From IMG/VR virus record IMGVR_UViG_3300037467_001416: a stretch of DNA of 64,000 nucleotides; one strand, written 5' to 3'. This stretch comes from an uncultured virus (IMG/VR IMGVR_UViG_3300037467_001416) (taxonomy: Duplodnaviria > Heunggongvirae > Uroviricota > Caudoviricetes). Position 1 is the stretch's first letter. Each line of letters starts with the position of its first letter. The notes under the pieces are model-generated. The model was not told the DNA's origin and ran no database searches. It was given only the letters and a program-made list of their open reading frames with translations. The position numbers and the translations under genes are program-made. Below, one piece after another: positions 1 through 64,000 of this stretch.

Positions 1-214
1 GCGCCTCAATAAGTACCGGCTCACCTAATCCACGCTCGAAGTCTATGTCGTGAGAGATACCCAAGAAGCGGTAGTCGTACTCACCATGAAGTAGACCGTG
101 TCGTAGAATGTCCAGCACTCTCTGAGCCGTCTTCTTCTTCGAGACGCCCCAAACCTTCACGACGAGCACGAGATACGTGTACGGATTCCACTCAACCGGA
201 TAGGTGGCTTCCAT
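1..214 (-). CDS. Hypothetical early protein, runs off the left window edge
   Basis: ATG at 214 after a GAGGGT RBS-like motif; frame open to position 1 (MEATYPVEWNPYTYLVLVVK...). Confidence 0.5.
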   Translation of the reverse strand, partial: MEATYPVEWNPYTYLVLVVKVWGVSKKKTAQRVLDILRHGLLHGEYDYRFLGISHDIDFERGLGEPVLIEA

Positions 215-297
215 ACCCTCGAAGGCTTTACTCGCAGCGTGGTAGATGCAGGAGAGCTCGCTGTGCACGTCGCCGAGCAATACCGGATTGCGAAGAG

Positions 298-495
298 TCA
301 TCCCTGCGTCTCCCGAAAGACTTCCAGCGACTTCTGGGCGAAAGTTCTGGCGTCTGGAAGTGAGTATCCTTTATCCACCGCCGCTCGAAGAGCGCCGACG
401 AAGACTTGTGCCTCGGCGAGTCTCTCAACTATCTGGCCGTGGCCCTCAGCGAGCTCAAAGCTCTGCTCTCCTATCCAGCCTCGCACCTTCTTCAC
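298..495 (-). CDS. Hypothetical early protein
   Basis: 65-aa ORF with strong GGAGGAGAGG RBS and a sigma70-like promoter upstream (about 520-555). Confidence 0.6.
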   Translation of the reverse strand: MKKVRGWIGEQSFELAEGHGQIVERLAEAQVFVGALRAAVDKGYSLPDARTFAQKSLEVFRETQG

Positions 496-709
496 GGGGA
501 CCTCTCCTCCTGCCTTGTGCTACCACTATGCGGCCCGGTTGTTCAGGCTACAAGGCTAGAATAATCCCGTAGCATACTAGTGACCAGAAAATCGGTAGCG
601 AGAGCATCATCAGGCGTACGAGTATCTCGAAGCTCCAGCGAGCAACTCTTCCTCGTCTGTCTCTGCTCGGAGGCCACGTCGCGTCAGGACGAGGGACGAT
701 TTTCACAGC

Positions 710-964
710 TCAGTTAGCAGAGTCCGTCGGCTCACCGGGATACAACGCGACAACCGGATGAGCAGTTCCGTAGACGCGGAGATAGAGTGGTGCTCCGGCC
801 GCGAGTTTCTCTAACTCACCCTCCTCAAGCTGCCAAGCCGAGATCATCACCGGATTACCGTTACCATCGTCAGCGTCGTGTATGTCCAGGGACTGACACT
901 CTCCCACAGAGTCATCCCAGTCAGCGGGCTTACCCATCGAGCGCGTGGCATCTGTCAACTTCAT
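710..964 (-). CDS. Hypothetical phage protein
   Basis: MKLTDATRSMGKPADWD...MISAWQLEEGELEKLAAGAPLYLRVYGTAHPVV; tightly packed after the upstream ORF stop at 970. Confidence 0.65.
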   Translation of the reverse strand: MKLTDATRSMGKPADWDDSVGECQSLDIHDADDGNGNPVMISAWQLEEGELEKLAAGAPLYLRVYGTAHPVVALYPGEPTDSAN

Positions 965-969
965 CGGTA

Positions 970-1185
970 TCACTTGGGCAACTCCTCGTCTGGGCAGAAA
1001 TGCTCCCACTCATCGCCGACCTTGACCGCTCGCCATCCGCGAGATTTAGCTTTCGCTAACGCACCGCTGAACTCGTTGCAGTGGGTCTCGCAAACTTCGG
1101 CGCAGCGCCTACCGTCGCAGTGGAAGACGATTGGTCCTCCGTAGTATTCTCGCTCGATGGTCACGATCTGCGAGCATCGCGCCAA
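970..1185 (-). CDS. Small Cys-rich (Zn-ribbon-like) protein
   Basis: FHCDGRRC...GW...HFCP pattern; true start may be the GTG near 1164. Confidence 0.55.
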   Translation of the reverse strand: MARCSQIVTIEREYYGGPIVFHCDGRRCAEVCETHCNEFSGALAKAKSRGWRAVKVGDEWEHFCPDEELPK

Positions 1186-1385
1186 CGCGCCGAGGCCTCC
1201 TGTTCTTTCAAAACAGCATCCTCTAGTCTCTTGAAGCTTTTCTGGATTACCTCCCAGTTCGTCTTGCTCTCGGCAGCGTTCCTGCGTTGCAGCATCTCCA
1301 CGAGCTCGCCCTGCAAATGCTTCGCGTAGACGTAGGCGGCATTGGCGGCCTCCGCCAGATCGTATACCTCAGTCTCAGTCGCCAT
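1161..1385 (-). CDS. Hypothetical helical protein
   Basis: 74-aa ORF with GGAGAAG RBS, overlapping neighbours. Confidence 0.55.
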   Translation of the reverse strand: MATETEVYDLAEAANAAYVYAKHLQGELVEMLQRRNAAESKTNWEVIQKSFKRLEDAVLKEQEASARWRDARRS

Positions 1386-1671
1386 CTGTTTTCTTCTCCA
1401 GCGAGTCCAGCCTCACGAAGCGTCGCGTCGAGCGTAGATCCATTCTTATCCTTCGGTCAGCGTAAGCCTCCCCGATGAAGTCTGTACGACGCGTCACGCT
1501 AGGGTTAGACTTGTTGACGTCAACGAGCATCAGAGGAGCCACGGTGTTCTGAGGGTCATGACTACCGTGATTAAGACAAGTAGTGTACCCAAGAGCAGCT
1601 CTTCGCGGGTTAATCTCATCACCGCATCCTCTCACTCGGCAGATGGGCCACGGCTCTAACTCAGTCCTCAC
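1375..1671 (-). CDS. Hypothetical Zn-finger-like protein
   Basis: CRVRGCGDEINPRRAALGYTTCLNH; GTG start chosen to minimise overlap. Confidence 0.5.
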   Translation of the reverse strand: MRTELEPWPICRVRGCGDEINPRRAALGYTTCLNHGSHDPQNTVAPLMLVDVNKSNPSVTRRTDFIGEAYADRRIRMDLRSTRRFVRLDSLEKKTDGD

Positions 1672-1852
1672 CGAGGATTCGCCTGTAGCAGTCATCACAT
1701 ACCTCCACGCAGTCCTCAAGAGGAGTCTCAGGATCCAGCTTTCTCAGCTCCTCCATAGCGGCTCCCGTCGACCAATTCTCATGATCTTTCTCGAAGACCC
1801 CTCCACAGGCCGCGCACTTGAACTCTCTGTTCTCGGGACTACTTACGCTCAT
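1661..1852 (-). CDS. Small Zn-finger-like protein
   Basis: CAAC...CDDC pairs, 63 aa, coupled to neighbours. Confidence 0.55.
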   Translation of the reverse strand: MSVSSPENREFKCAACGGVFEKDHENWSTGAAMEELRKLDPETPLEDCVEVCDDCYRRILGED

Positions 1853-2280
1853 TAGTTGGCTCCGTACGCCTGACTGTCTGATTCCCGAAAGGCAAGGGCT
1901 CTCATCATGGCCTCGCGATGGTCCGTGGTGTCGAGACTGCGAAAGCAGGTAAAGTGTACACCATTGTGACGCAATTCATCCCACCTACCCTCAGTATCTC
2001 TGTAGACGATCGGATAGTCACCCTGCGAACTCACTGCTAGCCGTACGACATACTCAGCGTCGTTAGTCACAGACTTCGTCGGCCAGCGTTCGTCGTACAG
2101 ATCCACCACGCAGATAACTGTATCTTCCTCGCCAGACTCGCCCACACTGAAGAAGCGCTGAAAGTAGCAGTTCGCGTGGCCGATACGCTGAGCCCATCGA
2201 ATCTGCTCTCGCATCTGATCTGCTGAGATTATCCAGCAGCCCGGAACCTCGAGGTCGGTGACCGCGCTGAGATCATACAT
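1852..2280 (-). CDS. Hypothetical phage protein
   Basis: SVTNDAEYVV...IVYRDTEGRWDEL motif; coupled start/stop overlaps. Confidence 0.6.
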   Translation of the reverse strand: MYDLSAVTDLEVPGCWIISADQMREQIRWAQRIGHANCYFQRFFSVGESGEEDTVICVVDLYDERWPTKSVTNDAEYVVRLAVSSQGDYPIVYRDTEGRWDELRHNGVHFTCFRSLDTTDHREAMMRALAFRESDSQAYGAN

Positions 2281-2554
2281 CGTACGCGACCTTCAGAAAC
2301 TCGTGAAAACCCTGCATGATCTTTTGGCTCGGATTGATAGCCGAATTCGGTTCCGGAACTGAGAGAACGAAACTGTTGCCACTTGCTCCGTAGTTAAACT
2401 CATACTGTCCCGGAATCCAGGCCAGCTCTGCGAAGACCTCAGTGTAGTAATTCTCGTTGCCGGTGATCTCGACTCCGTGGACCTCTGGGTTCCACTCGTC
2501 AGCACCGTTCCCCGGGAAGGTGAAGAAGCGATATCCTAGCTGGCTCACTTCCAC
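2273..2554 (-). CDS. Hypothetical protein
   Basis: 93-aa ORF in a packed leftward operon. Confidence 0.5.
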   Translation of the reverse strand: MEVSQLGYRFFTFPGNGADEWNPEVHGVEITGNENYYTEVFAELAWIPGQYEFNYGASGNSFVLSVPEPNSAINPSQKIMQGFHEFLKVAYDV

Positions 2555-2829
2555 GCTCCCAGCGTCACTTGTCGAATCCCGATGGCCTTGAGACTCTCCA
2601 CAGGGATCTTGTAGACTTCCTCGAAGACTCCAGAGTTCGCGAGGCGAACGAACTCGTCGCGATCATACGCCAGCGCGGCGTTCTCACCCCACGGTGCCCT
2701 CTGCCAGAAGACGTAGCGGTGAGTGTCTCCGCCTCGCGAACCGATCATTACCGGACCAGAAATTCTCTCGCCGTTGCTGGCAAGCCAATCACGCTTAGAA
2801 CTCGTCGGTGTCTGTATGTAGATGCCCAT
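2545..2829 (-). CDS. Hypothetical protein
   Basis: ATG at 2829 after AGGAG RBS (MGIYIQTPT...). Confidence 0.55.
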   Translation of the reverse strand: MGIYIQTPTSSKRDWLASNGERISGPVMIGSRGGDTHRYVFWQRAPWGENAALAYDRDEFVRLANSGVFEEVYKIPVESLKAIGIRQVTLGAWK

Positions 2830-2904
2830 TGGGAAGACTCTCCTGCGGTGCGTTGCGTGTGGCAGTATGCGGCGCGGCTGCTCCAGCGGCAAGGGTGGAA
2901 TACT

Positions 2905-3240
2905 CTAGCGACTTCTCGACCAGAGCTGTAGCTTACTAACTGGAACGAAGCCCATCTCAATCATGTCACAGATGCTAGAGATATAGAACTTCATCTCATT
3001 AGCCGTGAGCCCTCGGTAGGTGCCGAAGGTGCGAGTATGGACGCCGATCTCTGCTCGAAGGCGATACCTAGTGATCACCGACGGTTGGAAGATCTGATTA
3101 CTATAGATCTGTTCCTCCCTCACAACCGTGAACTTCGTACCGGTCAGCTCGGACAACTTTTCGGCGAGAGTGTCGACGAGAGAAGTCCGCGTCGGCTTAA
3201 ACTCTTTACGGCTCTTGGGTTTGATCATTTCCTCCGGCAT
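2905..3240 (-). CDS. Hypothetical protein
   Basis: 111-aa ORF abutting the upstream gene. Confidence 0.55.
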   Translation of the reverse strand: MPEEMIKPKSRKEFKPTRTSLVDTLAEKLSELTGTKFTVVREEQIYSNQIFQPSVITRYRLRAEIGVHTRTFGTYRGLTANEMKFYISSICDMIEMGFVPVSKLQLWSRSR

Positions 3241-3543
3241 CTACAGCCCCTTAGCTAACTCAAGCATCCGTTTCTTCGCAGCACGAAACGCCTCGGCGCG
3301 GTGTACGTTCGCAGGCACATGGATCTCACGGTCAATCGCGCGCTCGCGAATGGTGTAGCCCTTCTCGCACTGAAGGGCAAGAGCCTCCAGATGCCGCGAC
3401 GCGGAGGCCAGATTCCTCATCCTTAGACGATAGAGCTTGCGTCGCTTATGTGCCAGCATGGATCCGTGCGGGATGCTGGTGAGCATTCCTCGCGCGATGC
3501 TCTTGATCCGACGCTGACGAACTCCGTTGCGACGATTAGACAT
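3241..3543 (-). CDS. Basic hypothetical protein
   Basis: ATG at 3543 after AGGAG; Arg/Lys-rich. Confidence 0.5.
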   Translation of the reverse strand: MSNRRNGVRQRRIKSIARGMLTSIPHGSMLAHKRRKLYRLRMRNLASASRHLEALALQCEKGYTIRERAIDREIHVPANVHRAEAFRAAKKRMLELAKGL

Positions 3544-4591
3544 TATAGTACAACTCCTGCTCAAAGACTGCTTCATCTCCATCGGTCATGTTTCGTACAG
3601 TGACCTTGTCGAGATCCAATAGCTCCGCAACTCCTCGCGCTACGTCGGAGAGCTCGTTCGGAGACACCTCCGGACGCGGTACCACGATCTGAAGCGTGAC
3701 GGTCGCCGGAACGCTTGGATCCTTCTGCTTAACGTATTCACGCACCGAGGCGTTCGTAGAGGTCAGCGCGCTCGTCGCGAAGGTGGGCGACGGAGCCGAG
3801 TAGGCGTAGCCGTAGCTCAGGCCGCGAGACTCCCAACGATGAGTGTGAAGCACTCTCGGCACGAGATCCTCGTCCTCTGAGTTGAGCCAGTGCTCAGCGA
3901 TAATCTGCTCTACTATGTACGGGTACTTCGCGGTGCGGTCCTCCGTGAGATCTACCGAGCGGAGTATGTTGTAGGTGAACTCTGCCTCCTCCTTGAGATC
4001 CATGATGCGGACGCCCCGATAGTAGACGTGACGCGAGACTCGGTCGATGACCTGGATGTCCTCGTCGGTACGAATAGTCTCCCCGTCTGGGAGGAAGTGG
4101 CGATCCATGTCAAAGAATTCGTCCACGAACTTGTCGCCGAACACCATGATGGTAGTAGTTCCGAGAGGATGCAGCGTCTGTGCCTCGCCGTCTCGCGACT
4201 CCATGAGCTCAGTGTGACCACCCTCGTCGCGCGTATTGGTCTCCAGCTCGCGAAACGCCTGCCAGAGCTCCCAGTTCTTCCCGAGCTCGAGAGTGAAGGG
4301 TAGTTTCGAGTAGCTGAATCGGCCGAGAATTCCGCGCTGGCGCTTCATCCGCACGAAGGAGAACTCTCTTCCGCGAAAGTCCTGATTAGTGACGTAGAAC
4401 TCGTAGCGCTCGTCACCTCGCCACAGGACGACTCGGCAGCCGCTGCGAAGCAGTACGGCTATCGCGTACTTGAGACCTGTGCCGAAGTAACCGAAGGGAG
4501 TATTCGTGAGAGGCTTTACGTTGACGCCGAACGTCGTGAACGACTCCAGCGGTATGAGACCTGGAGTCCTGAAAGCTACGCATCTAGCCAT
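3536..4591 (-). CDS. GHKL-type (Hsp90/MutL-like) ATPase-domain protein
   Basis: 351 aa; FGYFGTGLKYAIAVLLR glycine motif, plus AFRELETNTRDE (N-box-like) located after it, i.e. permuted order. Confidence 0.6.
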   Translation of the reverse strand: MARCVAFRTPGLIPLESFTTFGVNVKPLTNTPFGYFGTGLKYAIAVLLRSGCRVVLWRGDERYEFYVTNQDFRGREFSFVRMKRQRGILGRFSYSKLPFTLELGKNWELWQAFRELETNTRDEGGHTELMESRDGEAQTLHPLGTTTIMVFGDKFVDEFFDMDRHFLPDGETIRTDEDIQVIDRVSRHVYYRGVRIMDLKEEAEFTYNILRSVDLTEDRTAKYPYIVEQIIAEHWLNSEDEDLVPRVLHTHRWESRGLSYGYAYSAPSPTFATSALTSTNASVREYVKQKDPSVPATVTLQIVVPRPEVSPNELSDVARGVAELLDLDKVTVRNMTDGDEAVFEQELYYNV

Positions 4592-4883
4592 CTCGCGGAA
4601 GTCCTTCCATGTGTTGCTTCAGCTCGGGAAACTTGCGACATATCGTTCCCAGCATGGAAGCGTTGTAGGTGTTCGGTGGCCGCATAGTCTGCCACGTACC
4701 GTGGAACTCTCCGTCAAACGTCTCGCAGAACTCCATCTGCTTCCCAGCCGTGTTGCAGCGAAAGCCGATGAACACCTGACGATTCCCATCCTCGTCAGTG
4801 AGCACAGTGCCGACAGGTAAATTCTTAAAGAAGAATTCTGCTCGCAGGTGACCGTAGTCCTTCAGATACTCGTCAGGAGTCAC
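4584..4883 (-). CDS. Hypothetical protein
   Basis: 99-aa ORF with coupled overlaps. Confidence 0.55.
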   Translation of the reverse strand: MTPDEYLKDYGHLRAEFFFKNLPVGTVLTDEDGNRQVFIGFRCNTAGKQMEFCETFDGEFHGTWQTMRPPNTYNASMLGTICRKFPELKQHMEGLPRDG

Positions 4884-5152
4884 TTCTCGTTCTTCCTCCG
4901 CCAGACGTAGTTGTCCCAGTGGACGTACTTACCGTCGATCCACGTGTACCAGTTGCGAATCTGTGGCGTGAGCTTGGTGGGATCTCCACCGGCGACGTCG
5001 TCGTAGAGATAGTCGAAGACGGAGAGGGTCTCGGCGGGCTTCGCGATGCAGTCGGCGCAGTAGGCGCTGGACATCGGCCCGAACGGACTGGCACAGACGT
5101 GAGTAGCTCTCGCGCGCCCGCATACGTCGCACTTACCGCCTAGCTGAGTCAT
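4880..5152 (-). CDS. Cys-rich hypothetical protein
   Basis: CDVC...CASPFGPMSSAYCADC; AAGGAG RBS before ATG 5152. Confidence 0.6.
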   Translation of the reverse strand: MTQLGGKCDVCGRARATHVCASPFGPMSSAYCADCIAKPAETLSVFDYLYDDVAGGDPTKLTPQIRNWYTWIDGKYVHWDNYVWRRKNEK

Positions 5153-5451
5153 GCTGGCTGAAGCTCCTTGGGGCGACTGGCGTGGACTATGCGGCTCCAG
5201 GCGTCGGCGTCGCCGTCGATCTCGCGAAAGTTGCACGAGCAGTGATACCATCCGAGTGGATGGTCGTACTCTACTAGCTTGACGCCGTAGCTGACCAGAC
5301 CACCCATGTCCATTCGCGTGGTCTTACTGACGGTGTAGGCTCTACCTGAGACGAGCTCGGACTTCCTGGAGGACTGGTCGGGGTGATGCTCGAAGATATA
5401 CTCACAAAACTCGCACGTAGTCTCTAAGTAGAGCACCTTACCAGACAGCAT
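5149..5451 (-). CDS. Hypothetical protein
   Basis: 100-aa ORF after AGGAGG RBS. Confidence 0.6.
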   Translation of the reverse strand: MLSGKVLYLETTCEFCEYIFEHHPDQSSRKSELVSGRAYTVSKTTRMDMGGLVSYGVKLVEYDHPLGWYHCSCNFREIDGDADAWSRIVHASRPKELQPA

Positions 5452-5834
5452 CTGTTCCTCCTGACGGGTGAGGGCGGACCGTTCTGTCGTCGGCCCGCCC
5501 TCTGGGGATGCGGCGCTGACGGGAAACTTGGGGCAACACCGTCAGTACAGCCTGCACAGGCTGGCGCAGCCTAGCTCACTTTGCAAGCGGATACTACTCC
5601 TGTTGGTTTTACTGGAGTGTCTCACGAGCTAGACTGTCTCTTCTTGTGAGCACTCGCAAGATCGAGACATCTCGCGCGCGAACAAATTACCGTCGAGACT
5701 GGACTGAGCTAGAGAAGCAGCAGGAATGAGCTAACCTCTGAGGAAGAACCACCAGATCAAGAGGAGGCCCCAGATGGCTGACGCGACTAAGGCGGCTATC
5801 ACGAAGCCCACACAGGGAGGTCCACGAAGCTGTC

Positions 5835-6041
5835 TCACGGAAGAGGTTCGCCTCTGCGAGCGGCGTACCAGCCCGACGTGAGGTCCTTACCCCACTCTGG
5901 ATTCACCCAGAGACCGTCGTGGTATGCTCTCCACCCGAGCTGTCTTACGTATCGCCGGATGCTCCTCGTCAAGAGAACCATGATGAGCACGGACGCCAAG
6001 AGAAGAAATACGCAGGCTAGAGGCACTAGCAAGTCACTCAT
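5835..6041 (-). CDS. Small membrane protein
   Basis: N-terminal hydrophobic helix LLVPLACVFLLLASVLIMVLL. Confidence 0.55.
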   Translation of the reverse strand: MSDLLVPLACVFLLLASVLIMVLLTRSIRRYVRQLGWRAYHDGLWVNPEWGKDLTSGWYAARRGEPLP

Positions 6042-6268
6042 CGGACAGCTCCTATCTTGTCCTGAAGCTCTTGAAGAAGCGAGAGAAGATCCACCGACGT
6101 ATCGCGCATGACGGCTAGATCAGGCTCGTGGAAGCGAAAGCTCGGTTGGTCGTAGATCTTGTAGTTTCCAGAGGCGACGTTGAAGTACATCCGATGGGCT
6201 CGCAGGAGCGAGTGCAGCATCCGAGGCGTAACCGTGACAGCGACTGTGGCGACTGAGGGGTCGGTCAC
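6038..6268 (-). CDS. Hypothetical protein
   Basis: 76-aa ORF with coupled overlaps. Confidence 0.5.
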   Translation of the reverse strand: MTDPSVATVAVTVTPRMLHSLLRAHRMYFNVASGNYKIYDQPSFRFHEPDLAVMRDTSVDLLSLLQELQDKIGAVR

Positions 6269-6520
6269 CTAGAGCTCTCTGCCGAGAGAGTTACGAGTCA
6301 TCGCTAGTACGACCAACTTCTCTTCCTCGTACGTAAACAAGTCCCACTCCTCACTGCGAAGTTCCTCGGCGTTGAACCCACTCAGGATGGGATTCACCTG
6401 CTGAACACTGAGTCTGGCAGAGCCCCTGTCGTCGCGCGGGGTGATGGGTCCGTCGGTGCCAACTAACTTCGCATCCTGAGGCATGAGACTCAAGAGCTGT
6501 ATCGCTTCGGCTACGGTCAT
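6269..6520 (-). CDS. Hypothetical protein
   Basis: MTVAEAIQLLSLMPQDAKLV start typical of small phage proteins; leader AAGGAGAATCGTCCCATG identical to that at 9858-9875. Confidence 0.65.
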   Translation of the reverse strand: MTVAEAIQLLSLMPQDAKLVGTDGPITPRDDRGSARLSVQQVNPILSGFNAEELRSEEWDLFTYEEEKLVVLAMTRNSLGREL

Positions 6521-6677
6521 GGGACGATTCTCCTTTAGCTGGTGGTTAAGGGTAGCGTGGGGCTGCTCGCAAGGCAACGCCGGAGCGCCGTCGAGCCTGC
6601 GTGGGGCCGTCCACAGGGCTGCGTGTGGGGTGCGGCGGGCGGCGGCTGTCGTGCAGCGTAGGAGCGCTCTGAGGCGG

Positions 6678-7097
6678 TCAGCGGCGCGACTTTCGCAAAT
6701 CGTAGCTGCGCTCTCGCAGTGGTACGAACTGGTTCCTCTGGCGAAGATCGCGATGCTGGAGAGTGGGCTCCAGGATGTCCATGATGTTCTCAAGATCCTC
6801 CTGTTCCTCCAGAATGTCGATGAGAGCGTCGACCACGACCCGGTCGCCGTACTGTCTAAGCAGATGCCGAGCTCGGTCCAGAGGAGGACGCTGATGCCGA
6901 TACTCCTCGTCTCCCTCCTCCATCTTGCGTTCGAAGTGTCGCCTATCTCGCTCATACTCCTCATAGAGAGGGTCTCGGTGGTCTGTCCGTCTACCGGCAT
7001 GAGAGAAGTAGGTGGACTTCAGCTCGCCGATGATGGTCTCGTCGAGTTTCTCACTCAAGAGTTTCCCGAGGTAAGCGGAGTAGGAGTCGTCTATCAT
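6678..7097 (-). CDS. Acidic hypothetical protein
   Basis: ATG 7097 overlaps the upstream stop; charged helical sequence. Confidence 0.5.
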   Translation of the reverse strand: MIDDSYSAYLGKLLSEKLDETIIGELKSTYFSHAGRRTDHRDPLYEEYERDRRHFERKMEEGDEEYRHQRPPLDRARHLLRQYGDRVVVDALIDILEEQEDLENIMDILEPTLQHRDLRQRNQFVPLRERSYDLRKSRR

Positions 7098-7603
7098 GAC
7101 TGAGGAAACGGCTGAGCTATGGCTCGCGCCTGAGCGCAAGCGGTAGTCAGAATGTCCCGAGGGACGTCCGCGAAGTCAGCGTAGCTGTGAAGATCTCTCG
7201 CCAGAGCCTCGTCCGTGGGATGCGCGGTGAGTGCGTCATAGCCTCCCGATAGAGCGTCTGCCAGCGAGCTCCGCACCTCGGCTACGAGGTCTCGCTGATG
7301 CTCCGCCTGCCAGAGATTAAGGCGCGTCTTCCACTCCGGGTCCGGTGGAATCTGCATCTCAGGCGTCAGCTCAAGAACGTCGCTATGCTCGGAGTCACCG
7401 AGAAGGGAGAGTACGATCTCCGGGTCGGTGGTTATCTCAATCTTGGTGCCGTCGGCGTTCGCCATCCACACGGCTCGCACGGCGACGTCGGGGTGGATGC
7501 AGGGATCCCACAGAGTAGGAAGCTTCTCACCGGGTTGACGTCCCTCCTCGTACGTGAGATAGACCTCACGGACTACGGAAATCTCGTGGTCTGACATAGA
7601 CAT
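7094..7603 (-). CDS. Hypothetical protein
   Basis: GGAGGAG RBS before ATG 7603; promoter with TATACT upstream. Confidence 0.6.
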   Translation of the reverse strand: MSMSDHEISVVREVYLTYEEGRQPGEKLPTLWDPCIHPDVAVRAVWMANADGTKIEITTDPEIVLSLLGDSEHSDVLELTPEMQIPPDPEWKTRLNLWQAEHQRDLVAEVRSSLADALSGGYDALTAHPTDEALARDLHSYADFADVPRDILTTACAQARAIAQPFPQS

Positions 7604-7706
7604 GGGGTTATTCTCCTCCAGCGGCGAGGGTCTGACGGGGTGTCTGGCTGTGCCGCGCGGGCAGTATAGCGCGGGGTTACTCCGCACGGTAGCGGCGACT
7701 TGTCCT

Positions 7707-8069
7707 CTAGACGCGGCGTTTAGCTGGTCGACGGGGCATCCTCGGGCGACCTACGAAGGAGACGTCCAAATTCAGACGCTCGCTCTGTGGGTTGAAGCGA
7801 AGCGTGTCAGCCTGTTCCCGCGAGACGACGAGGATCTCTCCGCCCACGGCTCGTACCAGAGCGCGCATCGTGTCGAGACGCGGGAACTTGGTCTCCTTGT
7901 AGAGCCACTTGGAGATCGTCGCCGGAGTAGGTCCTCCCGCGGCGTGAACGTCGCGCTGCGTCATTCCAGAGTTGATGAACAATGCGACACAGTCGTCGCG
8001 CATATCCTCCAGGTCTGCGAGAGGCTCGCGTACGAAAGGCTTTCTGCGTGGAGCTCGGTGAGAGAACAT
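7707..8069 (-). CDS. XRE/Cro-C1-type helix-turn-helix regulator
   Basis: SGMTQRDVHAAGGPTPATISKWLYKETKFPRLDTMRALVRAVG matches the XRE HTH pattern; AAGGAGGA RBS. Confidence 0.75.
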   Translation of the reverse strand: MFSHRAPRRKPFVREPLADLEDMRDDCVALFINSGMTQRDVHAAGGPTPATISKWLYKETKFPRLDTMRALVRAVGGEILVVSREQADTLRFNPQSERLNLDVSFVGRPRMPRRPAKRRV

Positions 8070-8171
8070 TGGCGGGATGGTCCTCCTTGAGAGTGGGGTT
8101 GGGTTGACGCGCTGCGCCGGGGCGGTGGTAGCGCGGGGGTAGTCACGGGGCAAGTGTCAGTTGTCATAGCC

Positions 8172-8510
8172 TCAGAAGTTCTCCACCCTGAAGTCGGCGA
8201 CGGTGCGCTTCTGAACGTTCTTCCAGCGTTGCTCGACCTCGGCAACCTCGCGTCTCCTCACGTCCTGGATGAAGTTAAGTATGCCGCAGAGCTCTATGGC
8301 ACTCTCCCTGCTTGACACCTTCACGAGATTTATGCTGCTGACTGAGAACTCGTGCAGGAACGGTTTCTCTATCCGCTCCGCGACCATGTAGTGACCTTCG
8401 TCCGTCGGAGGATCTTCGAGTATCCTTCCCACCGTGAAGAGTCTCGCGCCGGAGCTGTGGAGTAGAACGGCTGTCTCGCCAACGTCGAAGTGAGGGGCAT
8501 CGGTAGTCAC
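8172..8510 (-). CDS. Hypothetical protein
   Basis: GTG at 8510 after GGAGAGGAG. Confidence 0.55.
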   Translation of the reverse strand: MTTDAPHFDVGETAVLLHSSGARLFTVGRILEDPPTDEGHYMVAERIEKPFLHEFSVSSINLVKVSSRESAIELCGILNFIQDVRRREVAEVEQRWKNVQKRTVADFRVENF

Positions 8511-8701
8511 AGCGAGATCTCCTCTCCAGGTCTGTCGGGATGCGTGAATCTGAGAGTATGGCTGTCCCACACCCATCCCTCGCTCTCGAGACGCTGAAAG
8601 AAGGCGCGCTGCTCTCGCTCGGCGGTCAGCGACTGTTGAAGGTAGTTCGGCGCGAGACGGGGTCGGCGCGGGTCGTCCAGTGTTCTGCGGCGGTGGGTCA
8701 C
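8507..8701 (-). CDS. Hypothetical protein
   Basis: 64-aa ORF with coupled overlaps. Confidence 0.5.
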   Translation of the reverse strand: MTHRRRTLDDPRRPRLAPNYLQQSLTAEREQRAFFQRLESEGWVWDSHTLRFTHPDRPGEEISL

Positions 8702-8970
8702 ATCAGCTCTCCTATGGCTGCGAGTATCTCGTCTCGCGTCGGCTGCATCTCAGGATCCTCGTGGATGTTGTCCGCGACGCGTGTGCAGGCCTGACAGAGA
8801 TGGAGATCCTCCTGGATAGAGCACAGGAGCTCCGACTTAAGGAAGTCCTCGGCCGCGTCGAAGAGCGTGGCCTCTGGCATGAGCTCAGCCGCAGGATCCA
8901 TCAGGACGGGCGGAACCTCGCGACCGCATCCGTCGCACTCGAATCTAGCGGTGATGGAGCGCAGGGTCAC
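8698..8970 (-). CDS. Zn-ribbon-like hypothetical protein
   Basis: FECDGCG...HLCQAC; GAGGAG RBS. Confidence 0.6.
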   Translation of the reverse strand: MTLRSITARFECDGCGREVPPVLMDPAAELMPEATLFDAAEDFLKSELLCSIQEDLHLCQACTRVADNIHEDPEMQPTRDEILAAIGELM

Positions 8971-9121
8971 GAGTCTCTCCTCGGTAGGTCGAACGTCTCG
9001 CGAGCCCAGTCCTCGGCCTCACGACGATTCGAGGCGGGCGGTCGCTGATGCACGACTGCTCCCGCAGCCTCATGAGCGATCGCGGCGATGAGCGCGACCA
9101 GAGCGTCGAACTGCTCCTCGG

Positions 9122-9403
9122 TCATGGGATTGACACCGGCTCGCGGAGCTCGCGATAGTCCATGATGAGACGGTAGGTGTCCGGCTCATCCTCGGGGTAG
9201 GCCAGAGTCTCCCAGAGGAGGGTGGCCTCGCCGGGGTCGTAGCCGAGACTCTCGGGCGTCGGCATAGAGTGATAGAGGTAGACGCGAGAGTCGTGCTCGA
9301 CGAACTGCATCGCTTGGTCGGGAGCGATCTCCAGGCGGATCTCGTCTCCGTCGTGCGTGAAGAGTCTGGCGAGAACCATCACGCGATTTCTGGTGGTGGA
9401 CAT
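9122..9403 (-). CDS. Hypothetical protein
   Basis: AAGGAGG RBS before ATG 9403; promoter with TATACT upstream. Confidence 0.6.
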   Translation of the reverse strand: MSTTRNRVMVLARLFTHDGDEIRLEIAPDQAMQFVEHDSRVYLYHSMPTPESLGYDPGEATLLWETLAYPEDEPDTYRLIMDYRELREPVSIP

Positions 9404-9509
9404 GGGACTGAACCTCCTTGAGTTCTTAGGTTGCGGCACGCACAGTATAGGCCGGGGTTGCTCGCGTTGGTAGCGCGGATTGGTCGCGGCGGGTTGGTGA
9501 TATACGGGG

Positions 9510-9860
9510 TCAGGCGGCGGTTCCGCAGCGGATCGTGTGCAGCGGTGCCGGTGCTCCACATACGATGCAGTGCTCGACTATCGGCTCGTCGTTGATAGCT
9601 GTAGGGAGGAACTCCATAAACTCCCAGGAGCACACGACTCGGGAGTCGTAGCCGGGCGGAATCTCGAACGCCGGAGTTCGTCCAGTGTGGATGAATAGTC
9701 GTCCGTCGTACCGGATCGTGTTGGCGAAGGTGCGGGCTGGGAGCTCTAGGATGGTAGGCTCGATGTTGCCTATCGTGAAGAGACGGAAGAGGGCTAGAGG
9801 TGACGGGTTGGAGTCGGTTTGGTGTGGGTCGTGGTTGTGTGGGTCGTGGTTGTGTGACAT
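9510..9860 (-). CDS. Hypothetical protein, first gene of the leftward early unit
   Basis: TTGACC...TACTGT promoter and AAGGAG RBS; N-terminal HNHDP duplication. Confidence 0.55.
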   Translation of the reverse strand: MSHNHDPHNHDPHQTDSNPSPLALFRLFTIGNIEPTILELPARTFANTIRYDGRLFIHTGRTPAFEIPPGYDSRVVCSWEFMEFLPTAINDEPIVEHCIVCGAPAPLHTIRCGTAA

Positions 9861-9884
9861 GGGACGATTCTCCTTGTGCCAATG

Positions 9885-9912
9885 GCGTACAGTAGCGCGG
9901 GGTGGGTCAAAA
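9885..9912 (-). promoter_or_regulatory. Sigma70-like early promoter (family also at about 6550, 7665, 8130, 9445)
   Basis: Minus strand TTGACCCACCCCGCGCTACTGT; CCCCGCGCTA recurs at 7667-7676, 8129-8138 and 9893-9902, with variant CCCCACGCTA at 6553-6562. Confidence 0.6.
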
Positions 9913-9919
9913 GCCAATG

Positions 9920-10460
9920 GTTAGAATGGTCTAGGTGATACCCTAGGAATTAAGCGAGAAGAGAGTCCCGTACGGATCCCTAAGTAGCTTGGGAGTTAGC
10001 CTTTTCCAAGTAGTCCTCTGGTACCAGCCTGATTAGTCTGTTGGTTCTAGCCAAGTACTTGTAATTGCTGGGTTTTTGAGCTCTCTCGACTACTATATTT
10101 ATATTATATAGAGAGTAACATATAGAGGGTAATAGTAGTAGTAGTAGATAGTATATAGGGTGTAAACAATGTCGTACATGGTATCGTATCGTACAGTCTG
10201 GTATCCCAGGCCGTCGAAATTAAGCGGCCGGAGTACTCCTCAGCTACTGGAGATTAACTCAAGGTGAGAGGTCTTAAGCCCTTGGTTTTGTTGGTTTATT
10301 TTAGAACCGTGGGAGATACAAAATCAGTAGCGTGGGAGCCGGCACGATAGGTCCGCTCCCACGCTACTGGAAGCTAATTTCAGGCTTGTCAGGTGAGCGC
10401 CGTTAGGTTAAGGTCGAACATGCTCCATTGGCACGTCGCCAGGGATCGCAGCAAGGAAAA
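9920..10460. other. AT-rich non-coding region, putative replication origin
   Basis: No ORF of 60 aa or more; TATATTATATA and (TAG)n tract at about 10090-10160; 15-bp perfect inverted repeat at 10325-10369. Confidence 0.45.
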
Positions 10461-10496
10461 GACCCCGTCGCGTTTCTCCGGAGATGCGGCGGGGTT
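10454..10496 (-). terminator. Rho-independent terminator after 10505..11203
   Basis: Minus strand ACCCCGCCGCATCTC-CGGA-GAAACGCGACGGGGT (imperfect stem) followed by CTTTTCCTT. Confidence 0.55.
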
Positions 10497-10504
10497 GATT
10501 CCAT

Positions 10505-11203
10505 TTATGGCTCGCCGTACTTCTCGATCAGCATGAAGCGCATCCAGGGTCTACTCTCGAGAATTTCTGTGCGCTGCTCGGTAGATCCATCTCGGTAGAG
10601 AGTCTCAAAGTCGGGTGTGTCGTTCTCAATCCCAGATTCCGTGGAATACCGGCTTCCCTTCTTCCCAACTTTCTTGAAGTCCGGATCGTATTTCTGCACT
10701 CGGTCAATAGGGACTGGGTTGGAGCTGAAGTTTAGATCAGAACGCCGACCGAGATCCAATTTTTCGAGTCTACTATTCAAGTTTTTGAGACTGAGACTTG
10801 ATGGCTCGTCAATCCAATCGCCAGCCCTCAGGAGTAGAATCGTCTTTCCGCGTATCTCCTGCTCGAAGAACTTAGCGCTCTCCGGAGTCGGCCCGCCGCA
10901 CTTTTCATTGAAAAACTGCTCCCGAATCATCATCGTAAGGACCGAGATGTACGTCTCTGGGACCTCGACGGAGTCTAGAGCCTCTAAAATCTCACTCTCG
11001 TGCTCATGCTCCACGTAGAGCGTCGGGATAGACTTGGATCTGTAGGCATCCCTCGTCCGGCGAGGCCAGTTGATCGAGACTACCTCGGACCAACGTCGTG
11101 CAGCGCTCGACATCTCCTCAAGTGTCTCTCCAACCACTCTCCGCATTAGCCGACCTCGTCGACCTCCTCTGGAGCGGACGAATTGCGAGTGAAAATAAGC
11201 CAT
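10505..11203 (-). CDS. Hypothetical protein (232 aa)
   Basis: Long ORF followed by a terminator; no recognised motif. Confidence 0.65.
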   Translation of the reverse strand: MAYFHSQFVRSRGGRRGRLMRRVVGETLEEMSSAARRWSEVVSINWPRRTRDAYRSKSIPTLYVEHEHESEILEALDSVEVPETYISVLTMMIREQFFNEKCGGPTPESAKFFEQEIRGKTILLLRAGDWIDEPSSLSLKNLNSRLEKLDLGRRSDLNFSSNPVPIDRVQKYDPDFKKVGKKGSRYSTESGIENDTPDFETLYRDGSTEQRTEILESRPWMRFMLIEKYGEP

Positions 11204-11209
11204 CTCGAC

Positions 11210-11428
11210 CTACCTAGCGAGTTTCTCTAGCTTGAGGTTCCAAGTCGCGCGAACCCATCGGCCGTCGCTAAGCCGAATCTCTCCCATCCGACCGCCGGAG
11301 GCACTCTCGGCCATCGCCAGATCTTCCAGAAGGTTCTCAGCTAGATCAGTCGGCTTTTGGATCAGTCGCGCGACGTCTTCTCTCCGCTCTTGCTTCTTCT
11401 CGAGCGAGTCTCTCGGCACGATACTCAT
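11210..11428 (-). CDS. Hypothetical protein
   Basis: 72 aa; AGGAAGGGG RBS. Confidence 0.5.
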   Translation of the reverse strand: MSIVPRDSLEKKQERREDVARLIQKPTDLAENLLEDLAMAESASGGRMGEIRLSDGRWVRATWNLKLEKLAR

Positions 11429-11810
11429 ACCCCTTCCTGATAGGCACTACGTTACCACCGGCAATCTCGCCGGACAACTTCTGTCTGGTCCTTCCGCGTG
11501 GGTAGATGGAGCCCACGGTCTTTCCCGGGAGCTGCTCTCCGTCGATTATCAAGATCGCTGAGTGATCAAGTTTCTTGTGGAAGACGAAGCGGCCCCAGTC
11601 GACCTCGGGAATCTCCCTCGTCAGGATCTCGATCAACCATTCGTCCTCCAGATCGTACCAGAGGCCGAAGTCTGCGCGGAATTCTCGCCTGATTGATTGT
11701 CCTGGGACTATCGCGAAGCCTGACACGACGAAGACTATCTCTCGCCGGACGGATCTGAATCGCTCGCCGTCCCAACAGCTCTCCTCTGCGAACGATACTA
11801 CCTGAGCCAT
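11346..11810 (-). CDS. Hypothetical protein
   Basis: 154-aa ORF; GAGG RBS. Confidence 0.5.
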   Translation of the reverse strand: MAQVVSFAEESCWDGERFRSVRREIVFVVSGFAIVPGQSIRREFRADFGLWYDLEDEWLIEILTREIPEVDWGRFVFHKKLDHSAILIIDGEQLPGKTVGSIYPRGRTRQKLSGEIAGGNVVPIRKGYEYRAERLAREEARAERRRRATDPKAD

Positions 11811-12239
11811 GCCTCAGCTCAGCCCAGGATTAGGAACATAATGCCGAAGATCGCGACGGCAATGACCCACCACGCTGGTCGGTTGTCCTTTAGGTTGCCG
11901 TCCTTGAGGAGACTTATGCCTACCTTAACGTTCGTATAGTTGGACATCGTACTTGACCACCTTTGCTGCTAACCCATAGTGCGCCCGCTAGGCTCCGTGG
12001 CGCAAGTGTAGATTGTTCTCCGGAGGTGTGGACTGCTCTCCGGAGCTGGAGAGCGACTCAAGCTGGCCTTATATACGCGCGTAAAGGCTCAAGACGGTCT
12101 GGAGCAGTTTTCTGGCTAAAGTGCTCTGCGCGGATCGTTTTGGGGTTTACCGCGGAGAGAAGCTGGCGCATATAGGGGTTGCTGGCAAGGTTGCCGGTCC
12201 GCCACGGCAAGGGCGGTCAACAGCAAGGAGTGTAAGGTT

Positions 12240-12842
12240 ATGTCTAAGTCACAGCGTAAGGCCCACGAGGCCGACAATACCGAGTCGCAGGGCGACGCCA
12301 CCGACGCGACGGAGGCCGCGGTCGCGGCTGACCCGTTCGCCGATGTGCCGGTCACCAAGATCGGTGACGACGTGGAGTTCGACGACTTCAGCGGCATCGC
12401 TACGGCGGATCCGCGGAAGTACGCCAACGTTCACTCGGCCGCGGTCGGCGAGCGTCTCCCCACCGCCAAGGGCTGGAAGCACGAGCGCGCCATGCTCGTC
12501 CCTGGTACCAACAAGCGTGAGTTCAAACAGGGCTCCGTGTACGGCACCATCCAGCAGATCGTCCAGGCGGCTGGCCGCACTGGCATCCCGGCCTACGTCG
12601 TGGCGACGAAGCTGCGTCGTATGCAGGTCGGCAACAAGCGGTCGCACTACTGCGGCGACTCGGCCGGCGGCGCGCTGCCGCCGATCGGTTGGGCCGAGGG
12701 TTGGCTGAACACGGCGATTACCAAGAACATCGCCGGCGTCCACCCGACGAAACAGGCTCCGGCACTCCGCGAGGAAGTGACCGAGGGCGAGTCCAACGTC
12801 AACAAGGCCGAGTCGCAGGGCAAGCTCGCGGCCAACGGCTAA
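12240..12842 (+). CDS. Putative DNA-binding protein, probably highly expressed
   Basis: 200 aa; AAGGAG RBS; strongly C/G-ending codons; followed by a double-hairpin terminator. Confidence 0.7.
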   Translation: MSKSQRKAHEADNTESQGDATDATEAAVAADPFADVPVTKIGDDVEFDDFSGIATADPRKYANVHSAAVGERLPTAKGWKHERAMLVPGTNKREFKQGSVYGTIQQIVQAAGRTGIPAYVVATKLRRMQVGNKRSHYCGDSAGGALPPIGWAEGWLNTAITKNIAGVHPTKQAPALREEVTEGESNVNKAESQGKLAANG

Positions 12843-12849
12843 CACCTAC

Positions 12850-12942
12850 CTCCCGGTCGGGCGTGGCATTACGCTCGGCCGGGAGTCGCCCGTCGTGGCT
12901 CGGCTTCGCCATGTTGTCCGAGTCGCGGCGGGCTTTCTTTTT
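12850..12942 (+). terminator. Tandem hairpins with U-tract
   Basis: CTCCCGGTCGGGCGT/ACGCTCGGCCGGGAG, then GCCCGTCGTGGCTCGG/CCGAGTCGCGGCGGGC followed by TTTCTTTTT. Confidence 0.75.
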
Positions 12943-13012
12943 GATCTGCGTCTGTGATCACAGTGTGATCACGTCTGGACAAGGGATCTTGATCTTGAGA
13001 GAAGAGAGAGAG
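12943..13012. repeat. GATC cluster plus GA-repeat tract
   Basis: GATC at 12943, 12956, 12967, 12985, 12991, then GAGAGAAGAGAGAGAG. Confidence 0.8.
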
Positions 13013-13245
13013 TTATCTGCGGCTGGTAGCTGGCGGGCGCTAGGCCCGCGTTGTGCGACGGCCCTCGACCGCCCTCGAGCGCTCCTCGAGCGCGTCTGGG
13101 GCAGGCCCTAGGGTAAGCGGTAGCCCTGCGCCGCCGCCGCGCTGTAGGAGTGCTTTACGGGTGTTCGGTTTGTGGATAACTCGGCGCTGGCGCTTGGAGC
13201 AGGCCCGCGCTAGGGTGTAGGGGTAGGGCAAAGGAGGTTATCCCC

Positions 13246-13524
13246 ATGCGTAGGGCTCTGTTAAGCGACGCGTTCCAAACCGCGATCCCGTCGTTCCCAA
13301 AGTCACTCGGCTACGAGGTCGTCAACTTCTTCCAGTCGTGTCGTCATCCGCGTGACGCGATCGTGCTGTGCCAGCGCGGTCCGGACTACGTCGTGTGGAC
13401 GGCGAACATGATCGAGGGTGGTTGCCACAACGGCTCCTATCATAGCGACGAAGAGAGCTCGGGCGTGGACGGCTTCGCCGACGCGTGGAAAGAGTTCGAG
13501 AGCCGCATAGCGAGACTGAGCTGA
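13246..13524 (+). CDS. Hypothetical early protein
   Basis: AAGGAGG RBS; YVVW...GGCHNGSY pattern. Confidence 0.65.
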   Translation: MRRALLSDAFQTAIPSFPKSLGYEVVNFFQSCRHPRDAIVLCQRGPDYVVWTANMIEGGCHNGSYHSDEESSGVDGFADAWKEFESRIARLS

Positions 13525-13699
13525 TGTCGCCCGTCGTCAGCATCTCTCTACTGTTCGCGTTCACGGCGAGTGCGATTTCGCTGGGAATGGGCTCCTTCGC
13601 TGGAGAGACAGCAGTCATAAGAGCTGTATATCGCGTAGGGCTCGCCCTAATCACCGTCATGCTGTATGCAGCACTCATCGTAAGAGAAGGACTATAATC

Positions 13700-13972
13700 A
13701 TGGCTTCAATGCGCTTCATGTCGACCGTCGACGGTCAGCCGACCAAGTTCGTTCGCTTCGACTCCTCGCCCGGAAGAGCGATCGCCAAGAAGCTCGGCGA
13801 CGGCACGTGGGACGAGACCTCCTACAAGGCGGTACTCATGGAAGATCGCGGGGACGAGAAGACCTACGAGGTCTATCTACGCCGCGCTCGGAATGAGTCC
13901 TTCCCCGATCCGTTCCCTCACGAGAAGGTCGGCATCCTTCATTGGACTGACCCAAGAAGCGCTCAGCGCTGA
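13700..13972 (+). CDS. Hypothetical early protein
   Basis: AAGGA RBS; 90 aa. Confidence 0.6.
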   Translation: MASMRFMSTVDGQPTKFVRFDSSPGRAIAKKLGDGTWDETSYKAVLMEDRGDEKTYEVYLRRARNESFPDPFPHEKVGILHWTDPRSAQR

Positions 13973-14038
13973 GCAGTCCGTAGTTGCCCGCGGAGAAGTA
14001 CGACCGTATTCTGAAAGGGTAGGCAGCAGGAGGTTGTC

Positions 14039-14242
14039 ATGCCGTTGTCGGAGATGAACGTACCAATGGCGACTACTCAGGGTCGCGCGGCGCACATCAG
14101 AGGTTTGGAGCTTCATCGTTGTCCGTATCCTCTCGGTACGGTGTCGGCGCTGCTCTGGATCTCGGCGTGGGTCGAGGAAGATCGGGAGACCGAGGAGGCG
14201 GTAATCGCCATCTGTCATGAGAGAGGGAGACTGGGAGCATGA
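14039..14242 (+). CDS. Rmf-like small protein
   Basis: G..A...G.....CPY.........W...W pattern resembling the ribosome modulation factor fold. Confidence 0.45.
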   Translation: MPLSEMNVPMATTQGRAAHIRGLELHRCPYPLGTVSALLWISAWVEEDRETEEAVIAICHERGRLGA

Positions 14243-14964
14243 GCGAGAGGTCAGAGAGGGAGATCCAGCGCATTAAGCGTGTGATCCAGGCGCTTCAGCA
14301 GAAGACGCAGGACAATGGATGCTCCGAGGAGGAGGCGCTGTCCGCGGCTGCGAAGCTCGGTCAGTTGCTCGAGGAGTACGACCTTAGCATCGACGAGGTC
14401 GGTGTCCGCGAGGATGCCTCCATGTGTCGCAAGAACGAGGTCTTCGCGGCTGACGACTTCGCGGGTACGCTGGTGGTTGGCATCAAGCACTTCTGCGGCA
14501 TCATCGCCTACACGAAGTCGGGCGACGGCCACGCCGGGAAGTACGTGTTCTTCGGCACTCCGCACGACTTGGAGATCGCTCTGTATCTCTACGAGATCTG
14601 TGCCGAGGCTATGGACCGCGACTGGTCCGACTACATGGAGGTTCACGGTTACTCCATGAAGAAGCGCATGTCGTTCCGTGCTGGCTTCGCGAATCGAGTG
14701 TATTATCGTCTTATTGAGATGAAGCGCGAGCGCGACGAGCGTACTCGTGTCGCCACTGGCACGGCGCTGATGGTTCTCAAGGACCAGCTCGTCACAGAGG
14801 AGTTCAAGCGCCAGCTTGGCATCAAGCTCGTCAATGCTCGCAGCGGTCGCAACATGGCGGCGGATCCTACGGCTTATCAGCACGGTCACGCGGCTGGCGG
14901 TCGGGTTAACCTGAGCAACCCGCTCGGAGGCGGGACGAGCTCCAGCGCAGGGCATCTTCGCTAA
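14239..14964 (+). CDS. DUF2786-like phage protein
   Basis: IQALQQKTQDNGCSEEEALSAAAKLGQLLEEYDLS N-terminus; FFG...SFRAGFA...AYQHGHAAG C-terminal motifs. Confidence 0.75.
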   Translation: MSERSEREIQRIKRVIQALQQKTQDNGCSEEEALSAAAKLGQLLEEYDLSIDEVGVREDASMCRKNEVFAADDFAGTLVVGIKHFCGIIAYTKSGDGHAGKYVFFGTPHDLEIALYLYEICAEAMDRDWSDYMEVHGYSMKKRMSFRAGFANRVYYRLIEMKRERDERTRVATGTALMVLKDQLVTEEFKRQLGIKLVNARSGRNMAADPTAYQHGHAAGGRVNLSNPLGGGTSSSAGHLR

Positions 14965-15082
14965 AGCCTGAGTTACAATGGGTTAATCCTCGCCGCCGAG
15001 GCTTTGGGCGAGAGTTAACCCATTGTATAACGGTACTATCCGGTGCGTAAGGGGAGTATCGGGTTAGAGCAGGAGAATCCCT

Positions 15083-15301
15083 ATGGCGCTTATCAACCGT
15101 GAAGACCTTGTCGTGGCGAAGCGCCCCGGAACAAGGCTGTTTCTCGCAGGAGGCGTTAGATCCAATCCGGCGTTCGAGGGTCCCAGCGAGAGAACAATCT
15201 TCTTCAAGCACGATACCGCTGAGCAAGAGCTTCGCGCCATGCACGTTCCAATGGAGAACGTCGTGCTTGTTGGTGCTAAGTTGTCCGTCAACATCGGCTA
15301 G
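15083..15301 (+). CDS. Hypothetical protein
   Basis: AGGAG RBS; 72 aa. Confidence 0.55.
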   Translation: MALINREDLVVAKRPGTRLFLAGGVRSNPAFEGPSERTIFFKHDTAEQELRAMHVPMENVVLVGAKLSVNIG

Positions 15302-15473
15302 GTCGCCAGATAGTTTTGAGTCGAGAGTCTGGGCAACGCTCTCGACGCAGGGATGCGGGGAGTCCGTAGGATCTCTCTCCCGACGGCTCCCCGCAGACCA
15401 CGTAGGCGCTTGTTACGCGAGCAAGTGCGTTGTACTCTCGGAAGGTAGGCAGCAACCAAGGAGGAACTACCCC

Positions 15474-15761
15474 ATGACCAGTGTTGGCGAACGTATGGGT
15501 CTCTTGCGCCCCGCGCAGCGCGAGGTCGTTGGTGAGGACGGTCGCCTGACCGTTTCTCGCACGAGTATCTTCACCGGGAGGCGGAACGCGATGACGCTCC
15601 CCATCACGCGTGGGCAGCTCGCTCGCTGGGATCGCCGCGAGGGTCTGGCGCAGGATATTTTCCCCGACCTCGGCGCCGACCAGCGCGAGTTCCTGATGTC
15701 TGGTGCGACGCCCGAGGAGTGGGTGGAAGTGTTCGGCAAGAACGAGGAGGACGATGGATGA
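15474..15761 (+). CDS. Hypothetical phage protein
   Basis: AAGGAGG RBS; SIFTG...MTLPIT...AQDIFPDL..DQREFLMSGATPEEW, a common phage small-protein pattern. Confidence 0.7.
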   Translation: MTSVGERMGLLRPAQREVVGEDGRLTVSRTSIFTGRRNAMTLPITRGQLARWDRREGLAQDIFPDLGADQREFLMSGATPEEWVEVFGKNEEDDG

Positions 15762-16078
15762 TCGGGATTGTGCTAGCACTCGCGGCTGTTGGAGTCAGCC
15801 CGACTATGTCGCCGGAGGATACTCTCGTCGAGGAGACAGAAGTCGTCTGCGGATCCGCCATCGGGCCGTACGAAGATGCTATGGCGGGAGTACAGCAGAA
15901 GGATAGGTGGCCTCTGTACGTCGGTCGTATGGAGACCGCGATGGATCAGCTCAACATGAGCGAGGATCGTCGCCAGATCATGCGCTTTCTCTGTCGCGTC
16001 TATCTGAGAGCGAGCATTAACTCAACCGAAAGTGTGATTAAGCTCTTCGACGAGAAGACAAAGAGTACTCAACGCTAG
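15758..16078 (+). CDS. Exported/membrane-anchored hypothetical protein
   Basis: MIGIVLALAAVGV signal-like start; ATGA overlap. Confidence 0.55.
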   Translation: MIGIVLALAAVGVSPTMSPEDTLVEETEVVCGSAIGPYEDAMAGVQQKDRWPLYVGRMETAMDQLNMSEDRRQIMRFLCRVYLRASINSTESVIKLFDEKTKSTQR

Positions 16079-16133
16079 CGGCCGGAGCTTTGCGACTGTA
16101 TGCTAGGGGTAGGCAGGCAGTAGGAGTCGCAAC

Positions 16134-16514
16134 ATGTACTTAGTCGCTCGCAGTCAGCTCAAGGACTTTCTCTGTGGTGGGTACTTTGATCCGGACGGTA
16201 CCAATCGCGAGGAGATGGTCGCCTTCGCGGATAAGATCTTGGAGCACTGCCCCACGGATCTCAAGCTGTTCCTGTTCAGCGATCACGAGAACGGCGACGA
16301 TCCGGAGATCCACTGGCCTTTCAGGCAGCGGCTCGAGGAGCTCATTCCTCTAACGTATGCGGCGGGTGGTTCCGGCTACTACGGCCTGATCGCAGAGCGC
16401 CGCGAGGACGTGGAGGACGGGGAGATCCTCTATCAGTGCTACCTCGGCGGCTCCGCGGGCAACAGCGCTCCAGGGTTCGTCGTTACGCCCCTCGCGCAGT
16501 GGCAGGCTGAGTAA
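16134..16514 (+). CDS. Hypothetical early protein
   Basis: Preceded by the repeated promoter/leader cassette. Confidence 0.65.
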   Translation: MYLVARSQLKDFLCGGYFDPDGTNREEMVAFADKILEHCPTDLKLFLFSDHENGDDPEIHWPFRQRLEELIPLTYAAGGSGYYGLIAERREDVEDGEILYQCYLGGSAGNSAPGFVVTPLAQWQAE

Positions 16515-16617
16515 TCCACACCTGCAACAAACTCGCTAGCCGAGCAGTCCACGCTTGGCTAGCGAGCGCCGCGACTGCATACTGCAAGGGTAGGCAGGCA
16601 GTAGCAGGAGATAAGCC

Positions 16618-16884
16618 GTGCAGTTCGCCATCAACACCGACGAGGGCTTGGTCTTCGAGGAGCAGAATGGCCGCTTCTTCCATCGGCGCTTCGTCACTCA
16701 CGAGTATCGCGCGGTGCAGGCCATCCTCGCTCGTCGCGTCGCCGAGGATGTGGAGAACTTCGCCAGAGCCAATCGTCACCTGACGTCCTCGCCGGAGGAG
16801 ATCGCTTCGCTGGAGCTCAGCGAAGTCTACGATCCGTACGAGGGCTTCCACGATCCGGACGACTTTCCTCCGGTGTGGCAGTAA
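16618..16884 (+). CDS. Acidic hypothetical early protein
   Basis: Preceded by the repeated cassette; acidic C-terminus. Confidence 0.65.
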   Translation: MQFAINTDEGLVFEEQNGRFFHRRFVTHEYRAVQAILARRVAEDVENFARANRHLTSSPEEIASLELSEVYDPYEGFHDPDDFPPVWQ

Positions 16885-16968
16885 GATCAGTCCACGGGAG
16901 CAGCATACGCTTGGCGCCGGACCTCGCCGAGCGTATGCTGCAAGGGTATGCAGCAGTAGGAGGTCTAA

Positions 16969-17310
16969 ATGTCCAAGGCAGAGCTCACGCCCGAGCAGGT
17001 CGCGCACTGCAACTCAGTCTTCGCCAAGGGCGGCTTCGTCCCTCGTCGTAAGGGCCAGCGGTTCGCGCGCGACCTCTATCCGGCGTACGACTTCTACAAT
17101 CAACAGGGTGTTCCACATCCCACCGTGGAAAATCCAGTCGTCGCCAAGGTGGAGTTCCTCGGCACCTTCGTCGGGTATGGTCATTACGGCGATCTCTGCA
17201 ACTATCGCGCCTTCGCCATCACCGCCACCGACGGCTCGCGTTGGGCGGGCTACTCAAAGGACGAGGACTCCTATGTCTTGTGTCAAATGCACTCCTTCCG
17301 CGCGGCGTAA
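16969..17310 (+). CDS. Hypothetical early protein
   Basis: Preceded by the repeated cassette; AGGAGG RBS. Confidence 0.65.
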   Translation: MSKAELTPEQVAHCNSVFAKGGFVPRRKGQRFARDLYPAYDFYNQQGVPHPTVENPVVAKVEFLGTFVGYGHYGDLCNYRAFAITATDGSRWAGYSKDEDSYVLCQMHSFRAA

Positions 17311-17456
17311 GGCCGTGCGGCGCAACCCGGTCGCCATGTCCCTGCGGTCGCCTAGCAAGCGGCCTCAGGTCGTGCCCGACAAGCGGAGTAGTCTGCGTTT
17401 GCGCGCCGAGCGACGCGACCGTACACTGCAAGGGTAGGCAGCAGAAGGAGGTCACA

Positions 17457-17801
17457 ATGCATCTCGTAGATCGCCCCGCCATTGGCGAGTCCAACGGTCT
17501 TCCGTACGGCTCGGGCAATGAGTATCACGCTCAGTGGTCGGGTGCGCGCACCGTCGACTGGAGCGAGCCTCACCTGCGCGTGACTCGGCTCCGCCTGCTG
17601 AGTGATCCCGGCTTCCCGGCGTGGGACGTCTCGTACTGTCACGGCATCCTGTGTCACACAGGCGAGCACGTGATGGTGGAGCTTCCGTTCTCGCAGCTTC
17701 CCAAGCGCGGGTTTCGCAAGGCGATCGTCGCTCACGCCATTCGCGACAAGGTGTACGCTCGCGGCCTCGGCGTCCTGGATAATATCAGCACTCTATGCTG
17801 A
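17457..17801 (+). CDS. Hypothetical early protein
   Basis: Preceded by the repeated cassette; RVTRLRLLSDPGFPAWDVSYCHG. Confidence 0.65.
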   Translation: MHLVDRPAIGESNGLPYGSGNEYHAQWSGARTVDWSEPHLRVTRLRLLSDPGFPAWDVSYCHGILCHTGEHVMVELPFSQLPKRGFRKAIVAHAIRDKVYARGLGVLDNISTLC

Positions 17802-17820
17802 GTCGGTAGGAGTAATCCAA

Positions 17821-18105
17821 ATGTCAGTCCATAAGACCAATCCGTTCCATCGCCACGACGAGGACGACAACGAGTTCGTCGGCACCTTCAGCCTCGGCGG
17901 AAAGTCGCACGACGTCTGGATCGAACGTCTGGAGGGCGAGGAGGAAGACACGATCATCGTGCGCTACGGTGACGAGCCTGCCGAGTGTTGGGCCTTTCCT
18001 CACAGCGTCATGGTTCGGACCTTCCGACGCTTTCCGGACGAGGAGAAGTTCGGTCGCGCTCTCTCGCTCTATGAGGCCTTTCAGAACGGGAGGGCGTCGC
18101 TGTGA
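17821..18105 (+). CDS. Hypothetical early protein
   Basis: AGGAG RBS; HD...FVG...HDVW...IIVRYGDE pattern. Confidence 0.65.
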   Translation: MSVHKTNPFHRHDEDDNEFVGTFSLGGKSHDVWIERLEGEEEDTIIVRYGDEPAECWAFPHSVMVRTFRRFPDEEKFGRALSLYEAFQNGRASL

Positions 18106-18368
18106 GGACGAGAGGAGAGTCGCAGGAAGAAGGTCGCCAGATCGTTCTGATTGGCTTCAGCGAGGAGTGGCATCCCTATCGCCGGACGATCACGAACATC
18201 TATCAGTTGAGTAAGAGCGATCGCTACGACTACTACTTCTGGAAGAGCCTCATACGAGAGCAGAACGAGAGGACGATGGTCACGAGCACAGATCGCCTGA
18301 GAGAGACGCTCGCCGACGGACGCCTCCGGTGGAGCAATCCCGGCTTGGCGGGCGAGGGCCACGACTGA
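18102..18368 (+). CDS. Hypothetical protein
   Basis: GTGA overlap with the upstream stop; GGAGG RBS. Confidence 0.5.
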   Translation: MRTRGESQEEGRQIVLIGFSEEWHPYRRTITNIYQLSKSDRYDYYFWKSLIREQNERTMVTSTDRLRETLADGRLRWSNPGLAGEGHD

Positions 18369-18403
18369 ATACTACATTTGCAGGCAAGCAAAGGAGATCT
18401 GCA

Positions 18404-18685
18404 ATGCGCGTCACTCGTCACAGCACCGGCCTTCTGGGCCTCGTCGCCGTCGTCGCTCTGTCGGCTGGCTTCCTCATGGGCTCACAGCTCCAGCCCGCTC
18501 CGCTCAACAGCGAGCTCGCCGACGCTCAGGTCGTCGCGCAGGATCGCGACGTGCGTTGGGTTGCCTACGGCTGCGGAGACGACAACGCCACGCTGCTCAC
18601 GCGCGAGATGCCGAACGTCATGGAATGTCGTCAGGTTCGTCGGCTCAGCGAGATCGCAGAGTTCCCCGTTCCTCCTCGGCAGTGA
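18404..18685 (+). CDS. Membrane-anchored hypothetical protein
   Basis: AAGGAG RBS; LLGLVAVVALSAGFLMG hydrophobic helix. Confidence 0.6.
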   Translation: MRVTRHSTGLLGLVAVVALSAGFLMGSQLQPAPLNSELADAQVVAQDRDVRWVAYGCGDDNATLLTREMPNVMECRQVRRLSEIAEFPVPPRQ

Positions 18686-18715
18686 GGTCGCCGGACGTCG
18701 TCGTTTGACGGGATG

Positions 18716-18802
18716 GATCTGATAAGGGATCTGGATCACGATCTGGATCTGGACGAAGATCACGCTACAAACGTAGCGCCGATCAGGATCTTGACGAAGA
18801 TC
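18716..18802. repeat. GATC array (9 sites in 87 bp, mostly 6-bp phased)
   Basis: GATC at 18716, 18728, 18734, 18740, 18746, 18758, 18781, 18787, 18799. Confidence 0.9.
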
Positions 18803-19010
18803 TGGTCGTGTCGCTCCACACTCCTGCTCCAAGGCGTGGTACCTTGGCCTCTGTAACGCCTTGGCGCGTAAAACACTCAGTTTGGCGCAAAAGCGCCTTG
18901 GCGGGCGCGCCTGGCGCAAATGCCATGTTGCCATGTTGCCATGCTGCGCGCATATGTAATGCCGCCGCTGGCAATGCCGCCAAGCGGCCTAACGCAAAGG
19001 CAAACACAAC

Positions 19011-19532
19011 ATGGCACGTAACAACAACAACACCGCCAACACCGCCAACAATGCCGCGCCCGTAAAGGTGGCGCCCATGCTGCGCGCCGCCGCTATTATT
19101 GGGCGCGCGGGCATTGCCGCCGCGCCAGCGGTTGCGGCAAAGCTTGGCAATGCGCCAGCTAGCGCCAAGCGCTACGGCGCGGCTGTTAACAGCCTAACGC
19201 CTAGCTTTGCCAACGCTACCTTTACGCTAACGGCGCTAGGCAAGGCGGCTGTTGGCGTAGCGGGCGGCATTGGGCGCAACGGCCAAGCAACGGCTATGGG
19301 TTTAACAGCCGTTGCGCTTGCCAACGCAGCCAACGGCGGCACTAGCGCAACGGGCGCGGCCATTGTTGCCGCCATACTTGGCAACCCGCAGCTTATGGCC
19401 GCAATGGGCGCAACCAAGGCGCTAGGCGTGCACGTAACGCCTAACAGCGCAACAGCGGCCAAATGGGCGCAAGGTTACGTTAACGGGCTTTGCCGCCCAC
19501 AGCATGGCCTAGCTAGCAAGGCGCTAGCCTAG
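19011..19532 (+). CDS. Basic Ala-rich protein with no Asp/Glu (173 aa)
   Basis: Intact ORF; leader CCTAACGCAAAGG-N10-ATG; TTGCCA-N17-CATATG promoter candidate at 18928-18956; hairpin after the stop. Confidence 0.75.
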   Translation: MARNNNNTANTANNAAPVKVAPMLRAAAIIGRAGIAAAPAVAAKLGNAPASAKRYGAAVNSLTPSFANATFTLTALGKAAVGVAGGIGRNGQATAMGLTAVALANAANGGTSATGAAIVAAILGNPQLMAAMGATKALGVHVTPNSATAAKWAQGYVNGLCRPQHGLASKALA

Positions 19533-19600
19533 CCTAACGGGCGCGGCGGCAATGGTTGCCGCCGCGCCAACCCGCCACCTAACGCAAAGGTAACAAACCT

Positions 19601-19834
19601 ATGTTTACGCCAACCCAAGCCCAACCCGCCGCCATGCCGCGCCAAGCCAGTTACATGCGCGCCGCCCTTTGGCACTATGCGCCCGCGCCCTATGCGCCGC
19701 GCCGCTACGGCCAAGCGCGCAGCATGGCCGCGCAGCTTGCCAATTATAGCCCAAAGCTGCGCGCCGCTTACTTGGCGCGGCAATGGGCGCGCATTGCTAA
19801 CGGCGTTGCGCCGCATTGGCCGCGCGCCCGCTAA
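19601..19834 (+). CDS. Basic aromatic-rich protein with no Asp/Glu (77 aa)
   Basis: Same leader CCTAACGCAAAGG-N10-ATG; followed by a 13-bp hairpin. Confidence 0.65.
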   Translation: MFTPTQAQPAAMPRQASYMRAALWHYAPAPYAPRRYGQARSMAAQLANYSPKLRAAYLARQWARIANGVAPHWPRAR

Positions 19835-19857
19835 ACGCGCGCCAAGCCATGCCAACG

Positions 19858-19894
19858 TGCCGCCCGCTACATGGTAGCGGGCGGCATTGCTTTG
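19858..19894 (+). terminator. Terminator-like hairpin closing the island operon
   Basis: TGCCGCCCGCTAC-ATG-GTAGCGGGCGGCA followed by TTGCTTTG. Confidence 0.6.
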
Positions 19895-20059
19895 CGCCCT
19901 AGCAGGCGTTTGCGGGCGGCTACGGCCAAGGCGCTATGGTACCTTGGCCCCATATACGCCCGCCCACCCACGCGGGCCTCAGTGAGCGCAATCTTAAATT
20001 CTCGACTCGAAAATTCGAAATATATTGTCAGTCTCTTCTCGCCGTGCTACCGCTGTCGG

Positions 20060-20635
20060 ATGCGAATCCTCGTAGCTTGTGAGTTCTCCGGCATAGTTCG
20101 CGACGCCTTCCTCTCCAGAGGCCACGACGCCTGGAGCTGTGACCTGTCACCGACGGAGTCTCCCGGACCCCACATCCAGAACGACGTCCTCAACCATCTC
20201 AACGACTCCTGGGATCTCATGATCGCCCATCCGCCGTGCACCTATCTCTGCTCGGCCGGATACCATCGTCGTCTCAAGGACCCGACCCGCATCGCCAAGA
20301 CCCGCGACGCCATCCAATTCTTCCTCGCCCTCTGGAACGCTCCCATCCAGCGCATCTGCATAGAGAATCCGCCCGGAGTCATACGACGATTCACGAACAT
20401 CCCTCATCATCAGACGATTCATCCCTGGCAGTTCGGCGAGCCCTACGCCAAGACATTCACTCTGCGCCTCAAGAACCTGAACCCTCTCCGTCACACCCGC
20501 TACATCCCTCCACCCTACGTCAATCGCGACGAGCTCGGTCGCGACCCAACCCCAGAATCTATCGACCGCTGGAAGATTCGCTCACGCTTCTTTCCAGGCA
20601 TCGCAGAGGCGATGGCAGATCGTTGGGGATCCTAG
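20060..20635 (+). CDS. Phage-type short DNA (cytosine-5) methyltransferase-like protein
   Basis: MRILVACEFSG (motif I-like), DLMIAHPPC (catalytic PC), CIENP (motif VI), GIAEAMA (motif X-like). Confidence 0.75.
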   Translation: MRILVACEFSGIVRDAFLSRGHDAWSCDLSPTESPGPHIQNDVLNHLNDSWDLMIAHPPCTYLCSAGYHRRLKDPTRIAKTRDAIQFFLALWNAPIQRICIENPPGVIRRFTNIPHHQTIHPWQFGEPYAKTFTLRLKNLNPLRHTRYIPPPYVNRDELGRDPTPESIDRWKIRSRFFPGIAEAMADRWGS

Positions 20636-20722
20636 CACCGCCGCGCAGTAGTCACTTGTCCCTCCGCCCACATCCGTGCTACTCCACCTCCGAACATATA
20701 CACTCGGCAGGAATCCTCCCAC

Positions 20723-22354
20723 GTGCCAGATCCAGCGACCTCCGCCTACGCTCGTACACAGAGGATCGGTACGCCGAGGCCCCACATCCCATACTCGCTC
20801 GCTCTTCCCGGCATTGAGATTCCGGTAAGCGCCGACTACTACAACAAATTCGACATGTGGTCCACCATCCGGGACTGCTACGACGGCGAGGCTACCATCA
20901 AGGCCGGGAGAGAGACCTACCTCCCAAAGCTAGCCGCTCACAAGGCCGACGAGTACGACGTCTATCGTCGGAGAGCCTACTTCTACAACGCCGTGCGGCG
21001 CACCCATCGCGGACTCATGGGCTCGATCTTCCGCAAGCCTGTCGAGATCACTCTCCCAGACGCGATGAAGAGCAAGATCAAGCTCGGGCGCATCACGCAG
21101 GACGCCAAGCCCTTCGCAGAGTTCTGCCGGACCCTCGTTCACGAGGTACTCCTCACAGGACGATTCGGTGTGTTGGCGGACTTCAAGGGTTCCAACTGGC
21201 AGTCGCCGTATCTCGCCGGTTATCTCGCAGAGAACGTCTTCTCGTGGCGCACTCGGGAGTGGCAGGATCGGGAGATCGTCGATCGCGTTGTGTTGCTCGA
21301 GCAGGAGCAGATGACGACGGAGTACGCCTCCGAGACTCAGCTCCTGGTTAGAGTTCTCCGGCTGGACGAGGTGAACGGTAAGCTCGTCTACTCGCAGACG
21401 GAGATTCGCCCCTCGATCACCGACGCTAATCCCGACAAGCCAATGATCAGGCAGGTGCCGATCTCGGTTCGCGGCGGAAGGCAGCTCGACTACATTCCGT
21501 TCGTATTCGTGAACGCGACGAACACGTCCTATCAGATCGGTCCCGCGCCGCTGGAGGACATCGCCACCATCAATATCTCGCACTACCAGAGCACCGCGCA
21601 CCTGGAGCACGGACGATTCTACGCGGGGATGCCGACTTACGTCACCTCCGGTCCTGGAGGAGGTGAGCCGGGTCTTCCCAACGGATTGTCGGATCCGAGT
21701 CCTCTCACGGTTGGTCCGAGCAACGTCTGGGAGCTTGAGGAGAACTCCAAGGCTTGGTTGTTGGAGTTCACAGGTCACGGGCTCACCTTCCTCGAGAATG
21801 CGGTGGACTCCAAGCAGCTTCAGATGCAGTCGCTGGGCGGGCGTCTGATCAGCTCCACGCGTCGCGCAGCAGCGCTCAGCTCCGAGGCGTGGCAGCTCAT
21901 GGAGACGGGCGACGAGGCCACGCTGATGGACGTCGCGCTCACCGCCGACTACGCCATGTCCACCGCTGTCGCGTACATGGGCGACATCATGGGGCTGGTG
22001 CCGGATCTAGAGGATCACGGCGTCCTCGTGGAGTTCAACAAGGAGTTCGTCAGCTCCGAGCTCACAGGTCGCGAGCTGAGAGCACTCCAGGCTCTGCGCG
22101 AGCGTGGTCACATCCCCGAGGACGTGATGTACTACGCGCTTCGCGAGGTCGGCGTCATCCCGATCGAGTACACGCTCGAGGACTTCAAGAAGCTCATGGG
22201 ACAGAAGGATCAGCAGTACGAGCCTCCCGCCGCGCCAGCCTCGGGAGGTCTGGACACCGGTCCCGCCGGAAGTCAGCCGGGAGTGAGGCCGCAGCCGAAG
22301 CCGTCGCCCGCCAACGCGCCACCGACTCCACGCAACGCTCCGCCGGAGGGATGA
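20723..22354 (+). CDS. Portal protein (DUF4055-like)
   Basis: 543 aa; YLPK...Y..RAYFYNAVRRT..GLMGSIFRKP, GRFGVLADF, IPFVF, PLEDIATINISHYQSTA motifs; first gene of the head module. Confidence 0.85.
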   Translation: MPDPATSAYARTQRIGTPRPHIPYSLALPGIEIPVSADYYNKFDMWSTIRDCYDGEATIKAGRETYLPKLAAHKADEYDVYRRRAYFYNAVRRTHRGLMGSIFRKPVEITLPDAMKSKIKLGRITQDAKPFAEFCRTLVHEVLLTGRFGVLADFKGSNWQSPYLAGYLAENVFSWRTREWQDREIVDRVVLLEQEQMTTEYASETQLLVRVLRLDEVNGKLVYSQTEIRPSITDANPDKPMIRQVPISVRGGRQLDYIPFVFVNATNTSYQIGPAPLEDIATINISHYQSTAHLEHGRFYAGMPTYVTSGPGGGEPGLPNGLSDPSPLTVGPSNVWELEENSKAWLLEFTGHGLTFLENAVDSKQLQMQSLGGRLISSTRRAAALSSEAWQLMETGDEATLMDVALTADYAMSTAVAYMGDIMGLVPDLEDHGVLVEFNKEFVSSELTGRELRALQALRERGHIPEDVMYYALREVGVIPIEYTLEDFKKLMGQKDQQYEPPAAPASGGLDTGPAGSQPGVRPQPKPSPANAPPTPRNAPPEG

Positions 22355-22851
22355 TGCTTGCGAACTATGTCACAGACGTTCCGCCCGGTTTCGAGGGTCA
22401 GCCGCTAGTCTATATGATGACGCTGTTCTCGCTACTGATGATCACCCTGCTGACACTGGAGTGGTTCTGGCGCATCGCGTGGGGTGCGTACGAGAGACCC
22501 TTCGGCATCAAGCATCCCGTCACGGTACTGAGGGTGATTCTTCTGCTCGTGGGGATCAGTGTCCTTCTCAGAGTGGGGCCGGACATCTTCCGCTTCGCGT
22601 TGTGGCGCACACTCTCGCCGCAGGCGAGATTCATGGCCTTCGAGGTAGATCACTGGCTCGACATGTTCTCGTTCATCCCGTGGAGTCTCGCGTGGCTCGC
22701 TGGTTATCTCGGTATGCCGATGATGCACTTCCAGTTAGAGAAGAGACCACCGCCGATTCATCTGTGGCCGACCAAGGAACAGCTCAAGCGCCCTCTCAAG
22801 ATCGGGATGGCGGTTCTTCTAATCGCAGCAGCGATCACGTACTACGGGTGA
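22351..22851 (+). CDS. Multi-pass membrane protein
   Basis: ATGATG start overlapping the portal stop; about 4 hydrophobic helices. Confidence 0.65.
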   Translation: MMLANYVTDVPPGFEGQPLVYMMTLFSLLMITLLTLEWFWRIAWGAYERPFGIKHPVTVLRVILLLVGISVLLRVGPDIFRFALWRTLSPQARFMAFEVDHWLDMFSFIPWSLAWLAGYLGMPMMHFQLEKRPPPIHLWPTKEQLKRPLKIGMAVLLIAAAITYYG

Positions 22852-22856
22852 CCTAG

Positions 22857-23366
22857 ATGGTCACCGCTCGCACCAATCTCGACTATCACGCAGTCGCGGC
22901 TTCCTCAGGAGTAGTCGCGGCCGGACAGGGAGTGCCGAGCGGAATGATCTCTTTATTCGTAGGTCTCCTGGGCGTAGCGCTGGCGAGATGGGTATTCGTA
23001 AACAAGGAATATCGAGCGACGAATCGCCCACAGAAGTGGAACGAAACGCTTCCGCTTACCCTAGTGGCGATGCTCGTCGCAGGCGTCCTCATCTGGGATC
23101 GTAAGTTCAGCGTCAGCACTTCTGCCTTCGTAGGTCTCGGCGTGGGTTGGACCGCGGTCCTTCTGCTCGACGTCCTGGGAGACTGGATTCTCACCAAGGC
23201 GAAGATCATGTTCAGCTCTGGTCCGGCGGATCCGAACTTCCCGAAGAAGGCCGATCTCTCAGGACACGACGGGCGCATCATAGCCGATGACGTGAATCTT
23301 CCGAGCGACATGGTCGACAAGGTCGTACTTCTAGACAAGACTCCGGATCCTGGTGACGATAGCTAG
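22857..23366 (+). CDS. Membrane protein, holin-like
   Basis: Three hydrophobic helices and a charged C-terminal tail. Confidence 0.55.
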   Translation: MVTARTNLDYHAVAASSGVVAAGQGVPSGMISLFVGLLGVALARWVFVNKEYRATNRPQKWNETLPLTLVAMLVAGVLIWDRKFSVSTSAFVGLGVGWTAVLLLDVLGDWILTKAKIMFSSGPADPNFPKKADLSGHDGRIIADDVNLPSDMVDKVVLLDKTPDPGDDS

Positions 23367-23785
23367 TGCGCTCGGTAAGGCTTCCTCTCTCCCACGGACA
23401 GAGGGTCTCGCATCCGGACTGGCCTGGGATGCAGTTCAGGGTTCTCACTCTGACTCTAGACGCTGAGGATGTCTGGACCGCTGGAGTCACTGACGTCGAG
23501 GGTGGAGGACGGTGGTTCTTTCCTGTGAGCGAGCTAGAGCCAATGTTCTACGATCACCAGCGCGCACTGGCCGAGTGGATGGGATATCCCACACTCAGGC
23601 AGATGAACGCTGATCACGACAAGTTTCACGAGTGGTTGGCGGATTGGATGAGCGACTCCTCTAGGTCGCTCGCAGTAGCGCGTGGAGAGAAGCTGTCCGA
23701 GCGTGATTACATGCTGGCCTGTCTCGAGGAGGAGGCTGTGCTGCATCTTCAGCGCTTCGTGGCTCACGTAAACGCGCGCAAATAA
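23366..23785 (+). CDS. Hypothetical protein
   Basis: 139-aa ORF coupled to the upstream stop. Confidence 0.55.
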   Translation: MRSVRLPLSHGQRVSHPDWPGMQFRVLTLTLDAEDVWTAGVTDVEGGGRWFFPVSELEPMFYDHQRALAEWMGYPTLRQMNADHDKFHEWLADWMSDSSRSLAVARGEKLSERDYMLACLEEEAVLHLQRFVAHVNARK

Positions 23786-23790
23786 AGCGC

Positions 23791-23820
23791 TTGTCATGCC
23801 GCGCGTCACCCTGCTATAGA
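23791..23820 (+). promoter_or_regulatory. Sigma70-like promoter for the scaffold gene
   Basis: TTGTCA-N18-TATAGA preceded by GC; similar elements at about 33818, 35383, 47151, 52520. Confidence 0.55.
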
Positions 23821-23885
23821 GAGATCCGTCACGGGCGGGGTTCGTGATCTTGGTCGGCGGGGTCGACCTTGCTAGGAGACTGAAA

Positions 23886-24674
23886 ATGCCTGAACTCATT
23901 TACGAAGCCGCGGATCAAGTTCCGGAGGCGCTCAAATCCATCGCAGTCGAGAAGGACGGCAAGTTCGTCGCGAACGTGGTTCCCAAGAAGGAGCTGGACG
24001 ATTTTCGCGAGAACAATCTCAAGATCAGTCGCGAGCGCGACAACCTCACGAGCATCGTTGGCCGCCTGACAACGGACGTCGGTCTGGACGTCGAGAAGAT
24101 TGACGACTTCGTCAGTCAGTACAGTGAGTTGCGCGACACGCACCAGCAGGTCGCTGACGGTAAGCTCGTTAAGGATACTTCTCTCGCTCAGGCCGTGGAG
24201 GCCAAGACGGGCGAGATGAAGCGCACCTTCGAGGGACAGCTCAACGGCCTCAAGACCGAGAATGTCGCTCTCAAGTCCGACAACGAGACTCTGAAGAAGA
24301 ATCTCAATCGCTCCATCGTCGACCGCGAGGTCATGACGGCCATCAACAACCCGAAGTCGGGCGCTCTGCCGGAGGCCACGACTCACATTCTCCGCGAGGC
24401 GTACGACGTCTTCTCAGTAGAGGACGGAAAGCTCGTCCCGAAGGACAACGACGGAAACGTCGTCTATGGCAGCGACGGTGCTACTCCGATGAAACCGCTG
24501 GAGTGGCTCACGAAGCTCCAGGAATCCTCGCCGTTCTTCTTCAAGCAGGCGCAGGGCGGAGGCGCTGGTGGCGGAAATGGAGGCGCTGGATCTCTCACGC
24601 CGGCTCAGCTCGCCAACATGTCACCGGAGGAGAAGATGAATTTCGGCCGCGAACACGGCATGAACGGTAGGTGA
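23886..24674 (+). CDS. Capsid scaffolding protein
   Basis: Coiled-coil, LDDFRENN, SPFFFK...GGGAGGG tail; AGGAG RBS; upstream of the major capsid gene. Confidence 0.75.
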   Translation: MPELIYEAADQVPEALKSIAVEKDGKFVANVVPKKELDDFRENNLKISRERDNLTSIVGRLTTDVGLDVEKIDDFVSQYSELRDTHQQVADGKLVKDTSLAQAVEAKTGEMKRTFEGQLNGLKTENVALKSDNETLKKNLNRSIVDREVMTAINNPKSGALPEATTHILREAYDVFSVEDGKLVPKDNDGNVVYGSDGATPMKPLEWLTKLQESSPFFFKQAQGGGAGGGNGGAGSLTPAQLANMSPEEKMNFGREHGMNGR

Positions 24675-24725
24675 CGACTGCGGGAGCCGCCTAGCTCCTC
24701 GTCGGGCGGCTCCTCCTAGAAGGCG

Positions 24726-24977
24726 TTGGTCGTGTCCAGTGAGGGGTTCCACATTACAAATCCTCGTGACGGGAACCGTGATCTCCAGATCACGTATCTC
24801 ACCCGAGAGGGCCGACGTAAGAAGCTGAAGACTCTGAGGCCTGGAGAGACGCTCCACTGCGAGAAACGCGAGGTCACTGTGACCGAAGTGCGGCGTCCTC
24901 CACGGCTTCTCCTCCGAGACGGTGAGCTAGTACCGGACACCATGCGCCGAGAGCGCCGTAACCGAGCAGAGCCGTAG
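24726..24977 (+). CDS. Small basic hypothetical protein
   Basis: 83-aa ORF between the scaffold and capsid genes. Confidence 0.35.
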   Translation: MVVSSEGFHITNPRDGNRDLQITYLTREGRRKKLKTLRPGETLHCEKREVTVTEVRRPPRLLLRDGELVPDTMRRERRNRAEP

Positions 24978-25258
24978 TGGGCCGAGTGCTTCCCGCACTC
25001 TACACCCTACTTCTCATAGTGCTGGTCTTGACCCTCTGCAACCGCTCTCAGAACACGCCGCGCCAGCCAGCGCCCCGCCACAGCCAAGGCAGCGCGCCTG
25101 CGCTCAAGCGCGGGTCTGAGGGCTTCCTAGGCTAGTCCCAAAAGTTTTTTGCGGCGGGGGCTTGCCAAGGCCTCAGATCTTTTGTATCGACGTGTGAGTA
25201 GAGCCCTACGGAGCTCCACCTCCGCGGCCGAGCCGCAGCAAAGACGAGGATATTGACC

Positions 25259-26209
25259 ATGCCCATGACTCTCGTGGAGGCCGCGAAGCTCGAGACTCGT
25301 AATCTCGTCCGCGCTGGCGTCATCGAACAGTTTGCTCGCACGTCCGAAATCCTCCGTGTCCTTCCGTTCCAGAACATCCAGGGCAATGCCCTCGCCTACA
25401 ATCGCGAGGAGCAGCTTCCGGGAGTCGCCTTCCGCGGCGTGAACGAGGGGTATCCGGAGAGTGTCGGCGTCATCAACCCGGCGACCGAGACGCTCTACAT
25501 CGCTGGTGGCGATCTGGACGTGGACCGCTTTATCATTCAGACGATGGGCAATCAGGTCCGCTCCACCCACGAGAACATGAAGATCAAGGCGCTGTCGCAA
25601 GCCTGGACCGCCAAGTTCATCAAGGGTGACACCACGCTCCAGCCGCGTGAGTTCGACGGCCTCCAGGTTCGCCTGACGGGCTACAACCTGATGGACGCCG
25701 GTGCGAATGGTCCCGCTGGCTCGAATACCGCTGGCGGCGACGCACTCTCGCTCGAGCTTCTCGACGAGGCGATCGATCGGGTCGCCAACGCGACTCATAT
25801 CCTTATGAGCCGCACTCTCCGGCGCAAGTTCAAGAATGCCCGGAACAACAAGGACATCGCCGGTTCCATCACCCTGGAGAAGGATGACTTCGGTCGCCCG
25901 GTCACGGCTTACGCGGGTCTGCCGCTGCTGACGACCTACGGTGACAATGTCAACCCCGATCCTCTCGCGTTCAACGAAGCGAGTCCGGGCGGCGGCACGA
26001 ACACCAGCACGTCGGTGTACGTCCTCAGCATGGGCGTCGACGGCGTCAGCGGCATCCAGAACGGCGGAATGGATGTTCGTGATCTCGGCGAGTTGCAGGA
26101 GCTCCCGCTCTTCCGCACTCGCGTCGAGTGGTACTCGGGCTTCGGCATCTTCAACGGTTCCGCAGCAGTTCGCGTCCGCGGCATCAAGAACGCGGCGCTC
26201 GTCGCTTAA
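25259..26209 (+). CDS. Major capsid protein (HK97-fold type)
   Basis: MTLVEAAK...ILRVLPF.NIQGNALAYNREEQLPGVAFRGVNEGY...GGDLDVDRFI...EFDGL...RTRVEWYSG; optimal codon use. Confidence 0.9.
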   Translation: MPMTLVEAAKLETRNLVRAGVIEQFARTSEILRVLPFQNIQGNALAYNREEQLPGVAFRGVNEGYPESVGVINPATETLYIAGGDLDVDRFIIQTMGNQVRSTHENMKIKALSQAWTAKFIKGDTTLQPREFDGLQVRLTGYNLMDAGANGPAGSNTAGGDALSLELLDEAIDRVANATHILMSRTLRRKFKNARNNKDIAGSITLEKDDFGRPVTAYAGLPLLTTYGDNVNPDPLAFNEASPGGGTNTSTSVYVLSMGVDGVSGIQNGGMDVRDLGELQELPLFRTRVEWYSGFGIFNGSAAVRVRGIKNAALVA

Positions 26210-26234
26210 CGGGAGGCCGAGAGGAGAACATCAG

Positions 26235-26678
26235 ATGGGTACGAAGCGCAATCAGATGGATGCCACGTTCGACGCGGCTCTTCAGCTCAAGGACGCCGGT
26301 GCTGTCACCTCGACGGGTGCCGGTACCGTCGGCGGCTCACCGCGTGTCGTGAATCTCGGTACGGGCATCGTCAGTGCGGCGCTCGTGGTCGACATCTCGA
26401 CGCTGGACGCCACGACCGGTGACGAAAGCGCCGATCTCCGCCTTCAGGTCTCGTCCGACCCCACCTTCGCCACGGACGTCACGGTCGCGGCTCGCATCGA
26501 GTCGGGTCCTTCGTCCATCGGCGAGGACAGTCAGGGCGTCGGCCGGCGATCGGTCCCGTTCAACAACATCGGCGAGGACGGTGCTGCGAAGGCTTACGCC
26601 CGAATCTACGCAGTTCTCGGCGGTACGACCCCGAGCATCAACTACTCGGCGTTCATCAGCCAGAACCCGCTCCCGTAA
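26235..26678 (+). CDS. Capsid decoration/cement-like protein
   Basis: GAGGAG RBS; beta-rich, KAYARIYAVLGGTTPSINYSAFI C-terminus; directly after the capsid gene. Confidence 0.6.
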   Translation: MGTKRNQMDATFDAALQLKDAGAVTSTGAGTVGGSPRVVNLGTGIVSAALVVDISTLDATTGDESADLRLQVSSDPTFATDVTVAARIESGPSSIGEDSQGVGRRSVPFNNIGEDGAAKAYARIYAVLGGTTPSINYSAFISQNPLP

Positions 26679-26705
26679 CGGTCGCGGCGGAAAGGAGTCA
26701 GTGAA

Positions 26706-27131
26706 ATGACGGTTCGTGAAAATATGATTCCCTCCGCGATGGTTCCCGGTCTGGTGACCATCGAGGACGAGAAGGGTCGTCGCCAGAACGTCTACCCGGT
26801 GGACGCCAAGGAGCTCATCAACTCGGGTGAGTACACGCTTGTCGAGAACGGTGCCGTCGAGGCGGCTCGCATCGCGGCAACGCCTCTGCGCTCCGGAATG
26901 GCGGCGGGTATCCCGAGCGATCAGATCGTCGCCGAGATCTCTGGCGTCGCCGGTCGCGTTGTGATGGCCGACAGTCCGAAGGAAGCCGACGCCGCCCAGA
27001 AGGCCGGCGAGAATGCTGACAACGTTCCGAACAAGAGCATCGTCGGCTCGGCGGCTCAGTCGGAAGACAAGAAGGCTGCGGAGTCAGGCAAGACCGGAGA
27101 CAACAAGTCGGGCGCCGCCGACAAGAAGTAA
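26706..27131 (+). CDS. Virion-associated hypothetical protein
   Basis: AAGGAG RBS; YPVDAKE motif; followed by a hairpin at about 27158-27195. Confidence 0.6.
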   Translation: MTVRENMIPSAMVPGLVTIEDEKGRRQNVYPVDAKELINSGEYTLVENGAVEAARIAATPLRSGMAAGIPSDQIVAEISGVAGRVVMADSPKEADAAQKAGENADNVPNKSIVGSAAQSEDKKAAESGKTGDNKSGAADKK

Positions 27132-27207
27132 TCGGTTCCGCCAGCCTGCGGAGCATGAGCGCCCGTCGCAGTCGTCGCGCTGCGGCGGGCGCTTCTCATA
27201 GAAGGGT

Positions 27208-27537
27208 TTGAGATACGTGCCGACCATCCCTCCTCCAGTAGATCAGAATGGGGACATCACCGTTCCGAGGAAGGGCGGACTCCTTATTCCTGTGCGGATG
27301 CAGGATGCTGACGGTAATCCCATCGACCTAACGAATGTTCCTTTACGGTTCGTTGCGGGAACTCGCGTCGATAAGATGCTTGAGGTAGACACGAGCTTCG
27401 CGGGCGGGAAGATGTTGACGCTCACAGAAGATGAGTGTAACGACTTCTCTACTCGCTGGACTTCGTTCAGCCTCCTGGATGTGACGACTACTCCCGGTGT
27501 GGAAGTCTGGCCGGGGAAGATCAGGAGGGCATCGTGA
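27208..27537 (+). CDS. Structural hypothetical protein (Ig/BppU-like)
   Basis: DADGNPIDLT motif; beta-rich. Confidence 0.5.
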   Translation: MRYVPTIPPPVDQNGDITVPRKGGLLIPVRMQDADGNPIDLTNVPLRFVAGTRVDKMLEVDTSFAGGKMLTLTEDECNDFSTRWTSFSLLDVTTTPGVEVWPGKIRRAS

Positions 27538-27887
27538 CAGACGCAGTCATACTGCGTCGAGAGTCTATCGTCACCCTTGTACGTGGCGACAATCGCCCTG
27601 TGGTGAATCAGGTCGAGGCTTCTATCGTTGTCGTGAAGCGTGACGGGGTACCGGGAATTCCCGGTCCTCAGGGTCCAGAGGGAAACGGTGTACAGACGAC
27701 GTTTCAGTTCAGTCAGCCCTCGGCTAATCAGATCTGGAATATCTCGCACAACCTGAATCGCTACCCATCAGTCACTGTCGTCGACAATGCCGGTCGCAGT
27801 GTTCTCTCTGAGACTACGTACTTGGATCCTAACTTGTTGAGACTCGAGTTTGACATTCCGATGTCAGGCATCGCGTACTTGAACTGA
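27534..27887 (+). CDS. Fibre-associated protein with short collagen stretch
   Basis: GVPGIPGPQGPEG, then WNISHNLNRYPSVTVVD. Confidence 0.65.
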   Translation: MTDAVILRRESIVTLVRGDNRPVVNQVEASIVVVKRDGVPGIPGPQGPEGNGVQTTFQFSQPSANQIWNISHNLNRYPSVTVVDNAGRSVLSETTYLDPNLLRLEFDIPMSGIAYLN

Positions 27888-27900
27888 GGAGTCACTGACC

Positions 27901-28989
27901 ATGAAGATGGTTGTCAATCTAGACCTCTCGAAGCTTCAGCTTCAGAACGCGGCTCTGCATCCGCTCTCGTCTGCTCCGGGAACTCCTGTCGCGGGCCAGA
28001 TGTACTACGACACTGCGCTCGGCGCTCCGCGTTGGTACGACGGTGCGTCGTGGACGAATAAGGCCACAGACTCCGCTCTTCTCGGCGGTAGCTCGCTCGC
28101 CACAGTTCTCAGTCGCGCCAATCACACTGGCACTCAGCTCTCAACCACGATCAGTGATCTCGCCACGACGGTTCAGGGCTACTCGCTGAGCAGCTTCGCT
28201 GTCCCCACGGCTGACGTGAGCTGGAATAGCAAGAAGATCACCAATCTCGCGGATCCTACCAACCCTCAGGACGCGGCTACGATGTCGTACGTCCAGACGC
28301 AGGTGAACAACGCTGCGGCTGGTATCGACGCGAAGGCCTCTGTCCGTTTGGCCTCGACGGCGAATCTCACGCTGTCTGGCTTGAGTGCGATTGACGGTGT
28401 CACTCCCGTCGCCGGCGATCGCATTCTTGCCAAGAATCAGACCACTGCCTCGGCAAACGGCGTCTATGTCGCTGCGGCTGGTGCGTGGACTCGTGCCTCG
28501 GACGCAGACAGCAACAACGAGATGACTCCGGGCGCCTTCTGGTACGTCGAGGAAGGTACTGCGAACGGTAAGACGCAGTGGCGTCTCGAGAATACCGGAG
28601 GCATTGTCCTCGGTACCACAGCGCTCTCGATCAATCAGTTCGGTGGTGCCGGAGTCACCTACACCGCTGGTAACGGTATCACGCTCGGCGGGAATGCTAT
28701 CACAGTCGTGGCGGCTGCGGGCGGTGGCATCAGTGTCGCGGCTGGTGGCGTCTCCGTCGACACCGCCATCGTCGCACGGAAATTCAGTGCAGACATCGGT
28801 GACGGTACGAGCGCGACGCTAACCGTCACGCACAATCTGGGAACGCAGGACGTCCATGTCTCTGTTCGGGAGAAGGCGACGAACGCGATGGTAATTGCAG
28901 ACGTCGTCGCCAACGGAGTCAACACGGTGCAGGTCACCTTCGCCGTCGCCCCTACTGCGAACTCCTACCGCGTCACCGTCATCGCTTAA
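27901..28989 (+). CDS. Fibre/appendage protein
   Basis: KITNLADPTNPQDAATMSYV and KASVRLASTANLTLSG...IDGVT..AGDRILAKNQT...NGVY fibre motifs; C-terminal VTHNLGT domain. Confidence 0.75.
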   Translation: MKMVVNLDLSKLQLQNAALHPLSSAPGTPVAGQMYYDTALGAPRWYDGASWTNKATDSALLGGSSLATVLSRANHTGTQLSTTISDLATTVQGYSLSSFAVPTADVSWNSKKITNLADPTNPQDAATMSYVQTQVNNAAAGIDAKASVRLASTANLTLSGLSAIDGVTPVAGDRILAKNQTTASANGVYVAAAGAWTRASDADSNNEMTPGAFWYVEEGTANGKTQWRLENTGGIVLGTTALSINQFGGAGVTYTAGNGITLGGNAITVVAAAGGGISVAAGGVSVDTAIVARKFSADIGDGTSATLTVTHNLGTQDVHVSVREKATNAMVIADVVANGVNTVQVTFAVAPTANSYRVTVIA

Positions 28990-28998
28990 GGAGGTCTC

Positions 28999-29424
28999 GT
29001 GAAGGTCGTAGGACCAGACCTCCAGAGACAGAGCGACAGCTTCAGTGCCTTCGCCGGAGATCTCGTGGCTCTGGTCTTCGAGCTTAACGGAGGCGGTGCG
29101 GTTATCGCAGATGCTCTAGCGGCCGATCTTCCTGATCTCCCGTTCGCGGGAACTATTCAGCGATGGACCATCGTCGGAGACGTGACTGGAAGTATCACAA
29201 TCGATGTACAGAAATGCACCTACGCGGGTTTTCCCACGTTCAGCAGCGTGGCAGGCACCGCCAAGCCTAGTCTGAGCGGCGCTCAGAAGGCTCAGAACAC
29301 GTCCCTGACGGGTTGGGGCAGCACAGGGCTGGCGCAGGGTGACCTCCTTCGAGCGGTGGTCTCAGGGGCCGCTACAAACATCAAGCGGGCGACTGTGACC
29401 CTCTGGGTCAAGAGGTCTAGCTGA
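28999..29424 (+). CDS. Virion structural protein
   Basis: AAGGAGG RBS; beta-sandwich-like. Confidence 0.55.
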   Translation: MKVVGPDLQRQSDSFSAFAGDLVALVFELNGGGAVIADALAADLPDLPFAGTIQRWTIVGDVTGSITIDVQKCTYAGFPTFSSVAGTAKPSLSGAQKAQNTSLTGWGSTGLAQGDLLRAVVSGAATNIKRATVTLWVKRSS

Positions 29425-30749
29425 TGGCGAACTGGTATGTCTGGAGTGGTGCGACTGGTACGGGTGACGGGACGAGTTGGACCAACGCCTTCACTCTTCT
29501 GACGTCTGCGACTGCGAATGCCGCTGCTGCGGCTGGAGACACCTACTTCGTTGCTCACGATCACGTTGAGAATAATCCGGCAACTTCTCTGGACTTCAAG
29601 GGAACCGCCAACGTCCCTGATCGTGTCTTCTGCGTAGATCGCGGCGGCAGCGTCCCGCCTGTAGATGCAGATCTTCGTACGACTGCTGTCATTAATCTTA
29701 CAGCTACTGTGAATGTAGGTTCTAGCGGAGCGGTTAACTACTTCTACGGCATTATCTTCAACGTCGGTGTTGGATCTGCAGTCGCTACCAGATTAACGCT
29801 TCCAGGTGGAGCAGCGGGATTCCGCACCTTTGAGAGATGTCAATTCAATCTTAAGCACACGGCCATTAACGCCGGATTCTTCCCGGGAGGCTACATTCTG
29901 GAGCTACTGAATTGCTCAGTGTCTAGTGATCAGTCGACTACCGCGATGTGGGTTCTACAGACTATCAAGTTCCGCATTAGGAACGATCCCGGGGTCTCTT
30001 TCTTTCCTGGTGGAATTATCATTGGTGGCGGGGGTATGCTCTTCGCCACTCTCACTCAAACATATCTTGAGTTTATCGGGGTTGACTTCACTCCTCTGGG
30101 ATCTAGCGCCATGTTTCAGAACGGAAGCGGCTATCGCGCGCTTCTGCATGGTTGTAAGCTCCCATCCCCTTTCTTCTGGCATTGGGGAGTCAACACAACG
30201 GCGATGCGATTCGAGATGTTGAACTGTTACGAGGGTACGAACTTCGTTCGCAGCAGACTCCAAGAGCAGGGTGCCATTCTAGACACTGAGAATTCGGTAG
30301 TGAGATCAGGAGGCGCTTCCGACGGCACTACTCCCTACTCCTGGAAGATCACCGGTGCGACGTACAATACGCCGACTAGGCCATTTCAGACTTACGACGG
30401 GGTTGTGTGGAATGACTATGTCGGTGTTACAAAGACTCTCACCGTCCACGTTCTTACCGACGGTGTGACTCTTAATAACAATGACATCTGGGTTGAGGCC
30501 GAGTACTTTGGTACGAGTGGCTCATACATCCCTAATTTCGTATCTGACGCTCCCGTGTCTCTTCTAGCTACCGTCTCGGCTCAGGACGCTGACGCGGCGA
30601 CCTGGAATACTTCAGGTCTGGCTTCTCCCGTAGCGCAGAAGCTAGTAGTTCAGTTCACACCCTGGATGACAGGGCTTATTCGCTGGAGGGTCAAGTATGC
30701 GAAGTCAAGCGGAGTAGTCTACGTAGATCCTCTCGCTGATATTACTTAG
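29424..30749 (+). CDS. Beta-helix-like virion protein, possible receptor-binding protein
   Basis: GATGTGDGTSWTNAF N-terminal motif typical of right-handed beta-helix proteins. Confidence 0.55.
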   Translation: MANWYVWSGATGTGDGTSWTNAFTLLTSATANAAAAAGDTYFVAHDHVENNPATSLDFKGTANVPDRVFCVDRGGSVPPVDADLRTTAVINLTATVNVGSSGAVNYFYGIIFNVGVGSAVATRLTLPGGAAGFRTFERCQFNLKHTAINAGFFPGGYILELLNCSVSSDQSTTAMWVLQTIKFRIRNDPGVSFFPGGIIIGGGGMLFATLTQTYLEFIGVDFTPLGSSAMFQNGSGYRALLHGCKLPSPFFWHWGVNTTAMRFEMLNCYEGTNFVRSRLQEQGAILDTENSVVRSGGASDGTTPYSWKITGATYNTPTRPFQTYDGVVWNDYVGVTKTLTVHVLTDGVTLNNNDIWVEAEYFGTSGSYIPNFVSDAPVSLLATVSAQDADAATWNTSGLASPVAQKLVVQFTPWMTGLIRWRVKYAKSSGVVYVDPLADIT

Positions 30750-30758
30750 GACAAGATC

Positions 30759-31916
30759 GTGCCTAAGTTTAAGATCATAACTTCTGGTTCTACGTTCTCG
30801 GTCCCGAACGACTGGAACAATTCCAACAACGTCGTCCACTGCATCGGAGCCGGTGCGAATGGTAGCGCCGGAACGGGCACAGGTTCTGGAACGATCGCCG
30901 CGGGTGGAGGCGGCGGAGCCTACGCTCGCAAGGCAAATGTTGCTCTCACTGCTGGAGGAACGGCCTCCTGTCAGATCGGTGTAGTAGGTGGGACAGTCAC
31001 GGTTCCCGGAGGAACAGCTCACACTTGGGTCACCTCCAACACGACGGTACGCGCGGCTGGTACTGCCTCCCAGACCGGAGCTACTACTGCTAACTCGATA
31101 GGCGATCAAACTTACGCTGGTGGTTCGGGAGCAGGCTCTGGCTCTGGTGGAGGCGGAGGAGCGGCTGGACCTTCCGGCGCTGGTGCGACAGCGACCACTT
31201 CTACAGGTGGCACAGGAAACAACGGTACCGTTCCAGCCGCTACTAACGGAACGTTCTGGACAGATACTTCTACGAGCGCTCAAGCTGGTGCGGGAGGCGG
31301 AGGTAACGCGGCGACCTCACAGGGACCGGGCGGAGCAGCGGGACTGTACGGAGGAGGTGGAGGAGGCGGGAGAAAATCTGGCAATGCTGGAGGCGCGGGT
31401 CGGGCAGGTCTCATAATTCTTGAGTGGACTCCTGCGGTTGCTCTTCAGACCCTCGGTTGGACTTCTGGAGGCAGCGTTCCAGAGACAGCAGCGCCAGGAA
31501 TTCTAGTTGGTACGATAACGTCCACTGATCCGGCTTCTTCGCTAGCCTTGACGGACAGCGCGGGCGGACGATTTACTCTCTCCTTAATCTCTGGCCAGAG
31601 CTATGGAGTGTATCTCGCAGCCGGTGCTGGTCTGGACTACGAGACAACGACCAGCTACAATATTCAGGTAACTGAAACTCTCTCGGGTGCTTCGGGTTCT
31701 CCGAAGATTTCCACTCTGACAGTTACAGTCCTTAACGTGACTGAAGGCACCCTTACACCAGTCACTCGCGTCTACGTCACTCCCGACGGATACCTAGTGT
31801 CCGAAATCTCTGGTGTTAGAACTTTTGTCGAGCCGGGAGGAATGGCTGTGAGTACAGTAGTCCCAACGTCCGCACCACAGGCTTCGCCCTTCGGCCGCGC
31901 CTACATCGTAGGCTAG
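30759..31916 (+). CDS. Gly-rich fibre protein with cadherin-like domain
   Basis: GAGANG/GGGGGAY Gly-rich repeats; SVPETAAPG..VGTI...DP...LDYETTTSYNIQVT cadherin signature. Confidence 0.7.
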   Translation: MPKFKIITSGSTFSVPNDWNNSNNVVHCIGAGANGSAGTGTGSGTIAAGGGGGAYARKANVALTAGGTASCQIGVVGGTVTVPGGTAHTWVTSNTTVRAAGTASQTGATTANSIGDQTYAGGSGAGSGSGGGGGAAGPSGAGATATTSTGGTGNNGTVPAATNGTFWTDTSTSAQAGAGGGGNAATSQGPGGAAGLYGGGGGGGRKSGNAGGAGRAGLIILEWTPAVALQTLGWTSGGSVPETAAPGILVGTITSTDPASSLALTDSAGGRFTLSLISGQSYGVYLAAGAGLDYETTTSYNIQVTETLSGASGSPKISTLTVTVLNVTEGTLTPVTRVYVTPDGYLVSEISGVRTFVEPGGMAVSTVVPTSAPQASPFGRAYIVG

Positions 31917-31960
31917 TCAAGAGACCCCTCTAGTGCTATGTTCGTGTAAAGGAGTTTGAG

Positions 31961-32488
31961 ATGGTCGATCTGGTAGTGGAGGATGGCTCTGGTCTCGCCG
32001 ACTCGAACTCCTACGTCTCTGAGGCAGAGGCAGATGACTATTTCGCCAGTCACCCTTTCTACTCGGACAACTGGTCTGATCTCGGAGAGCCAGATCGGGC
32101 TAACCTTCTCGTTGCCGCTACTGCTCAGCTAGACACTCTCATCAGATGGCGTGGAGTCATCAAGAGTTCTACTCAGGCGCTCGGCTGGCCTCGCTCTCTC
32201 GTCGTAGATGATGAGGGGCGTCTCATCTCCGACAGCGTGGTTCCGAAGAAGGTTAAGATCGCAACTTTTGAGATGGCTGTATTCGCCAGTCGAGGAGATC
32301 CTTTCGCAGCTCCCTCCTCGACTGGCGTGGACCGCGTCAAAGTAGATGTCATAGAGATTCAGTTTTCCAGTGCCCAAAATGGAGGCTCTAGGGTAAACGC
32401 GCCCGTACCAGCCGCCGCTTTGCTGGCGCTGCGCGGCCTCGGAGAATACACGTTAGGCACCCGAGTACGTAAGGTCATAGTAGGTTAG
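31961..32488 (+). CDS. Head-tail adaptor
   Basis: LVVEDGSGLADSNSYVSEAEADDYF...QALGWPR...VKVDVIEIQF. Confidence 0.8.
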   Translation: MVDLVVEDGSGLADSNSYVSEAEADDYFASHPFYSDNWSDLGEPDRANLLVAATAQLDTLIRWRGVIKSSTQALGWPRSLVVDDEGRLISDSVVPKKVKIATFEMAVFASRGDPFAAPSSTGVDRVKVDVIEIQFSSAQNGGSRVNAPVPAAALLALRGLGEYTLGTRVRKVIVG

Positions 32489-32860
32489 ATGAAGGGCCTC
32501 AGAGATATTGTCTCGAGTAGTGTCGAGACCGCCTTCTCCGTCGCGGAGGAGCTAGTCAGGACTGGTACTTACACGAGTAAGACCGGTAACGGATCTTACG
32601 ATCCTGTAACGGACACGAAGTCGGATACTACGACTACTCTCACGGGAGTTCGTTTTCTACCTTCTGCCATCACGTTGCAGGAGCGAGAAGCTTCGCCGGT
32701 CTCGGTACTAGACTCGAAGTTCTTAGTTCCTGCGGTAGATCTTGGGGAGCTGACGCCCACTGAGAATGACTCTATCGTCATGGAGACTGGCGAGCGTTGG
32801 AACGTTCTCATGTCAAAGCCTATTCCTGAATTGTACATCATCTTCGCGAGGCGCGCATGA
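32489..32860 (+). CDS. Head closure protein
   Basis: GSYDPVTD motif, size and position. Confidence 0.65.
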   Translation: MKGLRDIVSSSVETAFSVAEELVRTGTYTSKTGNGSYDPVTDTKSDTTTTLTGVRFLPSAITLQEREASPVSVLDSKFLVPAVDLGELTPTENDSIVMETGERWNVLMSKPIPELYIIFARRA

Positions 32861-33384
32861 CCGCGCAGGCTATGATGAGATCAAAGTTTCGTAGACCCCG
32901 AGGATTCTCAAATCTCGGCAAGGAAGCGGTGCGGGACATACGTGAGACGCTTGTTGCGCGGCTGACGGTCGGCCTTACCGATATGCAGAAGTCCATCCTC
33001 GAGACACCCGTCTACACCGGTCGCACCCTCGTTAACTTTCGTTGGAGTCTTGGGTCGCCGAACACGTCCACTCGTGGAGCCGTCGTAGATCCTGCTCTTC
33101 CCGGTAAGACCAGCGATCTTCCTCTCGGAAGCGAGCCTAGACGCCGTGCCAACGCCCAGAAGGTTCAGGAAGAGTTCGAGATTCTTCTCAGCTCTGTGAG
33201 AGCCAACCCGTTTCAGAGCATCTACCTCAACAACAATCTAGCTCACTTCAGCGATGTCGAGTACGGGACCTATGCAACAGCGGATCACAAGTCTCGTACG
33301 CCGCCGAGCGGTATGACTAGGCGAGGAGAGACTCTCCTACAGTACTCCATGATGGGATTTATCAAGCGTGTCGAAGGAAACTGA
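32857..33384 (+). CDS. Neck/tail-completion protein (HK97 gp10-like)
   Basis: TPVYTGRTLVNF...IYLNNNLAH...VEYG...PSGM. Confidence 0.7.
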   Translation: MTAQAMMRSKFRRPRGFSNLGKEAVRDIRETLVARLTVGLTDMQKSILETPVYTGRTLVNFRWSLGSPNTSTRGAVVDPALPGKTSDLPLGSEPRRRANAQKVQEEFEILLSSVRANPFQSIYLNNNLAHFSDVEYGTYATADHKSRTPPSGMTRRGETLLQYSMMGFIKRVEGN

Positions 33385-33814
33385 ACGCAAAGCCGTCGCA
33401 GCGCATTTTAAGACGCTAGCTGAGCCCGACGTTGGACAACAGATCGCGTGGCCGAACCAGTCCTTCGAGACTCCGTCTTCTACCCTCTTCTGTGTGTACA
33501 ATCTCGTGGAGAGAGGAGTCATTCGTCACGGAGTCGGTCGCACTTTCTTCAAGCGACATCTTGGTACCATGCAGATCGACATCTACACTCCACAGGATCA
33601 AGGCACTACGAGATCACGACAGCTTGCCGATAGGTGGGCTGATGCCTACGAGATGCTGGAGATTCTCACTGACGATGGTGAGCTAATTAAGTTTCAGACC
33701 CCGTCCAGTCGCGTTCTCGCAACAAACGAAGTTCGCGCTGCGAACCTTGACGATAACTGGGATCGCTACGTGTTCGAAGCCCCGTTTTATCGGGATCAGT
33801 TAGTCGAAAAATAA
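33368..33814 (+). CDS. Tail terminator
   Basis: IAWPNQSFETP...GTMQIDIYTP..QGT; position before the tail tube gene. Confidence 0.7.
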   Translation: MSKETERKAVAAHFKTLAEPDVGQQIAWPNQSFETPSSTLFCVYNLVERGVIRHGVGRTFFKRHLGTMQIDIYTPQDQGTTRSRQLADRWADAYEMLEILTDDGELIKFQTPSSRVLATNEVRAANLDDNWDRYVFEAPFYRDQLVEK

Positions 33815-33871
33815 CGCTTGTATCTCTCCACGTTTGGAGGTATGGCATAGCAAAGTCAGGAGGCCTTACTG

Positions 33872-35377
33872 ATGGACAGTAATCGGACCGCACTCCGGGT
33901 CGCCAAGGAAACTTCCTTCGGTGTTGCCCCAGCGAATCCCGTGTACAAGGAAGTGCGTCGCACATCCGATGCGTTGAGCTTCACACCGACTAACGAAGTG
34001 TCGGCGGAGATCGATCCGACTCGTCAGATCAACGACCTCATCAACACCGGCCGAGATGCCGGTGGCGACATGGCGATGGAGCACTCCATCGAGAACATGG
34101 ACGTGTTCCTCGAGGGTCTCTTCTGCAACAACTGGCTTCGCACTCCCGAGGTTGCCAATGGCGCTCACTGGGAGTATGGTGCGAGCGCAACTCGCATCTC
34201 GTCCGTCTCAGCCACGGCCATCACCCTCGCAGCGAGTTCGGTCCTCGCCGGTTCACAGAATAACGCGACTGGTACGGCCTTCGTCGCCAACATGCTTATT
34301 CGCAATACCGGATACGGCGTTGCTGCGAATAACGGTCTCTTCCCCATCACCGGCAACACTGCTACGACTATCGTCGGCACCTTCACGGTCGAGGCCTCTC
34401 CTCCAGCGACTGCTCGTACTAAGGTCGTCGGTTTTCAGGGTGCTAGCGGAGACATCGTCGCCACCATCACCGGCGGATCTGCTCTCACCTCGACGACTCT
34501 GAACTTCACCACGCTCGGTCTTATCGTTGGTCAGTGGGTGAAGATCTCCAACGAGGGCGGAAACTATTCGTTCGGCACTGCGGCGAACAATGGTTTCGCT
34601 CGCATCAGCGCCATCGCTGCTAATCGTCTCAGCTTCGACATCACGCAGGGCGTCTTCACGGCCGATACGGGTACCGGCAAGACGATTCGTGTCTACTACG
34701 GTGACACTATTCGCACGGGAACTTCGCAGTTCACGTATCGTGTCGAGAAGGAGTACACCCTCGCGGCTGGTCAGCGCTGGTCGTACGCCTCTGGTCAGCA
34801 GCCCTCGGCCTTCAGCCTCACGGCAGAAACTCGCGGTGTCGTGACCTCGACTCTGACCTGGATGGGTGCTGATCTCTCTGCTCCGTCCGCCACTCGTGAC
34901 GCGGGTGCTGCGACTGAGGCAATCAGCACGAATTCCGTGCTGGACGCTTCTAATTCCGTCCCCATGATCATGGAAGCCGGTGCCCCGATGGGTGCTCCGA
35001 ACTATGTCAGCGGTTTCGCGTTCACGCTCGACAATGGTCTTCGTGCTCGCAATGGGATCGGTTCGGCCGGGGCGGTTGGTCTGGGTCTAGGTCGTGCAGC
35101 TATCACCGGGACGCTTACCACTTACTTTGGTGACGAGACGCTTCTCAACAAGCTGCGGAACACCACGGCTTCGGGCGTGACGATCGCCTTCCGTGACGCC
35201 GCCAATAATTGTGCAGAGGTCTGGGACATTCCTCGTCTCAAGTACACTTCTGGTTTCCCGGAAGTTCCGGGCATCGACACAGATCTCACGACGCCGCTTG
35301 GCTTCCAGGCGCTTCGTGACATTGCAAATTCTCGCGACTATACTCTCCTTCTGTCTCGGTTCGACTACTGTCTCTAA
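33872..35377 (+). CDS. Major tail tube protein
   Basis: 501 aa; SNRTALRVAKETSFGVAP...SAEIDPTRQ...ITGTLTTYF...DIPRLKY. Confidence 0.85.
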   Translation: MDSNRTALRVAKETSFGVAPANPVYKEVRRTSDALSFTPTNEVSAEIDPTRQINDLINTGRDAGGDMAMEHSIENMDVFLEGLFCNNWLRTPEVANGAHWEYGASATRISSVSATAITLAASSVLAGSQNNATGTAFVANMLIRNTGYGVAANNGLFPITGNTATTIVGTFTVEASPPATARTKVVGFQGASGDIVATITGGSALTSTTLNFTTLGLIVGQWVKISNEGGNYSFGTAANNGFARISAIAANRLSFDITQGVFTADTGTGKTIRVYYGDTIRTGTSQFTYRVEKEYTLAAGQRWSYASGQQPSAFSLTAETRGVVTSTLTWMGADLSAPSATRDAGAATEAISTNSVLDASNSVPMIMEAGAPMGAPNYVSGFAFTLDNGLRARNGIGSAGAVGLGLGRAAITGTLTTYFGDETLLNKLRNTTASGVTIAFRDAANNCAEVWDIPRLKYTSGFPEVPGIDTDLTTPLGFQALRDIANSRDYTLLLSRFDYCL

Positions 35378-35410
35378 GGTACTTGTCAACCGAACACGGA
35401 GCGCATAAGG

Positions 35411-35450
35411 TTTAGGTCAGCTCGTCTCCTCCTGAGCGAGCTGACCTAAA
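35411..35450. terminator. 14-bp perfect inverted repeat after the tail tube gene
   Basis: TTTAGGTCAGCTCG / CGAGCTGACCTAAA. Confidence 0.6.
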
Positions 35451-35470
35451 GATAGACTGAAAGAGAAGGA

Positions 35471-35884
35471 ATGCTCATGGCTGGTTTTCTAGATCGCTAC
35501 AACACGGACCGGAGTCTCGAAGAGTCCGGTGTCTGGGTAGATTTCGGCGACGGTCTCAAGGTACAGGTTCGTCGGCTCACCTCCAAGGCTTCGCGCGAGT
35601 ATCGCCGCAAGCTCGAGAAGCCTTACATCGCACAGTTTCGTAATCGCGAGATGCCCGACTCTCTTCAGGAGCAGCTCCTGAATAAGCAGGTCGCCGGCTC
35701 CGTCATTGTCGGCTGGGAGGGTGTTCCGAACCCAGACAATCCCAAGGAAGAGTTCCCATTCAGCGAAGAGAATGCTCTCGCAATGGTCGAGCGCTTTCCG
35801 GACTTCCGTGACGACGTCCTCACGGCGGCGATGGAACGCACCACGTTCGAGAAGGAACAGCGGGAGAACGCTAGAAAAAACTAG
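35471..35884 (+). CDS. Tail assembly chaperone (lambda G-like)
   Basis: LEESGVWVDFG...IVGWEGV...FSEENA; ends in slippery A-AAA-AAC before TAG. Confidence 0.8.
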   Translation: MLMAGFLDRYNTDRSLEESGVWVDFGDGLKVQVRRLTSKASREYRRKLEKPYIAQFRNREMPDSLQEQLLNKQVAGSVIVGWEGVPNPDNPKEEFPFSEENALAMVERFPDFRDDVLTAAMERTTFEKEQRENARKN

Positions 35885-36264
35885 AGGAGCTCCTCAAGTG
35901 GGAGCTCAAGCCCAAGCCTGACTTGGAAAAGATGGAGGAAGACATACTGGCGAGAGGTGAGGACCCCTCGCTCTTCCCCGTACTAAACAGCAAGCCTGAG
36001 ATGTTCCGGGACTTGCAGTGGATATGGGAAGGTTTTATGTGTCTATCTACTTCTCGTCAGTACGGCATGGGCTCCCCCCAACCTATCTCCGTCAGCGACA
36101 TCACAGCCTATTGTCTCTTCCGCGATATTCACGACGCAGACGACAGAGATGACTTCATGTACCACGTCCAGCGACTCGACGCGGTCTTCATGAAGGACTG
36201 GGGTACGAAACAGAAGAATAAGGATAATACTCAGGGTCAACCTCCGGCGAGGCTTGGTGGCTAA
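35881..36264 (+). CDS. Tail assembly chaperone frameshift extension (T-like)
   Basis: -1 frame open from 35881; WEGFMCLSTSRQYGMG.PQPI...LDAVF. Confidence 0.75.
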   Translation, partial: LEELLKWELKPKPDLEKMEEDILARGEDPSLFPVLNSKPEMFRDLQWIWEGFMCLSTSRQYGMGSPQPISVSDITAYCLFRDIHDADDRDDFMYHVQRLDAVFMKDWGTKQKNKDNTQGQPPARLGG

Positions 36265-39200
36265 TGAGTACCTATCAGCTAGAAATTGATGGTAGTGGTG
36301 CAGAAGCCGGTGCAGATCGCATCGTCAAGAGCTTCGACGCGATTAAGGCTGCTGCAGATCGTATGGAGGGTGGCGTCAGTGCCGCTGCGAAGAAGGCTTC
36401 GTCTTCCTTCGCCTCTATGCAGCAGAACGCTCGTCCCGTCAGCGAGGCGGCGATTAACTCCATCAAGTCGTTGAGTGACGCGTTTCGTAACTTCCGTGCC
36501 CCGAGTGACGCTGCTGTCCGTAACGCGATCATCTTTCTTCAGGGTCTCAAGTCGGTTGGCTCTCTCAATCTCGGTCGTGTCACCGGCCTCGCCGGATTGC
36601 TCGCCGCTATTTCAGGCTATCGTGGTCCTAGCGCCACGGCTGGAAAGAATACTCTCTCTGTACTTAATGCTCTGAGATTTGCGAGTAGCTATTCCTCACC
36701 TCGAGGTCTGGCGGGAACTCTCGCTGCACTTTCAGCCTTCCGTGGTCCTACCGCTGCGGCTGGCCGCAACGTCATGAGTCTCCTGGCAGCCCTAAACAGC
36801 TTCAAAGCTGGACCTGGAATGGCTGCGACGGTTCGCGCACTTGAGAAGATTACTCTAGCGGCCAACGCTGCGCGGGGCTCTCTCAACTCACTGAAGGGAT
36901 CTGCACCCTCCAGCATCAACATCCGTGCGAATACTAAGCAGGCTGAGCAGGGCTTCATGAGCCTCGCTAAGACGAATGGTCTTTTACAAACGGCTCTCTA
37001 CAGGACACAGACTGCCTGGAACGCTCTCGGCGGTATCCTCGCGGGGCGAGTTGTTGTCAACGCAATCAACGACATCATCCAGATCAAAGCGCAGCTAGAA
37101 GCTGCCACAGGATCTGCTAAGGAGGCAGCATATCAGTTCGACTTTCTAATCGGTTTCGCTAACAAACTAGGACTAGAAATAGTCTCTACGGCTAAGTCAT
37201 ACGGGTTCTTCCTCGGTTCCATCAAGGGAACCAGCATGACGATGGCAGAAGCTAAGGACGTTTTCACCGGTTTCAGCACTGCCGCGCGCGCACTTCAGCT
37301 CAGCACGGCTGACGTAGACGGCGTGTTTCGCGCCCTTGGACAGATGATGTCCAAAGGTAAGATTCAGGCAGAAGAACTTCGCGGTCAGCTAGGTGATCGC
37401 CTTCCCGGTGCGTTTACTCGTTTTGCTGTTGCACTTAAGATGGTCAAGCCGGGTGAGCTTGATCAAGCGCTCAAGAAAGGTGCCGTCAGCGGAGAGAAGA
37501 TGAAGAGAGCGATTATTGATGTCGCTAATTCTCTTCAGGTAGAATTCGCAGGCTCTGCTGAGAAGATGTCTAACACGATTGAAGGTGCCTTCAATCGTCT
37601 GCGTAATTCTTTTACGATGGCTGCTTCCGGTCTCGGATCTAGCGGTCTGAATGATGGCATAATCAAAATCACAGACTCGCTTAGAAAACTCCTAGAGTCG
37701 AAGGCTCTCGGAACAGCGATGTCGGCTCTGGGCTCAGCCTTCAAGTTTCTAGGAGACAACATTAATCTTGTCGGCGCAATAATCCTCGGTTCTGCGATAA
37801 CCTCCACAATCAAATGGCTTTCTACGCTTACTCTCGCTCAGGGAGCTGTCGGCGCTCTGACTGCTGTGATGAAGCCTTCCATGACTACTATGGAAGCGAT
37901 GGCTGCTGGTCTAGGGAGTATCGGTACTCAAGGCACTTCTGTCATAGGAGTCTTTAAATCACTCTGGGCGCTCCTTCTCGCCAATCCATGGATCGCAGTT
38001 GCAGCAGCCATTACGGCAGCGATCGTTATTCTCAGTCAGTTCAATGATAAGATCGAGGAGGCTAATGATCTAGTTCGCCAGTCCGCTAACGCGAGTAACA
38101 TCGCGGCAGACGCAGAGACTGTGATGGAGCAGAAGCTAGCGGCTACTAACGGAACTCTCACCATTCAAGCACAGAAGTTGAGGGAAGTTATTTCTCTCAA
38201 GCTACAAGCTAATATGGCGACACTTTCTTCCGGTGTTGACGTACGACCGAGCGGTTGGACGATGGGAGGCCACACCCTATTTTCTGCTCCCGCTAGTGAT
38301 TACAACAAGATCAACTTTGAGGGTGGTAGAGTCACGGTCGGCGGTACTATCATTAAAGATCCGACTACTGCGAGAGCGCTCCGAAATGTTCTGACTCCTA
38401 CGGGAGAGTTGCAGGCACCCCAAAATTCTAATCAAGCTGCCATTATGTACAAGAACCTCGGTGTTCTTGAGATGATCCAGAAGGCAGAGGGGGATAACTC
38501 TCCTCTCAAAGAAATTACCGGCAAGATGTCGGCTTATCTAGACAATGCCGCTCAGCTAGGTCGCCTAGGAACTAACAGATTTTCTGACTTCGCTAAGAAT
38601 GTAGATCGCAACGCTACTATTCTTCACTCGCAGCGTACTCCCGGAATTATGGGAGGCGCTCCCGCACAAACCGGAAAGAAGAAGAAACACGGCAAAACCG
38701 CAGCCGAAAAAGCTCAGGACGACATCAATGCCGCTATCGATCAGGCGATGAACGGCATCACTGATCTTGAGACTCGCGCTAAGTCAGTCTCAGAGAGTAT
38801 TTCGGCCCTTCTGAGCGGCTCCTTCGATAAGGCGGGCGCAGCGGCGCATAACGCAGCCGTCGACCAGGAGAAGAGCTTCGAGGACGCTATAAAGGGTCCT
38901 GAGAATAAAATTAAGGGCGTGTTGCAGCTTGCCCACCAGCTAGGCCTCGACGTCAGCGGTAAGACGGTCGCAGAACAATATCAGTCGGCCAAGGAAGCTG
39001 TGATTGGCTACATGGAGCAACGACAGAAGGCCTCTGCGGAGGCTAAGGCTGATCAGAAGGTTGCTACCGATATCGTAGGTCTTCGTGCCGACAACGAGGC
39101 CCAGAAAGGCTACATTGACCTTCTCAACGTCAAGGGTACGACGATGGCTGCGGCCAATCGTCAACTCGAGATACAGAACATGCTCGAGGGGACGAGCCTA

Positions 39201-41777
39201 GAAAATCGCCCCAAGCTGAGAGCTGAGCTTGAGAAAGAACTCGCGCTACGTGATCAGTTAAAGCGGTCTCTCGAGGCCACCAACGCACAGCGCGACTTCG
39301 AGAATCAGCAAGCCCTCGACAGAGCACTTTCACCGATGTATAAGTCGGGAATGAAGTCCGAGGATATTGACTACTACAAGGAGATGCTTCAGTACCGTCA
39401 GGAGCTGATTGACAATGACTGGACGGGTGACGAACTTCGCAAGCAGGTCAACTTAAAAGCCGCGACTCTGAACGAGGCTCGCGCAATGAAGCAGCTCACC
39501 GATCAGTACGAGAAAGCCAACCAGACCGCGGCTGATATGGCAGACGCAATCGTGGGTGGTTTCCGGGATGGGATTGACGCTGGGAACAACTTCCTTGACA
39601 TCTTTAAGAATATCTTCAAGCAGCTCAGCAAAATCATCCTGGACTTTGTTCTCTACAATCCGATGAAGCAGTGGCTTCAGCAATCCTTGTCGCAGGTCTT
39701 GGCTCCTCAGGCAACGGCTGGCTTCGGAGGTATCGGTACTCCTGGAACTGGAACTACCAATTCTTACGCCAGTGGTCAGGGTCTAATAGGCTCCGTCGTC
39801 AATAGTGTGATGGGGAACGTCCTCAACGGCGGCGGTCTCTCACCTCCAGGCACCGTAGCAGGAGGTCGCTTACGTTATGATCAAAACGGCGATCTCGTCG
39901 CAAACAGTGCTGGTGCTGGTTCTACTGTTGGTGACGCTATTATCGTCACGGGATCTCGTCTAGGTGGTTCTCGCGTAGATACCAACGCACCTATCCCGGC
40001 AGCGGGCGGCTCTCGCCAACTGAGCATGTTTACGAACATCACCAACACTTTGAGCGCTGCTAAAGACGGTATGAAAGCATTTGGTAATTTCCTGAAGACA
40101 GGAAAGGGTGCTTCGGCCGGCATCAGCGGTGCCATCGGCGCTGCCGGAACCGCTTTCGCAGCCTATCAGATCGGCAGCCAAATCGGTAAGAGTGTCACCA
40201 AGGCTCTAGGTATCAAAGGTCGCGCTGGAAACGTCGTCAGTGGGGCGATGGGCGGTGCGGCGGCGGGTTTCGTCCTCGGAGGCCCGGTAGGTGCCGCCGT
40301 CGGCGCAGTCATCGGCGGCGTAATAGGTCTCTTTAAGAAAGTTCCTAAGCTTCCGAGCTCATTCGGTAATGTCCGGGTGGACAACACCGGAACAGCTCGC
40401 GTGGGAGCTACTGGAACGTATGGTCCCGCAGACGCTGCGATCGGTAAAAGCGCAGCGAGTTCAGGAGCTTCGCTCTTCAATCAGTTCGCCCTTCAGTACG
40501 GGGCTCAGCTAAAGCCCGGCAACTTCGGAACCTTTGGTCAGGCTACCTGGAAGATCCCGGGACCTAACAACAACGATCAGTACTTCTACTCCTTGACCGG
40601 CAACATGAGTAAGGGTAAACCGACCGGGGTCATGGGAAGAGACTGGTTCCGCTCGACTGACCAGTCTGAGGTTCAGGCGTGGGCGCTGATCCACCAAGCT
40701 AATCGCGGGATGATCACAGGTCTGACCGACACCCTGAAGACGATCTTTAAAAATACGAAAGCCTCCAACATGGATCAGCTTCAGTCTGATCTTCAGATTG
40801 GTCAGGCTTACGACGAGTTCGTCAAGGGTTCCTTCGCTCTTCCTGACGTACTTACAAAGATCCGCGATCTTAACGAGGCCTTCTATAAGCTGAAGCAACA
40901 GGCCGCGTCGCTAGGCTTGAGCGAGGACAAACTTTCTAAGGCTCGCGGTCGTCTGATGGATCAGATGAAGTCTGACTTCAACTACCAGATCAATCAGGGC
41001 ATCCTCGGCTACACGAATCCTGCTCAGGCAGCGTACAATGATCTAGTCAAGGAGTACCACGACGCAGTCCAGACGGCTATGGCTGTCGGTGGGGATCTCA
41101 ACGCAGTCGAAGACTATTATGGTCGCAAACGGGCTGATCTCGCTAAGAAGTGGGCTGATACAGCGACTAACGGTCTCGTCAGTGCTGCCAAGGATCTATA
41201 TGATCAGCTGACAGCTTCTTCCAGCTCGCCTCTCAATGCGACAACAATCCTCGGCAACTCGCGAGATCTTTACTCGGGTCTAATTGGTCAATTCAACGTA
41301 GGAGACTTCTCCAACGTTGATAAGCTGTCGACGTATGCCCAGAATTATCTAGACGCCGCGCGCACGATGTACGGCTCTAGTACCGACTATTTCGACATCT
41401 TCAAGCAAGTCACAGATCAACTGGCGCTCTACGAGTCCCCAGGTGGCTCTGGAATTCCGGGCGGTGTCGGTACTGCTCCCGATCTCCCGTCGCTGGACGA
41501 CATGGTTCAAGAGATCAACCAGCAGTCGCTGGAGATGATCGACGCGATGGGTATCGTCGGTCAGGCGGTGGTGGAGGGTAGCGTCAACATCGTAGACGCC
41601 ATCAATAATCTCGCTATTGCCCTAGGTCAGAAGATTCCGGTCACGACACCTACTGGCCCGACGTCTGGTGGCACCGGCGTCGGTAGTACGGGTGGAACTG
41701 GAGGCACTAGTTCTGTCTATGGCTCGAGCGGCCCGAGCACGAGTCTTGTAGATCGCAACAACGTGAAGATGCTGTAG
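36264..41777 (+). CDS. Tape measure protein
   Basis: 1837 aa; ALGQMMSKGKIQAEELRGQLGDRLPGA tape-measure motif; Ala/Gly-rich helical. Confidence 0.92.
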   Translation: MSTYQLEIDGSGAEAGADRIVKSFDAIKAAADRMEGGVSAAAKKASSSFASMQQNARPVSEAAINSIKSLSDAFRNFRAPSDAAVRNAIIFLQGLKSVGSLNLGRVTGLAGLLAAISGYRGPSATAGKNTLSVLNALRFASSYSSPRGLAGTLAALSAFRGPTAAAGRNVMSLLAALNSFKAGPGMAATVRALEKITLAANAARGSLNSLKGSAPSSINIRANTKQAEQGFMSLAKTNGLLQTALYRTQTAWNALGGILAGRVVVNAINDIIQIKAQLEAATGSAKEAAYQFDFLIGFANKLGLEIVSTAKSYGFFLGSIKGTSMTMAEAKDVFTGFSTAARALQLSTADVDGVFRALGQMMSKGKIQAEELRGQLGDRLPGAFTRFAVALKMVKPGELDQALKKGAVSGEKMKRAIIDVANSLQVEFAGSAEKMSNTIEGAFNRLRNSFTMAASGLGSSGLNDGIIKITDSLRKLLESKALGTAMSALGSAFKFLGDNINLVGAIILGSAITSTIKWLSTLTLAQGAVGALTAVMKPSMTTMEAMAAGLGSIGTQGTSVIGVFKSLWALLLANPWIAVAAAITAAIVILSQFNDKIEEANDLVRQSANASNIAADAETVMEQKLAATNGTLTIQAQKLREVISLKLQANMATLSSGVDVRPSGWTMGGHTLFSAPASDYNKINFEGGRVTVGGTIIKDPTTARALRNVLTPTGELQAPQNSNQAAIMYKNLGVLEMIQKAEGDNSPLKEITGKMSAYLDNAAQLGRLGTNRFSDFAKNVDRNATILHSQRTPGIMGGAPAQTGKKKKHGKTAAEKAQDDINAAIDQAMNGITDLETRAKSVSESISALLSGSFDKAGAAAHNAAVDQEKSFEDAIKGPENKIKGVLQLAHQLGLDVSGKTVAEQYQSAKEAVIGYMEQRQKASAEAKADQKVATDIVGLRADNEAQKGYIDLLNVKGTTMAAANRQLEIQNMLEGTSLENRPKLRAELEKELALRDQLKRSLEATNAQRDFENQQALDRALSPMYKSGMKSEDIDYYKEMLQYRQELIDNDWTGDELRKQVNLKAATLNEARAMKQLTDQYEKANQTAADMADAIVGGFRDGIDAGNNFLDIFKNIFKQLSKIILDFVLYNPMKQWLQQSLSQVLAPQATAGFGGIGTPGTGTTNSYASGQGLIGSVVNSVMGNVLNGGGLSPPGTVAGGRLRYDQNGDLVANSAGAGSTVGDAIIVTGSRLGGSRVDTNAPIPAAGGSRQLSMFTNITNTLSAAKDGMKAFGNFLKTGKGASAGISGAIGAAGTAFAAYQIGSQIGKSVTKALGIKGRAGNVVSGAMGGAAAGFVLGGPVGAAVGAVIGGVIGLFKKVPKLPSSFGNVRVDNTGTARVGATGTYGPADAAIGKSAASSGASLFNQFALQYGAQLKPGNFGTFGQATWKIPGPNNNDQYFYSLTGNMSKGKPTGVMGRDWFRSTDQSEVQAWALIHQANRGMITGLTDTLKTIFKNTKASNMDQLQSDLQIGQAYDEFVKGSFALPDVLTKIRDLNEAFYKLKQQAASLGLSEDKLSKARGRLMDQMKSDFNYQINQGILGYTNPAQAAYNDLVKEYHDAVQTAMAVGGDLNAVEDYYGRKRADLAKKWADTATNGLVSAAKDLYDQLTASSSSPLNATTILGNSRDLYSGLIGQFNVGDFSNVDKLSTYAQNYLDAARTMYGSSTDYFDIFKQVTDQLALYESPGGSGIPGGVGTAPDLPSLDDMVQEINQQSLEMIDAMGIVGQAVVEGSVNIVDAINNLAIALGQKIPVTTPTGPTSGGTGVGSTGGTGGTSSVYGSSGPSTSLVDRNNVKML

Positions 41778-41780
41778 AAC

Positions 41781-44700
41781 ATGAGTGGTGAGACTGTATA
41801 TCTTCTCGAGGCTCAACCGCTTAACACGAGCGGCGTAGCTGAGAATGTCTTTTTCTCGGACGGTCTTCTCACTGAGGCCGACTTCCAGAGCACCGGGAAT
41901 AAGTATCCCGTTCGTCTCAGTCAAGCGTTCACACACGAGACCTCTATCTTTGAGGAGAACGTCCCAGGCCAGACCAGTGTTTCTCTGGGTTCCGCCACAA
42001 TCAACAACGTAGATGGTCGTTTCGACTATCTTCTTGATTATGCGTGGGATGCACGGCCTCTTACTATCAAGCGTGGGAAGTTGGGATCCTCCTACACCTC
42101 CTTCGTTACAGAGTTCGTAGGCTCCACGACAGAGATTACCACTGACACAAACAGCCTAACGCTGACCCTGAGAGATAATAGCTACAAGCTGACTAAGCCC
42201 GTCCAGAATAACAAGTACGCTGGGACAGGAGGGGCTGAGGGAGGCATTGACCTTCAGAACAAATTCAAGCCTCTACTCTTCGGCAAGGCACGTAATCTCT
42301 CTCCGGTCTGGGTTGATCAAGCACTTCTCACTGGTCAAATTCACGACGGTGTCTTATCTTCGGTTGATGCTGTCTATGATCGTGCAAACGCGATAAAGTT
42401 CCAGCAGGACTACGCCTCGTATGCTTCTTTGATCGCTGCGACAATTCCTCCCGGCTACTACGGAACGTGCAAGGCTAGTGGATTCATTCGGCTCGGAGCT
42501 CCACCGGCTGGTACGATCACAGTAGATGCCGTGGGAGCTTTCGGAACAGTCACGAACATTCCCGAGTTAGCGAAGCAACTCCTCACTAGTCGGCTTGGTC
42601 TCAGCAGCGGAGAGCTAGACGTCTCTGCCTTTACTCAGGCTTCTACGGATGCTCCGTGGGCCTTTGAGGGCCTGTATTTTCCAGAACCCGAGCTTCAGTA
42701 CGACGAACTGATGGAGACCCTCGCCAGCGCTGTCTTCGGCTTCTGGTACGTCACAAGATCTGGTCTCATCAGCTTCAAAATCTTTAAGTTCAGCACTCCT
42801 GTCGCGACCATCCGACAGGAAGATCTCATGAGTCTTGGTAAGGCTCCATCTCCGGTGCCTTTGTTTCGCGTCAAGGTCGACTATGCCCAGAATCCTACCG
42901 TCCAGCCGCCTTCTGACTTCACGATTCCGAAGCAGTTGCTTAACGCCTATCTCGACAAGATGTATCTCTATGTGGATACGTCTGTCGCAACTCCCGATTA
43001 TTCGGGTGCTGGTAAATATCATGTCTTCCTGAACAACACCGAGGTCAACGATCTTGGCATCGCGACCTTCCGGGTGCCGAATGGTGAGTCCTGGATTGCA
43101 ATAGATCAGAGTGGTAACATCACGGTTACGGCTCCGCCGAGCTCACCCGCCTCCGCCGTGCTTAGGGTGAATATCGGAGAGTTTGCTTGGGACGAGGTCT
43201 TCACGGTAGTAAAGGATGCAGTCTCCCCTCTTAACAAGATTGATCTGAGTCTCAGCGCTGATCGTTTCTACTTTGACGACAACGGTCAACCTTCTCCAGC
43301 GGGTCAGTCTGTTGTGGCGACTGCTACAGGCACGAACACCACGGCACCCATCACCATAACTGCTGTAGACAATCTCGGTAACAACGTCACAATCACTGGC
43401 GGGAATACGATACCGATCGCTAACGTATCCTCTTCCGTGTTAGTTCAGTGGATCGAGGTCAAAGCTACAGACGCGAACGGAATTCAGCAGCGCAAGCGTC
43501 TAGTAGTTCAGCACGGAAACGATGCTTACGCGCAGGGGATTCTAGGATCGTATAGTTCCAGCGGGGCAACCTTCTTCTTTCAGACCGCCGCTCCAACTTC
43601 CGGGATGCAGACCAACGACGTCTGGGTCGACACTGACGATGCGAATAAGACGTATCGCTGGACTGGATCGACGTGGGCGGCGTTCTCGGACACTCGTATC
43701 GTAGACGCCTTGACTGCTGCGGCTGGAGCTCAGGCAACGGCGGACGGGAAGATTAAAACCTACGTCAGCACTACTACTCCTTCCGGAACCTTCGCCGTAG
43801 GTGATCTTTGGTATAACCCGACTACACAGGCACTTCTTCGCTGGAACGGATCTTCCTGGGGTGATACGGTCTCCACAGTCGGTGCTCAGGTTGGTGTCAA
43901 TCTCACTAACGGCGGCTCAGTGGTGGTCTCCTCCACCATCGTCAATAGCGCGATTACGATTAATCCTGACGGCTCCCTCTCGGGTGCTGGCGGAGGCTCG
44001 GCTACTCTCGGAGGCATGGGATATACCGGTCTCTGGTCTGGTATCGGTACGACTTTCTCACTGAGCGGCAATACTCTCAGCAAGCCAGCCGGATCTGGTG
44101 ATGCCTATGCAGGTGGTGTCGTAGGCCGAGTTATCACTGGACCGCAGACCGTCTCGTGTACTCCGTACAACGTGAATGGTAAAAGCACAATCCTCGCTCT
44201 GGACGACGACGCTACGAACTTCACTCTAGCCACGATGCTGTACGCAGTCGTCTACACCTACAGCTCGACCTTGAATCAGCAGGTCCAGATCTACAAGAAT
44301 GGAGTTAGTGTCGCCGGACCAGTCGGCTTCGGTATTGGTACCACTCCCCAGAATTTGAGTCTGGTGTACGATGAGATTGGCATCCGGGTCTACACTGACG
44401 GTGTCTTCAGAACTCAGTACATCTCCGGAGTACTCCCGGCGCAGAGCTTCTACCCGAAAGCTCTCCTACTTAATGCCGGAGCTTCGTACACGAACTTGAC
44501 GTATTCGCAGTCTACTACTCAGCCGACTCTCGGTTCCACCGTTCAGAACAGCTCCGGCTCTGTCGTCACAGACACTCAGGTTCTAAACTCGGCTGTGTCG
44601 ATCTCTTCCGCAGGCGTTCTCTCTGGTGCTGGAGGCGGTACCGTCACCTATTCTGGTCTCGGCGGCGGTGCTGTCGGCACTCAGAGTACTCTGCTTCTCG

Positions 44701-46544
44701 GAGGGACCTATCTTCGTGACAGCGGCAACACTGTTCTCAGTGACTCCACTGTTAAGAACTCGGCCATCAGCATTTCCTCGGCAGGTGTTCTCTCAGGTGC
44801 CGGTGGTGGCTCAGTCACTATCGGCGGCCTAGGGTTCCAGGGAGATCTCTTCGCCACTCGTAACCGCACTCTATATAGTCCGACAGATCCTGGTGCAGTA
44901 GAAGACGGCTACATCTGGGGAGACACTTCGAGCGCACTTCTGGCACATAAAGTTCGCATCGGCGGAGTATGGAGGACTCTCTCTTCGTATGGTGCTCGTG
45001 CCGGAACTAATCTCTACGACAGCTTCCTGTCTGCGTTGTCCGACGCAAACGTCAAGAACTCTGCAGTCAGCATCTCCGCAGGGGGCGTTCTCTCTGGTGC
45101 TGGCGGCGGCACTGTCACAATCGGAGGTCTCGGTGGAGGACCGTTTGCAACGGATCCTCGCACACCAGAGAACGTGTTCACAGGTTCTGCTAACCTTCTA
45201 TTCAACGGAAGTCTTAAACTCCGTGATGCGTCCAACAAGGCTCTAGGATTCTCCTGGCCTGTGGGATTCGCGTTCTCCGGAATCGGCTCCATTGCGCCTT
45301 ATGTCTACATCTCTGGTCCGCAGACAGGTTTGACCGCAGCAGCTCTCTCAGACGTCATCCCTGTCTTGCCCTCTTCTAGCTATCAGCTTCAAGGAGAGGT
45401 TCATGCCGCGGGTGCTACTTCCGGCATGGTCGGCTTTGACGTTATTTGGTACTCGGATGCCGCTGGTACTGTTTTCCTCTCCAACGACGCTAACATGTCA
45501 GCTACGATCGGGGCTAGCTGGACAAGGTACACTCAGGCGTACACTTCACCCTCTGGTGCCCTGAGCGCGAGAATTCGTCCAAAGGTCGGTAGCGTCAACA
45601 TTACTTCTGGTCAAGTCATAGGATGGCGGAGAATTAAGTTCGCGTCCAACGCTGTGATCTCTGGTGACACTCCGTTCACGGACGAGGCTACGCTGTCCTC
45701 GCTTCTTCTCAGCACTCCCGGAACGGGTGTTCGTGTCGGCGATCAGAGGCAGCTTCCTCAAATCGCTTCTCAAAATCTTCGGTACAAGAACACAGGTGCT
45801 GTTTCGTACACGGCGGCGGCTGGATCTCCTGCTACTGCCACTATCACTATCGGAGCCAGCACGAGCTACATCGGCTCCATCAGTATCGCCTACAACTCAA
45901 TGAGCGTGGGGGTGACAGGTACCGGCAATACGACCATCAACTACTATCTCTATGTCGACGATCCTAACTACGCTGGAGGAACTCCCTCGGGTGGTCTCAA
46001 GGCCACGACTGATACGAGCCTAATATATCAGAGCGACGCTCGCGTCTATCTTGGTAACTGTTCTGTCTTCTTCCCATCTTCGGGGACAGGAGGCGGCGGC
46101 GGCATAGGCGGAGGAGGCGGTTGCGTACACGAGGACTCGTGGGTCGAGACTCAGGAGGGTCTGAAGAGAGCGAAAGACGTCGTCGCTGGAGATTATGTCC
46201 TGTCACTAGGCGAAGATCGCAACAGCGCTAAGAGTTGGACAGAGGTTCTCGGGAACTCTACTCAGATAGAGTATGGTTACGAGATCATCACAGCAAACGG
46301 TTGCGTCTTGCTACTATCCCAGTCTACACCACTCACACTGAGAAACGGTGACACTATCTACCCGGCAGATCTGAAAGATCACGAGCTTCCCACTCTAGTC
46401 GAAGGCGACTTCGAGTGGTCAGTCGCTCGCGCTTCTGAGGCCGGTAACATCCCTGTCTGCTACATTCGTGCCGGTGGAGCTACCTTCGCGGCCGGAAGAA
46501 AAGCTGGCAAGCTGATTCTCACTCATAACGTGGACAAACCGTAA
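41781..46544 (+). CDS. Tail hub/central fibre protein with C-terminal Hint domain
   Basis: YAGTGGAEGG.DL..KFKPLLFG hub N-terminus; four NSA.SIS..GVLSGAGGG-type repeats; C-terminal CVHEDSWV...ILTHN. Confidence 0.8.
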   Translation: MSGETVYLLEAQPLNTSGVAENVFFSDGLLTEADFQSTGNKYPVRLSQAFTHETSIFEENVPGQTSVSLGSATINNVDGRFDYLLDYAWDARPLTIKRGKLGSSYTSFVTEFVGSTTEITTDTNSLTLTLRDNSYKLTKPVQNNKYAGTGGAEGGIDLQNKFKPLLFGKARNLSPVWVDQALLTGQIHDGVLSSVDAVYDRANAIKFQQDYASYASLIAATIPPGYYGTCKASGFIRLGAPPAGTITVDAVGAFGTVTNIPELAKQLLTSRLGLSSGELDVSAFTQASTDAPWAFEGLYFPEPELQYDELMETLASAVFGFWYVTRSGLISFKIFKFSTPVATIRQEDLMSLGKAPSPVPLFRVKVDYAQNPTVQPPSDFTIPKQLLNAYLDKMYLYVDTSVATPDYSGAGKYHVFLNNTEVNDLGIATFRVPNGESWIAIDQSGNITVTAPPSSPASAVLRVNIGEFAWDEVFTVVKDAVSPLNKIDLSLSADRFYFDDNGQPSPAGQSVVATATGTNTTAPITITAVDNLGNNVTITGGNTIPIANVSSSVLVQWIEVKATDANGIQQRKRLVVQHGNDAYAQGILGSYSSSGATFFFQTAAPTSGMQTNDVWVDTDDANKTYRWTGSTWAAFSDTRIVDALTAAAGAQATADGKIKTYVSTTTPSGTFAVGDLWYNPTTQALLRWNGSSWGDTVSTVGAQVGVNLTNGGSVVVSSTIVNSAITINPDGSLSGAGGGSATLGGMGYTGLWSGIGTTFSLSGNTLSKPAGSGDAYAGGVVGRVITGPQTVSCTPYNVNGKSTILALDDDATNFTLATMLYAVVYTYSSTLNQQVQIYKNGVSVAGPVGFGIGTTPQNLSLVYDEIGIRVYTDGVFRTQYISGVLPAQSFYPKALLLNAGASYTNLTYSQSTTQPTLGSTVQNSSGSVVTDTQVLNSAVSISSAGVLSGAGGGTVTYSGLGGGAVGTQSTLLLGGTYLRDSGNTVLSDSTVKNSAISISSAGVLSGAGGGSVTIGGLGFQGDLFATRNRTLYSPTDPGAVEDGYIWGDTSSALLAHKVRIGGVWRTLSSYGARAGTNLYDSFLSALSDANVKNSAVSISAGGVLSGAGGGTVTIGGLGGGPFATDPRTPENVFTGSANLLFNGSLKLRDASNKALGFSWPVGFAFSGIGSIAPYVYISGPQTGLTAAALSDVIPVLPSSSYQLQGEVHAAGATSGMVGFDVIWYSDAAGTVFLSNDANMSATIGASWTRYTQAYTSPSGALSARIRPKVGSVNITSGQVIGWRRIKFASNAVISGDTPFTDEATLSSLLLSTPGTGVRVGDQRQLPQIASQNLRYKNTGAVSYTAAAGSPATATITIGASTSYIGSISIAYNSMSVGVTGTGNTTINYYLYVDDPNYAGGTPSGGLKATTDTSLIYQSDARVYLGNCSVFFPSSGTGGGGGIGGGGGCVHEDSWVETQEGLKRAKDVVAGDYVLSLGEDRNSAKSWTEVLGNSTQIEYGYEIITANGCVLLLSQSTPLTLRNGDTIYPADLKDHELPTLVEGDFEWSVARASEAGNIPVCYIRAGGATFAAGRKAGKLILTHNVDKP

Positions 46545-46554
46545 GGACTGTACG

Positions 46555-47121
46555 ATGAGCTTCGTGAAAGCAACTTCTCAACCTCCGCTCAGGGATCCAG
46601 AGTGGAGCATCCCCGGAACTCCTCAGTACGAGGAGCTGGCTCCAGGTCTGTACCCTGATGAAGTGGCCGTGAAGCTAGACGACGGAACTCTCGTGGCTAT
46701 CTCGGTTGCCGAAGAGTGGATGGAGAATAACTCTGGGGTCCATCTTCAGTCGTGGGCGAGATGGATCAAACCTGACGGTGAGACTCAGACTTCTCCCGAC
46801 GGAAAGCAGATTGAGTCTCGCTGCTCGGCTAGCATAGGTCCTGCCCAACTTCAGATCAACAGCATCGACGAGTTTCGAAAAGAGATGCTTCTGGCCGTGC
46901 TAGGTGAACCACCGACTTTGAGGGATGTTCCGGTGGATCCTAATGCGATCGCTGTCTCTAAGCCCGAGGATCCTACCTTTCAGCATCTCCCGCAGAATGA
47001 CAAAATTCCTATTCTTCCAATCTCCGAGGAGGGTAGACTCAACTCGAGTATCAGACACGTCGTAGAGACTATCAAGCAGATTCGGGAAGTACCTGACCCG
47101 GCTCAACTACTTGGTCTCTAG
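46555..47121 (+). CDS. Hypothetical protein (possible fibre chaperone)
   Basis: 188-aa ORF directly after the fibre gene; AAGGA RBS. Confidence 0.55.
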   Translation: MSFVKATSQPPLRDPEWSIPGTPQYEELAPGLYPDEVAVKLDDGTLVAISVAEEWMENNSGVHLQSWARWIKPDGETQTSPDGKQIESRCSASIGPAQLQINSIDEFRKEMLLAVLGEPPTLRDVPVDPNAIAVSKPEDPTFQHLPQNDKIPILPISEEGRLNSSIRHVVETIKQIREVPDPAQLLGL

Positions 47122-47206
47122 TAAGGCACTGGTATCTCATGCAAAATCGCTTGTCCAACGAATAATATCCCCGTAAGCTGCGATAGCTCTAGACCTGGAG
47201 ACAAGA

Positions 47207-47659
47207 ATGACTAGCCCACGTTTCATTACTCAGCCAGACGAAGCCGCCACTGAACTCTTTCGCTTTGTGGTCGCTAATCCTGATGAGTTCCCGGAGGACG
47301 TGCGCGGAGAGATTCTGTCTCTTCTCGAACCCGGAAAGTCGGTTTCCTTCGCGGTGTCTGAGGCGGCAGAAATTATCTACGCTCGCCAGAAGGATCTCTC
47401 TAAGAAGGTCATCGCGCTCGGAGCAGAACTTGCCATATGCGCGTCACATAATCGTATCAACAACTTCGCGGACGAAAATGGTGCTCGCGGACGAGGCATC
47501 ATGGAGGCACTCCGCCGCGCCACCGGGGAGAAGACCCCGGCTGGGATGTCCTGGCCCTCGAAGGACGAGGATCCTCAGCCTAAGGAAGTGTATGTTCCGG
47601 GTCCAGGCAGTGACAGTCTCGTCGCCGCTACACCGGAGCCTGTCGTGAAGTCGAAGTAA
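47207..47659 (+). CDS. Hypothetical protein
   Basis: 150 aa; own promoter candidate at about 47151; GGAG RBS. Confidence 0.6.
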   Translation: MTSPRFITQPDEAATELFRFVVANPDEFPEDVRGEILSLLEPGKSVSFAVSEAAEIIYARQKDLSKKVIALGAELAICASHNRINNFADENGARGRGIMEALRRATGEKTPAGMSWPSKDEDPQPKEVYVPGPGSDSLVAATPEPVVKSK

Positions 47660-47671
47660 AGGAGAACGCAC

Positions 47672-47989
47672 ATGGTAGGTGAAGCAACGGAACCGGTCGT
47701 CGTATCGGAAAATCAGGCGGTCTTAGATCTCCTGAAAGCTCTCGGTCGCTACGTGGTCGTAATCGTCACGATCTACCCGGCGATCTCGGCGCTGCTGAAG
47801 TCGCGAGATGTATTCGGGCTCATCGCCTTCTTCCAGAGTAGCGAGGGTGCTGCTCTCGCCGCGGCGATCGTCGGCATCGGAACCCTGCTCTATGGTCTCT
47901 ACAAGACCCATTTTCGAGCAGCTCAGGTCGTCACCGTGGCTCAGGATAATCGGGTTCCGGCCGAGGTAGCGCAGATCCACTACAAGTAA
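47672..47989 (+). CDS. Holin-like membrane protein
   Basis: 105 aa; two hydrophobic helices; AAGGAG RBS. Confidence 0.55.
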   Translation: MVGEATEPVVVSENQAVLDLLKALGRYVVVIVTIYPAISALLKSRDVFGLIAFFQSSEGAALAAAIVGIGTLLYGLYKTHFRAAQVVTVAQDNRVPAEVAQIHYK

Positions 47990-47999
47990 GGAGCTCACG

Positions 48000-48362
48000 A
48001 TGCGAATTACACTCTTACTCGCAGTTGCATCTCTCGGACTGGCGGGATGCAATACGGTCATGCCGGTCACACCCGAGTCGCCGGCTCCTCTCCAGAAGAC
48101 CGTCATTGACGATCGAGCAGTCCGGTACGCCTTTCTCACGCTCGACACACTCGCGACTCTCGCCGATCAGGCTATCGACGCGAAACTCATCGTGCCGGGT
48201 AGTCCGAAGGCGAAGGAAGTCGCCCGAGGCCTCACGCTTGCGAAGCAGTGGGTCAATGCTGCCTCCGCCGCGCAGAAGGCCGGCTCGGTCACCTCGTACA
48301 ACGAGGCATTCCAACACGCAACTGAGGCGATTGCTCTCGTTAAGCAATCACTCGGCAAGTAG
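48000..48362 (+). CDS. Lipoprotein (possibly lysis-associated)
   Basis: Signal peptide with lipobox LAGC. Confidence 0.65.
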   Translation: MRITLLLAVASLGLAGCNTVMPVTPESPAPLQKTVIDDRAVRYAFLTLDTLATLADQAIDAKLIVPGSPKAKEVARGLTLAKQWVNAASAAQKAGSVTSYNEAFQHATEAIALVKQSLGK

Positions 48363-48371
48363 GAGGATCTC

Positions 48372-48614
48372 ATGGAAGAGACCATTCGTAAAATTCTTGC
48401 TGCTGCCGAGAATCTCGCCCCCACGATCGAGAAGTTCACCGGCACTCCTTTGATCACGCCGGCGATCCGTGCTGGTCAGGCTCTTCTGGAGCTGATTGAC
48501 GGCCTGAAGGAAACTTCCGGTCAGAGTCAGGAAGAACTCCAGAGCACACGTGATGCGTTGGAGGCAAAGATCAACGCTCACGTGGACGAGGTCATCGGAA
48601 GGCTCAACGGTTAA
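48372..48614 (+). CDS. Small helical protein
   Basis: AGGAGG RBS; 80 aa. Confidence 0.6.
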   Translation: MEETIRKILAAAENLAPTIEKFTGTPLITPAIRAGQALLELIDGLKETSGQSQEELQSTRDALEAKINAHVDEVIGRLNG

Positions 48615-48651
48615 CCTGTGATCTCTGCGATGCGGGAGGCATCACTCTGAA

Positions 48652-49017
48652 ATGACGATTGATGTAGCCCGCATCGCGTTCGCGCAACAACCTGTTCGCA
48701 CAACTCCGGCGATCGAGGATTTGTCTGTTCAGACAAAGCATCCTCTCGCGCAGGAGATGGAATATTCCAGTTTAACTCAGAACGTAACCGATGCTACAGC
48801 GCTCGGCAACCAGATTCTGAGCCTACGAAAGTTAGATCGCTGGACGTGGGCTTGCTTCGTCGCAAAGAGGAATTACGCACCGTTCGAGGTCGGAACGACT
48901 ATCACGGTCAAATATCCGCGCTACGGCTTCAACAACGGAAAGAACTTCATCATCAAGAGAGTTCGCACAGACTCCAACGCTCTGTTTGACGAGCTCACTT
49001 TATTCGGGCCTCAGTAG
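48652..49017 (+). CDS. Tail-tip protein resembling the C-terminal part of a hub protein
   Basis: EDLSVQTKHPLAQE...DATA....ILSL...FEVGTTITVKYPRYGFNNGK...LTLFG. Confidence 0.6.
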   Translation: MTIDVARIAFAQQPVRTTPAIEDLSVQTKHPLAQEMEYSSLTQNVTDATALGNQILSLRKLDRWTWACFVAKRNYAPFEVGTTITVKYPRYGFNNGKNFIIKRVRTDSNALFDELTLFGPQ

Positions 49018-49839
49018 ATGAGCATCTTTTTCGCAGCTCCGATCGACCAGCATCCGGATTATGCCAAGGTCACGACCGTTCCCACGGCGACGAATGCTGA
49101 CCCGAACTTCCCGATCGCGAATATCCTGACGTTCGATCCTACTCAGGTTTTCGCTGCGACGACGACTTCCACCGTCATCACGTGGAATTTCGGCGCGAGC
49201 GTGACCTTTGACATGGTCTCTCTCGTCTACACGAACCTTACAGACGCGGCAACGCTTCTCATCGAGGGTAGTACGAACGGAACTGCATGGGCCACGCTCT
49301 ACAACAGCACCGCTCTGGCTCACGTAGTCGCAGGTCAGACTACGCAGAATAAGATCAATATGCTTCGGCATAACTCTTCGTTGCTGAATCTGGCGACGCC
49401 GGTTTCCTATCAGTATCTGCGCCTCACCGTTAACTCACAGGTAGCTGGACTCTTTCCGAGTATCGGTCGTCTGTTTGTCGGAACGAAGTTCGTGCCGAGT
49501 ACCGGCTGGCAGTACGGTTCTCAGTTTACGTTCGCAGACAACTCTGTCCGGCAGCGTACTGATCGTGGAACTCTCATCGTAGACCCACAGCCTCCCATCG
49601 TGGCGGCGAACGTCAAGCTGGACTTTCTCAGTAAGAATGAAATGTACGACTACGTCTACGACTTCAACTACTGGCGTGGAGCAGCCCGAGAATTCTTCGC
49701 CTGCCTGGACGTAGAAGATACGAAAAGACTTCAAAAGAATATTCTATACTGCACCATCAGCGACGGTAGGTTAATCTCCTTTGATTCCTACAATACGCAC
49801 AGTGTCGCGTGGATGCTAGAAAGCATCGGGATAGGGTGA
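49018..49839 (+). CDS. Distal-tail-like tail-tip protein
   Basis: YQYLRLTV...IGRLFVG..F.P...WQYG....F.D.S pattern. Confidence 0.65.
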   Translation: MSIFFAAPIDQHPDYAKVTTVPTATNADPNFPIANILTFDPTQVFAATTTSTVITWNFGASVTFDMVSLVYTNLTDAATLLIEGSTNGTAWATLYNSTALAHVVAGQTTQNKINMLRHNSSLLNLATPVSYQYLRLTVNSQVAGLFPSIGRLFVGTKFVPSTGWQYGSQFTFADNSVRQRTDRGTLIVDPQPPIVAANVKLDFLSKNEMYDYVYDFNYWRGAAREFFACLDVEDTKRLQKNILYCTISDGRLISFDSYNTHSVAWMLESIGIG

Positions 49840-51572
49840 CGATACAAGTTGTCTTTGAGTCAGACGAGAAGAAAGCGTGGCTAGACGGTCGGGTTCCACC
49901 GCACGTCTTTAACGCTCTCTCAGAGCTTCCAGGCCGCAAGCGGTACGTACAGGGTAAGCCTTTCATTGAGCTTTCGAGGAGCAATCTAGAGTTCCTCGAC
50001 ACGCGTCTAGAGGGCGTCACTTGGCGCGGCCCCGCTGCTACACTGGTGGAACAATTTCGGCGTATGCGCGAGCAGGAGCGTGAGACTCGTAACGCAAAGT
50101 GGATTGAGCCTGTTGGCTTCGAGTTCCCGTATAAGCACAAGCCCTATCAGCATCAACTCAAGGCTAACATTCTCGCCAGAGGGAAGATCGCCTTCGGGTA
50201 CTTCATGGAGCAGGGCACCGGAAAGACCAAGACCCTGTTGGACGACGCCGCCGACATTTTTCTCAACGGTGGTGAGAACGGCAAGATCGACACGTTATTG
50301 ATCGTCGCCCCCAACGGCGTCCATGCTCAGTGGATAAACGAACAAGTTCCGGAACATTTAAGCCCCTCTGTGCCTTGGGCGGGCGGGTACACCGTTGCAG
50401 CCCCAACCCATGAAGAGGCTCTCCGACTGTCCAAAGCGCGGTATTTTAAGGATGGTCTCAGGATCATTGCAATCCACATCGACATGATGAGTCACAAGAG
50501 CGGTGAGGAGCTCCTGCAAGAGCTTCTTCTCTCTTCTAGAGCCATGCTGGTCGTGGACGAGAGTAGCCGCATAAAAGACTCCAGCTCAAAGAGAACTAAG
50601 ACTCTTCTGAAGCTAGGTAAGCTAGCCAAGTATCGACGCATTCTCACAGGAACTCCAATCTCCCAGGGCGTGGAGGATCTTTATTCACAGTTCTACTTCC
50701 TGGACCCTCATATCCTGGGCTACAGCAGTTTCTACGCCTTCCGGAATCACTTCTGTCGCATGGGCGGTTTTCAGAACAAGAAGATCGTCGGTTACGTAAA
50801 TGAGGAAGAACTTAAACGCAAGATCGACTCGTACACGTACCGAGTTCTCAAGGAGGATTGCCTGGATCTTCCTGCCAAGAACTTCATTCGTGTAGAAGTT
50901 CCGTTCACTGAAGAGCAGAGTCGCGTATATGCTCAGATGAAGAAGGACTTCTTCCTCGACCTTGACGCCGGTATTCTCACCGCGCGTCTCGCCATCACTC
51001 GTCTCATTCGTCTTCAGCAACTCATAGGTGGGTTCATCCACAAGAGAGCGAAGAAGGACGAGAACGGAAAGATAGTTGATCCTGAACTGTATCAGGAGTT
51101 CCCGAATCGTCGAGTGGAGCGCACCGTAGAGATTATCAAGGAAGCTCGCGGGAAGGTTATCGTCTGGATTAAGTTCGAGGGTGACTATCGTCTTCTGAGC
51201 AAGGCACTAACCGAGGCTGGCATCTCCTGGATAGACTACGTTGGTCGGACCAAAGACAAGTTGACGAATCTTAAGAAGTTTCAGACAGACGACAATATCA
51301 AGGTCTTTCTCTCCACTCCTAAGTCCGGGGGTATTGGTCTCAACCTGACTGTCGCCAGCGAGGTCATTTGGTACAGCCGAGACTTCTCCCTTGAGAACGA
51401 ACTGCAAGCCAACGACAGATGCCATCGCATCGGACAACACTTTCCCGTGAACTATCACTATCTTATCACCCCGCGCTCGGTGGACGAGAGAATCGACAAG
51501 GTACTCAAGTCCAAGGGCGCGATCGCCGAGAATCTAATTGACATAAGGGATCTCTTTGCCGATGACGAGTAA
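49836..51572 (+). CDS. SF2 (SNF2-like) helicase
   Basis: FMEQGTGKT (Walker A), VVDESS (Walker B), ILTGTP, GGIGLNL, QANDRCHRIGQ. Confidence 0.9.
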   Translation: MTIQVVFESDEKKAWLDGRVPPHVFNALSELPGRKRYVQGKPFIELSRSNLEFLDTRLEGVTWRGPAATLVEQFRRMREQERETRNAKWIEPVGFEFPYKHKPYQHQLKANILARGKIAFGYFMEQGTGKTKTLLDDAADIFLNGGENGKIDTLLIVAPNGVHAQWINEQVPEHLSPSVPWAGGYTVAAPTHEEALRLSKARYFKDGLRIIAIHIDMMSHKSGEELLQELLLSSRAMLVVDESSRIKDSSSKRTKTLLKLGKLAKYRRILTGTPISQGVEDLYSQFYFLDPHILGYSSFYAFRNHFCRMGGFQNKKIVGYVNEEELKRKIDSYTYRVLKEDCLDLPAKNFIRVEVPFTEEQSRVYAQMKKDFFLDLDAGILTARLAITRLIRLQQLIGGFIHKRAKKDENGKIVDPELYQEFPNRRVERTVEIIKEARGKVIVWIKFEGDYRLLSKALTEAGISWIDYVGRTKDKLTNLKKFQTDDNIKVFLSTPKSGGIGLNLTVASEVIWYSRDFSLENELQANDRCHRIGQHFPVNYHYLITPRSVDERIDKVLKSKGAIAENLIDIRDLFADDE

Positions 51573-51921
51573 GGTCTTTGTCCTACAGGCCGTCCGGTTT
51601 CAGCCCGACGTCAGCCCCGCCGCCGTATATGGCGAGATCCGCTTTGTGCTCTCTGCTGGAGATCGGACCTCGGCTAATCCTGAGCTCTCCATAGAGCGTC
51701 TCAGGAGAGCACTCTCGGAGTTTGATCCCCGAACGGACTTCATCGTCTGGGCGGGTGGAGATCCTCTCAGCGCCATTGTGACCGGCATGGTGATGCTTGA
51801 CCTAGGTATCACGAAGTTCCGCTACTTGCGCTTTGAGAAAAACCGCAATACAAAGCATGGAGAACCCGTAACGGGTTTCTATTCTCCCGTAGAAGTCAGG
51901 CTGGAAGAGGAACAAGACTAA
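51562..51921 (+). CDS. Hypothetical protein
   Basis: DVSPAAVYGEI...DFIVWAGGDP; replication-module context. Confidence 0.6.
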   Translation: MTSKVFVLQAVRFQPDVSPAAVYGEIRFVLSAGDRTSANPELSIERLRRALSEFDPRTDFIVWAGGDPLSAIVTGMVMLDLGITKFRYLRFEKNRNTKHGEPVTGFYSPVEVRLEEEQD

Positions 51922-52487
51922 TGGTCGAAGAGACGCAGACGGAGCAGAGTGACGTAGACTTCTTCGAGGAGGCCGACACCAGTACCGGCTCTGAGCGCTT
52001 TAAGGCTCATATTACCAATCTCGCGAGAGAGTATCGTCTTCTCGAGGGAGACATCGCCGAGCTACAGAATAAAATCAAAGATCTCACTCGCCGGAAGGTC
52101 GAGATAGAGACACAGAAGTTGCCCGAGTTGCTGAAGCAGGCAGGCGTCCGCGAGATCACTACGCTGGAGGGTCTCAAGGTCTCAACCAAATACGTCGTCG
52201 GATCAATTCCGCCACAGTCCAAGGAGCAAGCCTACGAGTGGCTCGACTCGCACGGACATAGCGATATTATCAAGCGTAATCTAGCCCTTCAGTTCAGCAA
52301 GGGTGACACGAAGCAGGCCGAGTTAGCACGTGAAACGCTCGCCAAGATGGGCTTCGACCCTACCATCAAGCTGGACGTGCACCCTCAAACCTTTATGGCA
52401 TTCGCGCGCGAGCAGATTCAGAATGGCGTCATGCTCCCACTTGAGAAGTGGGGAGTCTGGTTTGGCGATAAGGCAGTCATTAAGTAA
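51921..52487 (+). CDS. Replication-module protein with coiled coil
   Basis: LPELL...G...AYEWL..HGH.DIIK...VHPQT..AF pattern seen next to phage SSB genes. Confidence 0.6.
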   Translation: MVEETQTEQSDVDFFEEADTSTGSERFKAHITNLAREYRLLEGDIAELQNKIKDLTRRKVEIETQKLPELLKQAGVREITTLEGLKVSTKYVVGSIPPQSKEQAYEWLDSHGHSDIIKRNLALQFSKGDTKQAELARETLAKMGFDPTIKLDVHPQTFMAFAREQIQNGVMLPLEKWGVWFGDKAVIK

Positions 52488-52587
52488 GTCTGCCGAGTTA
52501 TTCTAGAGTAAAATATCCCTTGCGTTGTGAGTTAACGCGCTTATAGTGAAGCGTCTGGTGGCAAGCCAGTGAACAGAGGAGAGCCTA

Positions 52588-53451
52588 ATGGCCGAAGCAA
52601 AGAAGAAAGCTGAAGAAGAAAAGAGTGAGGCACCTGCGGCTGGCGGTACCAATCTCACAACGACCAAGAACGAGTCAACCGATTTGGTTGCGGCGGACGA
52701 CGACTTCTTCGCAGAAGCCGGTGCGGGTCTGGACGATTTCCAGCAGTCCGACTTTCTCATCCCGTATGTCCGCATCCTGCAAGCGCTCTCGAAGGAGCTT
52801 CAGCGTGGTCACGCTAAGTTTCTTCCTAACGCCGGTCAGGGCATGTTCGTCAACTCTGCGACGCGGAAGCTCATCAACGGCGAGACGGGTTTTCTCGCCG
52901 TTCCGGTCGGCTTTAGTCACCGATACATGGCGTGGCGACCGAATAACGCCGGTCCTGCCTACGACATGGGTGACGATCCCTCGAAGTTCAACGCGGCGAC
53001 GCCGGACGACAAGGGTAAGCGCTACGACGAGCAGGGCAATGAGCTCACCGATGCTCTTCAGTACTTCGTCGTCCTGGTGAATCCGGAGACGCAGGAATGG
53101 GAGGCAGCGGTTCTGAACTTCTCTGGGGTTCAGGCTCGCAAGGGTCGCGGGTGGGCAACCACGATCAACAATCGCATGGAGCGATTTCCGGTAGGCCACG
53201 CCAAGGCCGGGACTCTCTTCCGTCCTGCGATGTGGTTCTACTCGTACAAGATTACCACGATTCCAGAGTCCAACGACAAGGGTTCGTGGTACGGGTTCCT
53301 CATCGAGGAGGGGCCGAAGGTGAAGGATCTCGCAAACGGGCGCGAGATTTTCACTGCCGCCAGCGAGCTGCGTAAGCGGATCGATGCCGGCGAAGTCAAG
53401 GGTGACATGGAGCATCCCGACGACGAGCCCGGAGACGAGCAGGCGTTCTAG
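52588..53451 (+). CDS. Single-stranded DNA-binding-like protein
   Basis: DFLIPYVRILQALS...ESNDKGSWYG; acidic C-tail ending in aromatic DEPGDEQAF. Confidence 0.65.
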   Translation: MAEAKKKAEEEKSEAPAAGGTNLTTTKNESTDLVAADDDFFAEAGAGLDDFQQSDFLIPYVRILQALSKELQRGHAKFLPNAGQGMFVNSATRKLINGETGFLAVPVGFSHRYMAWRPNNAGPAYDMGDDPSKFNAATPDDKGKRYDEQGNELTDALQYFVVLVNPETQEWEAAVLNFSGVQARKGRGWATTINNRMERFPVGHAKAGTLFRPAMWFYSYKITTIPESNDKGSWYGFLIEEGPKVKDLANGREIFTAASELRKRIDAGEVKGDMEHPDDEPGDEQAF

Positions 53452-53479
53452 TCCCTGCTAGAAGGAGCATCAAGAAGTC

Positions 53480-54127
53480 ATGTCTACGAAATTGGATACC
53501 GAAAAGAAGCTGTGGGTCGGTCCCACGGCTGTCCGTGCAGGCACTGTCGTCGACGCGATGCGTCAGGCAGCGAACGAACTCGGCGGCGCTCCCGGCGGCG
53601 ACGGCGTCAGCTACGCCGATCTGGAGAAGCATCTCCTCGAGAACTTCTCGCCGAAGAAGTCGCAGGGCTACGGACCCTCGTACATCCGTGCCTATGTTCG
53701 CGACGCAGTTCAGCGCTACGGTCATCTGGTCAACGAGGCGGACAAGGCTGAGGAGTACAGCTCGATCGCGGCTCCGGAGCCGAAGGCCAAGGCCAGCAAG
53801 CCCAAGAAGCTGACCAAGGCTCAGCAGGCGGAGCTCGACGCGCTGAACTTCATCCGTGAGCGCGGGGAAGTCTCGGACGCCGGCGACATCGACAACACGC
53901 AGATCACCGTCCAGGACTTCGTCACGGAGACCGGGAAGAAGACCAAGACGGTCGAGAAGCAGATCGACAAGCTCGAGAAGGACGGTCTCGTCCGCACCGA
54001 GTCGCGCGAGGACAGCATCTACGTCTTCCTGACGCAGGCTGGCTTCAGTCGTCTGCAGGAAGCGGAGTCGCAGGACACCGGTGAGCCGACCGCGGCGACC
54101 GGGAGCGACGGTGGCATGGTCGAGTAA
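53480..54127 (+). CDS. Winged-helix DNA-binding protein
   Basis: C-terminal ITVQDF...TGK...TVEKQIDKLEKDGLV....YVFLTQAG MarR-like wHTH. Confidence 0.7.
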   Translation: MSTKLDTEKKLWVGPTAVRAGTVVDAMRQAANELGGAPGGDGVSYADLEKHLLENFSPKKSQGYGPSYIRAYVRDAVQRYGHLVNEADKAEEYSSIAAPEPKAKASKPKKLTKAQQAELDALNFIRERGEVSDAGDIDNTQITVQDFVTETGKKTKTVEKQIDKLEKDGLVRTESREDSIYVFLTQAGFSRLQEAESQDTGEPTAATGSDGGMVE

Positions 54128-54151
54128 TACTCGACGCCTCTGTCCTTACAG

Positions 54152-54186
54152 AAGGGCGGGCGTCGTGAGGCGTCCGCCCTTTTCTT
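54152..54186 (+). terminator. Rho-independent terminator
   Basis: AAGGGCGGGCGTC-GTGA-GGCGTCCGCCCTT followed by TTCTT. Confidence 0.7.
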
Positions 54187-54207
54187 CGTCCTCAGCGGAG
54201 AGCCGCC

Positions 54208-55101
54208 ATGAACCAAGAGATCTACGAGACTTTCGTTCACTACCTGAACGAGCGCGAAGCTATCCGGCAGAAGAGAGTTGCAGGTGAGCCAGGTCCCTGG
54301 ACCACAGATCCAATTCTCTCGCGCTACAAGTTCACAAATATTCTCCGCAAGCACGATCGCACTACGCAGTGGCTGATCCGGAATTGGTATAATCCTAATC
54401 GTGGAAATGTTCCGAAACAAGTCATGGCACTCAACTGTGCCATCGCGCGTTACTTCGGCAGCATTGAGTTTCTAGAAGACGTTGGTTTTCAATACGAGTG
54501 GAACCCAGATTTTCTCATACGTCGCGCCGGCGAGCGTCTCGCTGCCGGGAAGAAAGTCTTCACCGGAGCGTACATCATAACGAACGCGGGCAGCACAGAT
54601 CCTAAGCAGATCGTCGTCGTGTCGCAGTTTCTCACTCCGTTTCGGATGCGTCTGGACTCTGTCATCGGCATGGCTGAGCGCACGAATCGGTGGCAGGAGG
54701 TCTGTGAGCTCTTGCAGGGAATGCCCGGAATTGGTCCCTTCATGGCGAAGGAGATCGCACTGGACATGATGCTGACGCCTGTGCTCGAGAATGCTACCGA
54801 CAAGCTGACGTGGTCACCGGCTGGCCCCGGAGCTATCCGCGGTCTCAATCGTCTTCACGATCGTCCGACGCAGGCCGGGATGCCTCAGCAGAGGGCTCAG
54901 CACAAGATGCAGGCTCTTCTCGGTCGTCTCAGCATGGATCGTGCGTTCAAGGACTACATGCCTGAGATTGGTGTTCACTACGGAGTCACCGATGTTCAGT
55001 TCTCTCTGTGCGAACTGGACAAGTATCTCCGTGTGAAGAATGGCGAGGGTCGTCCACGCTCCGGCTACGACTGGCGTAAGGCAAAGCCTATAGTCCCCTG
55101 A
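54208..55101 (+). CDS. aGPT-PPlase1 / 5-hmdU DNA kinase helical-domain family protein
   Basis: EREAIRQKR..G..GPWTTDPILSRYKFTNILRKHDRTT, FTGAYII, GIGPFMA, GPGAIRGL, LCELDKYLR. Confidence 0.8.
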   Translation: MNQEIYETFVHYLNEREAIRQKRVAGEPGPWTTDPILSRYKFTNILRKHDRTTQWLIRNWYNPNRGNVPKQVMALNCAIARYFGSIEFLEDVGFQYEWNPDFLIRRAGERLAAGKKVFTGAYIITNAGSTDPKQIVVVSQFLTPFRMRLDSVIGMAERTNRWQEVCELLQGMPGIGPFMAKEIALDMMLTPVLENATDKLTWSPAGPGAIRGLNRLHDRPTQAGMPQQRAQHKMQALLGRLSMDRAFKDYMPEIGVHYGVTDVQFSLCELDKYLRVKNGEGRPRSGYDWRKAKPIVP

Positions 55102-55143
55102 GAAACGGCTTGCTATAAGATAGCTACTCAGCAGGAGGCAGGT

Positions 55144-55434
55144 GTGAAGCTCAGATTAGGCCCCGGACAACGCGACATACATCTCGAGGGACGGGACGGG
55201 GAGCTTCTCGTCGGTAGAGACGAGAGTGGTAAATTCGTCAACAAACTTCATCTCACGGATGCCGAGTTCTCCATGGGAGCCTCGAGATTTCCCATTCTGC
55301 GCCTTGACGTGGAGATGATCGGCTACGAGATCGAGATAGACGCCATGGAGGAAGACGTTGTCGTAGTCCTTCACCGTCATGGCATTACTCGCATAGAAGG
55401 AATTAAGAATGCAGATCTTCATCCCGACGCGTGA
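55144..55434 (+). CDS. Hypothetical protein in the modification cluster
   Basis: AGGAGG RBS; 96 aa. Confidence 0.5.
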   Translation: MKLRLGPGQRDIHLEGRDGELLVGRDESGKFVNKLHLTDAEFSMGASRFPILRLDVEMIGYEIEIDAMEEDVVVVLHRHGITRIEGIKNADLHPDA

Positions 55435-56221
55435 TCGTGTCAACGCTCAATTTACATGGGACAACCTGACGCCGGCTCTGCGGCAATGCACAACGCTGGT
55501 ATGCCCCGCGGAGGAGGTCACCGAGCATCTCGAGCGCTCTCGAAACGCAGTGGCGCGGCCCCCGGTAGGGCTGGCTGCGGTGCGGCAATGGATTGTCGAC
55601 GAGCTTGCTAGACAGGGTGAGCCGGTCATCATGCTAGACGACGATCTAGCGTTTTTCGTTCGCAAGGATCCATCCGCGCACAATCTACGTCCCGCCGGTG
55701 CCGACGTGGAGCGTATCTTTTCGAGACTTCATATTCTCGTGGCTCACAACGATTACGTCCATTCAGGATTATCGCCTAGGCAGGGAAATAATTGGGCGTA
55801 TCCTGCTACGACGCTCACTGTGGAGCGCATGAACGCGGTCCACTGCGTCTTACCTGAGGCGCTGCGGCACTACGGCATTCGCTACGACGACGTTGACATG
55901 ATGGAGGACTACCATGTCGTTCTTTCGCTTTTTGAGAAAGGTGAGAAAAACGCCGTCATTACGGATGCCGCCTGGGATCAGTGCAAGGGATCAGGAGCTC
56001 CTGGAGGCTTCAGCCACTACCGAACTAGCGAGACTCAAGCGGCGGCGGCTGAGCGTCTTGCGGAGCTCCACCCGAAAGTCGTCAAAGTCGTAGAAAAGAC
56101 ACCCAAGACGGGCAGCGGCGGCTTTTCGGGAACACGCAAGGACGTGCGCGTCCAGTGGAAGAAAGCGTACCAAACCCGCGGTCGTGAGTTCATCAATCCT
56201 AGCTTCCGGAGGGGTGCGTGA
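55409..56221 (+). CDS. GT-A glycosyltransferase, TAGT/GREB1/base-J glucosyltransferase-like
   Basis: IFIPTRDR, RQWI, IMLDDDL (DxD), EDYHVVLSL...G..N, GGFSHYRT, VRVQWKKA. Confidence 0.75.
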   Translation: MQIFIPTRDRVNAQFTWDNLTPALRQCTTLVCPAEEVTEHLERSRNAVARPPVGLAAVRQWIVDELARQGEPVIMLDDDLAFFVRKDPSAHNLRPAGADVERIFSRLHILVAHNDYVHSGLSPRQGNNWAYPATTLTVERMNAVHCVLPEALRHYGIRYDDVDMMEDYHVVLSLFEKGEKNAVITDAAWDQCKGSGAPGGFSHYRTSETQAAAAERLAELHPKVVKVVEKTPKTGSGGFSGTRKDVRVQWKKAYQTRGREFINPSFRRGA

Positions 56222-56451
56222 GAGATAAGCAAGGTCGCAGGTACGCCCGTCTGGCTGAGATCAAGGCAGGCTCCTACATCCGCGTCGACGGAGACTTTGA
56301 CTGCATGAAGAAAAACTCTCTGCGGAAGGTCTTTAGAGACCGCGAGGGGTATTACGTCGTGTGTTCTCGCGGTCGCCATCATCTGGACGGGCAGTCAGAC
56401 GGACACGGTAATCTCATCGGCATGTATCAGGAAGAGACTGAGAATGTATAG
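56218..56451 (+). CDS. Small hypothetical protein
   Basis: DGDFDCM...YYVVCSRGRHHLDGQ; coupled overlaps. Confidence 0.55.
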   Translation: MRDKQGRRYARLAEIKAGSYIRVDGDFDCMKKNSLRKVFRDREGYYVVCSRGRHHLDGQSDGHGNLIGMYQEETENV

Positions 56452-57481
56452 CTTCGAGATAGACTGCCCCAACGAGGGCTTCGGTCGTGTGATGCAAGCT
56501 CTCAAGTCGGAGGGAATCAAGACCGACAGTCGTAACGGTCCTGTCATTCGGTTCCCGAAGCCGGTGTGTCTAGAGTACGTCAATCCTCGCAGGAGACTTC
56601 TCGACCATCCTGTGCGGGACGCGAATCACTTCTTCCATCTCTTCGAGACGATGTGGATGTTCGCCGGCCTAGACACCGTAGCGCCTCTGAATCTCTACAA
56701 CAGCGGCATGAAGAATTACTCTGACGACGGAGTGACTTTCGCGGCTCCGTACGGCTTCCGTTGGCGCAGACACTTCCACTTCGATCAACTCGCGAGAGTT
56801 GTGCAGAAACTACGAAGTAATCCAGAGGATCGTCGTATCGTTCTTCAGATCTGGGACTCCCAAGAGCTAGTGAAGGATCAGGGACGTGACTTCGCCTGCA
56901 ACCAGCAGGTCTTGTTCGACACCCGTCCGAGAGAGGGCGGCTATCTTCTTGACATGACGGTGACTAATCGCAGCAACGACCTCGTCTACGGAGCTATGGG
57001 TAGTAATCTCGTTCACTTCTCACTTCTGCATGAGTACATCGCCTATCACGCAGGTCTCGAGGTCGGCACCTACTACCAGATCTCCAAGAACATGCACCTC
57101 TACCTTGAGAACGAGACCTCCCAGCGCTGCTGGGAGCACATGGACGAGTTTAAGAACTTCGCCTCTCAGAAGGCAGACTACAGTCTAACGGAACACGGTC
57201 TCACTCTCGATATGAAGATTCTAGCAGAATTCGTCAACGGAGGCGAGATTCCCGTCGGTAAATTGAGTTCTTATCTCGGCCGCGTAGTGAGACCGATTTG
57301 CGAGGCTTACAGGATATACAAGCTGAAGAGTCTCACAGGCATAGATACTCCTATAGAAGTTCGCATAGATCTTGCCATGGAGATCTTGCGAACGTGTGAG
57401 TCAGAATCCTTGCGACTGGCCTGCGTGAACTGGTTGATGGATAAGCAGGTGAAGGCTCAGAGGAAAGCTCTCGCAAGATGA
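56444..57481 (+). CDS. Thymidylate-synthase homologue, probable dUMP hydroxymethylase
   Basis: SRNGPV, RDANHFFHLFETMWM.AG, YGFRWR, DQL, catalytic C in DFACN, RSNDLVYGAMGSN (Asn at the dUMP-specificity position), NMHLY. Confidence 0.8.
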   Translation: MYSFEIDCPNEGFGRVMQALKSEGIKTDSRNGPVIRFPKPVCLEYVNPRRRLLDHPVRDANHFFHLFETMWMFAGLDTVAPLNLYNSGMKNYSDDGVTFAAPYGFRWRRHFHFDQLARVVQKLRSNPEDRRIVLQIWDSQELVKDQGRDFACNQQVLFDTRPREGGYLLDMTVTNRSNDLVYGAMGSNLVHFSLLHEYIAYHAGLEVGTYYQISKNMHLYLENETSQRCWEHMDEFKNFASQKADYSLTEHGLTLDMKILAEFVNGGEIPVGKLSSYLGRVVRPICEAYRIYKLKSLTGIDTPIEVRIDLAMEILRTCESESLRLACVNWLMDKQVKAQRKALAR

Positions 57482-58032
57482 TCTCCTTCGTAGACGCGTG
57501 GCTCTCCGGAAAGGTTCGGCGAAAGCACACGATGGAGAACATCCACGCTGAGAATATCAGCGAGCATACGTGGGGAGTCGTTCTCCTTCTTCTTATGCTC
57601 TGGCCTGATGCCCGGCGAGAGATTATCATAGCCGCTCAGCTCCATGACTTCGGCGAGAAGGCTACGGGAGATATGCCGGGTCCGACAAAGTGGTCCGATC
57701 CTGTACTGGAGACTCTCATGGACAAGCTTGAGCGTGATCACATGAGAACCACGTTACCTCAAGCTCTCTACTCTTTGATAGAGGGTCTCACTGATCCTGA
57801 GTGGGGGCTCGTCGAACTGTGTGATCGTGCTGAGTTCTGCGTCAGTATGATCCATGAGAGGATGCTCGGCAATCGCTACGCGGAGATCTACTATAAGAGA
57901 GCCTGGGACAAAATGACTCAGACACTAGAACTTTACAGAGCTGAGTTCGTCACTATGTCTCCGTGGCTCATGACGAACATCGCGAACATGCGCAGAGATC
58001 TTGACGGTCAATGGAGAAAGGCTAGAAGCTGA
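57478..58032 (+). CDS. HD-domain nucleotide phosphohydrolase (YfbR-like)
   Basis: VRRKH...ENISEHTWGV...LHDFGE..TGDMPGPTK...CDRAE. Confidence 0.8.
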   Translation: MISFVDAWLSGKVRRKHTMENIHAENISEHTWGVVLLLLMLWPDARREIIIAAQLHDFGEKATGDMPGPTKWSDPVLETLMDKLERDHMRTTLPQALYSLIEGLTDPEWGLVELCDRAEFCVSMIHERMLGNRYAEIYYKRAWDKMTQTLELYRAEFVTMSPWLMTNIANMRRDLDGQWRKARS

Positions 58033-58520
58033 TGGGACACTACGACAACTGTCGCGAGGGCAACTGTTCAGTCTGTGGGCAGACTCTTGGCTACTGCGAG
58101 CATTCCACCGGAAGCAAGAAGCAACCGAGTGCCAACGACATCCAGCATGGAGGCAGTCACTACAAGGGTGCGAAGTTTCAGCACTGGGATCTGTGTGCCA
58201 AGAATCGCATCGGCTATCTCGAGAGCTGCGGTTCTAAGTATGCCTCACGCTGGAGGAAGAAGAACGGAGTCGAGGATTTACAGAAGGGCGTCCACTACTG
58301 CGATAAGATTCTTGAGTGTATCGTACAGTACGACTATGCGCCGACTGGCCGTGCTCCCTACAGCGATCTCCAGATGTTCTTTGAGCAGAACGGCATCTCG
58401 GACGCCGACGAGCAACTCGCTATCTCACATCTCTGCACTTGGGACTCTCGGCTAGGCATAGAATTAGCGCGGAAGCATATGTCCGCGCTTCTCGAGAAAG
58501 CTCAGGCACTGGCCGCGTAG
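58032..58520 (+). CDS. DUF3310/SaV-like protein
   Basis: QHGGSHYK...QHWD...GYLE...KYASRWRKKNGVEDLQKG.HY. Confidence 0.75.
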   Translation: MGHYDNCREGNCSVCGQTLGYCEHSTGSKKQPSANDIQHGGSHYKGAKFQHWDLCAKNRIGYLESCGSKYASRWRKKNGVEDLQKGVHYCDKILECIVQYDYAPTGRAPYSDLQMFFEQNGISDADEQLAISHLCTWDSRLGIELARKHMSALLEKAQALAA

Positions 58521-58521
58521 C

Positions 58522-60588
58522 TTGTCAACAGAACAAACCAGCTTTATACAAGAGCTTCTGGACGGCCCTGTTAGACAGGGTAGTCGCAGTAAGCGAAAGC
58601 CAACGTCAATGCTAGACATGTTCTCGGATCTTCCCGAGCTTCACGGTCCGATTACCCTAGACTCAGAAACTCACGATCCTCTCCTGAAGACGAGAGGCTC
58701 CGGCTGGTCCTATTCTCGCGAGGGTCAGAACGGCGGGAAGATAATCGGCATCGCAGTTCACGCTGAAAACTTCCACGAGTATCTACCCATCGGGCACACT
58801 GAGGGAAATCTAGATCCCGTGAAGGTGAAGAGCTGGCTGAGTAGTCAGTTGACGAAGGACGATTCTCAACCTAAGATCTTCTTCCACGCACAGTACGACG
58901 TCGGTTGGTTTCGTGCTGAGGGAATTAAGATCTCAGGTCGCATAGAGGATGTCTCGTTTCAGGCTCCGCTCGTGGACGAGCATCGTCCGAACTATCAGCT
59001 AGATCGGTTAGCCAAAGACCTCGTGGGACGTGGTAAGGACGAGCGCGCATTAGCTGAGGCAGCTAAGAAACTCGGTGTGAAGAACACGAAGGCTGACAAC
59101 ATCAAGATGCATCTCATGAGGGTGCATCCCGACGTCGTAGGTATCTACGGTCGTGAGGACGTCGCAATCACTCGACTTCTGTGGGACTTCTACAATCCCA
59201 TCATGGAGGAACAGGAGCTCCAGAAAGTCTACGAGCTCGAGTGTGATCTTATCCCAATGCTCGTAGATATGCGGATGCGCGGAGTTCGTGTCGACGTTCC
59301 GGGCATCGAGATTCAGCAGCGCAAGTTAGTTCACGAAGAAGATCTCGCCAGACGGTTTATCAAGGATAAGACTGGGATCACTGTAGGAAGCTGGGACAAT
59401 GCCGCAGAACTCTCGCGAATATTTGACAAGCTCAGCATTAAGTACGGCCTCACCGAGAAGACCGAGCAGCCGAGTATCACGGCAGACTGGCTACGATCTC
59501 TATCCCATCCAGTTGCAAACGCTATTCTTCGCGGCCGCAAGACGAACAACATTAGATCCACGTTTCTCGAGAACAATCTGCTCTACCTCCAGGAAGGCGG
59601 ACGCATCTTCCCGAACTTCAATCCCCTCAAGCGTGACGACGACAGCGGAGGAGTTCTCGGTAAGGAGCTGAAGGCTGGTGTTCGCGGAGCGCTGTCAGGG
59701 CGGTTCAGTTCTTCTCAGCCGAATTTCCAGAATTTTCCCTCGCCAGACAAGGATCCTGAGCTAGGCTTAATGGTTCGCAGCATGATTCTTCCTGAGGAGG
59801 GTGAGTTCTTCCATGTGATGGACTACTCTTCGCAAGAGCCTCGTCTGACAGTTCACTTTGCCGAGATCACGGGCTGCATGAAGGCTCGCGAGATGGCTGA
59901 TCGATTTAGAGCCAATCCGCGTACCGACCTGCACGACGAAACCCGCAAGATGGTCGCCACAGTCCTGGAGGACTGGAAGGATCCCAAGAAGCGCAAACCA
60001 GCGAAGATTATCAATCTGGGCGTGGCCTACGGGATGGGCGGCGGAAAGCTGGCATTATCGCTCGGTCTACCGTACACCGAGGCTTCCTTCATGAAGGGTG
60101 ATCAGGAGTTCAAATATCTCAAGGCTGGCCCCGAGGCTCAGGAGTTGATGGCTGTCTTCGACGAGCAGGCTCCATTCATTCGCCAGCTTGCTCGCAAGGC
60201 CCAGAACGCTGTCAAGCAGAAGGGTTACATTAAGACTCCAGTGGGACGACGATTCCGTTTCCCGAAAGAGGACGACGGGCGTACTTACAAGTTTCTCAAC
60301 AAGGCACTGAATCGTCTTATCCAGGGAAGCGCCGCAGACATGACAAAGATGGCGCTGCGCGAGATGTACCGCTCAGGTATTCTTCCTCACGGCACAGTTC
60401 ACGACGAGATCGACATCAGCTCTGCAAGCGTCAAGACCGTGAACTTGGCTCAGGAGATCATGGAGAGCGCCATGGAGCTAACCATCCCCATTAAGATCGA
60501 CGTCGCCAGTGGCCGCACTTGGGGCGAAGCTTCTATGGAGAAGCAGGGCGCAGAGAACTACGAAAAGTTTCTGACGGGAGAACTGTGA
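58522..60588 (+). CDS. polA: Family A DNA polymerase with 3'-5' exonuclease
   Basis: LDSET (ExoI), HAQYD (ExoII), YGRED (ExoIII), GRFSSSQPNFQN, DYSSQEPR (A), KIINLGVAYGMG (B), VHDEI (C); start uncertain. Confidence 0.92.
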   Translation: MSTEQTSFIQELLDGPVRQGSRSKRKPTSMLDMFSDLPELHGPITLDSETHDPLLKTRGSGWSYSREGQNGGKIIGIAVHAENFHEYLPIGHTEGNLDPVKVKSWLSSQLTKDDSQPKIFFHAQYDVGWFRAEGIKISGRIEDVSFQAPLVDEHRPNYQLDRLAKDLVGRGKDERALAEAAKKLGVKNTKADNIKMHLMRVHPDVVGIYGREDVAITRLLWDFYNPIMEEQELQKVYELECDLIPMLVDMRMRGVRVDVPGIEIQQRKLVHEEDLARRFIKDKTGITVGSWDNAAELSRIFDKLSIKYGLTEKTEQPSITADWLRSLSHPVANAILRGRKTNNIRSTFLENNLLYLQEGGRIFPNFNPLKRDDDSGGVLGKELKAGVRGALSGRFSSSQPNFQNFPSPDKDPELGLMVRSMILPEEGEFFHVMDYSSQEPRLTVHFAEITGCMKAREMADRFRANPRTDLHDETRKMVATVLEDWKDPKKRKPAKIINLGVAYGMGGGKLALSLGLPYTEASFMKGDQEFKYLKAGPEAQELMAVFDEQAPFIRQLARKAQNAVKQKGYIKTPVGRRFRFPKEDDGRTYKFLNKALNRLIQGSAADMTKMALREMYRSGILPHGTVHDEIDISSASVKTVNLAQEIMESAMELTIPIKIDVASGRTWGEASMEKQGAENYEKFLTGEL

Positions 60589-61091
60589 TGGGTGCTAGCA
60601 CTAGAGAAAATACTGGGAATTCTGAGCCGCACATCGTAGACTTGGATGTCGTGCCTAGCGACTTCACCAGCTATCCGACGAAGTTCCAGCGGCTACATCC
60701 AGACGCAAAGATTCCGCAGCGAGGTTCTCTCAGTGCTGCTGGATATGATCTTACGGCGATCTATCGTTGTGTGCTCGGTCCTGGGCGCATTGCTAAGATT
60801 CCTCTCGGATTCGCCACAGAGATGCACCCGGACATTCACTGTCGCATCGAGTCTCGCAGCGGCATGGCTCTCAAAGGTCTGGTCGTACTCACCGGCGTGA
60901 TCGACGCAGACTATCGCGGAGAGTGGTGCGTGATTCTCATGAACGTCACCGAGGCCACCCAAACCATTGCACCGGGAGACCGGGTGGCACAGGCTGTAAT
61001 GCGGCCAACGGTACGCACCCACTTCACAGAGTCCAAGAGCCTCGAGGACAGTCAGAGAGGCTCCGGCGGCTTTGGTAGCAGCGGGCGCTAG
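60588..61091 (+). CDS. dut: Trimeric dUTPase
   Basis: AAGYDL, SRSG, GVIDADYRGE, GDRVAQ, RGSGGFGSSG. Confidence 0.93.
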   Translation: MGASTRENTGNSEPHIVDLDVVPSDFTSYPTKFQRLHPDAKIPQRGSLSAAGYDLTAIYRCVLGPGRIAKIPLGFATEMHPDIHCRIESRSGMALKGLVVLTGVIDADYRGEWCVILMNVTEATQTIAPGDRVAQAVMRPTVRTHFTESKSLEDSQRGSGGFGSSGR

Positions 61092-61142
61092 GTTGGCGGC
61101 GCGGTAGTAGCACAGGAGCACTCAGAAGGGCACGATGTAAAC

Positions 61143-62003
61143 ATGCAGAGACCAGCGCTTATAGTCGACGGGCTGTCCGTTTTTCACTCCGTCGCAGGAC
61201 CGGCGGCGTTTCTAACGAATGGCTACACGTACAGCTTCGTGACGCAACTCACATCTGCCGTGAAGAAGTTCGGCCCTCGCGGCATCTTCGTATGCTGGGA
61301 TCGCGGGAGCGAGCGTCGCACGACGATTCATCCTGGCTACAAGGGTGATCGCCCCTCGTCTATGAATGACGCTAAACGCATCATGCTTCAACAAGTCGAG
61401 AATTTCCTCGAAGCTGTAGGAGCCGACCAGCTTCACGCCGAGGGCTTCGAGGCGGACGACATCGGAGCCATGCTGGCAAACACTCTGGACCACGCCATTC
61501 TCGTCAGTAACGATAAAGACTGGCTCCAGCTAGTGCGACCTGGAATCTCTATCTACTATCGCTGCAAGCAGGAAGGTCGCAAGGCCGAGAAGAAGCTGGT
61601 CACGGTGGATAACTTTGCAGAGATCACCGGGTGGAGTAGTCCTGACGAATTCGTAAAGGGACTCTGCGCTATCGGCGACGGCGTGGACTGCGTTGATGGC
61701 ATCGACGGTGTCGGAGAGCTCACGATCAAGAAGTACCTCATGGGCATGAGCGTTGGTCCTACGAAGCAGGAACGCCTGGATCGCTTCTTCTCTGGAGACG
61801 AGCTCTATCTGCGAAACAAGGCACTCATCGAGCTTCGCGACATCCGCGAGATTCCAGGACTGAGAACCCGCATGGGTACGTTTGACGAAGGCGCAGTCCG
61901 CGGCTTGCTGGAAGAGCTTACCTTTGCTAGTATGCTTAAGAAGTTCCCCGAATGGGTGCGACCCTACAAGGAGGCTCATGCAGACTTTTCTCCCTTACCC
62001 TAG
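61143..62003 (+). CDS. 5'-3' exonuclease / flap endonuclease
   Basis: LIVDG, CWD, YKGDR, EADDI, SNDKDWLQL, GDGVD..DGIDGVG. Confidence 0.88.
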   Translation: MQRPALIVDGLSVFHSVAGPAAFLTNGYTYSFVTQLTSAVKKFGPRGIFVCWDRGSERRTTIHPGYKGDRPSSMNDAKRIMLQQVENFLEAVGADQLHAEGFEADDIGAMLANTLDHAILVSNDKDWLQLVRPGISIYYRCKQEGRKAEKKLVTVDNFAEITGWSSPDEFVKGLCAIGDGVDCVDGIDGVGELTIKKYLMGMSVGPTKQERLDRFFSGDELYLRNKALIELRDIREIPGLRTRMGTFDEGAVRGLLEELTFASMLKKFPEWVRPYKEAHADFSPLP

Positions 62004-62472
62004 CTTCGTTGAGTCGGCTAAGGTCTTAGACTATCGCCGTCTCGGGAAGCAGCGCGTAGAGTGTAAGCAGCTTCTATCTGCTCTCGGTTTTGAAGTACTC
62101 CGGGGTCAAATCTCACGTATCATTCCGGTGGTTCATTCTAGAGCAGGATGGAAGAATCATCCTGCCGCGAAGATGTGGCGAGGCTACGAACATGCCTTAG
62201 CTCTCTATCAGATGAGCATGATCTACGAGTGGGTGCGTCGCGGGTACAACAACACGATGGAGTTTCTGTCAGACGATATCGGTAATGCTGAGTGGAGTAT
62301 TTCCATGCCGCCGTGGCTCGGCGACGAGGCTTTTCACGCCAGTCATCGCAGCAACCTTCTACGGAAGGATCCTACACACTACGGTCAGTTCGACTGGACC
62401 GAGCCGCCTGATCTTCCGTACGTCTGGCCTACGGTTCCTGAGGATGGGCCACAGAAGGCGGAGAACTTCTAG
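61978..62472 (+). CDS. Pyrimidine-dimer DNA glycosylase-like (MSMEG_6728-type) protein
   Basis: MQTFLPY...LD.RRLGKQRVE...HPAAKMWRGYE...PPWLGD...HASHRSNLLRKDP..Y; AAGGAGG RBS. Confidence 0.82.
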   Translation: MQTFLPYPSFVESAKVLDYRRLGKQRVECKQLLSALGFEVLRGQISRIIPVVHSRAGWKNHPAAKMWRGYEHALALYQMSMIYEWVRRGYNNTMEFLSDDIGNAEWSISMPPWLGDEAFHASHRSNLLRKDPTHYGQFDWTEPPDLPYVWPTVPEDGPQKAENF

Positions 62473-62510
62473 CGTGAGTGCGACATCGACCTTCATAAAG
62501 GAGAAACCTA

Positions 62511-62753
62511 ATGGACGAGGATGACATGCCCCATGGTGATCCGCCGCAGAGCGAACAGTTTCTTATCTCTCGCTCTGCGCTGGACGAAGCCTACTCAGCG
62601 CTCGCCGGAGCTGTTGGTGCTCTCGGAGATATCGCGAATCTCAGCGCCGGTATGGAGGCGCTGAAGACTGCCCTTGGTCAGTTCGGCGACAGCTACGGGG
62701 GTCATAATCCTCAGTTCGTCGTCGCCGGCTGTAGCGAGCCTATGCCGGAATAA
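62511..62753 (+). CDS. Hypothetical protein
   Basis: AAGGAG RBS; 80 aa. Confidence 0.55.
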   Translation: MDEDDMPHGDPPQSEQFLISRSALDEAYSALAGAVGALGDIANLSAGMEALKTALGQFGDSYGGHNPQFVVAGCSEPMPE

Positions 62754-62778
62754 TCTAGCCTCACAGGAGAATTTCCAC

Positions 62779-64000
62779 GTGAATGCAGTGACGGTTGAAG
62801 TTGCAGACGAGAGCTCCGGGGCGGGGCGAGTGGGCGCGGCTGTTGAGTTAACTTATGACGATCTGAATCCGCAGCAACGTGCCGCTGTCGATGATGCAGT
62901 TCGTTGGTTTAACTCCGGTCGCGCCCACGAGGCCCCCTACGTGATGCAGGGGTATGCCGGAACGGGTAAGACGACACTACTGAGGATACTCATAGGACGT
63001 CTCAGAACCCCGTACTCTCGCGTGGCTCTGTGTGCTCCGACTAATCGAGCAGCTAAGGTCCTCGCCAACAAGACTGGGATGTTCACCCAGACGATTCATA
63101 AGCTGATCTACATCACGGTGTCGGAGGAGATCAACTTTCAGCGAGAACGCCTCAGGATGTGGGAGGAAGCTAAGAGCTTCAATCAACTCAGCGAGGCCCT
63201 CATCGTCCAGTCCGGGCAAGATCTTCGCTCGGAGTACGACGAATTACTGGAGCGCGATGGTCTAGCCTTCGACGAGACAGAGTTCCGTAAGTTCTGTGAG
63301 GAACGTGGTGAGACGATTCTTAAGTTCGAGGGCCTGGAGCTTCCTAGCGACCCTATCGAGAGACAGAAGATCTTCGAGAAGGTGAAGACTGAGAAATTGT
63401 CTCAGCACAAGCAGAATATTCGCGACCTCATGGCCGAGGATCTTCCAGTGAGGAAGAAGGAACCTCAGGAGCTGATGGAGAAGTTCAGCCTCATCATGGT
63501 GGACGAGTCCTCCATGGTCAACGAGACTATCGGTAAGGATATTATCTCCTTCGGTATCCCGACGATTCTCGTTGGCGACCCCTTCCAGCTCCCGCCCGTA
63601 AAGGCGAAGCCCTTCTGGCACAACGTCAGGCCTCATACAGTTCTAACTCGCATCGAGCGGCAGAAGGGTGTCGGCGCTGGTATCCCTCTCGCCGGTGAGA
63701 AGTTACGCAGCGGAGGTCAGATTTCTCGTAACGAGAGCCTGAACATCCATGGCCGCAACACGCTTCCTGACTCGTCGTGGCTAGAGATCGATCAAATCAT
63801 CTGTGGCACTCACAAGACTCGCGAGAGACTATGCCGCTTCGTCAGGGGAAAGCTGGGATTCAACACCGCCTATCCTCAAGTCGGTGAAAAGATTGTCGCC
63901 GTGTTCAACGACAAGAAGAGAGGAATAATGAATGGTGAGCTCTACACCGTCAAGAGAAGTGAGCTCACGCGCAACGGTTCCGTCACGCGAATGGACATTG
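62779..64000 (+). CDS. SF1B Dda/RecD-like helicase, runs off the right edge
   Basis: Not in the ORF track; GTG 62779 after AGGAG; LNPQQ, GYAGTGKTT, APTNRAA, TIHKLIY, VDESSM, VGDPFQLPPV, LTRIERQ. Confidence 0.88.
   Translation, partial: MNAVTVEVADESSGAGRVGAAVELTYDDLNPQQRAAVDDAVRWFNSGRAHEAPYVMQGYAGTGKTTLLRILIGRLRTPYSRVALCAPTNRAAKVLANKTGMFTQTIHKLIYITVSEEINFQRERLRMWEEAKSFNQLSEALIVQSGQDLRSEYDELLERDGLAFDETEFRKFCEERGETILKFEGLELPSDPIERQKIFEKVKTEKLSQHKQNIRDLMAEDLPVRKKEPQELMEKFSLIMVDESSMVNETIGKDIISFGIPTILVGDPFQLPPVKAKPFWHNVRPHTVLTRIERQKGVGAGIPLAGEKLRSGGQISRNESLNIHGRNTLPDSSWLEIDQIICGTHKTRERLCRFVRGKLGFNTAYPQVGEKIVAVFNDKKRGIMNGELYTVKRSELTRNGSVTRMDI

Follow-up and report, generated by a model that had tools for sequence, protein, structure and literature searches.

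A 1.1-kb island free of GA and TC dinucleotides is conserved across a clade of uncultured phages with predicted thymine-hypermodification genes

What could keep one two-letter step out of both strands of a phage chromosome for more than a kilobase, and out of that one place only? The question is raised by a stretch of 64,000 nucleotides of uncultured virus DNA (hereafter the window, to which all positions refer), in which a first-pass annotation made from the letters had pointed out an interval, 18879..19978, with neither GA nor TC. A direct count verified these coordinates exactly, with no GA or TC found inside them on either strand. The TC at 18877 is followed by no other until 19979, and the GA at 18799 by none until 19984; the gap for the two together, which holds on both strands, is 1,102 bp (18877-19979). 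A near-identical virus record (G001) matches the window without a difference over 53,688 bases, and joining the two yields 83,784 bp with this one island only. The runner-up gap is 54 bp, both in the window and across the joined 83.8 kb, which is about what chance would give at a density of 0.168-0.184 per base (ln(10,500)/0.184, or ~50). Judging from the rest of the window, ~185 GA and TC would be expected in 1,100 bp, in line with the earlier estimate of roughly a hundred or more, and none were observed (P ~1e-88).

The desert is confined to one class of dinucleotide: the longest GA/TC gap is 21.5 times the expected maximum, and in no other class does this factor exceed 2.2. The island lacks each of the 16 trinucleotides with a GA or TC in them and has every other one, which indicates that the dinucleotide itself is being read. 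TG (65 occurrences) and CA (91) are retained, showing that the purge hits TC and not TG. Outside the island, TC and GA are commoner than expected (odds of 1.43 and 1.26 in the other 82 kb), with roughly one site per 6 bp and ~40% of T preceding C. The stretch is present in 11 soil or rhizosphere DNA runs, and no RNA run is listed as carrying it. In four of the DNA runs a single contig spans 16500-22500 with no differences at depths of 87-370 (the source sample is possibly among these four). Because the four separate assemblies are identical, an assembly artefact, which the first-pass annotation had named as one way in which its observation could fail, is excluded.

Strong purifying selection on the DNA, and not on the protein, keeps the island free of 5'-TC-3' and 5'-GA-3'. 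The island encodes two small proteins, here called ORF1 and ORF2, and back-translation of both with the codon usage of the phage gave 59.6 +/- 5.8 GA/TC (minimum of 42 in 2,000 runs) against the observed count of zero. Permuting synonymous codons within the two genes, which leaves the proteins as they are, still gave 19.6 +/- 3.3 (minimum of 8). Across the 248 codon junctions there is no G|A where 17.8 would be expected and no T|C where 11.8 would be expected, consistent with the earlier remark that the ban spans codon boundaries. The codon counts also agree with what had been read from the letters, as Ser is encoded by AGC (8) and AGT (1) with no TCN, Phe by TTT (3) with no TTC, and the stop codons are TAG and TAA. 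In reference genes of the same phage, 75% of Phe codons are TTC, 63% of Ile codons are ATC and 65% of Ser codons are TCN, none of which occurs in the island. The reference genes likewise have 11.8% Asp plus Glu, whereas the island proteins have none. Taken together, the back-translation, codon-shuffle and junction tests support the earlier view that the DNA, rather than the protein, is under selection.

If selection maintains the island, it should persist as sequences diverge. Profile searches of viral and metagenome contigs recovered 14 related loci that represent eight further lineages, with ORF1 43-80% identical, and all 14 have a desert around the ORF1 homolog, in each case at the corresponding position shortly before the structural genes. 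Orthologous loci with ordinary GA/TC content, which would have spoken against the original observation, were thus absent among them. In the 13 loci with both edges, the deserts are 1.0-1.45 kb long with 0-2 exceptions; the remaining locus (L020) ends at the contig end and is GA/TC-free over at least 679 bp. Apart from the window, five loci are free of exceptions and six have a single one, while the most distant locus (L021) has one exception and one more in the boundary element described below. Background GA/TC densities of the loci are 0.13-0.16, or 0.07 in the shortest contigs (L014 and L016). Between the ORF1 genes of the window and of locus L010 there are 176 nucleotide differences, and 47 codons have changed synonymously and 61 non-synonymously, although a GA or TC would arise from one third of all possible point mutations; the gap has therefore been conserved while the sequence diverged. 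In L016 a third small ORF lies within an island of 1,454 bp that is still GA/TC-free. Each of the three long records, namely the window with G001, G002 (91.9 kb, with a 127-bp terminal repeat at its bounds) and G003 (59.7 kb), has exactly one island, and in every case it lies close upstream of the structural operon. These results show that a GA/TC-free island is held across a clade of uncultured phages of roughly 60-114 kb.

Both island genes lie on the plus strand and, judging from their sequence families, are real and conserved. ORF1 (19011..19532; 173 aa, pI 11.7) belongs to a family of 80 members with 52-100% identity, in which 13,452 residues include no Asp and two Glu. ORF2 (19601..19834; 77 aa, pI 11.7) carries an invariant HYAPxPY..RYG motif, and its family of 26 members has no acidic residue among 1,998. 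The GA/TC purge thus costs the encoded proteins every Asp and Glu. Three distant ORF1 relatives found by profile search (P0115, P0117 and P0118) carry 5-13 Asp/Glu and other distant ones are acid-free, indicating that the family can hold acidic residues and that their loss here accompanies the ban on DNA; no paralog of ORF1 or ORF2 bearing Asp or Glu was found in the window, G001, G002 or G003. The predicted model of ORF1 (pLDDT 88.3, pTM 0.82) is a confident, all-new fold, with no Foldseek match at E <= 0.001 in PDB or BFVD. Its C-terminal half (residues 90-173) is weakly winged-helix-like (best Z 4.3, with many winged-helix chains at Z 3-4), and on the basis of this model ORF1 may possibly bind DNA. 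The model of ORF2 is of low confidence (pLDDT 66.6). Neither protein belongs to a family in Pfam, PHROGs or NCBIfam, and the ESM Atlas gave no lead. No relative of ORF1 was found in 50,697 phage records or in the genomes of 185,579 prokaryote species, one per species, and single-protein searches of viral contigs with ORF1 and with the portal protein returned no relatives.

The non-coding parts of the island, all given on the plus strand, complete what is a self-contained unit of upstream DNA, ORF1, hairpin, ORF2, terminator-like hairpin and boundary element. A tentative candidate promoter at 18928..18960 consists of TTGCCA (twice) followed by CATATGTAAT, and TTGCCA is kept in the four closest lineages. 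A scan of 18300-20800 with the sigma-70 consensus found no site and so did not bear out the promoter named in the first-pass annotation. A 16-mer CCTAACGCAAAGGCAA comprising leader and ribosome-binding site lies upstream of ORF1 (18988..19003) with a second copy upstream of ORF2 (19578-19593), and the two upstream regions have the 13-mer CCTAACGCAAAGG in common. As had been noted from the letters, both ORFs use AAAGG as ribosome-binding site, whereas GGAG, GAGG or AGGA is present at 12 of 20 reference genes; the AAGG core is kept in relatives. A perfect hairpin with a 13-bp stem separates ORF1 from ORF2 (19540..19568), and another, also with a perfect 13-bp stem and followed by ATTGCTTTGCG, lies 3' of ORF2 (19858..19886). 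The latter is a likely terminator, given that hairpin and TTTGC tail are kept in seven of eight aligned lineages; a terminator scan called no plus-strand terminator in the island. The boundary element, ATGGTACC-N9-TATAC-N18-CCTCAGTGA (19936..19985), is invariant and occurs once in the genome. Its GGTACC, TAC and CCTCAGT are unchanged in eight of eight lineages, and the island ends at CCTCAGT, whose TC is the first past the island, 41 nt after GGTACC, in eight of nine lineages. Matches to Rfam within 18500-20300 were all below gathering scores, and the window contains no tRNA.

The densest GATC cluster of the genome (18716..18805; 9 in 120 bp versus 6 in the runner-up) lies directly upstream of the island and is not assigned to a strand; the features downstream are on the plus strand. 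Immediately past the boundary element, AAATTC..TCGAAAATTC and TTGTCA-N16-GCTACC (19996..20053) form a TC-rich, sigma-70-like promoter for the downstream structural operon, which we take to resemble a Caulobacter-type consensus. The other promoter-like sites of the genome are ordinary and TC-rich. A methyltransferase-like gene (20060..20635; phrog_757) comes next and is found only in some lineages, followed by the portal protein gene (20723..22354) at which the structural module starts. The methyltransferase-like protein, which has no solved relative, was considered as a reader of GA/TC and rejected; G002 lacks the gene yet keeps a perfect island of 1,070 bp, and the gene is therefore dispensable and not the cause of the island.

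Candidates for an enzyme system that treats T differently according to its context lie elsewhere in the window, where the first-pass annotation had placed T-modification enzymes at 54-57 kb. Here we identified a 5-hmdU DNA kinase (54208..55101; PF18723, E 1.3e-45, 156 bits against a cut-off of 25), a glycosyltransferase (55409..56221; TAGT PF20691, E 6e-12; phrog_842, E 1.6e-40) and a predicted ThyA-like pyrimidine hydroxymethylase (56444..57481; PF00303, E 5e-20), all on the plus strand and adjoining the DNA polymerase. The same three genes are found in all three records long enough to include them (the window with G001, G002 and G003; a 49-kb fragment, G004, lacks the modification-gene region and was left out of this count), with PF18723 above its cut-off in G002 and G003 and the glycosyltransferase 79-84% identical there. 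No transferase of the aGPT-Pplase2 type was seen beside the glycosyltransferase, and a search for Tet/JBP-family enzymes gave no match in a test in which the control also matched nowhere. Four cultured phages with genes of the hmU pathway, namely Pam3 (whole genome), MP1412 (50 of 61 kb), LuckyBarnes (50 of 50.8 kb) and PhiJL001 (50 of 63.6 kb), have no desert for any dinucleotide in the sequence scanned, and the genes alone thus do not predict an island.

We give about even odds (roughly 0.5) to the explanation that the phage hypermodifies thymine at TC and maintains the cassette as modification-free DNA. According to this proposal, the phages would replace T by 5-hydroxymethyluracil, and after replication the 5-hmdU DNA kinase and the glycosyltransferase would hypermodify T where it precedes C. 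The island, being TC-free on both strands, would then be the only stretch of the chromosome to stay un-hypermodified. The benefit might be that DNA-reading proteins, such as host RNA polymerase, regulators or perhaps ORF1 itself, could use the unit and its boundary element whatever the modification elsewhere, and plain DNA at the start of the late operon would thereby serve as the template for two small basic proteins, one of them possibly DNA-binding. In known hypermodified phages, early genes are expressed from modified DNA; together with the TC-rich promoter-like sites elsewhere in this genome, this speaks against a need to exempt one cassette. The TC context that we propose derives from the desert itself and from other phages, and the earlier suggestion of T hypermodified before C has precedent in print, in the available portions of PMC6449724 and PMC13229309.

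The most substantial rival holds that GA/TC is the target of an attack, by a nuclease, a TC-specific deaminase or an ADP-ribosyltransferase belonging either to a host defense or to the phage itself for degrading host DNA, and that a site-free cassette survives it in order to deliver, for example, an anti-defense or pioneer function, possibly from first-entering DNA. We consider this unlikely, although it accommodates several of the observations: the purge is dinucleotide-wide, affects both strands and includes the non-coding flanks, and everything from the upstream DNA to the hairpin forms one self-contained unit. Leaving an early region free of sites is moreover a known anti-restriction tactic, as in the first-step-transfer DNA of T5. 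The over-representation of TC and GA in the other 82 kb argues against an attack, however, since the rest of the chromosome would then need protection at just those sites, which leads to TC-specific modification again. No candidate enzyme was identified in the gene scans, and the island lies mid-contig in every contig. A narrower form of this idea in the first-pass annotation, in which longer host targets had been purged, lost ground on three counts, namely the absence of all 16 GA/TC trinucleotides, the persistence of 25 palindromic hexamers in the island, and the enrichment of TC and GA elsewhere. A restriction-enzyme recognition site as the avoided word was rejected on the first two of these.

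A constraint on RNA, by which the transcript would avoid GA and UC to escape a ribonuclease or Shine-Dalgarno-like GGAG and GAGG sites, gains something from the AAGG-based ribosome-binding sites, yet the loss of GA and TC together from one strand is the signature of a step in double-stranded DNA. In addition, the ban covers about 85 bp (at least 85 bp) upstream of the -10 of the candidate promoter and 90 bp downstream of the terminator-like hairpin, the invariant element included, and these purged flanks point to a cause at the level of DNA rather than RNA; we regard an RNA-level explanation as very unlikely. Still less probable is that the modified base is the G of GA, converted to a 7-deazaguanine via DpdA as in the phages iggy and CAjan. 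The DpdA of iggy does act strictly at GA and modifies 97% of these sites, according to PMC10484667, but TGT/DpdA had no match in G001, G002 or G003 (records that are possibly incomplete), whereas 14 of 14 control genomes matched, and Pfam scans covering every ORF of at least 70 aa revealed no Que gene. We place least weight on the possibility that the island is an insert of foreign, mobile or artefactual nature, with a composition due to where it came from rather than to selection in the phage. Such an insert would account for the difference in GC content (65% in the island, 57% elsewhere) and for the 13-bp direct repeat TGGTACCTTGGCC that flanks the island in the window. The repeat is missing from the other lineages, however, while position and architecture are alike in all eight of them, the divergence of the island parallels that of its flanks, the four independent assemblies are identical, and no homolog was found in the prokaryote genomes and phage records searched.

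Compared with systems described previously, TC-directed thymine hypermodification in these phages would have partial precedents. For phages M6, ViI and phiW-14, restriction resistance points to hypermodified T in TG/TC, and the specificity probably comes from the kinase, as set out in the accessible sections of PMC6449724. The gene content is similar, given that these phages, in the parts of PMC8989533 and PMC6449724 at hand, also have a ThyA-like hydroxymethylase, a 5-hmdU DNA kinase and a transferase beside the DNA polymerase; the transferase here is a glycosyltransferase, unlike theirs, and the system here is predicted from its genes. Those sections describe only part of T as modified and give a TG/TC context, whereas only TC is purged here and TG is kept. 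They do not describe a modification-free island, and the cultured relatives that we scanned have none. The phage T-dioxygenase 5mYOX97, which prefers NTC according to the available text of PMC13229309, is of a different enzyme class from the products of the modification genes here, but provides an instance in which a phage enzyme can single out T before C after replication. The dPreQ0 that DpdA of iggy places at GA resembles the situation inferred here as a genome-wide modification keyed to the same dinucleotide step, and differs in that the accessible part of PMC10484667 reports no GA-free island and in that DpdA/TGT was not found in the phages studied here. Base J of kinetoplastids, as presented in PMC4344527, is a glycosylated 5-hmU at particular sites tied to transcription starts and stops, and the likeness lies in the hydroxymethylase and glycosyltransferase genes; base J is rare and marks boundaries, whereas the mark that we propose would occur densely throughout, with one unit excepted.

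The avoidance of restriction sites by phages resembles the island in that a short DNA word is lost because a DNA-reading enzyme selects against it. In the island that word is a dinucleotide and not a recognition site of 4-8 bp, and its purge is total but confined to 1.1 kb, with the word enriched elsewhere. The purge also deprives proteins of all Asp and Glu, and palindromes are no rarer inside the island than outside. In our search of the literature, which covered papers without their supplements, no paper described islands of this kind or linked acid-free phage proteins to DNA modification, in agreement with the earlier statement that no system of this form had been described.

A more far-reaching version of TC-directed hypermodification, which we offer tentatively and judge on balance doubtful, is that loss of the motif builds an island of plain DNA, bearing a pioneer or modification-insensitive operon, within a densely hypermodified chromosome. 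The products of that operon, free of acidic residues and one of them able to bind DNA, would act on the boundary element, either to regulate the late operon or to enable host polymerase to cope with modified DNA. The places barred to a DNA mark would then determine function, and this need would have stripped Asp and Glu from two protein families and selected against single template-strand sites. If hypermodification of T in TC is indeed responsible, sequence alone can reveal the target context of a hypermodification, phages need at least one unmodified transcription unit, and the cost of hypermodified DNA to the phage becomes a testable question. A dinucleotide desert combined with acid-free proteins could likewise serve as a genome signature for finding modified phages and their motifs in metagenomes, and the two families provide natural examples of folded proteins that evolved without Asp or Glu through a constraint on DNA. 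Whatever the mechanism, the infected cell contains a reader of a two-letter DNA step whose effect is near-absolute.

Two smaller patterns were seen within the islands, both of which weakly fit an influence on how plain DNA is read. CCGG is the most depleted of the 84 4-mer classes free of GA and TC (16 observed versus 57.1 expected, z -5.4), and is at expectation in 72.7 kb of island flanks (420 versus 409). This gives a weak hint of unprotected DNA facing a CCGG-cutting host; against it, the DNA of phage M6 can be cleaved by HpaII and MspI. A stronger general avoidance of palindromes in the island was rejected, as avoidance is equal inside and outside. Lastly, all five exceptions to the ban in the relatives are TC on the coding strand and never GA (n=5), a weak hint that a modified T on the template strand may be the form that is never tolerated.

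A cluster of GATC sites lies at window 18716-18805, directly adjoins the island on its upstream side and forms the highest GATC density in the 83.8-kb genome obtained by joining the window to the near-identical record G001 (9 sites in 120 bp; the runner-up cluster has 6). A conserved motif, TTGACGGGATGGATCTGATA, is located 5' of this cluster and is common to the window and two related loci, L010 and L013. If T in the TC context is modified, the cluster would represent a maximum of modification on both strands adjoining a patch of zero modification. A 13-bp direct repeat, TGGTACCTTGGCC, also flanks the island, with one copy on each side (window 18837-18860 and 19937-19960); this arrangement is confined to the window's phage, with the left copy missing from other lineages.

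Within the islands themselves, CCGG occurred 16 times where 57.1 occurrences were expected (ratio 0.28), the strongest depletion among the 84 GA/TC-free 4-mer classes, as counted in the islands of the window and of related contig loci (L010, L012, L013, L014, L018, and L021). This shortage is limited to the islands; in the flanks, CCGG was at the expected level (420 observed versus 409 expected). There were five exceptions to the absence of GA and TC in the relatives' islands (L012:10237, L018:3265, L019:7519, L021:10525, and L021:10918), all of which are TC on the coding strand and none GA; their extended contexts (GTCA, CTCA, ATCC, GTCG, and CTCG) are not alike. One lineage carries an extra 56-aa ORF between ORF1 and ORF2 (L016:1261-1431), and its island of 1,454 bp still has a GA/TC count of 0.

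The part of G001 outside the window encodes a UDG-superfamily protein (L004:1686-2195; PF03167, E 2.9e-9), and the DNA of this phage presumably contains a uracil derivative. An SNF2 helicase and homologues of gp32, gp33, and gp34 of the cultured cyanophage Pam3 (window 51556-53451), followed by modification and polymerase genes, form a run common to both phages; Pam3 likewise encodes the kinase, but has no desert (a long gap free of a dinucleotide). A 191-aa methyltransferase-like protein (window 20060-20635; phrog_757) contains FSG, PPC, and ENP motifs, had no match in Pfam and PDB searches, and is encoded by the related records G001, G003, and G004 but not G002.

Promoter-like sites of the form TTGTCA-N14-19-GCTA occur at window 20025-20053 and 23791, and, on the joined sequence, at 65483 and 66403. 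Because these appear to resemble the alphaproteobacterial sigma-70 consensus, and the closest cultured relatives of the portal protein come from phages that infect Erythrobacter, Ruegeria, Caulobacter, and Mesorhizobium (30-36% identity), the host may be an alphaproteobacterium.

Follow-up and report, generated by a model that had tools for sequence, protein, structure and literature searches.

Two genes read in the same direction lie within a 64,000-nt stretch of DNA from an uncultured soil phage of the Caudoviricetes (referred to here, at its full length, as the window), and their products, p173 and p77, contain neither Asp nor Glu (Table 1). This composition, and an identical 13-mer located 10 nt before each ATG, had been claimed in the sequence-only reading of this DNA; both claims are borne out at the positions listed. 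Because the island of DNA which holds the genes is internally repetitive (13 repeated 13-mers, compared with a mean of 0.52 in 500 shuffles), identity of the 13-mers is not unique evidence; it is the fixed offset, together with the similar AAAGG/AAGG leader carried by relatives, that has weight. A GGAG/GAGG core is present at 48 of 93 other ORF starts and is avoided by both ribosome-binding sites of the island. In the p77 family, the conserved core motif is HYAPAPYAPRRYG.

Table 1. Positions of the genes and sequence features in and around the island
Feature	Position	Strand	Description
Promoter-like element	18928..18958	+	TTGCCA 18928-18933, 19-nt spacer, TATGTA 18953-18958; read from sequence
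Leader 13-mer, copy 1	18988-19000	+	CCTAACGCAAAGG; GA-free Shine-Dalgarno-like AAAGG; ends 10 nt 5' of the p173 ATG
p173 gene	19011-19532	+	Uninterrupted ATG-to-stop frame; 173 aa; Asp/Glu absent; Lys+Arg 13; Ala 29%
Hairpin after p173 gene	19540..19568	+	13-bp stem, 3-nt loop, -29.2 kcal/mol, z -3.86
Leader 13-mer, copy 2	19578-19590	+	CCTAACGCAAAGG; ends 10 nt 5' of the p77 ATG
p77 gene	19601-19834	+	Uninterrupted ATG-to-stop frame; 77 aa; Asp/Glu absent; Lys+Arg 11; rich in Ala/Pro/Tyr/Trp
Hairpin after p77 gene	19857..19887	+	14-bp stem, -31.6 kcal/mol, z -3.71, followed by TTGCTTTGCG
Conserved right edge of island	19936..19985	+	ATGGTACC...CCCATATAC...GGGCC/TCAGTGA; first TC of the flank within conserved TCAGT
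Promoter-like TTGTCA-N-GTGCTAC	20025..20050	+	Just outside the island, upstream of a methyltransferase-like gene
Second TTGTCA-N-GTGCTAC copy	20656-20682		Upstream of the portal gene

From the letters alone, we infer that TTGCCA is a GA-free variant of TTGACA and that the element which it opens is promoter-like. Similar TTGCCA...TATACA or TACATG elements are located upstream of ORF1 in two related loci (L043 and L046). A simple scan with spacers of 16-18 nt found no canonical sigma-70 promoter and no U-tract terminator in the island, leaving this element unflagged. The hairpin after the p173 gene is also present at the equivalent place in four relatives (L043, L045, L046 and L047), and that after the p77 gene is conserved in three of them (L043, L045 and L047). 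The island ends at CC/TCAGT in 8 of 8 loci compared; strand asymmetry at the left edge is inconsistent across 8 loci. The TTGTCA-N-GTGCTAC element has two matches, compared with 0.14 expected, and also occurs 3' of the island in L043, L045, L047 and L049. Nothing reached the Rfam gathering score in 18300-20700, and a tRNA search of the window found none. A GATC-rich repeat array is located just upstream of the island. Two further candidates were rejected: a direct repeat, TGGTACCTTGGCC (18837 and 19937), as a sign of a mobile element, of which relatives conserve the right copy only, and a long-range RNA pairing (19071-19087 with 19715-19731), which is shared by the closest relative L046, not by L043, and was taken as common ancestry.

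The island spans 18879..19978 (~1,102 bp), contains neither GA nor TC on either strand and is the only one in the window, where the next-longest combined GA/TC-free run is 54 bp. GA is missing from 18799 to 19984 (1,185 bp; the GA-free stretch alone is 18800-19983) and TC from 18877 to 19979 (1,102 bp), compared with longest gaps elsewhere in the window of 116 bp for GA and 99 bp for TC. With 0.168 GA or TC per bp, the density in the genome, a 1,102-bp run has an ln P of about -202. Outside the island, no dinucleotide is more over-represented than GA/TC (odds ratio 1.37), and C follows 38.7% of T. TG is not depleted inside it (65 in 1,101 bp).

The purge is unique in the genome and acts on DNA, not on proteins. 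Synonymous codons bearing GA/TC number 0, compared with 25.7 expected in the 173-aa ORF and 8.3 in the 77-aa ORF; GA/TC spanning codon junctions likewise number 0, compared with 19.7 and 9.2; and the 344 bases of non-coding island DNA contain 0, compared with 57.8. Because synonymous codons, codon junctions and non-coding DNA are also purged, the constraint is at the DNA level, and both proteins lack Asp and Glu because the two-gene unit is kept free of the GA/TC step. The earlier proposal that the proteins surrendered these residues to a DNA-level constraint is upheld by the silent sites, the junctions and the non-coding DNA, as well as by remote homologues which bear Asp/Glu (see below). The purge covers the two strands symmetrically, as reverse complements, and reaches ~50 bp 5' of the promoter-like element and ~90 bp 3' of the last hairpin.

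The island is kept in 13 of 13 related loci (at least seven different sequences), with a length of 1.0-1.45 kb; six of these loci contain a single TC inside, and one is cut by a contig end. In G002, a 91,890-bp record with terminal repeats, there is exactly one island, of 1,070 bp, compared with a next-longest run of 54 bp; the neighbouring methyltransferase-like gene is missing there. In four of four records, p173 and p77 are each single-copy, and no paralogue ('normal twin') of either was found in them. A role as the small terminase subunit or pac region was rejected, as the island is not beside the large terminase: in G002, the terminase occupies 35,469-36,905, the island 79,745-80,813, and there is no large terminase in the window next to the portal gene.

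Searches recovered 80 homologues of p173 and 26 of p77, with constant length and conserved start and stop. Between the window and L043, differences at codon positions 1, 2 and 3 number 48, 44 and 84 for p173 and 12, 11 and 27 for p77; third positions thus change about twice as often as first or second. As proteins, both genes are under purifying selection. Invariant motifs, e.g., GYVNGLCR, are found in the p173 family. The length of the ORFs is not significant by itself: an ORF of at least 173 aa arises in 14% of 2,000 dinucleotide-preserving shuffles (6.3% when only ATG starts are allowed). GC content is flat across the three codon positions (0.65/0.61/0.65). The view that these are real genes in one unit is sustained by the conserved homologues, the third-position substitutions and the leader and hairpin which accompany each gene; both families are conserved.

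Asp and Glu are absent from 78 of 80 p173 homologues and from 26 of 26 p77 homologues. Five remote homologues (P0113, P0115, P0117, P0119 and P0120) carry 2 to 16 of these residues. The homology of P0120 is confirmed by hhalign (probability 95.9%, E 5.9e-9), and it reads LTDKEA at the position of LGNPQL in the island family. No genomic DNA around the Asp/Glu-bearing homologues was found with P0120 or P0117 in viral contigs or with P0119 in genome contigs; a cluster look-up for such homologues gave short metagenome contigs only. In a tree of 20 family members, the Asp/Glu-bearing ones stand in three places with weak support, and a single origin is also possible. Homology of the second island gene of L052 (80 aa) to p77 was not demonstrable (hhalign probability 3.9%). 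The leader pattern CCTAACGCAAAGGYAA matched 40 loci in viral contigs (L001-L040), none with a GA/TC-free run longer than 72 bp, and these were dismissed as chance matches. Single-protein scans of viral contigs gave nothing for p173 and nothing for the portal protein, a tblastn search with p173 of 50,697 records of cultured phages yielded no match at E ≤0.01, and no fused or longer forms of p173 were found, the last being weak evidence.

p173 is predicted to be a well-folded globular protein. The AlphaFold2 model, built on an 80-row alignment, has a pLDDT of 93.3 and a pTM of 0.86, with a globular core at high confidence and residues 1-21 at low confidence. Structure prediction and a fold search had been proposed as a check; the former produced this confident model, and the latter assigned no fold. 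VIA-align of the model against 48,161 chains gave a best Z of 4.3 and no chain at Z ≥5, and values of Z <8 may reflect merely a common arrangement. Among the 50 matches listed, many are winged-helix domains that superpose on residues ~90-173 with an rmsd of 2.3-3.5 Å over 55-85 residues, including the MCM C-terminal, PriA and SAMD1/KAT6A winged helices, the DpnI C-terminal domain and the linker-histone globular domain. p173 also resembles winged-helix DNA-binding domains in being strongly basic, but differs in its best Z of 4.3 and its lack of a sequence-family match, so that the likeness in the model is weak and membership is not established. Foldseek of the model against PDB and BFVD returned nothing at E ≤0.001; Pfam, PHROGs and NCBIfam (searched with single sequences) and PDB chain sequences (searched with profiles) gave no match for p173 or p77; and the ESM Atlas returned unnamed viral clusters and composition-like tape-measure matches at 0.89-0.91 only. 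A predicted p173-p77 complex scored 0.00, which is no evidence either way. DNA binding by p173 and p77, to which net positive charge and the weak winged-helix likeness might point, is speculative, and so are the roles suggested in the sequence-only reading, namely protecting the genome, enabling modified DNA to be transcribed or blocking a defence system.

The window encodes a set of putative thymine-modification genes, all adjoining PolA. A 5-hmdU DNA kinase (ORF 54208-55101; PF18723 HMUDK_hel, E 1.3e-45, 156 bits with a cut-off of 25) shares, over 95% of its length, 35% identity with the matched M6 region; two of three relatives' records (G002 and G003) encode it too, the third being a fragment judged 51% complete. 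A thymidylate-synthase homologue (ORF 56444-57481; PF00303, E 5.1e-20; phrog_5131, E 2.7e-93) is a probable dUMP hydroxymethylase component, whose substrate could be dUMP or dCMP. A TAGT-like ORF (55409-56221; PF20691 TAGT, E 6.2e-12; phrog_842, E 1.6e-40) is a putative group-transfer enzyme acting on phosphorylated hmU, and an HD hydrolase and a nucleotide kinase are also encoded. In the available portions of earlier reports, 5-hmdU conversion occurs in sequence-specific contexts (PMC8989533), the restriction sites that are resistant in M6, ViI and PhiW-14 have TG or TC in common (PMC6449724), and in phage SH-Ab 15599 dapT is found mainly at TG and less at TC (PMC13458397).

The same purge in diverged relatives implies that the GA/TC step is read or marked by something in the infected cell. 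In the explanation which we favour, with a probability of about one half, the phage's own thymine hypermodification takes place at TC, and this operon, being self-contained, remains plain DNA. In favour of a link to thymine modification are the enzyme set adjoining PolA, the kinase in two of the three relatives' records, the lack of TGT/DpdA from all three, the island of G002 in a genome lacking the methyltransferase-like gene, the enrichment of GA/TC elsewhere and the published TG and TC contexts. The island would be a complete transcription unit, with a promoter-like element, two genes with GA-free leaders and a hairpin after each, which selection would keep free of the 5'-TC-3'/5'-GA-3' step on both strands. 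The phage would make 5-hmdU DNA and, in this clade, hypermodify thymine after replication where T precedes C. With no TC on either strand, the cassette would be ordinary unmodified DNA in virion and cell, and whether the rest of the genome is modified might hence make no difference to its expression or to how host or phage proteins recognise it. Most speculatively, the two basic proteins might be nucleic-acid-binding factors, p173 possibly through its winged-helix-like half, needed while modified DNA cannot yet be used or is being attacked, e.g., right after injection.

Several points stand against the TC reading, in which the purge is the one source of the proposed specificity. In the characterised phages, modification at TG is no less than at TC, and TG in the island is undepleted. 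The modification pathway alone does not predict an island, because three cultured phages with a homologous kinase, M6, PhiJL001 and RHph_I72, have none (longest GA/TC-free runs, 51, 40 and 39 bp, respectively). All other genes, presumably early ones included, are TC-full, and modified DNA is therefore evidently transcribed. Also, the simple scan gives the island no canonical sigma-70 promoter or U-tract terminator, and no fold or family gives p173 or p77 a function.

Deaminases or nucleases can have specificity for TC, and the cassette might be avoiding another TC/GA-reading enzyme rather than its own thymine modification; about this we are doubtful, while granting it some substance. Candidates would be a nuclease of host or phage, a cytosine deaminase that prefers TC, or a defence that senses modification and is cued at TC/GA only; a target-free cassette would survive or stay readable, with the rest of the genome protected otherwise. 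The two-strand symmetry and the purge of non-coding DNA fit any reader of a dinucleotide in duplex DNA, and a clade- or host-specific factor is needed in any case, since the three cultured kinase-bearing phages lack islands. Some host nucleases act early and sense a range of hypermodifications, and phages encode proteins that inhibit these nucleases, as described in the accessible part of PMC12191111. However, no such enzyme was found in the window or G002, and the exemption of a single operon would be left unexplained, GA/TC being the most enriched dinucleotide elsewhere.

The purge of GA and that of TC are indistinguishable on duplex DNA, and the step might be read on the purine side, where guanine or adenine would be modified at a GA motif, for instance by a DpdA 7-deazaguanine system, which the island escapes. 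DpdA of Pseudomonas phage iggy is strict for GA, with 99.75% of modified G in GA, in the portion of the report available (PMC10484667). This is nevertheless improbable here: none of the three relatives' records, the 91.9-kb one with terminal repeats among them, gave a match to the TGT/DpdA family PF01702, whereas the control was positive in 14 of 14 genomes, and there is no queuosine-pathway family among the ORFs scanned, which took in the small ones only in part. A constraint on RNA is less probable again. A transcript without GA and UC would escape an endoribonuclease (a host toxin or a phage host-shutoff enzyme), as might fit a purge that spans leader to terminator hairpins and ribosome-binding sites that avoid GGAG/GAGG when 48 of 93 other ORF starts have such a core; but the reverse-complement symmetry would make one RNA strand avoid two unrelated dinucleotides, the purge passes the promoter-like element and the last hairpin by the distances given above, and we know of no RNase with both GA and UC specificities. 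Least credible of all is that the ORFs are not genes and the island is a structural DNA element (an origin, a packaging site or a protein-binding array) whose long ORFs come from TGA being impossible, since the frequency of such ORFs in shuffles (6-14%), the flat GC, the internal repetition and the GATC-rich array nearby, which would fit it, are countered by the excess of third-position substitutions in both frames, the homologues (80 and 26) that keep the length, start and stop, the invariant motifs such as GYVNGLCR, the pLDDT of 93.3 for p173 and, in G002, a large terminase 44 kb from the island with its own small upstream ORF.

If the favoured TC reading is extended, the island might be a 'pioneer' operon, kept plain by deletion of the modification context and readable at times when modified DNA is unreadable, whether just after injection or during attack by modification-sensing host nucleases. 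p173 and p77 would then be acid-free proteins of a new class, binding nucleic acid or countering defence, through which the modified genome becomes usable; we put this forward tentatively. Such an operon might, just as tentatively, be likened to an inverted CpG island paid for with a reduced amino-acid alphabet. If the TC reading is true, a virus erases the motif that its own DNA-modifying enzyme targets and in this way keeps an island exempt from modification, which would be a new genome organisation, and the context specificity (TC) of an uncharacterised hypermodification pathway could be read straight from sequence. p173 and p77 would be candidate providers of the functions that a hypermodified phage needs first. 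A DNA-level constraint can deprive a protein family of two of the twenty amino acids over the long term and leave a confidently folded globular protein, and the acid-free p173 fold is relevant to questions of the protein alphabet and of protein design. The island signature is simple to search for and may be general.

A literature search for earlier descriptions of motif-free islands or acid-free phage proteins found nothing relevant, and no paper that describes the GA/TC-free cassette was found. Its closest known counterparts are the 5-hmdU hypermodified phages M6, ViI, PhiW-14 and SH-Ab 15599, which share the thymidylate-synthase homologue, 5-hmdU DNA kinase, transferase, HD hydrolase and PolA and, according to the sections available, modify T in a dinucleotide context, TG and/or TC (PMC6449724, PMC13458397). 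The available text on M6 and the other 5-hmdU phages reports no motif-free island (PMC8989533, PMC6449724, PMC13458397), and M6 has none (longest run, 51 bp); in addition, the purge here concerns TC only, not TG, and the modification here is predicted from genes. Phage iggy, with DpdA and dPreQ0, illustrates that phage DNA modification can target exactly the GA step; it differs in that DpdA/TGT is lacking from the three relatives' records here, and the accessible part of its description mentions no GA-free region (PMC10484667). The inhibitors of END nucleases in hypermodified phages are small early proteins that block modification-sensing host nucleases, as far as the available text goes (PMC12191111); their link to p173 and p77 would be conceptual only.

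Motif avoidance in phages is known as a genome-wide, statistical effect on 4-6-bp sites of host enzymes. The island resembles such restriction-site and short-motif avoidance in that a short DNA word is selected away so that a DNA-reading enzyme lacks its target; it differs in that a dinucleotide is wholly gone from one 1.1-kb unit while being enriched elsewhere, at the cost of two amino acids.

The genes of two proteins of 173 and 77 aa (p173 and p77) lie in an island of 1,102 bp with zero GA or TC on both strands; the window's next-longest GA/TC-free run measures 54 bp. Given one GA or TC per 6 bp outside the island, the ln P of a run of this length is approximately -202. Outside 18800–19984, no dinucleotide of the genome is more strongly over-represented than GA/TC (odds ratio 1.37 in the window and 1.38 in G002, a diverged relative of 91,890 bp with terminal repeats). 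GATC is seen 460 times in the same region of the window, against 237 expected from base composition and 457 from a second-order Markov model; since the Markov model accounts for the excess, this is an excess of GA/TC, not of GATC itself.

The purge reaches further than the loss of acidic residues. With codon-site expectations computed from the phage's own codon usage, 25.7 synonymous GA/TC-bearing codons (ATC, TTC, GTC, CTC, TCN, GGA, CGA, AGA) are expected in the p173 gene and 8.3 in the p77 gene, and codon junctions should supply a further 19.7 and 9.2 GA/TC, respectively; 57.8 are expected in the island's 344 non-coding bases. None is seen in any of these classes. The sequence-only reading, which saw that both ORFs are free of Asp and Glu (as they are), inferred a DNA-level constraint, and these counts show that the constraint is on DNA and not on protein.

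ORF length is no argument for gene status, because ORFs of at least 173 aa arise in 6–14% of shuffles, where TGA is impossible; GC is flat across codon positions. Comparative evidence decides the matter. p173 has 80 database homologues (52–100% identity, 132–195 aa), with invariant motifs that include R54-Y55, TxMG, TKAxGxH and GYVNGLCR, and p77 has 26 (66–83 aa), with the invariant motif HYAPAPYAPRRYG. Compared with each of two diverged lineages, the window's p173 gene differs at 48/44/84 and 47/46/89 sites in codon positions 1/2/3, and its p77 gene at 12/11/27 and 15/13/28; this third-position excess in both frames indicates purifying selection on both as proteins. From an 80-row alignment, AlphaFold2 predicts p173 at mean pLDDT 93.3 and pTM 0.86; for p77 the values are only 66.6 and 0.40. 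Together with hairpins at conserved positions (see below), these results bear out the earlier claim that both are real genes.

The common 13-mer leader noted in the sequence-only reading, CCTAACGCAAAGG, ends 10 nt 5' of the ATG in both genes. Their ribosome-binding leaders use AAAGG; a GA-bearing core (GGAG, GAGG or AGGA) is present at 48 of 93 other ORF starts in a crude gene list. A GA-free promoter-like element (TTGCCA, 19 nt, TATGTA) lies within the island, and a stable hairpin lies 3' of each gene (-29.2 kcal/mol, z -3.9 for p173; -31.6 kcal/mol, z -3.7 for p77). Relatives have hairpins at equivalent places despite differing sequences. The 3' arms of the window's terminator-like hairpins also recur exactly within the p173 coding sequence, 400–600 nt upstream; these repeats are not conserved in the related locus L043. 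In all, 13 repeated 13-mers occur in the island, where shuffles give 0.5.

The right edge of the island is sharply conserved (...GGTACC...CATATAC...CC/TCAGT in 8/8 loci compared) and is followed by a promoter-like TTGTCA-N-GCTAC in six of the eight. This element is duplicated in the window (as TTGTC-N-GTGCTAC), where a C5-methyltransferase-like gene is present, whereas G002 has a single copy and no such gene; this makes the gene look like an insertion, one that carried in or copied its promoter. On the left, nine GATC sites are clustered in 84 bp as repeats of GATCTGGA / CGAAGATC, occupying the gap between the island and a membrane-protein-like gene. In L043 and L046, repeats of a similar form, GATCTGGACGA(A/G)..., stand before the island; in other lineages the repeats at this position are CAGATT or ACGGACGTAAACGC. 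The cluster could serve as an operator, an origin-like array or an array for protein binding.

Features of the window, with coordinates where assigned
Feature	Position	Remark
Membrane-protein-like gene	18329-18685	upstream of island
GATC cluster	18716-18802	
GA/TC-free island	18879-19978	
Promoter-like element	18928-18958	
p173 gene	19011-19532	
Exact repeat, 14 nt	19114-19127 / 19556-19569	p173 coding sequence / hairpin 3' arm
Exact repeat, 16 nt	19257-19272 / 19874-19889	p173 coding sequence / hairpin 3' arm
p77 gene	19601-19834	
TTGTC-N-GTGCTAC, copy 1	20025-20050	before C5-methyltransferase-like gene
C5-methyltransferase-like gene	about 20057-20635	phrog_757
TTGTC-N-GTGCTAC, copy 2	20656-20682	before portal gene
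Portal protein gene	20723-22354	
Scaffold, major head, tail tube genes		
Tape-measure gene	36264-41777	
Pam3-family ORFs (three)	51556-53451	
5-hmdU DNA kinase	54208-55101	thymine-modification cluster; PF18723, E 1.3e-45
TAGT-like transferase	55409-56221	thymine-modification cluster
Thymidylate-synthase homologue	56444-57481	thymine-modification cluster
HD hydrolase, nucleotide kinase		thymine-modification cluster
PolA gene	58522-60588	
SNF2 helicase, 5'-3' exonuclease genes		

Both the island and the lack of acidic residues are conserved among relatives. Asp and Glu are absent from 78 of the 80 p173 homologues, the two exceptions having one Glu apiece, and from all 26 of p77. A GA/TC-free island of ~1.0–1.45 kb surrounds the genes in 13/13 related loci (at least seven different sequences; six with one internal TC, one truncated by a contig end), and G002 has exactly one, of 1,070 bp, its next-longest run being 54 bp. 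The sole internal TC lies at 10237 in L045, 3265 in L051 and 5228 in L052 (two separate lineages). In L045 it forms the GGT (Gly)/CAG (Gln) codon junction of the conserved G-Q-x-T-x-M-G motif of p173; its offset in L051 and L052 suggests the equivalent site. Gene content varies slightly: L049 carries an extra acid-free ORF of 56 aa with a hydrophobic C-terminal half (1261–1431), and L051 and L052 have a different acid-free second gene of 80 aa (L052 5427–5669), whose homology to p77 is not demonstrable by hhalign.

When 1.84 billion representatives were searched with a profile, 16 p173 clusters emerged, 14 of them new; nine of these lack Asp/Glu and five have 2, 5, 7, 13 and 16 acidic residues. 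Acid-bearing homologues, which the sequence-only reading had proposed to look for, thus exist as five remote members known from protein sequence alone. For P0120, which has the 16 acidic residues, hhalign confirms true homology (probability 95.9%, E 5.9e-9, 112 columns). Its LTDKEA aligns with LGNPQL of the island family, and the Asp-to-Asn and Glu-to-Gln differences are single-base swaps of the kind that recoding predicts. Acid-bearing members fall in three places in the tree, with weak support.

Neither protein matches sequence families or solved structures (Pfam, PHROGs, NCBIfam, PDB; Foldseek of the p173 model). Exhaustive structural comparison of p173 gave weak matches alone (best Z 4.3, zero at Z of at least 5), many of them winged-helix DNA-binding domains aligned to residues ~90–173. 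With 13 Lys+Arg and zero acidic residues, p173 is plausibly a nucleic-acid binder, judging from composition. The gene does not adjoin that of the large terminase, which is 44 kb away in G002. No paralogue (normal twin) of p173 was found in 4/4 records, and no relative among 50,697 cultured-phage records.

The gene content of the window is that of a portion of a tailed-phage genome. G001, a 73-kb record, is 100% identical to it across the 1.3 kb compared, and contigs place window DNA in 11 metagenome runs from soil and rhizosphere. Pfam families that take their names from gp32, gp33 and gp34 of cyanophage Pam3 are matched by three ORFs immediately upstream of the modification cluster; Pam3 itself encodes a 5-hmdU DNA kinase homologue.

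The purge is symmetric and affects coding and non-coding DNA alike, which points to something that reads duplex DNA. Of the candidates for reading TC/GA, the phage's own thymine hypermodification is the strongest, and a link of the purge to modification is given a probability of about 0.5. The window and two of three relatives' records encode the 5-hmdU kinase; the third record is a 51% fragment. 5-hmdU conversion is described as occurring in sequence-specific contexts (PMC8989533), and modification is reportedly placed at TG/TC in M6, ViI and PhiW-14 (according to PMC6449724) and chiefly at TG and to a smaller extent at TC in SH-Ab 15599 (according to PMC13458397). However, TG is not depleted within the island, every other gene of the phage is TC-rich, and islands are missing from three cultured phages that encode a homologous kinase, where the longest GA/TC-free runs are 51 bp (M6), 40 bp (PhiJL001) and 39 bp (RHph_I72). 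A GA-specific 7-deazaguanine system, as described for phage iggy (PMC10484667), is an alternative reader of the purged step, but TGT/DpdA is detected in 0/3 relatives' records, the control being detected in 14/14 genomes. The adjoining C5-methyltransferase-like gene is ruled out as a requirement, because G002 keeps its island without it.

A separate observation concerns Rhizobium phage RHph_I72 (MN988554.1), in which 142 bp and an adjoining 71 bp at ~52,944–53,155 lack AG/CT (genome density 0.115 per bp), lie within a 332-bp TA-free run and overlap the hypothetical gene EVC26_074. Either a small island based on a different dinucleotide or plain low-complexity sequence could account for this.

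If thymine hypermodification is the reader, a cassette kept without TC context would stay ordinary DNA regardless of the modification state of the genome, self-equipped with its GA-free promoter-like element, GA-free ribosome-binding sites and hairpins. Its two basic products might act on nucleic acid or a host factor at a time when modified DNA cannot yet be used or is under attack, a functional role that is put forward only tentatively. Literature searches turned up no paper that describes islands of this kind or acid-free phage proteins. Hypermodifications of diverse kinds are sensed early in infection by host nucleases, against which phages have inhibitors (documented in PMC12191111).
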